From an uncultured archaeon (GTDB lineage: Archaea > Thermoplasmatota > Penumbrarchaeia > JASLWR01), in NCBI GenBank assembly GCA_964430885.1, contig CAYSHM010000033.1, forward strand, positions 1 through 27,136: a stretch of DNA of 27,136 nucleotides, read 5' to 3'. The position numbers and the translations under genes were made by a program. This document shows, one piece after another, positions 1-27,136 of the stretch. The notes under the pieces are model-generated. The model was not told the DNA's origin, searched no databases, and saw only the letters and a program-made list of their open reading frames with translations. How positions within the stretch are numbered: position 1 is the stretch's first letter; every line of letters begins with the position of its first letter.

Positions 1-52
1 TATATCGATTGAAAAATAATCAAGAACTTGCACAAATTCTTACGAGGAGCCA

Positions 53-60
53 TTTATATA
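53..60 (+). promoter_or_regulatory. Candidate archaeal TATA box (TTTATATA) upstream of the WYL-like gene
   Basis: TTTATATA at 53-60 matches the archaeal TTTAWAWA consensus and lies upstream of the first ORF. The transcription start is not known. Confidence 0.4.
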
Positions 61-151
61 AGCTCTCTTTACTTCTCATCTCATGTAAATATCAATGGTA
101 ACGTCTGCTTTCGCAGATGACTGCCATATCCCGGTTTCAGATGTGATCATT

Positions 152-460
152 ATGGATATGAACCAGAAAAGAGACCTACTTACAAGGTCCATAAAGAGCA
201 GAGGCGTCCTGAAGATTTTCTATCAGGGGGGTTTCAGGGTGATCGAGCCCTGTATACTGGGGATCAATCTTGAGGGAAAGATATCTCTCCTGGCCTATCA
301 GGTTTCAGGCCATTCGAGAAGCGGCATCCCCCAGGGATGGAAACACGTTCCTCTTTCCGAGATCAGACATATCAAGGAGCCAGGATATGTTTTCTACAGG
401 GAAAGGCCCGGGCTCATGAAACAATTGGATAAATTCAGCACCATAATGGAAGGCAATTGA
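152..460 (+). CDS. Small stand-alone WYL-like domain protein
   Basis: Pattern 'I..R..LKIFY.GG.R.IEP..LG....G...LLAYQ..G.S.SG...GWK...LSEI' fits the WYL Sm/SH3-like fold seen in stand-alone proteins. No HTH is present. The ORF track starts at 95, but ATG 152 or 158 is more likely. Confidence 0.65.
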   Translation: MDMNQKRDLLTRSIKSRGVLKIFYQGGFRVIEPCILGINLEGKISLLAYQVSGHSRSGIPQGWKHVPLSEIRHIKEPGYVFYRERPGLMKQLDKFSTIMEGN

Positions 461-563
461 GATTCCCATTGGTTTTAAAAGCATATTTTTATTAAGCATT
501 GAATTATTTCACCTCTAGGCCGATAGCTTCACCGATCTTATCGGCAAGGACAGGTTGATGAAA

Positions 564-1868
564 ATGGCTGAACTATTTCCAGTAATTCAGGTTGCTCTGG
601 ACCTTATGAACCTTCACAGGGCCGTACAGATATGCAGGGAAAGCGTGGAAGGAGGGGTCCATTGGATTGAGATAGGTACTCCGCTTATAAAGAGCGAAGG
701 TTTGGAGGCTGTAAGGACCCTCAAAAAGGAATTCCCAGAGAAGACTATTGTTGCCGATATGAAAACCGTGGACGTGGGAGGATTGGAAACCGAAATGGCG
801 GCAAAGGCAGGAGCCGATGTTATTGCCATCCTGGGCATATCAAATAACGGCACCATATCCGAAGCGGTCAGGTCAGGGAAGAAATACAACTGCCGGATCA
901 TGTGCGACCTTATATGCATCGAGGACAAAGCCAAGAGAGCGAAAGAGCTGGAGGAACTGGGGGTTGATTATCTGGCACTTCATGTTGGTATCGATCAGCA
1001 GATGGATGGTGTTTCACCTATTGATGAACTCAGAACTGTGGCTGAAGCGGTGAACATACCCATCGCTGTGGCCGGCGGGCTCAACAGCGAGACCGTTGCA
1101 GAGGTGGCGGATAACGGAGGGGACATTATCATTATCGGCGGTGCAATTACAAAGGCGGAGAATGTCACTGAAGCGACCAGTACCATCCTCAGAGCGGTTG
1201 AGGAGAGAACGGTCATAGAAACAGCGCTTTTCAAGAAATATTCCTTCGACCAGCTGATGGAGGTTCTGTCCAAAGTATCCACCTGCAATGTATCCGACGC
1301 TATGCACAGGAAGGGTGCAATGAAGGACATCAAACCTCTCGGAGGTGCGGACCTGAAGATGGTGGGTCCAGCCCTCACTGTTAGAACACTTGACGGTGAT
1401 TGGGCGAAACCGGTGGAGGCGATCGAGAAAGCAGAACTGGGAACAGTTCTTGTCATCGATGCGGGGGGCGGATACAAGGCCATATGGGGAGAACTCGCTT
1501 CATGGAGCTCCAAGGTCAAGGGTATTGCCGGAGTGGTTATTGACGGTGCGGTCAGGGATGCCGACGAGATATTTGAGCTCAAATTCCCTGCCTTTACCAG
1601 GAATGTGGTTCCCAATGCCGGAGAACCGAAAGGATTCGGGGAGGTCGGGTGCGAGATAGTGGTCGGCAACCAGAAGGTGGAGACGGGTGATTGGATAATC
1701 GGAGACATGTCCGGAGTGGTTGTGATACCCAAAAGAAGGGCTGTAGAGATAGCCAACAGAGCCCTGGATGTCTACGAGAAGGAGAACCGGATCCGGGAAG
1801 AGATCAAGCGGGGCTCCACCCTTTCAGAAGTAATGTATCTGGACAAATGGGAGACCATAAAGAACTGA
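564..1868 (+). CDS. hxlA: 3-hexulose-6-phosphate synthase (OMP decarboxylase-like barrel) fused to a C-terminal RraA/MenG-like domain
   Basis: HPS motifs QVALD, IEIGTPLIKSEG, ADMKTVDVG, HVGIDQQ and AVAGGL. RraA-like motifs STCNVSDAM, WGELA, VIDGAVRD and GDWIIGDMSGVVVIP. Possible starts are TTG555, ATG558 and ATG564; AGGTTGA just upstream favours 564. Confidence 0.9.
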   Translation: MAELFPVIQVALDLMNLHRAVQICRESVEGGVHWIEIGTPLIKSEGLEAVRTLKKEFPEKTIVADMKTVDVGGLETEMAAKAGADVIAILGISNNGTISEAVRSGKKYNCRIMCDLICIEDKAKRAKELEELGVDYLALHVGIDQQMDGVSPIDELRTVAEAVNIPIAVAGGLNSETVAEVADNGGDIIIIGGAITKAENVTEATSTILRAVEERTVIETALFKKYSFDQLMEVLSKVSTCNVSDAMHRKGAMKDIKPLGGADLKMVGPALTVRTLDGDWAKPVEAIEKAELGTVLVIDAGGGYKAIWGELASWSSKVKGIAGVVIDGAVRDADEIFELKFPAFTRNVVPNAGEPKGFGEVGCEIVVGNQKVETGDWIIGDMSGVVVIPKRRAVEIANRALDVYEKENRIREEIKRGSTLSEVMYLDKWETIKN

Positions 1869-1895
1869 AAGGTCTTTTTTACTGTTGATAAGCGC

Positions 1896-2114
1896 TCAGA
1901 GACCGCATCTTGAATCCGGGCATCCCCTGCAGCAGGAAGGGCGGGGCCCTTTGGAATCCGCTGTGACCACCGGAGCTGTGGACCTGTAGACCCTTTTGAC
2001 CCCTATCTTACCGCATTTCGGACATTCCACACCTTCACCGCCGGATTGACTGGAAGGGAAGAGATCCTGGAACTCGTGACCGCATTCGTCGCATTTGAAA
2101 GTGTAAGTAGGCAT
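1896..2114 (-). CDS. FmdB-family zinc-ribbon putative regulatory protein
   Basis: MPTYTFKCDECGHEF...CPKCG is the FmdB CxxC/CxxC signature, followed by a Cys-rich tail (CCRGCPDSRC). Confidence 0.85.
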   Translation of the reverse strand: MPTYTFKCDECGHEFQDLFPSSQSGGEGVECPKCGKIGVKRVYRSTAPVVTADSKGPRPSCCRGCPDSRCGL

Positions 2115-2266
2115 TTCTATCCATCCTGTAATAGGATGAATGCTATCTCGAATAATAGCTGTTTCTTTTCAAATCCTGCCTCATGCAGAAATAATAAATA
2201 TTTGTGAGGGATTATACGAGGAACAATAATGTTTACATCATTAAATGAGTATTCAAGGTGTATAAT

Positions 2267-3025
2267 ATGGTAGATATTAAGGAACTAGAAGACTTGGATG
2301 TGGTCTGGTCCATGGACCGCAATATCCAGCTGTTATTGGGAGCATTGAAGGATATAAAAGGGGCAGGGGACCAAGAGAAAAGATCGGTCCTTGAGATAGT
2401 CGAGAAGAAGATTGCGGAGATCGAGGATTATTATTACCGGCCTGTTGATTCCAGGGATCTGTATGACGAGTTATCCACAATGTTCGAGGAATTGAGTGAA
2501 ACGGGTAAGGCCGAGGATTACTATGGTCGCATCGCAAAGATGGATTCATCTCTCCTTTTCAACAAGGCAAGGTTGCATAATTTTTTCGGTAACAACAAGA
2601 AAGCAGTTGAGCTCTACAAGAAAGCTCTGGAACTTATGCCTGACTTTGTTGATGCCCAGAAGGGACTGAAAACCGCCGAGAAAAGATATTTCAAATCCGT
2701 GAACCAGCTGGAAAAATTGGAAGAGAAGGCCGAGAAGAGGGACGATGCAAAGGGCTATATTGATCTCGGCAGGGCCCTTGCGGATGTGGGAAGGATGATG
2801 GATGCTTATGATACATATGACATGGCCCTGAGGTGCGACCCCGAAAACGCCGAGGCGTTGGCTAGGAAGGGCGCAATGCTACAGAGCATGAAGAAGTTCA
2901 ACGAAGCGGTTGAACTGTTCCAGAAGGCCCTGTCAATATATCCCAAATCAATGATAGCCAAAAGGGGCATGAACTACGCAGAATATTATTTCAAGAACCC
3001 AGATTCGGATCTGTACCGTGAATAA
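2267..3025 (+). CDS. Tetratricopeptide-repeat protein
   Basis: TPR-like units such as 'AVELYKKALELMPDFVDA', 'AYDTYDMALRCDPENAEALARKG' and 'AVELFQKALSIYPKS'. Alternative start GTG 2258. Confidence 0.85.
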   Translation: MVDIKELEDLDVVWSMDRNIQLLLGALKDIKGAGDQEKRSVLEIVEKKIAEIEDYYYRPVDSRDLYDELSTMFEELSETGKAEDYYGRIAKMDSSLLFNKARLHNFFGNNKKAVELYKKALELMPDFVDAQKGLKTAEKRYFKSVNQLEKLEEKAEKRDDAKGYIDLGRALADVGRMMDAYDTYDMALRCDPENAEALARKGAMLQSMKKFNEAVELFQKALSIYPKSMIAKRGMNYAEYYFKNPDSDLYRE

Positions 3026-3030
3026 ATGTA

Positions 3031-3087
3031 GGGTTCTGGAAACCCGGAAAGCGGGGTCGGGATGCTCAGAAAAGTCCAAAGGGTTTC
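3031..3087. terminator. GC-rich hairpin-forming sequence between the convergent TPR and serpin genes
   Basis: GGGTT(3031-3035)/AACCC(3041-3045), CCCG/CGGG around GAAAG, and GAAACCC(3039-3045)/GGGTTTC(3081-3087) can pair. A terminator role is inferred only from position. Confidence 0.25.
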
Positions 3088-3097
3088 TACTACTCAG

Positions 3098-4369
3098 CTA
3101 AGAGCGGGGGTCCTCCACTTTACCCATGAAGAGTATCTGCCCTGTTTCCTGATGTTCGATTATGAAAACAAAGGGCAGGTCCGCTCTGAACTCTATGGGA
3201 GTGGCTGAAGGCCCGGCGGAGTAATTTCTCATTATCACCGCTGTTGCCGCAGCAGCCTCGGTACCCTCTTCGTCAACCTCCACAAAGGACTGATGGATAA
3301 CCTTGTCGATATATACTGGCTCCGGGGTCATATTGGAGAAGTCCGCAGACGGAGTAAAGGCCTTGGGCATCCCCATATCCATCAACTGATCCTTGAGATT
3401 GTATTTCTCCTCAAGTTTGAACTTCGGCAAATATACATCAACATATTGGGGGGTCATCGTATCCTTCAATGAGCTGAACATATGCTGGTCTAGACCACCC
3501 TCTAGGGAAGTAATATCTCCTGCAGTACCCTTGGAAAGGAGGACATACATGTTTGTGTCCCGGTCCTTATAGGGAAGCTGGAGCATCTGAAAATCCGCAT
3601 TGTCCCCATGTTTCAAGGCCTTGGTCTCATCGCACATATGCATGAATTCAGCGGTCACTGTTCCACCTTCCGACAGATGGAAATCGTCCTCTTGGGTGGC
3701 TTCCTTGTCGAACTGGTAAAGCCAATCCGATTTGAAGTAGACGGCATTTGTCAATATCAGATAGGTGTTCATATCGATGTCCTCTTCAGAGAGCAGATCC
3801 TTTATCTTATCCTGGGTCTCATTCTCAACCCAGCTGTTGATGGTTTCCACCGCCCCGGAAGGATCTCCAGCAAAATCCAATCTGTCCCCCTGGGCAAGAT
3901 AATACTGCTCTATTGCATCAATATAATTCGGTTCCAGCTCACCGCGTTCCGACAGCCAGTAGGAATTGGCGGTTGACAGTGCATAACCGGCCCCAACCTC
4001 GTTCAGCTTCTCCTGGAACTTATTCATCATCACCAGGCGTTCAGTTGAGTTCCATGGCAGGTCCAATACGGATTCCATCTCCCTTGCGGTATCGCCCTTG
4101 GCACCCTCGTAGGCCATACCTAAAGCTGTTGTTATGCTGTAAGGGGAAAAGAACACGTTCTCGGACCCATTCAACAATTCCAGATACATCTCGAATGCGA
4201 ACTCATTGCTGAAGTTGATAATTTCTTGGAAACTGCTGTAAATTACAGTACTCTCAGGATTTCCTCCATCACCATCATTATCACTATTGCCCAGGTTCAA
4301 ACAACCCATGGTGACCAGGGATACAACCGTTATTAGAAGACCCAAATAATTCATTACTGCCCTTCTCAT
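3098..4369 (-). CDS. Serpin (serine protease inhibitor), probably secreted or lipid-anchored
   Basis: Serpin motifs NVFFSPYSI, INSWVENET.DKIKDLL, LTNAVYFK..W, LPKFKLE, hinge EEGTEAAAAT and FRADLPFVFII...ILFMGKV.DP. N-terminal hydrophobic stretch ending TMGC is lipobox-like. Track start is TTG 4384; ATG 4369 or 4354 is more likely. Confidence 0.95.
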   Translation of the reverse strand: MRRAVMNYLGLLITVVSLVTMGCLNLGNSDNDGDGGNPESTVIYSSFQEIINFSNEFAFEMYLELLNGSENVFFSPYSITTALGMAYEGAKGDTAREMESVLDLPWNSTERLVMMNKFQEKLNEVGAGYALSTANSYWLSERGELEPNYIDAIEQYYLAQGDRLDFAGDPSGAVETINSWVENETQDKIKDLLSEEDIDMNTYLILTNAVYFKSDWLYQFDKEATQEDDFHLSEGGTVTAEFMHMCDETKALKHGDNADFQMLQLPYKDRDTNMYVLLSKGTAGDITSLEGGLDQHMFSSLKDTMTPQYVDVYLPKFKLEEKYNLKDQLMDMGMPKAFTPSADFSNMTPEPVYIDKVIHQSFVEVDEEGTEAAAATAVIMRNYSAGPSATPIEFRADLPFVFIIEHQETGQILFMGKVEDPRS

Positions 4370-4562
4370 AAGATCTACCTTCAATGCGAATATATTATGA
4401 TAATGAAATTGTTCTCGGCTATATATAGGAATTTTGGTAGATACGTCGAAATGAGCCTTATGTTCAATGAGGGAGAACTATTGGAGAAAGACCAAAATTT
4501 TTCGCTAAATAATACTGCAGTCTCGCACATATTCACACTTATGAAATAATGCTCCATAAATA

Positions 4563-4587
4563 TTAATTGATTATTGAATTCAATTAA
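4563..4587. repeat. Inverted repeat TTAATTGA-N9-TCAATTAA
   Basis: TTAATTGA at 4563-4570 and its reverse complement TCAATTAA at 4580-4587. Confidence 0.8.
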
Positions 4588-4604
4588 ATATTGTGTGAAA
4601 AAAA

Positions 4605-4642
<38 letters not shown>

Positions 4643-4673
4643 GATTATAATAATTAATTTACTCGACCCCATT

Positions 4674-4689
4674 TTAATTGATCAATTAA
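4674..4689. repeat. Perfect 16-bp palindrome TTAATTGATCAATTAA
   Basis: Self-complementary 16-mer that uses the same TTAATTGA half-site as 4563-4587. Confidence 0.9.
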
Positions 4690-4754
4690 CAATTGATTCA
4701 ACGAACTAAATTGCCAATTATTCTTGCTCGAATGCAGATTGAACATTTAAATCT

Positions 4755-7700
4755 CTAAATATCTATTTTATAAGGATCTTTGCTGTCTCCTTTGCCGGAA
4801 GCACCGGTAGGTGAGGGGTCAGTAGGTATTGAGAAATCATCATCTTCGGGAATCGGGGCCTCCTTGATTATTTCAGGTGCCGACGGTTCTTCCACAGGGG
4901 GTTTCTGAGAAGGTTCATCAGAGTCTATCGTCATATCCTTATTCTCGCCTGGGAGAGATCCTTGGTCCGGTTCGAATTTTCCCACCTCTTCATGTGCCGG
5001 TTCATCTATATCATCGAATATATCCTCGACCTCCTCCTGAGTCGGGCTGACCTTGGTTTCAGGATCGAAATCGGCTTCTTCAGACTCCACGGAAGCGCCC
5101 TCTTCATCCTCGGCAACCGGGACAATGTTTGTGGATTCGAGCGCAGGGGTTTCATCATCCTCAAAAACTATATCCGCAGACTCATCTTCTCCAGATGGAG
5201 TGTCCTCTTTTTTCTGTTCATCCTCTATCTCCTTGTCGAACATGTCCTCCAGGTCATCCAGGGGTATCTCATCTTCCCTCTTGCCGAAACCGGACGGCTC
5301 AGGCAGGTATCTTGTTCCCCTATCATCCTCATCATCCATATCATCCGGAAGGATGACATTGGCGGCTAAACGGGTGTCATCTCCGCTCTTTCCCTTTTCT
5401 AGGCTCTTCTTGTGAGATGAAATATTCTTCCCGGATATCCTCTTGTGGCTCATGTCGCTGGCAAATTGGGTTGGGGCCTCCTCTGCCTTGGAACCCATAT
5501 CTTCACCAGGTTTATCGGACGAGGTTTCGAAGCTGTCAGTATCTTTCTTTTCAGTGGAGTCCTCCTTCACTTCAGCTTGGGAGTCCGGGAACCGATTTCC
5601 GCACTCGGAGCAGAAAAGGGAACCATCATCGTTCATCTCTCCGCATTTGGGGCAGGCGGTGCCTTTCGGTTCCTCCTTTTCACTGGCTTCTTCATCCGCG
5701 GGGGTTTCTTCCTTGGAGGAAGAGGAGGTTTTCTTGACATCCTTTTCTGCTTCCTTGACCTCCTCCTTCTTCTTTTCTTCGAATCTCATTTTCTCAGGTT
5801 CCTTGCCCTTATCCTTTATCTTTTCATCATTGGATCCCTTGGTTTTTTCCTTCTTTTTCTCTTTATCCTTATCCTTTTTCTTCTCGTCCTTCTTTTTCCT
5901 CAGGGATCTCTGTTCTGAAATATGCTTGAATGTGTCATGTACCTCTTCATCTGTGAGCTGTAGGATCTTGTCCCTAGAACCTTTCAACTGGTTCAACATA
6001 TCGGTCCAGAACTCCTTCTCCTCCGGTGTCGAGGCCACATGATCTCCCAGTTTATAGGTTTCTATCTCATCTATGTACGGAATTAGCAGCTGGGGAGCTA
6101 TACCGCAGATGTTCCTGATGAACAGCCTGATCTCTTTTCCTATCTCTGGTGAAGCTTCTTCGCCGGAAAGAATATCCTTCATGGAGCCCCTCAGTGATTC
6201 GGGTCTTCTGAACAATATCTTGTAGAGCTTATCTCGGGCCTTCTTCCTGATCTTCGCATCACCCTCGTAAAGCTGCAGAACCAAGCCCCGGGTCTTCAGT
6301 TCAGCTCCGGAATGGCTCCGGCCCAGCACACCCATTACGAAGAGAAGAAGAAGCAGTACCACTCCGGAGAACAGGCCGAGGAACAATATGGTCCAGCCGG
6401 GTATCCATAGCTGGCTGTAGACGAACACAATAACTACCAATGGAACCAGCAGAGCTATGGACCAGATCTTGCTCCATTTCCATATCCTATGGCCAGGTGA
6501 GCTTTTGAAAGGCATAAGGGGGAAAAATGCAAGGATCAGGGCGCCGTATGCTCCCGGATACGCAATATTGAACCTGACAAAACCATTCTTGATAAGGGCA
6601 AGTGCACCGAATAGGGTTGTGATGGACAGGATGACCAGAGAAATGGATACCACAAATAGTGCACTAAGCTGTTTCCGGGTTCTCTTCCGATATTTCAGAT
6701 CCCCTTCCTCCTGTTCACCCACATCACCCATGGGTGAGTTGAAGAAACTGGAGATGAGGAGAAGGAACAGACCTATAATGCTGGTTCTCCACCTTATCCT
6801 GATGTTTAACTTCTTGGCCAGCCAGAAAGCGAAAATATTGCTAACTGCCATAAGCAGTGATACTATCACCAAAGCAATGGGAATCGCGATGAGCCAGTTG
6901 ATCCATCCTTTCCACTGGAATATTCCACCGTTTATGAAAAGAGAGAAGGCGAATACTGTGACAGAAAAGGCTATAATGAACGATTTCTTAGGTACGCTGG
7001 CGGCCATTAGACCGAACAGGGTCAATGACACGCCGGATTTCTCATCCACCTTTTGACCTGAACGCTGGAAAGCATCGTGGGCCTTCTCCTCGGCCAGTTC
7101 TCCCAGGAGCTTTCTGATCTTGGCGAGGAGCTTGGAGAGCCAACCCTGGCCGCCAGTTCCCGCTGCTCCGCCGGCTGTGCTCCCCGCAGTGCTCCCTGCT
7201 GCACCTCCCAAGGCTGCTCCCGCTCCTGCTGCTACTCCAGTACCGACTATGATCGATGCTGCTGCGGATATGGGATGGACAACCCTCTGTTTCACCGTGA
7301 CATTGATGGAATCACTGGCGTAGCCGTAGGATCCCGTTGCTGAAACATATATCACATAATCCTTTCCATCCTCGGCATCAGAGGTATCCCATTCGACCGT
7401 TTTACTCGTGGCCTTTTCGGATACGTTCTTGATCTTTATCTCCAGGGAACATTTGGACTTGGGTGATCCTGTGGTTGGACAGATGGTCATATAATATGCC
7501 TCAATCACAAGATCAGTAGTACCGCCTGGGAAGGTCACCTCTACCTGCACTATACCCCAAACCTCGTCTCCCTCCTTGGGATTTACTATGGTTGCTTTAG
7601 CTTCCTTTATTGTGATGCTGAAGGGCTGGGATAATCGTCCGTTTGCCTGCACTATTATCTTGCACTCACCCTTTTTGACATTATATGGGATCATCATCTC

Positions 7701-8663
7701 TACCAAAGTGTCGGTCCATATCTCTATAAACTCCTGCTGGTAGACAACCTCTCCCGCGTTTGGACCGAATGTGACAATGGTCTGTATCCAAACGGAACCG
7801 CCCGAATCACCGAAATCTGTGCCCAATATATCTATATTGACATTGGTATAAACCGCCTCGGGAGAAACACCTGTGATCTGAGGCATTCCGGCGAAGGCCA
7901 GTGGGAAACCTTCCGACCGGGTCCCGTTGTAAGTGACAACTACAATATCACCAGCACTGATACCCATAAAAACCGATTGAAATACAGCAGACATATTGAT
8001 TGTGATGACCGTTGCAGTCCACTCACCGGTTGCAAAATAGGAAACATAACCCGCTGCTGCTACAGGACTTGGGAACAGGATCTGTCCGTTCCAGCCTCCG
8101 AAGTTCTGACCGTGGATCTCGAAAATGGCATCGGTGGGGACGCTTGTAACAGGAGAGCCACCGATCATAATATTGTTTATCACCGGACGGGTCTCAACCG
8201 CCAGGGCGGTTCCGGCCATGCTCTGATCACCGTTGGCATCCTGTACAATAACCTCATAGTCGCGTAATGTGATATTGCCGGGAATGGTGAAGTTGATGGA
8301 ATTATCGCTCCAGTCCACTATAGCTGAATCTATCCAGATTATGATAAAATCATCATCCATTAGACCCACACGACCCTTGGTAGCTCCAAAACCCGAACCT
8401 GATAACTGATGACTGGATCCTGAATAGCCGCCAGAAGGTTCAATGAAACTCACATACGGAGCACGGGTTCCCTTATAGGTGCTATCTGTCTCACGGGATT
8501 TTTCTATTCCTGCACTTGACCTGGCCGATTCCATATCCATGATCCCGAAAAATATGGACCCTGCCATTGTGAGAAACACTGCTATAAGTACGAATAAAAA
8601 GGATTTTCGCTTAATAATATCTCTGAAAATATCATCTCCTCCGGTGATGTAGTAAATAGCCAT
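4755..8663 (-). CDS. Large multidomain membrane protein: N-terminal TM/signal, about three IPT/TIG repeats plus an Ig-like domain, Gly/Ala-rich helix, multi-TM M50-like region, Lys-rich segment, double zinc ribbon and acidic disordered tail
   Basis: IPT-like repeats 'L.GSGFGATKG.V...WSDNSINFTIP', 'I.GQNFG...G.I...WTATVI' and 'I.GTDFGDSGG.V...WTDTLV...IP'. Many hydrophobic segments at about 6320-7030. CPKCG..N.....FCSECG. D/E/P-rich C-terminus. The exact start is uncertain. Confidence 0.85.
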   Translation of the reverse strand: MAIYYITGGDDIFRDIIKRKSFLFVLIAVFLTMAGSIFFGIMDMESARSSAGIEKSRETDSTYKGTRAPYVSFIEPSGGYSGSSHQLSGSGFGATKGRVGLMDDDFIIIWIDSAIVDWSDNSINFTIPGNITLRDYEVIVQDANGDQSMAGTALAVETRPVINNIMIGGSPVTSVPTDAIFEIHGQNFGGWNGQILFPSPVAAAGYVSYFATGEWTATVITINMSAVFQSVFMGISAGDIVVVTYNGTRSEGFPLAFAGMPQITGVSPEAVYTNVNIDILGTDFGDSGGSVWIQTIVTFGPNAGEVVYQQEFIEIWTDTLVEMMIPYNVKKGECKIIVQANGRLSQPFSITIKEAKATIVNPKEGDEVWGIVQVEVTFPGGTTDLVIEAYYMTICPTTGSPKSKCSLEIKIKNVSEKATSKTVEWDTSDAEDGKDYVIYVSATGSYGYASDSINVTVKQRVVHPISAAASIIVGTGVAAGAGAALGGAAGSTAGSTAGGAAGTGGQGWLSKLLAKIRKLLGELAEEKAHDAFQRSGQKVDEKSGVSLTLFGLMAASVPKKSFIIAFSVTVFAFSLFINGGIFQWKGWINWLIAIPIALVIVSLLMAVSNIFAFWLAKKLNIRIRWRTSIIGLFLLLISSFFNSPMGDVGEQEEGDLKYRKRTRKQLSALFVVSISLVILSITTLFGALALIKNGFVRFNIAYPGAYGALILAFFPLMPFKSSPGHRIWKWSKIWSIALLVPLVVIVFVYSQLWIPGWTILFLGLFSGVVLLLLLFVMGVLGRSHSGAELKTRGLVLQLYEGDAKIRKKARDKLYKILFRRPESLRGSMKDILSGEEASPEIGKEIRLFIRNICGIAPQLLIPYIDEIETYKLGDHVASTPEEKEFWTDMLNQLKGSRDKILQLTDEEVHDTFKHISEQRSLRKKKDEKKKDKDKEKKKEKTKGSNDEKIKDKGKEPEKMRFEEKKKEEVKEAEKDVKKTSSSSKEETPADEEASEKEEPKGTACPKCGEMNDDGSLFCSECGNRFPDSQAEVKEDSTEKKDTDSFETSSDKPGEDMGSKAEEAPTQFASDMSHKRISGKNISSHKKSLEKGKSGDDTRLAANVILPDDMDDEDDRGTRYLPEPSGFGKREDEIPLDDLEDMFDKEIEDEQKKEDTPSGEDESADIVFEDDETPALESTNIVPVAEDEEGASVESEEADFDPETKVSPTQEEVEDIFDDIDEPAHEEVGKFEPDQGSLPGENKDMTIDSDEPSQKPPVEEPSAPEIIKEAPIPEDDDFSIPTDPSPTGASGKGDSKDPYKIDI

Positions 8664-8765
8664 ATTTTATCTATTAGTAAATATGCTTTGCTCTTCTCTT
8701 CTTGCTTTGATAACCTTTAATGAAAATGGGATAAATAGACAGTTTTCACCAATAAAAAATATATA

Positions 8766-8787
8766 TTATGTCCCATATGGGCAGTAA
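8766..8787. promoter_or_regulatory. Imperfect 22-bp palindrome TTATGTCCCATATGGGCAGTAA, a candidate operator in front of the DUF134 gene
   Basis: Perfect core CCCATATGGG (8772-8781) with symmetric TTA/TAA ends. It follows an AT-rich TATA-like stretch and ends 1 bp before ATG 8789. Confidence 0.45.
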
Positions 8788-8788
8788 C

Positions 8789-9187
8789 ATGGTGGAAGAA
8801 GAAGATAATAACGGCCCCTGGAGAGGCCAAGGAAGGGGCAGGGGAGGTGGCAGAGGAAAGGGGAGAGGGAGAGGATGCCGAGGGAGAGGACGGGGCAGGA
8901 GATGGATAACATCCCTTCCGGAATCTGATTATTACAGACCGAGAGGAGTTCATCCCGAAATGATGAAAGTAGAGGTTTTAAAACTGGAGGAGCTGGAGGC
9001 CATAAGGCTGGTGGATTTTGAAGGTATGAACCAGGAAGAAGCTGCAGCTCAGATGGGCGTTTCCAGAAAGACCATGTGGAACGATCTGAAAGCCGGCCGA
9101 ATGAAGGTGGCTTCAGCATTGATCCACGGCAAAGCAATAAGGATAGAGGGCGGAAGCTACGTGATCAGGGACGAGGAAAATAAATGA
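8789..9187 (+). CDS. DUF134 (UPF0251) HTH DNA-binding protein with an Arg/Gly-rich N-terminal extension
   Basis: 'LKLEELEAIRLVDFEGMNQEEAAAQMGVSRKT....LK.GR.KVA.ALIHGKAIRIEGG' is the DUF134 signature. In-frame ATGs at 8768, 8777 and 8789. Confidence 0.9.
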   Translation: MVEEEDNNGPWRGQGRGRGGGRGKGRGRGCRGRGRGRRWITSLPESDYYRPRGVHPEMMKVEVLKLEELEAIRLVDFEGMNQEEAAAQMGVSRKTMWNDLKAGRMKVASALIHGKAIRIEGGSYVIRDEENK

Positions 9188-9208
9188 TGAAATTTTAGGA
9201 GGGTAAAA

Positions 9209-9772
9209 TTGAAGATTGCAATTAGCTCCAAGGGTAGATTGATGGAGTCGGAAATGGACAATGCTATGGGCAGATGTCCTTTTTTTGCAGTACTGGATAC
9301 TCAAGATGGGGACGTTTTATTCCATGCCAATCCGGGAATAAATGAGCAGGGTGGAGCAGGAATAAAAGCTGCTGAATTTCTGATAAATCTAGGTATTGAT
9401 CATATCATTACTGGAAGCGTAGGGCCAAATGCTCGACCTCTCCTTAAAAGGAACAACATATCAATAATAAACCGATTTGGAGGGAAAATTGGCGAGATAA
9501 TTTCCGAGTTAAATGAAACCAATTCTCCGATGAGCAACCTCCCTTCAACAGTAAAAGTAAACCCGGAGACCAATACTCCACCAATTGGAGCTTCCAATAC
9601 ATTGAAAGAAGATGACAATGGAAACAAACACTCAAAAGGCCAAAGGGGCCCTCGCGGCTACTGCTACTGCCGGGGATGCGGAAGAATAACCGCGAATGAT
9701 GGAGGGGGGCCGTGCTATTCCCTCAAATGCCCCAATTGCGGCCTGATAATGGAAAGAAAATGGGAATTCTAA
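9209..9772 (+). CDS. NifB/NifX-family (COG1433) protein with a C-terminal six-Cys zinc-finger-like domain
   Basis: MKIAISS.G......GRCPFF...NP.....GGAGI.AA....IITGSVGPNA, then C-terminal GPRGYCYCRGC...PC...KCPNCG..MER. TTG start preceded by AGGAGGG. Confidence 0.88.
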   Translation: MKIAISSKGRLMESEMDNAMGRCPFFAVLDTQDGDVLFHANPGINEQGGAGIKAAEFLINLGIDHIITGSVGPNARPLLKRNNISIINRFGGKIGEIISELNETNSPMSNLPSTVKVNPETNTPPIGASNTLKEDDNGNKHSKGQRGPRGYCYCRGCGRITANDGGGPCYSLKCPNCGLIMERKWEF

Positions 9773-9862
9773 AATTCAGAAGGGTGTTCATATTCCATTT
9801 TATCATTAATCAATTCTGAATAATTCTTTGGAAAAATAACCATGATACATCAAGGTAATGAA

Positions 9863-9979
9863 ATGAAAGAAGCAGATGTAGTAGTTGTCGGAGGAAGCGC
9901 TGCGGGTATCCCTGCTGCAATAACTGCAAGAAGGCACTACCCACAAAAGAACATAATGCTGATAAGAAAAGAACAATAG
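9863..9979 (+). pseudogene. Truncated remnant (38 codons) of an FAD-dependent pyridine nucleotide-disulfide oxidoreductase (NADH oxidase/CoA-disulfide reductase-like)
   Basis: Manual translation gives MKEADVVVVGGSAAGIPAAITARRHYPQKNIMLIRKEQ*, an FAD-binding GxxxxG beta-alpha-beta start ended by TAG at 9977-9979. It is not in the ORF track. Confidence 0.8.
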
Positions 9980-10032
9980 ATTCTTAGCAAAACAATTCGT
10001 GTTAATTGATGAATAACATACTTGGTGTGTCA

Positions 10033-10608
10033 ATGAAAAAGATCCGTGAACTTATTGAAAGGAACCGATCCTATAGGCGGTTTGATGAAGCGCGTAAATT
10101 AACCAAAGATGTACTTTTACAGTTAATCGACAATGCTAGAATATCCTCCTCCGCTGCAAACCGGCAGCCTTTGAAATATATTATTAGCTGCACTGATGTT
10201 AAGAACAAATCAATATTCCCTTTCCTGAAATGGGCGGGTTATCTCAAGGATTGGAACGGGCCTGTGGAAGGTGAAAGACCTACTGCATACATAATCATGG
10301 TTCATGACAAGGAAATAGGAAATAATGTTTGGTGGGACCACGGGATCGCTGCTGAAAATATTCTATTGTCTGCTGTGGAGATGGGTCTGGGCGGATGCAT
10401 GTTAGGCGCCATAGATAAAAATGGTCTGAAAAAGGCATTGGGACTTGAAGAACAATATGAAGTGCTTATGGTTATTGCCCTTGGCAAACCCGCTGAAAAG
10501 GTTGTACTTGAAGAGATAGGGAACGATGGAGATATCAAGTATTACAGGGACGGCTCAGAGGTCCATCACGTACCTAAACGGTCCCTTGATGAGATAATTA
10601 TTGAATAG
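10033..10608 (+). CDS. Nitroreductase family protein
   Basis: RNRSYRRF, SSAANRQP, DHGIAAENILLSAVEMGLGGCMLG, IALGKP and HHVPKRSL. ATG 10033 follows GGTGTG; track start is 10006. Confidence 0.93.
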   Translation: MKKIRELIERNRSYRRFDEARKLTKDVLLQLIDNARISSSAANRQPLKYIISCTDVKNKSIFPFLKWAGYLKDWNGPVEGERPTAYIIMVHDKEIGNNVWWDHGIAAENILLSAVEMGLGGCMLGAIDKNGLKKALGLEEQYEVLMVIALGKPAEKVVLEEIGNDGDIKYYRDGSEVHHVPKRSLDEIIIE

Positions 10609-10634
10609 AGGATGAAATCCATTTTTCGAGACAT

Positions 10635-13600
10635 TCAATCCCAATCATCTTCGGCATCCAGGTCAATATTGAATTCGTCATCATCCCAATCCGATCCCTC
10701 AACCGAAACGGGGTCTTCAGGTTCCGGTTCTAGTTCCGGTTCTTGAGGGGCATCAGGATCCAATGAAATATCAACGGATCCATCCGTGGGTTCCCCGGGT
10801 TCTTCAATCGGTATGTCATCTTCGGAATCTCCGTCATCAATTTCATCACTTGCCGAGGCGCCTATCAACCCCTTATCCTCATCCACCGAGTCTGACTTGC
10901 CACCGTCTTCATCGGGGATTTCATTTTCGTCCTCTTCAGCATCCTTATCCGCTCCCTCCTCGGATTCATCTTCCTTGGATTCTTCTTCCTCTTCCTCTGG
11001 TTCACCATGGTCCTCTTCAGCATCCTCATCAAGTCCTGCAGCAGCTTCCATCTCCCCGCCGTCATCATCATCCTTCTTCTTTCTCCGCATTATAATAACT
11101 AGAAGAACAATGACCGCCAGCAGCACCACTACACCGATTATTATGTAGAGCAGGAAATCGTCGTCATCCCCCTCATCCTCAGACCCTGTTGTATTACCGT
11201 CATCATCACCTGCAGTATCATCGTCCCCGGTGGTGTCGTCATCTCCAGTGGTATCGTCGTCTCCGGTAGTGTCGTCGTCTCCAGTAGTATCATCATCATC
11301 GGTATCATCATCGTCAGGAGTATCATCATCGTCACCAATGTCATCATCACCTCCGCTGCCTGAATAATCCGAAACAACAATGGAAATATTGGCAATATTG
11401 TTCAGTTCATCGGTCTCCACGAGATCATCCCAAAAATCCGCAAGGACCATAACCGTATGAGTTCCCTTCACTCCGCTCCACATAAGCTCAACAGGGACGG
11501 ATGAGTCCCCGGATTCAACTGTTATGACCTGGGTTGTGATCGGTTCCTGGTCCACTACAAGACCGACGGTAACTAACCCCGCCTGATCCAATCCAGTGGA
11601 TTGAAGGGTGGCATTTATGGTGATCACATCGCTTTCCTGTGGTGAGGAGGGTGAGTGTCCGATATTGCCTATTGAAAAGTCCCCCGCAGTTGGGTAGATC
11701 GGGTCCTGCACCATAACAGAGATGAAACCGCCGTATATGTCGTAATGTTTGGAATTGTTCTGATCCGGCATGCCGTAAACCATATAGTAAAGCTGATCCA
11801 TTCCGCCAACGAACTGCATTTCGACCTTCTGACCTGAAACATCCATGCTTTTTCCCATTACTGCATCGGTCCAGACTCCGCCCTCCAGGGTCTGGGTCTT
11901 TAAAGCTGTCGTCCTGTTGATCTCCGAGGAATATGCAAGGATAATCTGGTCCTTGTCGTTCTTCTCAAGGGCAAGGCTCCTGACCACTACATCGCTTCCT
12001 GCGGACTCGGTCTCTATCCCGGTAATTGAACCGCCCTCCGTACTGAATGTACTGAAGTATATACCGTCCTGGTTGACACCTGCTTTCTTAGGGAGACCAT
12101 CCGGAAGAATTCCAACCCATGAAACAGCTGCATCATTGCCGGAAAGAAGTTTTGCCGATGGGGAGCATGAGTTTTTAGAATCCAGTTTCACTGCGCTGCT
12201 CCATCCTCCATCATGGAATGAAGTGGTGTATATCATGTTATTGGCAACATAGGCAAGGAGTACCCTTCCATTGTCGGCGTCCATATCAAAGGTCTGTGGA
12301 CCCTCTGCAACCCCTGGATTGGGAAGATTCTTCCAGCCTACCGATTCCGTTGTATAGGCCGCTACCCTGAAACGTGTATCCCCTGTTGTGGCGGGGTTCA
12401 TATCCCGGTCTTCCTTCCAGGCTAATATATATCTGCCTGCATTATCATATACCAGGCGCGGCTCGACCTCCTGATGATCATTATCAGTGATCCACTCTGG
12501 AGAGGACCATGTACCTGCATCCTTGTCATAAAAGCTGGAGCGAAGTTCCACCTTGGATGAGGCAAGGAATGGATTGCTTTCAGATGTAAGAGTGTTATCC
12601 TTGTAGGCTGCCCAGACCGCCATTGCATTACCCGACCGGTCATATGCAATTGTCGGGGCATAGGCGCTGTAGCCGTCAGACGATATCCAGGGCATCTTTT
12701 CCCAAGCAGCGTTCATTCCATCCCAGCCCAGGGAAGATATCCCTAAGCTTCCAGGTATTTCTTTAGCTGCATCATCCTCCACCATTATTATCTGAGCATT
12801 GCCGAACTGATCCACAGCAAGAGAAGGATTTGCCAGGGGGGAGGTTCCCTCCAGGAGTTTATCACCGCCCATTGTCCAGGTGAAATCCTGGCTGTTGAGC
12901 CAGGGCCGGTCGGTTATACCCGAGTTTCGGGTTACCCAGGGATGGGTTTCTGATTCCAGATACAGTGAACCCGACCTGCTGCTCCCCTTGGGTCTATTCT
13001 CGTAGAGCACGAAATCGAAGGTCTTTGAAGCACTGTCAGGTATGGTATACCAGCCGACGAATCCTTCAAGGAACAATTTCAATTTCAGACCCAGTTTTCT
13101 CAGATATGGCGACGGGAAACCCAGGGCACCGTTGACCCCCACCTCGTAGCCGACAGAGACCGAGCCCGCATAACCTTTCAGAAGATCCACATTGGTCTTC
13201 ACAATAAGACTGAATGAAAGACCCCCCTCCCCATCCTTCCAGCTGAAAGGTATACTTGGGAAGAAACTGTTTGATTTGGTGGCATCAATGACAGCCTTTA
13301 TCATGAGCTCGGCCTTGACCGCGACGGTCACGCTTACGTCCACAAGATAATCCAGTATCCATTTCAGGACCTTGCCGAGAACATAGCTGAGTCCCAGGGT
13401 CTTAGCGGCAAATATCTTTCCGAGATAGACCAGAAGCTCATTGAGGCCTACGGTCAATCCACCTGTCAGAGAGGTCTTGCCGTCTATGGATATGGTAGTG
13501 ACCTTGATATATTCACCATCGGGATCGTTAAGATCGTAGACCACGATCACATCTATGGCGAGTTCACCCTCGCCAGCAAGCTCGAAACCGACATCCATCT

Positions 13601-16600
13601 TTCCTGCCTTGGATTTTATCTCCGTCTCACCCATAGGGAAGGAGAACCCGTATTCAGCCGATCCTCCAGCCACCGCGCTGCCGCCGCTATCGAAATCGAT
13701 ATGGAACTCAAAACCGAAATTCAGACCGGTTGAAAGCTCCTTGGAATCTGTGAAACCCAGTACATTGGTCACAAGCTTTGTGGGATTGGCCTCCAGCCTG
13801 AACTCGTAGCCTACGGTGAAATTGTAGGTGACAAGATCATCCTGCACTGGTGTGCATTTTACCTTGCTCCACAGCTTGGTCTTGATAAGACTGTTATCTA
13901 TATCATGGGTCAATCCGTTCTTCTGAATGAAATTATCTATAGCCACCACCCAGCTGGGCCGCTCGATTATATGATACTCCGTATCGTGACCTGTGGTATT
14001 GGAATATCCGAACTTGGAAGTTGCCGTGACATTAAGAACATTAACATGAGGATGGGTTCTCAGATTATCCATTCTGAAGTCAGCCCACCAGGTGTCAGTA
14101 TTGCCGTCATATGTTCCCCTGACATTCTGGTTCCAGAAAGAGAAGGTAACCTTGATGACCGGATCGTCAGGATCCCCTGCCTGTACCTTTGCCGTGAACC
14201 TCTGGGTGAGCTTTATACCCTGGACAAACACATCACCTCTGTACTGAGCCTTGATCTCGGTGACGCTGGGGGGCGGAAGCTGCTTCATCTCAATAACTAT
14301 ATCCTTGGTAACTCCGGGAGTTATCTGGATATTCTTCACTTCCTTTGTGAAATAGGCATATTTCTTTGCATAAAGGGACCAGGTTCCCGGAGCTATATTA
14401 TTTATTCTGGCTGAACCATTGGAGTCGCTGACATCCTGAAACGGGTTGTTGGGATCTGCGGATACAGCTTCCTCCGGATTCTTGCTGGATGCCAGTATTA
14501 TTGATACATTGTCAAGTTTCTCCTTGGTTTCCTCATCCTGAACGGTGACAGATATATTGCAGGGATTTCCGTCCATCCAGTACATACTGTAAAACATGAT
14601 CCCCTCATCGGTTCCAACATCGTAATGGGTTGCAAACCCGTCCTTTGTGATGGTGCTTGAGGTCCATCCGTCATAGGCTATACACTCGAAATAGCCGTTC
14701 TCATTGGTGACTGTCTCGTTATTCCCGCCTCCTGCAGCAACGGTGAAATTGGCTCCCTGAAGGGCTCCGGAACTGGTACCTTCTGGATCATAGACCCTCT
14801 GCATGACATAACCCCACAGGAACACTCCTTCATTGGTGTCAGAATCCGATCCTCCGCCCAGATAATATGTGTATGTTCCGCCGGATGGACCTATCTGCAG
14901 TAGATCGTTCTTACCCGGCAGCCTAATTAGAGCCCATCCCGGAAGTGTTGTCAGGGTTGTAGTTCCACCAACCGTCATATTCCCAACATCCATTCCAATA
15001 TACTCGAACTGATTATCTATGGAAACCCAATCGTTCACCGGATCGTACTGTGCATCGTTCTCGTTCCATTCCCATAAATTGACCGTAACCTCCACAAAGT
15101 TCAGGGCAAGATCACCAAGCTGAACCTCCACCTCTCTCCAAAGAAGGGTTCCGTCCAGTTCAAATGTGTTCTCCCAGGGCTGAAAATGAGGATGTTCCAG
15201 CCTGATTGTGTGATTGCCTACAGGAATATCGTGCATGAAGAACTCGAAGTAGTTATCATGGTTCGGACTGTATGGTATGGGTGCGATCTGCTCTTTAATG
15301 ACATTCTGCCCATCCATTATCTTCACTGTCCAGGGAAGACTTTTCTGTGTGAGAAGAGCATATGAATCGAAATGTATCCTGACCTGTATCGACTCCACGA
15401 GATTGGGGTAGAAGACCTTTTCCATATCATTGATCTCCCCGGGTAGGAACCATAGGGTCTTGTCAAGATATCCAGGCACCTGGACCCGGATCAGGTAGTG
15501 TCCGATGGGCAGACCGGTGAGTATCAGGCGGCCGTCCTCAATTGGTATTGGGTCAGTTGGAAAAAGCTCGGATCCGTTCTTGTCCCACCAGTAATAATGG
15601 TCGAAGAACTCCATTGCATAGGCATCTAATATGGTTACCGTTCCATTGAGTGCTTCAACTTTGCAGTAGCCCCAATCCCTGTTCGCCTTGGCCAGGTAAA
15701 AATAGGATGTTGAATCCCGCAGCCTGGGTTCGGGGTGAAAATGAATATAGGTTCTCTTTCCGGCTTCCACCTTGACCATCTGTTCCTCCGGAAGAAGAAA
15801 ACCTCTCTGGTCCTGGTACCAATCCTCCCCTGTCGGCAGGGTCTGGTTGTTCTCCTCCCAGGCGCAGTAAAACCTTACCAGATAAACACCTGAGGGCACC
15901 GAGGACCACACTGCAGAATAATTGTGGCTGTTGAATAATAGGCCTGCATCGTTATCCTCCTCGCTCCATACGGCAGGTAACTTGATATCGTCCTGATTTC
16001 TGAAAACCACATTCATCGGCGCATCCTCGGGAATATCTACTGGGGCATGGACCTTGATCTCTACAGATCCCTTGGAAAGGTTAACCACTATCTTTCTCTG
16101 GATATCATCTCCCGGCGAGATGCTCTGGGACACGCTGACATTATTGAACTTGAAATGGTCGATAATAATATTGTAATCTCCAGGAGGAATGTTCACGAAC
16201 TTCACTATTCCTGAATCATCGGTCTCGTTTATATAAGGACCCAGTCCTCCGAACTCTGATTCACCCGATAAAGTGACGGAAAGGTTCTTGACCGGATGGG
16301 GGTTGTCCGCGTCCATATTGAACCAGCCGTTCCATACAACATTGATCTCAAGGGAGGAAGGGTAAGGTGTAAGAAGAAAATCCTGAAGTGTCAGTGAGTC
16401 CCCTTCGATTATGATATTGGATCTGTTGTCGGAATAGTACTCGGCAGCCGAGGCTGAACCTGAATAAGTGCCCGGATCCATATGGAGTATCTGGTAGAAA
16501 CCAGTGTCATTTGTTGTGGTATCCTGGATTCCGATTGTCACGGTGGCACCGACCATTGGGCCGCCTGTGAGAGCGTCACGAACGGTCCCCTGGACAAGGG

Positions 16601-17126
16601 TAGGCACCTTCTGGCCAGCGGTGGTAGGTGTGAGATTGAGCACCTGGTTGACGAATTCACCTTTGGCTACCTTGATTTTCACGGTCTCCTCCCCGTAGAA
16701 CTCCTTCTTCGCTCTTACCCAGTAATCACCTTCGGTGAGATGTGAGAAGGTAAAGAAGCCGAAGAAATCGCTGGTTGTCTGATTCTCAGGCGTATCCGGG
16801 AGAACCTGTTTGCCGTCCTTCTCCTCGGTTCTGTTGAATATTTCCACCTCTGCACCGTAAATGGGATTCTCGGTATTGTTCAGAAGCACAAAACCGCTCA
16901 AAAATGCATAGTATCCCAGGGCCCGGCTACCACCGTCCTCGGGTATTAGACCGTTTGATGCTGATGAGCCTGTACTTCTATTTTGGCCGCTACGGGCAAA
17001 TGAATCCATTATAACCCCGTTGAATGGAGTTATTAGGAACAATAATACGATCATAACAGGTCCTAGGACCTTCATTGATGGAGCGAAGCTCCTTAATTGA
17101 GAGAGATTACTTTCCAGGGACTTCAT
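10635..17126 (-). CDS. Very large (2163 aa) type-I membrane-anchored surface protein with carboxypeptidase-regulatory-like/Ig repeats, a beta-rich central region, a propeller-like region, a CARDB domain, an Asp-rich linker, a TM anchor and an acidic cytoplasmic tail
   Basis: N-terminal hydrophobic signal. Repeats such as 'GTVRDALTGGP..GATV...TTNDTGFY.I....PGTY'. CARDB end 'GTHTVMVLAD..D.LVETDELNN'. TM segment LYIIIGVVVLLAVIVLLVII followed by RRKKK, then a D/E-rich tail. RBS AGGTG upstream of ATG 17126. Confidence 0.9.
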   Translation of the reverse strand: MKSLESNLSQLRSFAPSMKVLGPVMIVLLFLITPFNGVIMDSFARSGQNRSTGSSASNGLIPEDGGSRALGYYAFLSGFVLLNNTENPIYGAEVEIFNRTEEKDGKQVLPDTPENQTTSDFFGFFTFSHLTEGDYWVRAKKEFYGEETVKIKVAKGEFVNQVLNLTPTTAGQKVPTLVQGTVRDALTGGPMVGATVTIGIQDTTTNDTGFYQILHMDPGTYSGSASAAEYYSDNRSNIIIEGDSLTLQDFLLTPYPSSLEINVVWNGWFNMDADNPHPVKNLSVTLSGESEFGGLGPYINETDDSGIVKFVNIPPGDYNIIIDHFKFNNVSVSQSISPGDDIQRKIVVNLSKGSVEIKVHAPVDIPEDAPMNVVFRNQDDIKLPAVWSEEDNDAGLLFNSHNYSAVWSSVPSGVYLVRFYCAWEENNQTLPTGEDWYQDQRGFLLPEEQMVKVEAGKRTYIHFHPEPRLRDSTSYFYLAKANRDWGYCKVEALNGTVTILDAYAMEFFDHYYWWDKNGSELFPTDPIPIEDGRLILTGLPIGHYLIRVQVPGYLDKTLWFLPGEINDMEKVFYPNLVESIQVRIHFDSYALLTQKSLPWTVKIMDGQNVIKEQIAPIPYSPNHDNYFEFFMHDIPVGNHTIRLEHPHFQPWENTFELDGTLLWREVEVQLGDLALNFVEVTVNLWEWNENDAQYDPVNDWVSIDNQFEYIGMDVGNMTVGGTTTLTTLPGWALIRLPGKNDLLQIGPSGGTYTYYLGGGSDSDTNEGVFLWGYVMQRVYDPEGTSSGALQGANFTVAAGGGNNETVTNENGYFECIAYDGWTSSTITKDGFATHYDVGTDEGIMFYSMYWMDGNPCNISVTVQDEETKEKLDNVSIILASSKNPEEAVSADPNNPFQDVSDSNGSARINNIAPGTWSLYAKKYAYFTKEVKNIQITPGVTKDIVIEMKQLPPPSVTEIKAQYRGDVFVQGIKLTQRFTAKVQAGDPDDPVIKVTFSFWNQNVRGTYDGNTDTWWADFRMDNLRTHPHVNVLNVTATSKFGYSNTTGHDTEYHIIERPSWVVAIDNFIQKNGLTHDIDNSLIKTKLWSKVKCTPVQDDLVTYNFTVGYEFRLEANPTKLVTNVLGFTDSKELSTGLNFGFEFHIDFDSGGSAVAGGSAEYGFSFPMGETEIKSKAGKMDVGFELAGEGELAIDVIVVYDLNDPDGEYIKVTTISIDGKTSLTGGLTVGLNELLVYLGKIFAAKTLGLSYVLGKVLKWILDYLVDVSVTVAVKAELMIKAVIDATKSNSFFPSIPFSWKDGEGGLSFSLIVKTNVDLLKGYAGSVSVGYEVGVNGALGFPSPYLRKLGLKLKLFLEGFVGWYTIPDSASKTFDFVLYENRPKGSSRSGSLYLESETHPWVTRNSGITDRPWLNSQDFTWTMGGDKLLEGTSPLANPSLAVDQFGNAQIIMVEDDAAKEIPGSLGISSLGWDGMNAAWEKMPWISSDGYSAYAPTIAYDRSGNAMAVWAAYKDNTLTSESNPFLASSKVELRSSFYDKDAGTWSSPEWITDNDHQEVEPRLVYDNAGRYILAWKEDRDMNPATTGDTRFRVAAYTTESVGWKNLPNPGVAEGPQTFDMDADNGRVLLAYVANNMIYTTSFHDGGWSSAVKLDSKNSCSPSAKLLSGNDAAVSWVGILPDGLPKKAGVNQDGIYFSTFSTEGGSITGIETESAGSDVVVRSLALEKNDKDQIILAYSSEINRTTALKTQTLEGGVWTDAVMGKSMDVSGQKVEMQFVGGMDQLYYMVYGMPDQNNSKHYDIYGGFISVMVQDPIYPTAGDFSIGNIGHSPSSPQESDVITINATLQSTGLDQAGLVTVGLVVDQEPITTQVITVESGDSSVPVELMWSGVKGTHTVMVLADFWDDLVETDELNNIANISIVVSDYSGSGGDDDIGDDDDTPDDDDTDDDDTTGDDDTTGDDDTTGDDDTTGDDDTAGDDDGNTTGSEDEGDDDDFLLYIIIGVVVLLAVIVLLVIIMRRKKKDDDDGGEMEAAAGLDEDAEEDHGEPEEEEEESKEDESEEGADKDAEEDENEIPDEDGGKSDSVDEDKGLIGASASDEIDDGDSEDDIPIEEPGEPTDGSVDISLDPDAPQEPELEPEPEDPVSVEGSDWDDDEFNIDLDAEDDWD
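11200..11352 (-). repeat. Coding tandem repeat (about 18-bp units) encoding GDDD(TT) in the juxtamembrane stalk
   Basis: Protein GDDDIGDDDDTPDDDDTDDDDTTGDDDTTGDDDTTGDDDTTGDDDTAGDDD. The DNA units differ at synonymous positions. Confidence 0.9.
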
Positions 17127-17292
17127 GGGTGAACACCTTTTTTTATGTAAAATCTAATAACAGTGTTAATGCGAGGAAAGTTGTAATAAATAAAATTTTA
17201 GATGGAATTGGAAGCAAGGCGGTTTTTAGTGAAAGCTGTAAAAGCAAATCAATAATAAATGCTTTATAAAGGCCCATCAATTACTAATTTGA

Positions 17293-17856
17293 TCAAAAAT
17301 ACTTGTCTATTCCACCGTAGCCCACCATCTTGTTCTCACGGGTCTTCTTGATGAAGTTGTCAAGGCGTTTTCTGAACTCCTCGGGCCTTGCCCTCCCTAC
17401 ATTAATATAGGCTACCCTAATCCTTTTGTAAGGTTCTGAGAAATTATTATAATTCTCCCAGACACCCGGGTCTTTCCGAATCTCGTCAATGATATCATCC
17501 GGAAATACAAATTCTTCGTTAACCACATCCCTTACCGCATCCGCCAATGAAGGATGAACCATATTTTGGTCCAAGAGCCACCTGAGCCTCTCCTTGTTGG
17601 GCTGGGAATATGAGCTCCTCTTTCTTCTGGGAGTATATCTTTGGGCCGAGCTTTCTGGATCATACTTCTTTATTGTGCTGTCTATCCACCCGAAGCATAG
17701 GGCCTCCTCCACCGCATCATTGTAGGGTATCCGGTTCTTGCTGGAAGCCTTGTGAGGATTGATCAGCCAGATCTCCTTTTTATCGCGGAAGTTCTCAGAA
17801 AGCCATTTTCTCCACTCTTTCCGGTCTGAAAAATATACTGTTTCAGTTATCTCCAT
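17293..17856 (-). CDS. YdeI/OmpD-associated family protein (annotated 'bacteriocin protection'; function uncertain)
   Basis: WRKWL..N....EIWL, Y.DAVEEALCFGWIDS, QRYTPRR..S.YS..NK.R and RPEEF.KRL. ATG 17856 is preceded by GGTGA and overlaps the upstream gene's stop at 17843. Confidence 0.9.
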   Translation of the reverse strand: MEITETVYFSDRKEWRKWLSENFRDKKEIWLINPHKASSKNRIPYNDAVEEALCFGWIDSTIKKYDPESSAQRYTPRRKRSSYSQPNKERLRWLLDQNMVHPSLADAVRDVVNEEFVFPDDIIDEIRKDPGVWENYNNFSEPYKRIRVAYINVGRARPEEFRKRLDNFIKKTRENKMVGYGGIDKYF

Positions 17857-20800
17857 ATCCATCACCGAACTCCTTCATTAGATATTCACCTGTGTAGCTG
17901 CCTTCAGATCCCATTACCTGCTCGGGAGTTCCAATGGCTACAATTCTACCTCCTTCGATCCCGCCCTCTGGACCCATATCGATTACCCAGTCTGCGGAGT
18001 GTATGACATCCAGATTGTGCTCTATCACAATAACGGTGTTTCCAGCTTCCTTCAACCTGTGAAGTATCTTCAGAAGATTCTCGATATCGGCAAAATGCAG
18101 ACCGGTGGTAGGTTCATCAAGTATGTACATTGTCCTGCCTGTGTCACCCTTGCTCAGCTCCCTGGCCAGCTTGATCCTCTGGGCCTCGCCGCCGCTTAAG
18201 GTGACAGCGCTCTGACCCAGTTTGATATAGCCCATACCCACATCGAGGAGGGTCCCCAGGATTCGCTCTATATTTTTCTTGCCTTTGAAAAAATCAACTG
18301 CTTCCCCTACGTCCATATCAAGGACATCGGATATGGTTCTTTCATTATATCGGATATCAAGTGTACGGGGATTGAAGCGCTTGCCTCCGCATTCGGAACA
18401 GGTAACCCATATATCGGGCATAAAATTCATCTTGATCCTTTTCTTTCCGTAGCCATCGCATGCAGGGCACTGCCCGTCCTTGGAATTGAAACTGAAATAC
18501 GATACGGAATATTTTTTCTCCTTTGCAGCATTGGTGGATGCGAAGAGCTTTCGAACCTCATCAAACACCCCGGTGTAGGTGGCGGGATTGGACCGTGGAT
18601 TCCTGCCGATGGGTGATTGGTCCATCAATATTATCCTATCGATGTTCTCAGCACCGGTGAGCTCTTCACAAAGTTCGCGGTCATAACGCCCGTCTGACAG
18701 AAGACCCGATAAAGTAGGCAGCAGTGTCTGTATCACCAGACTGCTCTTTCCCGAACCGCTCACCCCGGTTACGCAGGTCAGCACTCCAATGGGAATATCC
18801 ACACTGAGTCCTTCTATATTATTGACATTAACGCTCTTGAGAGAGATCCATTTTTCAGGCTGCTTTCGAGACTCCGAGCCCTTGGTGGTGATATGCCTTT
18901 TACCGCTTAGGAATTGTCCTGTAATTGAGTCATCATCCGTCATAACCTCCGGTGGTGTGCCGTAAGATATTATCTCACCGCCAAGAGATCCTGCGCCCGG
19001 ACCTATATCGATGAGCAGGTCAGCACTTCTCATGGTTTCGGCATCATGCTCCACAACCACAACGGTATTCCCCCTGTCCCGGAGGGTAAGAAGTGAATCC
19101 AACAGGGCCCTGTTATCCCTGGGATGGAGACCGATAGAGGGTTCATCAAGGACATAGACAAGTCCGTTGAGGTCGTTACCCAGCTGGGATGCAAGACGCA
19201 ATCGCTGGACCTCTCCCCCCGATAGGGTAGGCATGGACCGGGATAGACTCAGGTAATGGAGCCCTACCTTCAAGAGGGCGCGGGTTCTCTCCAGGGACTC
19301 TTTTATTATGCCCTCACCTATCACGGAAACTGAGGGTTCCAGAAAATCTGAAAGTCTATTGAGCCAATGGTGCAGGTCTGCAATTGTCATGGATGAGATT
19401 TCCGGGAACCTTTTGTCATGGACCTTCACGAATCGCGGTTCCGGCGCCAGACCCTCGCCTCGGCATTCAGGGCATTCTTTTTGGCTCGTATATATCAGAA
19501 GCCGTTTACGGCTTTCGGGCGAGCTTGTCTGATGCAGAAGACGCTCGATATTGGTAACTGCACCCTGGGCGGAACGCTGGAAACCAATGGTTCTGCCCCT
19601 TGTCTTCATATCGTAGCTCCACTCGAGTATCTCTTCACCGGTGCCGTAGAGAACCTTCTTTTTAAAATCCTCCGGAAGTCTGTTCCAGGGGATCTCAAGG
19701 TCTATACCGAATATGTCGGCCATTGCGAACAGCTCAGCCCTCATCCAGTTTCCAGTGGGTTTGACCTTCCTGAGTACACCGAACCATTGAGAAGCTCCGT
19801 CAAGCAGAGACAGATCCGGTTTGTCTATCACCTTGGCAATATCCACCTCATGACGTTGGCCCCGGCCTTCACAGTGGGTGCACATACCCTCCGGATTGTT
19901 TGTATTGAACATTGTGGGAGTCATTTCGAAGAAGAATCTTCTACAATAGGGGCAAGCGTTCCTCCTGCAGAACCGATATTCCCGGCCATCCATGGACACT
20001 GATAGATAACCATTACCTCTATCATAAGCATCTTTCAAAGCTGCAATTAAATCTATCTTGATCTTTTCCCTGCCGCTGCTATCTCCTGCAGGAACGTCAA
20101 ACTGTACCAGGCCCTGGCTATTGTCATTTACATTGGAACTTGCCTGATGGTCCGGTCCTGAAAGGGTACTTATTGACACCTCGGTGCCTGGAGTAGATGA
20201 TAATATCAACTCGACCAGCTCTCCCGGGCTTTGGGGTTCTACAGCCCTGGCACAGCCGGGGCAGTATCGAGTTCCCACTTTGGAAAAGAGCACTCTCATG
20301 AGGCTGTACATATCGGTTACTGATCCGACCGAAGAGCGGGGATTTCTGGCAGTGGTCCTCTGTTCGATCGCAACAGTGGGCAGCAGACCATTTATCTGGT
20401 CAACATCAGGCTCTTCCATTTGATCCGCAAGCTGACGGGCAGAGGTGGACATGCTCTTAACGAACCTGTAGTGCCCTTCTGCATAGAGTGTATCAAAAGC
20501 CAGGGATGATTTACCGCTGCCGCTGACCCCTGTTATCACCGTCAGTTTATTGTGCGGGATGCTCACATCGATATTTTTTAGATTGTTCTGTCTAGCGCCT
20601 ATAATTGTAATTGAATCGGCCCGTTTTTCCAGCGAGACATCAGCTTTTTCCAATTTGAGCGAAACCTCAGGCCTTTTGCTGCCGATAGGTTCCGCAGCAT
20701 CTATACCATCACCCAAATTTGATAAATCATTGAAAAGTATTCGCCGCCGGTCCGATGAACGCAGAATGTTAGGGTCTGCAGTACTGGCTGTTTCATCATC

Positions 20801-21706
20801 CATCATGTAAGGGGGCCAATGCCTGAACCAGTCTGGAACCCTGAAATCTCCAGCCCGGTCCAGTTGCGGAATGTATGGAACGATGTCAAGGATGGGCGTT
20901 CCGGAAAATGCATCGAAGCCTTTTATCTCCAGGGTGCCCTCATCAGCATCGATCTTTTCAACCTTCACAGTGGTCAGGCCCAGGGGATTCGGGCGCACGG
21001 GGGAGCGGGTGGAGAAAACACCGGTTCGGGGGGCGTTCTCATAAGGAGGGTTTACCTGAAGGGTCCTTCTGAACCTGCTGCTATCCAGCCGGTGGAACCA
21101 CCAGATTATCCTGACATGGGAATAACCGGATAGTTTACCGAGGGACCCAATAAAGGATCCATCAACCCTTACTATTATTTTGTTCTTGATCTTCTTAGTG
21201 ATCCCTAGAGGGCAAACCTCGTTTTCCAATAATTTCGGAATTGAAATATATTCATTGGCTTCAAGATTCATAACATCTTTATCCTCTCTTAATCCGGGTA
21301 TGTAGTCCATTGTATATGTTCCATCATCCGGAACATCCGCTTCCTTCACCCTGTCCGATACCGGAATGTGCGCCTTAATATCCAGAATGACTGCATCATC
21401 AGGTAGGTTCTCTGATTGAAATGATATCAATCCCTTCTTCATATCCGACTTATAGATGGAAATCGTTGAGATATTTATCAATCCAGATCTATCATGGACA
21501 TCTCCCGGAATGATACCACGGTAGCAGCCCCTTACTTCTGAACCGGCAGCACCAACTTTCATTCTCCAGAGAACTATAAGATGACTGAACATACCACAGT
21601 TCTTCATGGCCTTGACATACTTGGGAAATATCTTGATGAAACCCAGTCCTTTACTGGATCTCACAGCCCCTATCTGTCTCAGTAAAAATTTTTCCATATC
21701 TATCAT
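17843..21706 (-). CDS. uvrA: Fusion protein: two N-terminal TrmO/TsaA (YaeB-like, SAM-binding beta-barrel) domains plus a UvrA-family ABC ATPase
   Basis: UvrA part (about 20612-17843): GARQNNLKNIDVSIP, two GVSGSGKSS Walker A motifs, two LSGGE signatures, VLDEPSIGLHPRD and ILDEPTTGLH, QSPIGRNPRSNPATYTG, and CxxC zinc modules. TrmO part: YSHVRIIWWFH, GVFSTRSPVRPNPLGLTTV and GFDAFSGTPILDIVPY, plus a degenerate first copy with FSHLIVLW and ILDIKAHIP..DRV. Confidence 0.92.
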   Translation of the reverse strand: MIDMEKFLLRQIGAVRSSKGLGFIKIFPKYVKAMKNCGMFSHLIVLWRMKVGAAGSEVRGCYRGIIPGDVHDRSGLINISTISIYKSDMKKGLISFQSENLPDDAVILDIKAHIPVSDRVKEADVPDDGTYTMDYIPGLREDKDVMNLEANEYISIPKLLENEVCPLGITKKIKNKIIVRVDGSFIGSLGKLSGYSHVRIIWWFHRLDSSRFRRTLQVNPPYENAPRTGVFSTRSPVRPNPLGLTTVKVEKIDADEGTLEIKGFDAFSGTPILDIVPYIPQLDRAGDFRVPDWFRHWPPYMMDDETASTADPNILRSSDRRRILFNDLSNLGDGIDAAEPIGSKRPEVSLKLEKADVSLEKRADSITIIGARQNNLKNIDVSIPHNKLTVITGVSGSGKSSLAFDTLYAEGHYRFVKSMSTSARQLADQMEEPDVDQINGLLPTVAIEQRTTARNPRSSVGSVTDMYSLMRVLFSKVGTRYCPGCARAVEPQSPGELVELILSSTPGTEVSISTLSGPDHQASSNVNDNSQGLVQFDVPAGDSSGREKIKIDLIAALKDAYDRGNGYLSVSMDGREYRFCRRNACPYCRRFFFEMTPTMFNTNNPEGMCTHCEGRGQRHEVDIAKVIDKPDLSLLDGASQWFGVLRKVKPTGNWMRAELFAMADIFGIDLEIPWNRLPEDFKKKVLYGTGEEILEWSYDMKTRGRTIGFQRSAQGAVTNIERLLHQTSSPESRKRLLIYTSQKECPECRGEGLAPEPRFVKVHDKRFPEISSMTIADLHHWLNRLSDFLEPSVSVIGEGIIKESLERTRALLKVGLHYLSLSRSMPTLSGGEVQRLRLASQLGNDLNGLVYVLDEPSIGLHPRDNRALLDSLLTLRDRGNTVVVVEHDAETMRSADLLIDIGPGAGSLGGEIISYGTPPEVMTDDDSITGQFLSGKRHITTKGSESRKQPEKWISLKSVNVNNIEGLSVDIPIGVLTCVTGVSGSGKSSLVIQTLLPTLSGLLSDGRYDRELCEELTGAENIDRIILMDQSPIGRNPRSNPATYTGVFDEVRKLFASTNAAKEKKYSVSYFSFNSKDGQCPACDGYGKKRIKMNFMPDIWVTCSECGGKRFNPRTLDIRYNERTISDVLDMDVGEAVDFFKGKKNIERILGTLLDVGMGYIKLGQSAVTLSGGEAQRIKLARELSKGDTGRTMYILDEPTTGLHFADIENLLKILHRLKEAGNTVIVIEHNLDVIHSADWVIDMGPEGGIEGGRIVAIGTPEQVMGSEGSYTGEYLMKEFGDGYGDN

Positions 21707-21715
21707 CCTGGCCTC

Positions 21716-23206
21716 TCAATGATGTGAATGTCCATGTCCATGGCCTCCGCTTCCCTCATGGGGATCGGGTATACCCGGTACATGACCCAGCTGGTGACCC
21801 AGCATATGGTGATAATCCTCTATTGACATGAGATTGCCGCCTGCTCTCTCCACCACCTCTGATAGAGCAGGATGGATATGCATACCGTCCACCACAGGTA
21901 CCAGAGAACCCTCTTTAGTGTACATCAGATTGATTATTTCCTGTATAAGGACCGAGGCCTGGGGACCTATGATGTGAGCCCCGAGTATCTTCATCCCATG
22001 CCTTGCGGCGATGATCTTCACGAAACAGTCCTTCAAGCCCATTGCGCTTCCCTTTGCCGTATCCTCAAACCTCTGGAAACCTATGAGCACACCATCAAGA
22101 CCGTATTCTACAAGCGCTTCTGCCTCTCCCATGCCCACTCCGGCTATCTCCGGGTGAGTGAACACAGCATGGGGAACAGCGTGGTAATCCGCCTTCCTAT
22201 GGGCATTTCCGAATGCATTGTAGTAGACAACGGCCGCCTCGTGATTGGCAGCATGCTTGAAAAGATGCTTGCCCGTTGCGTCGCCGAAAGCCCATATATT
22301 GGGCATTGAGGTCTCCATTTTTTCATTGACCTTTATCCATCCTCTTTTATCTGTATCAATACCTGAATTCTCTGGTTTCAGAAGGGCGGTATTGGGCGCC
22401 CTGCTGGAGGCCACAAGGATCGCATCGGCGGTGACGGACTCGAGCTTGCCTGTGCCCTTATGGTCCGCTATTACCTTTATTCGGCCGTCCTTTGATCTCT
22501 CCACGCGCGTTACCTCGTGTTGGGTGAAGATCCTCATCTGCTTCTTCATCTTGTACAGCGCAACAGCTGATATTTCGGGTTCCTCCTGTTTCAGGAACTG
22601 GGTATTGCGGCCGATTATGGTGACCTTCGAGCCCATTGATGATAAAAAATGTCCATATTCGGCACCTATGTAGCCTCCTCCGATGATGACTACGGACCTG
22701 GGCAGTTCATTCAGTCCCAGGATAGTATCGCTGGTTAGATAATCTACTCCAGCCAGACCCATTATGGGCGGTATGAATATCTCCGATCCGGTACAGAGAA
22801 GGATCTTTTCGCCCTTTATCTTCTTACCGTTGACCTTTAGGACATAGGGTTCAACGAACTCAGCCGGATAAGGATAATAATCAAGGTTCCGGGCATGGGT
22901 AAGCCCTCTTCTGATATTCTCGATATCGGGGTTGATATGATCACGCATTCGATCCATTACTGCCTTGAAATCAATATTATCGATCTTTGCCTTGATACCG
23001 AATCGGTCTGCGCTATCTATTGTCCTTACAACGTCCGCAGGATAGAGGAGCATCTTGGACGGTATGCAGCCCCTTGTCAGGCATATACCACCTGGCTGGT
23101 CCTTCTCGATGACTGCTATCTTCAAATTCGGGTTCCTGCTCATAACAGCGCTGATAATGCTCATTGCAGAACCGGTACCCACAGCTATAATATCGTATCT
23201 TTTCAT
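21716..23206 (-). CDS. Class-I pyridine nucleotide-disulfide oxidoreductase (dihydrolipoamide dehydrogenase/mycothione reductase-like) with a His-rich C-terminal tail
   Basis: Redox motif GGICLTRGCIPSK, NAD(P) motif GGGYIGAE, TSMPNIWAFGD, FKHAANHEA, catalytic HIHPALSE and tail HEGSGGHGHGHSHH. Confidence 0.9.
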   Translation of the reverse strand: MKRYDIIAVGTGSAMSIISAVMSRNPNLKIAVIEKDQPGGICLTRGCIPSKMLLYPADVVRTIDSADRFGIKAKIDNIDFKAVMDRMRDHINPDIENIRRGLTHARNLDYYPYPAEFVEPYVLKVNGKKIKGEKILLCTGSEIFIPPIMGLAGVDYLTSDTILGLNELPRSVVIIGGGYIGAEYGHFLSSMGSKVTIIGRNTQFLKQEEPEISAVALYKMKKQMRIFTQHEVTRVERSKDGRIKVIADHKGTGKLESVTADAILVASSRAPNTALLKPENSGIDTDKRGWIKVNEKMETSMPNIWAFGDATGKHLFKHAANHEAAVVYYNAFGNAHRKADYHAVPHAVFTHPEIAGVGMGEAEALVEYGLDGVLIGFQRFEDTAKGSAMGLKDCFVKIIAARHGMKILGAHIIGPQASVLIQEIINLMYTKEGSLVPVVDGMHIHPALSEVVERAGGNLMSIEDYHHMLGHQLGHVPGIPDPHEGSGGHGHGHSHH

Positions 23207-23360
23207 AGTATCACAACTATATAGTACAGAATCAAAATGATTTATCGGGATAGTATTTTCAATTTATTTATACCGCCGGGCCTTTTTTATTCCTTTTCTG
23301 CTTCAGCCTATCATAGGTAGATTACCCATCCATCATACCACAATAGAAATAGAGATGAGT

Positions 23361-23411
23361 TTTAAATATAACTTCCCATTGTGGCAGTTAAGTTTAAATA
23401 TAAATTCACAT
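23361..23411. promoter_or_regulatory. Tandem TATA-containing direct repeat in the divergent promoter region
   Basis: TTTAAATATAAcTTCcCAT (23361-23379) and TTTAAATATAAaTTCaCAT (23393-23411) are 17/19 identical with 32-bp spacing. TTTAAATA fits the archaeal TATA consensus. Confidence 0.6.
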
Positions 23412-23538
23412 ATAGGTAGAAATGAAGCCGCAGAGGAATGAAGCGTTATAACCTGTCCCGTGATATTCAAGGTTTTTTTGATTTCCGGGAAGTTCCATTG
23501 TATGCTTCGATAAAAAATATTAAAAGGAGACGATTAAA

Positions 23539-23901
23539 ATGCCTTGGGGAGATAGAAGAGGACCTGAAGGAATGGGTCCGAGGACAGGCCGGGGCCTGGG
23601 TTATTGCTCAGGATATTCTTCGCCCGGTTATACTAGAAGGTTTGGAATGGGAATGGGGAGAGGCTTCGGAAGAGGAAGAGGTGGCGGAAGGGGGTTCGGA
23701 AGGGGATGGAGAGGAGGAGGAGATTACACCCCCCGTTACAACTATGATCCATTAATAGGGGCCCCTTATCCCAATACCTACATGGAGAACACAGTGGAAG
23801 ACGAAAGGGCCTACTTGAGTGAAGTTATAGTCGACCTTGAAACTCAGATTAAGACCATTAAGAACAGAATTATGGAAATAGAGAAAAATAATAAAAAATA
23901 A
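23539..23901 (+). CDS. DUF5320-family Gly/Arg-rich protein with a C-terminal coiled coil
   Basis: MPWGDRRGPEGMGPRTGRGLGYC, GRGFGRG repeats and 'E..YL......LE.QI..IKNRI.EIE'. RBS AAGGAG upstream. Confidence 0.9.
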   Translation: MPWGDRRGPEGMGPRTGRGLGYCSGYSSPGYTRRFGMGMGRGFGRGRGGGRGFGRGWRGGGDYTPRYNYDPLIGAPYPNTYMENTVEDERAYLSEVIVDLETQIKTIKNRIMEIEKNNKK

Positions 23902-24074
23902 ACCGAATTCGGAAAAATGATCCTCCGGTTAAAAGGATGCGGTACTGGTCCAAAGTCGCAAAGAAATCGTCATACAGCCAATGACGCATCCTGTTTTTAT
24001 ATCTTAAATTTAGGACATGAAAAATATCCAAACAAAACAAGGGTTTTTGAAGTCGTATTAAAGAGGTGAAAAAT

Positions 24075-24314
24075 ATGAAAAATTTACAAGGACGCGGACG
24101 AGGAGCAGGAGGTATGGGTATGGGCGGTGGAGGTAGGGGGAGGGGCAGAGGTAATGCCAGTGGAGGTGGAAGAGGAATGGGCGGAGGATCCGCCCAGGGG
24201 CCAGGGGGCATCTGTATTTGTCCCAACTGCGGACACAGGGAATCCCATGAACTAATGGTTCCCTGCTATAACAATAAATGTCCTAAATGCGGCACTCCAA
24301 TGACTAGGGGATAA
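24075..24314 (+). CDS. Small Gly/Arg-rich protein with a C-terminal six-Cys zinc-finger-like domain
   Basis: GRGRG-rich N-terminus, then GPGGICICPNCG....H...PC...KCPKCGTPMTR. GAGGTG RBS favours ATG 24075 over GTG 24066. Confidence 0.85.
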   Translation: MKNLQGRGRGAGGMGMGGGGRGRGRGNASGGGRGMGGGSAQGPGGICICPNCGHRESHELMVPCYNNKCPKCGTPMTRG

Positions 24315-24354
24315 TAGGCAGAACTTCACATATGAAAAATTCGGAGAGATACGT

Positions 24355-26169
24355 ATGATAAGTATTGCAATAGCCAGCGGGAAAGGTGGTACTGGGAAGA
24401 CATTTGTAGCGACCAATATCGCCCGGACCCTGGAAAACATGGGGCGCCGGATCACCTATCTTGACTGCGATGTTGAGGAACCCAATGGACACCTTTTCCT
24501 CAGGCCTGACATCTCTAAAGAAACAGATATCGAGATATTGTCCCCCCTAGGTGTTGATAATGAAAAATGCATAGGATGCGGAAAATGCGCACGCGCATGC
24601 AACTACAATGCCATTGCTATGATTCGAAGCAAAGTAATTTTCTTCCCCGAGCTTTGCCATATATGCGGAGCGTGCAGCCTGGTATGCCCTGCCGATGCTA
24701 TTGTGGAAGGCAATAAGCGTATTGGCACAATTAATGAAGGACATGCAGGAAATATTGATTTCACCTACGCGGAACTTGAAACTGGGGAGGGAGGAATGTC
24801 CCCCAGGCTAATTCAGAGGGTCAAACAGAACCTTGGGGAGGGCATCAATATCTTGGACTGTCCCCCCGGAACCGCCTGCCCAGCGGTGGAAAGCATAATA
24901 GGTGCAGACCTAGTGGTGCTTATTACCGACCCCACACCCTTCGGGGTCCACGACCTTAAACTTGCGGTCAACATGTGCAGAGAGATGAATATCGAACCCG
25001 TAGTTCTGGTGAACAGGGCGGATTATCTCAACCAGGATCTTAAGACCTACTGCAGGGAAGCGGAACTGAAAATAATAGGTGAGATCCCGGACGACAGGAA
25101 AGTAGCTGAGCTTTATTCCGATGGCGGGCTGGTAGTGGACCAGAATGATGAATACAAAGCTATGTTCCTCAAGCTTGCAGAAATACTGATCAAGGAAGCT
25201 TCCCAAACGAGGGCGGTAAAGGCAGCTGTTGATCTGGAATACTCAGGGAGTGAATTTGAGGCTAAGGAGCTTAGACCTACCCCTATCAAAGGAAGGATGG
25301 GCAGTAAAAGCGAACTTGTGATCATTAGTGGCAAAGGGGGTACGGGAAAGACTTCATTGGCCGCCTGTTTTGCAGCGCTAGACGATAAACCCGTCATAGC
25401 GGATTGCGATGTGGATGCGGCGGATATGCATCTAATAACCCAGCCCCTAACAAGGGAAAAAGGCATCTTCACTGGTGGTGTCACCGCCAGGATAGATACC
25501 AACAAATGTACCAAATGCGGAATATGTAAGAATGAATGCAGGTTCGGTGCTGTGGATATTCTGGATGGTCATTACCGCATAGACCCTTTTAAATGCGAGG
25601 GATGCGGTGTGTGCAAGATCGTATGCCAGGAAGGTGCAATTATTACAGAAAAGGCACGAAATGGCGAATGGTATATCTCCGATACCCGCCTAGGACCAAT
25701 GGCCCATGCAAGACTGGGATTGGCAGAGGAGAACACAGGGAGACTTGTAAGTCTGGTCAGGGAAAAGGCCCAGGGACTGGAAGCAAAGGGAAAACTTATA
25801 GTGATAGACGGCGCACCGGGGACAGGATGTCCCGTAATAGCATCGCTGACGGGCTCTACCTATGCAGTTGTTGTCACCGAACCCACTGTCTCGGGTATTC
25901 ACGATATGAAACGGGTGATGAAAGTGGCTGAGCATTTTGGAATAAGAGGCGGAGTTATTGTGAACAAATGCGACCTGAATCCGAAAAACACCCATAAAAT
26001 TTGGAAGATCGCTGATGAAATGGGATTTTCCTTCCTTGGGGAAATACCTTATGACGGCTCCTTTACCGAGGCTCAGATGGAAGGTAAATCCTTGGTTGAG
26101 CACCAAAAGGGACCGACCACAAATAAGATACGCGAAATTTGGCATGAACTGAAAAAGGAGATTTATTAG
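24355..26169 (+). CDS. Tandem fusion of two MinD-superfamily P-loop ATPases, each with an inserted 2x[4Fe-4S] ferredoxin domain (COG1149-like)
   Basis: Two copies of SGKGGTGKT, DCDV(E/D), CxxCxxCxxxC pairs, D.(P/A)PGT.CP and T(D/E)PT..G.HD in one 604-aa ORF. Confidence 0.92.
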   Translation: MISIAIASGKGGTGKTFVATNIARTLENMGRRITYLDCDVEEPNGHLFLRPDISKETDIEILSPLGVDNEKCIGCGKCARACNYNAIAMIRSKVIFFPELCHICGACSLVCPADAIVEGNKRIGTINEGHAGNIDFTYAELETGEGGMSPRLIQRVKQNLGEGINILDCPPGTACPAVESIIGADLVVLITDPTPFGVHDLKLAVNMCREMNIEPVVLVNRADYLNQDLKTYCREAELKIIGEIPDDRKVAELYSDGGLVVDQNDEYKAMFLKLAEILIKEASQTRAVKAAVDLEYSGSEFEAKELRPTPIKGRMGSKSELVIISGKGGTGKTSLAACFAALDDKPVIADCDVDAADMHLITQPLTREKGIFTGGVTARIDTNKCTKCGICKNECRFGAVDILDGHYRIDPFKCEGCGVCKIVCQEGAIITEKARNGEWYISDTRLGPMAHARLGLAEENTGRLVSLVREKAQGLEAKGKLIVIDGAPGTGCPVIASLTGSTYAVVVTEPTVSGIHDMKRVMKVAEHFGIRGGVIVNKCDLNPKNTHKIWKIADEMGFSFLGEIPYDGSFTEAQMEGKSLVEHQKGPTTNKIREIWHELKKEIY

Positions 26170-26261
26170 ATTCGAATAACTGCATTTTTCTTTTTACCGT
26201 GAATTAATAATATTACTGGCAGAAAAATAATAACTGAAAATCAATATGGAGAAGTGATAAG

Positions 26262-26615
26262 ATGAAAGTGGCAATATCCTCTAAGGGGCCTGAAAGAACA
26301 GATGAAATGGACATGAGGTTCGGCAGGGCGCCCTTCTTTGTAACTGTGAATACGGAGAATATGAAATACGGAAGCCTAAAGAACGATAAAGCTGGCGGCA
26401 TGGGAGGAGTGGGGCCTCAGGTGGTCCAAATGCTAGCGGAGATCGAAATTGACAAGATCATCACTGGCAATCTGGGACCAAATGCCCTGAAAACCATCAT
26501 AGCGGCGGGGATACAAGCTTTTCAGTATCAGGGTACTGTGGAAGATGCAGTGGATTGCTTGATGAAAGGGGAACTGAACCAAATAGAGAATAAGACGGTC
26601 GAGGGGCACTGGTAA
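26262..26615 (+). CDS. NifB/NifX-family (COG1433) protein
   Basis: MKVAISS.G.....D.RFGRAPFF...GG.G....Q.L....IITGNLGPNA. Confidence 0.9.
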   Translation: MKVAISSKGPERTDEMDMRFGRAPFFVTVNTENMKYGSLKNDKAGGMGGVGPQVVQMLAEIEIDKIITGNLGPNALKTIIAAGIQAFQYQGTVEDAVDCLMKGELNQIENKTVEGHW

Positions 26616-26647
26616 TGCCCATTTATTAGTTAAAAAGGTGATCATAC

Positions 26648-27034
26648 GTGGTTATAATAAGCGTACCGGCAATGAATGATAAAGGAATGGAAGCTCCAGT
26701 GGGTGAACATTTCGGGAGAGTTCCCTTTTATGCAATAATCGACTCAGAATCCGAAAAAGTGGTAAGCATTGATAACAACAGCAACCACATGGGCGGAAAA
26801 CTCTATCCCCCTGAGATGCTCGCTAATGAAGGCGTTGAAGTAATGATCTGCAAGGGTTTGGGTAGAAGAGCAGTAACCATGTTCAAAGATTTTGGTATTG
26901 AGGTTTTTATCGGAGCATCAGGCAATGTTAAAAACGCCTTCAAGCTATGGAAAAAGGGAGTTCTTAATACTGCAGGACTGAATAATGCCTGCCAGCAACA
27001 TGCTTTCAAGGATCAGCACGACCACCATCATTGA
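26648..27034 (+). CDS. NifB/NifX-family (COG1433) protein with a His-rich C-terminus
   Basis: EHFGRVPFY...HMGG...P..L...GV.VMIC.GLGRRA...F...GIEV, with tail CQQHAFKDQHDHHH. GTG start after AGGTGA. Confidence 0.9.
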   Translation: MVIISVPAMNDKGMEAPVGEHFGRVPFYAIIDSESEKVVSIDNNSNHMGGKLYPPEMLANEGVEVMICKGLGRRAVTMFKDFGIEVFIGASGNVKNAFKLWKKGVLNTAGLNNACQQHAFKDQHDHHH

Positions 27035-27136
27035 CAAGGAAAACTTCCCCGGATTCTGTTTTCATTCCGATTTCATATTACCTAGGAGCCCGCCTGAGTA
27101 ATCCAATATCAAACCCCTGCTCATCCCTCCCCGCCT

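Follow-up and report, generated by a model that had tools for sequence, protein, structure and literature searches.

A tandem TrmO–UvrA fusion in an uncultured archaeon encodes an accessory UvrA paralogue found widely in bacteria

The window analysed here, a stretch of 27,136 nucleotides from an uncultured archaeon of the Thermoplasmatota (contig CAYSHM010000033.1, assembly GCA_964430885.1), carries a single gene in which two TrmO-like units are fused to a UvrA. The same genome also has a canonical uvrB-uvrA-uvrC operon, beside which the fused protein is a second, accessory UvrA paralogue. The architecture has a wide distribution, in Bacillota as well as in other phyla. The original prediction, made from the DNA alone, knew of no functional characterisation, and no functional study of a TrmO-TrmO-UvrA fusion was found in the open-access PMC and bioRxiv literature. 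The explanation that we prefer, plausible but well short of assured, is that the protein is a UvrA paralogue of a xenobiotic or genotoxin response, which takes a SAM-dependent step to distorted DNA.

The features of the gene and its neighbours are collected in Table 1. The open frame is uninterrupted, as originally predicted, and the motifs proposed for the two units are all present in the translation: FSHLIVLW and ILDIK in unit 1, and GVFSTRSPVRPNP and GTPILDIVPY in unit 2. The linker to UvrA measures roughly 65 aa, close to the 60 or so that had been claimed. An AlphaFold2 model of residues 1–369 has a pLDDT of 82.8 and a pTM of 0.82. In AlphaFold2 predictions unit 1 is mostly above 90, the connector between the units lies at 64–88 in blocks from residue 121 to 160, and most of the linker is predicted to be disordered (below 50 across residues 330–369), with a semi-conserved helix at residues 315–325 that shows the pattern L-x-x-S/A-D-x-E/D-R-L in column counts. 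The model places this helix at residues 317–325.

Table 1 Features of the fusion gene and its neighbours (positions in the window)
Feature	Position	Strand	Remarks
TrmO_N(degenerate)-TrmO_N-linker-UvrA fusion gene	17843..21706	-	1287 aa + stop, one open frame
TrmO unit 1, aa 1-125	21332..21706	-	own pocket lost; FSH, G92, D109, K111 kept
Lys111 codon, unit 1	21374..21376	-	equivalent of AF0241 Lys122, probably donated in trans
Inter-unit connector, aa 126-160	21227..21331	-	partly low confidence
TrmO unit 2, aa 161-300	20807..21226	-	pocket intact
Linker, aa 301-365	20612..20806	-	short semi-conserved helix, remainder predicted disordered
UvrA module, aa 366-1287	17846..20611	-	two ABC ATPase modules, three zinc modules, DNA-binding insertion domain
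Walker A, ATPase module I, aa 393-400	20507..20530	-	GVSGSGKS
Zinc module 1, C482/C485 ... C585/C588	19943..20263	-	encloses trimmed UvrB-binding domain
UvrA DNA-binding (insertion) domain, aa 622-736	19499..19843	-	PF17755, 70.2 bits
Walker A, ATPase module II, aa 981-988	18743..18766	-	GVSGSGKS
Flavoprotein disulfide reductase, dihydrolipoyl dehydrogenase type	21716..23206	-	upstream gene, same strand, 9 nt from fusion
YdeI/OmdA-domain protein, 190 aa	17293..17865	-	downstream gene, 23-nt overlap with end of fusion

A wider search found the same architecture in 72 of 80 genome loci, complete genomes included, counting as a match any locus whose frame stays open over 1000 aa or more and encodes two Walker A motifs. 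These loci cover at least ten bacterial phyla, and one related archaeon has the architecture too. The exact 1287-aa protein is moreover recorded on three contigs, from four sources. Clostridium sporogenes (L046) does have the two halves as separate ORFs, but this is one genome, and read-through of two separate genes has practically no probability. The open frame, the identical records and the recurrence across phyla refute an assembly chimera.

The presence of two TrmO-like units in the N-terminal 300 or so residues is borne out by profile searches, in which Pfam TrmO_N matches both. Unit 2 scores 97.8 bits (aa 175–283, nt 20858–21184) and also clears TIGR00104 (94.2 bits, cut-off 93.25). Unit 1 scores 25.8 bits (E 1.3e-5, aa 19–118, nt 21353–21652), marginally below the Pfam cut-off of 26.8 bits; it is taken as a genuine TrmO unit because relatives hold an intact GVFxxRxPxRPNP motif at the same position. 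The Pfam matches begin at model position 14–16, and the subfamily is short of some 10–15 N-terminal residues. The best ten PDB fold matches of the N-terminal model, found with Foldseek, are all TrmO/YaeB proteins. The fusion shares the β-barrel fold of the TrmO/TsaA/YaeB family of class VIII AdoMet methyltransferases, such as E. coli TrmO and A. fulgidus AF0241 (PDB 2NV4; 2nv4_A E 1.2e-7, TMt 0.78), together with its RSPxRPNP and D...DIK motifs.

In AF0241, AdoMet is contacted by Gln22, Arg82, Asp111 and, from the other subunit, Lys122′, as described in an excerpt of PMC4132733; these contacts and an alignment to 2nv4_A define the residue equivalences used here. The pocket of unit 2 comprises NPPYE at residues 219–223 and GVFSTRSPVRPNP at 229–241, with R234 equivalent to R82 and D265 to D111, and has Val276 at the position of the trans-lysine. 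Column analysis shows that unit 1 lacks the equivalents of R82 and RPNP, in agreement with the loss of RSPxRPN noted earlier. A counterpart of Gln22, the fourth contact, could not be located in the alignments.

Conservation was counted over 107 non-redundant members. In unit 2, the SAM-contact arginine and an Asp or Glu at the D111 position are found in all 107, and an exact RPNP in 102; P221, Y222, G229, F231, R238 and N240 around the pocket are invariant. The trans-lysine of unit 1 is present in 106 of 107, the sole miss (L095) being an artefact of frame choice. By contrast, only 21 members have an intact pocket in unit 1, and only 27 keep the lysine in unit 2, where 17 other residues occupy the position. 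In the counts the two losses coincide (2x2 table 19/2/8/78, Fisher 7e-13), but the tree holds only three state changes and only two or three independent pairs. Given that the unit 2 pocket and the unit 1 trans-lysine are near-invariant while the reciprocal site has decayed, it is a well supported reading that the two units form an intramolecular pseudo-dimer, packed like the TrmO homodimer, with one composite pocket. Unit 2 would supply R234, D265, RPNP and PPYE, and unit 1 would act as a scaffold that gives Lys111 in trans.

Modelling agrees with this arrangement. When unit 1, SAM and unit 2 were modelled as two chains, the units docked with an ipSAE of 0.90, compared to 0.00 for the best control, though the score may mirror likeness to known structures, since TrmO homodimers have already been solved. 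In benchmarking, 58 of 80 solved complexes came up to this ipSAE mark, as did 2 of 110 mismatched pairs. The runs share at least 90% of their contacts, the partner pLDDT is at least 84, and K111–F231 and D109–N240 are predicted contacts across the units. The originally proposed pseudo-dimer with one live, putatively SAM-binding site is thus supported by the residue pattern and the model.

As in TrmO, the lysine of the partner barrel would complete the AdoMet pocket. In contrast to the TrmO homodimer, both barrels are on one chain with a single composite pocket, the C-terminal DPRxxY domain and an identifiable Gln22 loop are lacking, and there is a distinct tail, DRV..VP.W..HWP (conserved, and here VPDWFRHWP), as well as the invariant PPYE motif. 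The fusion also differs in being joined to UvrA, and a tRNA target is unlikely.

No ATPase, zinc or DNA-binding element is missing from the fused UvrA, which scores 1050.9 bits with TIGR00630 (cut-off 729.8). Its closest PDB sequence is the class I UvrA 9gxk (842 bits), and the AlphaFold2 model (pLDDT 86.7) matches 2r6f_A with a TMq of 0.87. The claim that the module is complete does not hold, because the UvrB-binding domain is trimmed. The spacing within zinc module 1 amounts to 103 aa, where canonical UvrAs have 130 and 133; the alignment shows a gap at this point, and TIGR00630 positions 149–210 have no match. PF17760 (UvrA_inter) is not detected in the fused UvrA even at E≤1; it scores 96.7 bits in the canonical UvrA of the genome and 67.1 bits in one relative (P0038). 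Segment 167–179 of the UvrA model (protein 519–531) has a pLDDT below 50. A folded remnant of the domain is predicted to remain, and as this and zinc module 1 are kept, coupling to UvrB may persist. Of the 107 members, 84 have lost the UvrB-binding core (spacing 70–99 aa) and about 10 retain the full domain.

Like class I UvrA (B. stearothermophilus, PDB 2R6F, 3UWX), the fusion has two ABC modules with Walker A, Walker B, signature and H-loop, three CxxC...CxxC zinc modules and a DNA-binding insertion domain (839–842 bits, TMq 0.87–0.89). It differs in its UvrB-binding domain, about 30 aa shorter and undetectable by PF17760, in its 365-aa N-terminal extension, and in lying outside the uvrBAC operon; it is never the sole UvrA in the genomes checked. 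With the class II UvrA-like proteins (Ecm16, 7SH1; DrrC; D. radiodurans UvrA2, 2VF7) it has in common that it is an extra paralogue with probably impaired UvrB coupling, and that the gene surroundings of its bacterial members point to drug response. An excerpt of PMC9328131 describes class IIa as lacking zinc finger 1 and all of the UvrB-binding domain, whereas the fusion keeps zinc module 1 and the remnant. It is nearer to class I both in sequence (842 bits against 630 and 486 for class II) and in fold (TMq 0.87 against 0.69 and 0.62). The class II proteins examined have no TrmO domain, with the exception of P0225, a UvrA-like protein of reversed architecture with a C-terminal TrmO_N.

All seven genomes checked, among them G002 and each of the five complete bacterial fusion genomes, also have a canonical UvrA. 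The architecture is common to 21 among the 120 homologues listed, and in the class of the archaeon only 2 of 37 genomes have the fusion. In the tree, the window copy groups with P0002 and the G002 copy (support 99), nested in a clade with Chlorobiota and Desulfobacterales sequences (support 100). This position and the patchy spread suggest that the archaeal copy was probably acquired from bacteria by horizontal transfer.

Both neighbouring genes in the window are probably co-transcribed with the fusion. The upstream reductase has Pfam Pyr_redox_2 and Pyr_redox_dim domains (NF004947 709.6 bits, cut-off 592), and its functional tie to the fusion is unproven; the downstream protein matches PF13376 OmdA (43.4 bits). 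The neighbourhoods of the window and of G002 have no gene in common, and neither contains a GyrI-like regulator. In G002 the fusion neighbours an XPD-like helicase, NurA and HerA, and FPG-like glycosylases lie upstream in four loci. On crude gene calls, the gene immediately upstream of the fusion encodes a GyrI-like domain in 42 of 68 bacterial cases, nearly always on the same strand (22 with a MerR HTH, 18 with an AraC HTH), and in the other 26 it is of another kind. BmrR- and Rob-type regulators, which join MerR or AraC to a GyrI-like effector domain, typically drive multidrug responses. The present case differs from their regulons in that the gene under presumed control encodes a DNA-scanning ATPase joined to a SAM-type domain and not an efflux pump, and in that the archaeal window lacks such a regulator.

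These observations bear on what the N-terminal domains do. It is possible, if on balance unlikely, that they form a ligand-sensing switch, in which the pseudo-dimer transfers nothing and a bound small molecule (SAM, SAH or another, possibly the xenobiotic itself) acts as an allosteric gate on the ATPase of the UvrA module or on its binding to DNA. This would fit a conservation that covers binding residues and not proven catalytic ones, the missing Gln22 loop, the dispensability of one of the two TrmO sites, and an N-terminus on a disordered tether; the small-molecule-sensing regulators nearby also imply that ligands matter in the system. However, the invariant residues exceed what is needed to clamp a carboxylate and an amino group, allosteric coupling through a disordered tether of 40 aa is poor, and we know of no TrmO family member that is a sensor. 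A back-up or specialised NER sensor, with weakened or alternative hand-off to UvrB and with structural or recruiting N-terminal domains devoid of SAM chemistry, is more doubtful still. Invariance of the SAM-pocket residues in 107 members from more than ten phyla is needless for a mere appendage, and the deletion of the UvrB-binding core and the constant presence of a canonical UvrA also speak against it, despite the class I-like sequence and fold, the persisting zinc module 1 and remnant, the full PF17760 domain in some members, and the helicase, nuclease and glycosylase neighbours.

It is very improbable that the chain simply combines two ordinary functions, tRNA m6t6A37 methylation by TrmO and normal NER by UvrA. 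Although both parts clear their TIGR cut-offs, the UvrA is a second, trimmed version next to a canonical copy, the context is one of drug sensors, and DPRxxY occurs in 0 of 107 members. According to an excerpt of PMC4132733, E. coli TrmO needs the C-terminal domain with this motif for m6t6A formation, m6t6A was undetected in archaeal tRNAs, and the YaeB proteins of archaea may act on other targets. The tRNA m6t6A function cited in the original prediction is therefore unlikely to apply to the fusion.

We return to the preferred reading, that of a SAM-dependent step taken to distorted DNA. The UvrA-like Ecm16 provides drug resistance via its ATPase and without NER (excerpt of PMC9328131). The bacterial gene context suggests that the family is part of a xenobiotic or genotoxin response, and it would be activated by MerR or AraC regulators that bind drugs through their GyrI-like domains. 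The UvrA dimer might then spend ATP to locate distorted, adducted or drug-loaded DNA, where the flexibly tethered TrmO pseudo-dimer could perform its SAM-dependent step. Methyl transfer to the adduct itself, to the compound bound there or to an exposed base would be one possibility. In this scheme the usual hand-off to UvrB would be largely or wholly bypassed.

The uninterrupted ORF of 1287 aa that had been read from the sequence was borne out by translation. Every motif quoted in the original prediction for the two TrmO units is found in the translated protein, and its domain coordinates are correct to within a few codons. The whole protein scores 108 bits against the NCBIfam TrmO model (cut-off 93.25) and 1050.9 bits against the NCBIfam UvrA model TIGR00630 (cut-off 729.8). 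HMMER finds a Pfam TrmO_N match in each unit, that of unit 1 lying below the cut-off; unit 2 alone reaches 94.2 bits against TIGR00104 (cut-off 93.25). Pfam also recognises the UvrA DNA-binding domain and two ABC modules.

Coordinates of the fusion, its parts, other genes of the window and two related architectures
Feature	Nucleotide position (strand)	Protein length or residues	Details
TrmO-TrmO-UvrA fusion	17843-21706 (-)	1287 aa	single open frame, 1287 codons
TrmO_N, unit 1		aa 19-118	25.8 bits, E 1.3e-5 (cut-off 26.8)
TrmO_N (PF01980), unit 2		aa 175-283	97.8 bits
NPPYE, unit 2	21038-21052 (-)	aa 219-223
Linker helix	20732-20764 (-)	aa 315-325	short, predicted; semi-conserved L-x-x-S/A-D-x-E/D-R-L; surroundings disordered
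DNA-binding insertion domain (PF17755)		aa 622-736	70.2 bits
ATPase module II, mad3 match	17870-18832 (-)	aa 958-1278	PADLOC, mad3 of the MADS defence system, 269.6 bits
Fused gene	555-1868 (+)	437 aa	OMPdecase/HUMPS-type domain and RraA-like domain
Serpin	3098-4384 (-)	428 aa	PF00079, 377.8 bits; in an archaeal genome
Zinc ribbon protein	4755-8663 (-)	1302 aa	only recognised feature a zinc ribbon near aa 1004
Repeat protein	10635-17126 (-)	2163 aa	five CarboxypepD_reg repeats, CARDB, likely C-terminal membrane anchor
Fused gene	24355-26169 (+)	604 aa	two CbiA/ParA-type P-loop domains with 4Fe-4S ferredoxin inserts
Two-ORF form, Clostridium sporogenes (locus L046)	L046:7038-11690
Tandem TrmO ORF of L046	8001-9008	335 aa
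UvrA-like ORF of L046	9150-11690	846 aa	without first Walker A
TrmO_N of homologue P0225		aa 782-889	protein of 921 aa; 95.5 bits

The search for the same architecture elsewhere was productive. Among the best 120 homologues listed, 21 are 1239-1363 aa long and contain both the TrmO_N and the UvrA families. The N-terminal 369 aa, run with HMMER against 1.84 billion cluster representatives, gave 5891 matches at E<=1e-3, and the best 150 of these include 22 proteins of 999-1288 aa with a UvrA Walker A motif some 310-400 residues from the start. When one genome per prokaryotic species was scanned, 242 loci were confirmed, the best 80 of which were returned and analysed further; this required an N-terminal alignment as query, a single N-terminal protein having recovered no loci in genome contigs. 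In 72 of these best 80, a single frame stays open for 1000 aa or more and contains two Walker A motifs. By phylum label the full loci are from Bacillota (51), Thermotogota (5), Spirochaetota (3), Thermodesulfobacteriota, Chloroflexota and Bacteroidota (2 each), and Chlorobiota, Moduliflexota, Acidobacteriota and Cloacimonadota (1 each), with 3 unplaced. Cultured Clostridium, Robinsoniella, Eisenbergiella, Enterococcus, Natronincola and Petrotoga are represented, and several of the genomes are complete. The family is common in Clostridia and extends into the Archaea.

The eight loci without a full frame are of several kinds: stand-alone units of about 170 aa (L094, L115, L116), frames ended by a contig edge (L097, L107) and shorter frames (L042, L046, L053). 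In L046 the family gene, which lies downstream of a MerR/GyrI-like regulator, consists of two ORFs 141 nt apart; a natural split, breakage of the gene and an error in sequencing are all conceivable. Protein P0225 has the reverse order, a short UvrA-like ATPase without a UvrA_DNA-bind match followed by one C-terminal TrmO_N, and thereby adds support for the TrmO and UvrA modules working together. Plasmid carriage of the tandem was rejected: 81 PLSDB records match single TrmO units only, and none covers at least 80% of the tandem. A metagenome contig scan gave 2 matches, both to irrelevant ABC proteins.

The fusion is real. An assembly chimera is excluded because four public sources list the identical protein, on 3 contigs, and because fused homologues with stop-free frames, like that of the window, occur in many genomes. 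The architecture is already in public databases as 'excinuclease ABC subunit UvrA', so the sequence family as such is not new.

Both TrmO units belong to a short TrmO-like subfamily with the tail DRV..VP.W..HWP, which also occurs as stand-alone genes. AlphaFold predicts a structure for aa 1-369 with pLDDT 82.8 and pTM 0.82, aa 330-369 being disordered. The model has ten fold matches in the PDB at E<=0.001, all of them TrmO/YaeB structures, among them chain 2nv4_A of the Archaeoglobus fulgidus TrmO, AF0241. PMC4132733 describes how AF0241 holds the amino group of AdoMet by Gln22 and Asp111 and its carboxylate by Arg82 and Lys122, the latter supplied by the opposite subunit of the homodimer; in Escherichia coli, m6t6A formation is abolished by R92A and K136A, which replace the residues equivalent to Arg82 and Lys122.

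Residue equivalences were read from a HMMER alignment of unit 2 with 2nv4_A, in which Arg82 corresponds to the first Arg of TRSPxRPNP, Asp111 to the first Asp of LDALDG, and Lys122 to the Lys of IDIK. Unit 2 of the fusion has R234 and D265 at the first two positions and Val276 at that of the Lys. In unit 1 the Arg and the RPNP motif are gone and Lys111 in ILDIK is retained, which agrees with the original reading that RSPxRPN had gone from this unit and ILDIK had not. The equivalents of the AdoMet contacts Arg82, Asp111 and Lys122' are thus all present once, as R234 and D265 from unit 2 and K111 from unit 1, and the reciprocal site is lost. The N-terminal Gln22 loop (E. coli Gln25) could not be located: the Pfam matches start at model position 14-16, the alignment to 2nv4_A starts at chain residue 37, and no conserved Gln was seen in that region of the subfamily.

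This asymmetry is seen across the family, as judged from 107 members with pairwise identity below 90%. The unit-2 Arg and an Asp or Glu at the Asp111 position are present in all 107, and the exact RPNP in 102. The unit-1 Lys is found in 106, the sole miss (L095) having lost its N-terminus through the choice of frame. The pocket of unit 1 itself is intact in only 21 members, and the unit-2 Lys is retained in only 27, with 17 other residues at that position. The two are usually kept or lost together: the unit-2 Lys is kept in 19 of the 21 members with a unit-1 pocket and lost in 78 of the 86 without one. On the tree this association corresponds to only three state changes, with 2-3 independent pairs, and its Fisher value is therefore not to be read as a probability; it is the asymmetry of conservation on which the composite pocket is based. 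Unit 2 also has a conserved PPYE, with P220 in 104, P221 in 107, Y222 in 107 and E223 in 101 of the 107 members, preceded by Asn or Asp in 66. We take its NPPYE to resemble the (D/N)PPY motif of amino-group methyltransferases, as a lead only.

Unit 1 (aa 1-150) and unit 2 (aa 151-312) were also modelled as two chains together with SAM. Three runs gave scores of 0.90, 0.91 and 0.90, against 0.00 for the best of 3 controls, and pass a mark that 58 of 80 solved complexes and 2 of 110 mismatched pairs also attain; since TrmO homodimers have already been solved, this result indicates likeness and does not amount to an independent test. Contact agreement between the runs was at least 90% and partner pLDDT at least 84. 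In the models, unit-1 residues 108-111 contact unit-2 residues 231 and 240-242. One composite pocket under selection, together with packing like that of TrmO, would be expected to produce the retention and loss observed. The original proposal of an intramolecular pseudo-dimer with a single SAM-type site is accordingly well supported by conservation, with which the modelling agrees, in the form of a predicted pocket made by unit 2 and completed by the Lys of unit 1.

It remains to ask whether the protein simply combines two ordinary functions, tRNA m6t6A formation and nucleotide excision repair. The fusion shares with TrmO the TrmO_N β-barrel and the fold match to 2nv4_A, but differs in that it has no C-terminal domain: no TrmO_C match was found in it, and DPRxxY occurs in 0 of 107 members. 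According to PMC4132733, DPRxxY is needed for m6t6A in E. coli and absent from archaeal homologues of undefined substrate. A tRNA enzyme fused to excision repair was therefore rejected as unlikely.

The UvrA part had been described as a complete UvrA with two ABC modules. As to the modules this is correct, both Walker A, both LSGGE signatures, both Walker B and both H-loops being intact, and there are six CxxC pairs making up three zinc modules. It is not correct for the UvrB-binding domain, which is trimmed: PF17760 gives no match at E<=1 in the fusion, as compared with 96.7 bits in the canonical UvrA and 67.1 bits in the homologue P0038. TIGR00630 positions 149-210 have no counterpart, and in the alignment some 30 residues are missing from the core of this domain, which is present in the canonical UvrA, P0038 and a further homologue, P0046. 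The CxxC pairs of zinc module 1 are spaced by 103 aa in the fusion and by 130 and 133 in two canonical archaeal UvrAs. The spacing is 70-99 aa in 84 of 107 family members and at least 130 aa in only 11, of which 10 are in the clade that keeps both TrmO pockets. In all five complete bacterial genomes tested, the fusion is without roughly positions 146-208 of the UvrA model. The linker helix preceding the UvrA part may be a docking element.

Loss of this kind raises the question of class II UvrA. The nearest solved sequences are class I, namely 9gxk (842 bits) and 2r6f (839 bits), above 630 bits for the Deinococcus radiodurans UvrA2 (2vf7) and 486 bits for Ecm16 (7sh1). The AlphaFold model of aa 353-1287 (pLDDT 86.7, pTM 0.78) likewise superposes best on class I structures, 2r6f_A (TMq 0.87) and 3uwx_A (TMq 0.89), with TMq 0.69 for 2vf7 and 0.62 for 7sh1. 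In the account of PMC9328131, class IIa is defined as lacking both zinc finger 1 and the entire UvrB-binding domain. The fusion differs from such proteins (Ecm16/DrrC) in keeping C482/C485 and C585/C588, which enclose a folded remnant of some 100 aa. Membership of class II was rejected on these grounds. Coupling to UvrB is only considered doubtful, because the remnant still folds in the AlphaFold model, with one loop of pLDDT <50. The UvrA part is thus a paralogue with full ATPase and DNA-binding equipment and a trimmed UvrB-binding domain.

The host genome (3.13 Mb, 44 contigs, 91.6% complete) has an SSU rRNA that scores 1503.7 bits with the archaeal model, at the top of its clan; McrA was looked for and not found in it. 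On another contig, C16, canonical uvrB (993.9 bits), uvrA (1401.7 bits) and uvrC (550.4 bits) are consecutive, the UvrA frame of 942 aa covering model positions 1-924. The fusion is therefore a second UvrA, and is not the cell's sole or principal UvrA for excision repair. No further TrmO_N domain was found in the host genome beyond the fusion. A canonical UvrA also accompanies the fusion in G002, the genome of a related archaeon, and in 5 of 5 complete bacterial genomes tested. Besides the canonical protein and the fusion, three bacterial genomes (G062, G063, G064) have extra short UvrA paralogues, with frames of 772-817 aa lacking the N-terminal quarter of the model, and the bacterial genomes G063 and G065 each have a second UvrA of nearly full length (1121 and 1168 bits).

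Within the class, the fusion occurs in 2 of 37 genomes, the host and G002, which belong to the same family of organisms; 31 of 60 relatives searched have stand-alone TrmO-like genes only (frames of 134-279 aa). A FastTree phylogeny of the UvrA parts of the 107 non-redundant members was rooted with two archaeal canonical UvrAs. The window protein groups with P0002 and P0004, the latter being the fusion of G002 (support 99), and this trio is nested in a clade of eight (support 100) with sequences from Chlorobiota and Desulfobacterales. The next group outward is a clade of Chloroflexota and Moduliflexota. This placement and the patchy distribution fit the view that the archaeal fusion was likely acquired from bacteria, a direction set by the two outgroup sequences only.

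Gene context differs between the two archaea. In the window, the fusion starts 9 nt after a gene for a flavoprotein disulfide reductase (NF004947, 709.6 bits) and overlaps a YdeI/OmdA-domain gene by 23 nt. In G002 its neighbours encode an ABC_ATPase/MRB1590 protein, an XPD-like helicase, NurA and HerA, and comparison of the two loci revealed no conserved neighbourhood. The bacterial loci are more uniform. Neighbouring genes were called crudely, by greedy selection of the longest ORFs of 90 aa or more, leaving out the eight loci without a full frame; an upstream ORF was callable in 68 of the 72 full loci. In 42 of these 68, the immediate upstream gene has a GyrI-like small-molecule-binding domain, 22 of them with a MerR and 18 with an AraC DNA-binding domain, and nearly all are on the same strand within about 100 nt of the fusion. 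MerR and AraC regulators with GyrI-like domains (such as BmrR, Rob and SbmC) are known to sense drugs, many of them DNA-binding. ABC ATPases recur in 12 bacterial neighbourhoods. An FPG/Nei-like DNA glycosylase (H2TH, zinc finger) lies one or two genes upstream in 4 loci (L081, L082, L084, L092), three of them from Thermotogota.

From this bacterial context we infer a role of the family in the response to xenobiotics or genotoxins. It is the context alone, in the form of the GyrI-like regulators, that may point to resistance to a DNA-binding drug independently of excision repair. A precedent described in PMC9328131 is the UvrA-like Ecm16, which confers resistance to DNA intercalators through its ATPase and independently of excision repair. 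A role in anti-phage defence was rejected: PADLOC gives the mad3 match and weak P-loop matches, and no defence architecture. The mad3 match does indicate that UvrA-like half-ATPases are used in MADS.

On the basis of these observations, several readings of the fusion can be compared. In the preferred one, with which the conserved composite pocket and the drug-sensing regulators are consistent, the family acts in a response to xenobiotics or genotoxins; that a SAM-dependent step takes place there, on whatever target, and that it does without UvrB, is speculative. In a more specific form, which we consider rather improbable, the ATP-driven UvrA damage sensor would park the single-site TrmO-type methyltransferase at a lesion or a DNA-bound genotoxin, which would be methylated in place and so neutralised or released without excision. 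A rival is that the tandem gates the UvrA in response to a ligand, with no methyl transfer; it would share the pocket and the regulators with the first reading, and would make less of the PPYE motif. A further rival is a specialised excision repair sensor with the TrmO tandem as a structural appendage. The class I fold and the folded UvrB-binding remnant sit well with it, and the trimming of that domain and the conservation of the pocket less well.

If the UvrA-guided detoxifier were true, it would represent a principle of repair or resistance apart from excision repair, direct reversal and drug displacement of the Ecm16/DrrC type, and its substrate would be the first DNA-linked one for the class VIII methyltransferase fold. 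No functional description of a TrmO-UvrA fusion was found in the open-access PMC and bioRxiv literature, supplements aside, as the original prediction had supposed. The same searches gave no description of the single-pocket pseudo-dimer, of the trimmed UvrB-binding domain or of the link to GyrI-like regulators.

We regard the fusion as a class of UvrA paralogues with a module of the class VIII methyltransferase type. Self-resistance to drugs is a known role of UvrA paralogues, whose mode of action is unclear. This family joins a UvrA scanner to a SAM-type pocket, kept while its twin decayed, and its bacterial members are coupled to drug-sensing regulators. Should the domain serve as a sensor only, this would be the first ligand-gated UvrA of which we know. 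If the SAM step acts on DNA-bound targets, it would constitute a new way for gut and environmental anaerobes to tolerate genotoxins, and would provide a function for the non-tRNA branch of the TrmO fold, to which archaeal members with no known substrate belong.
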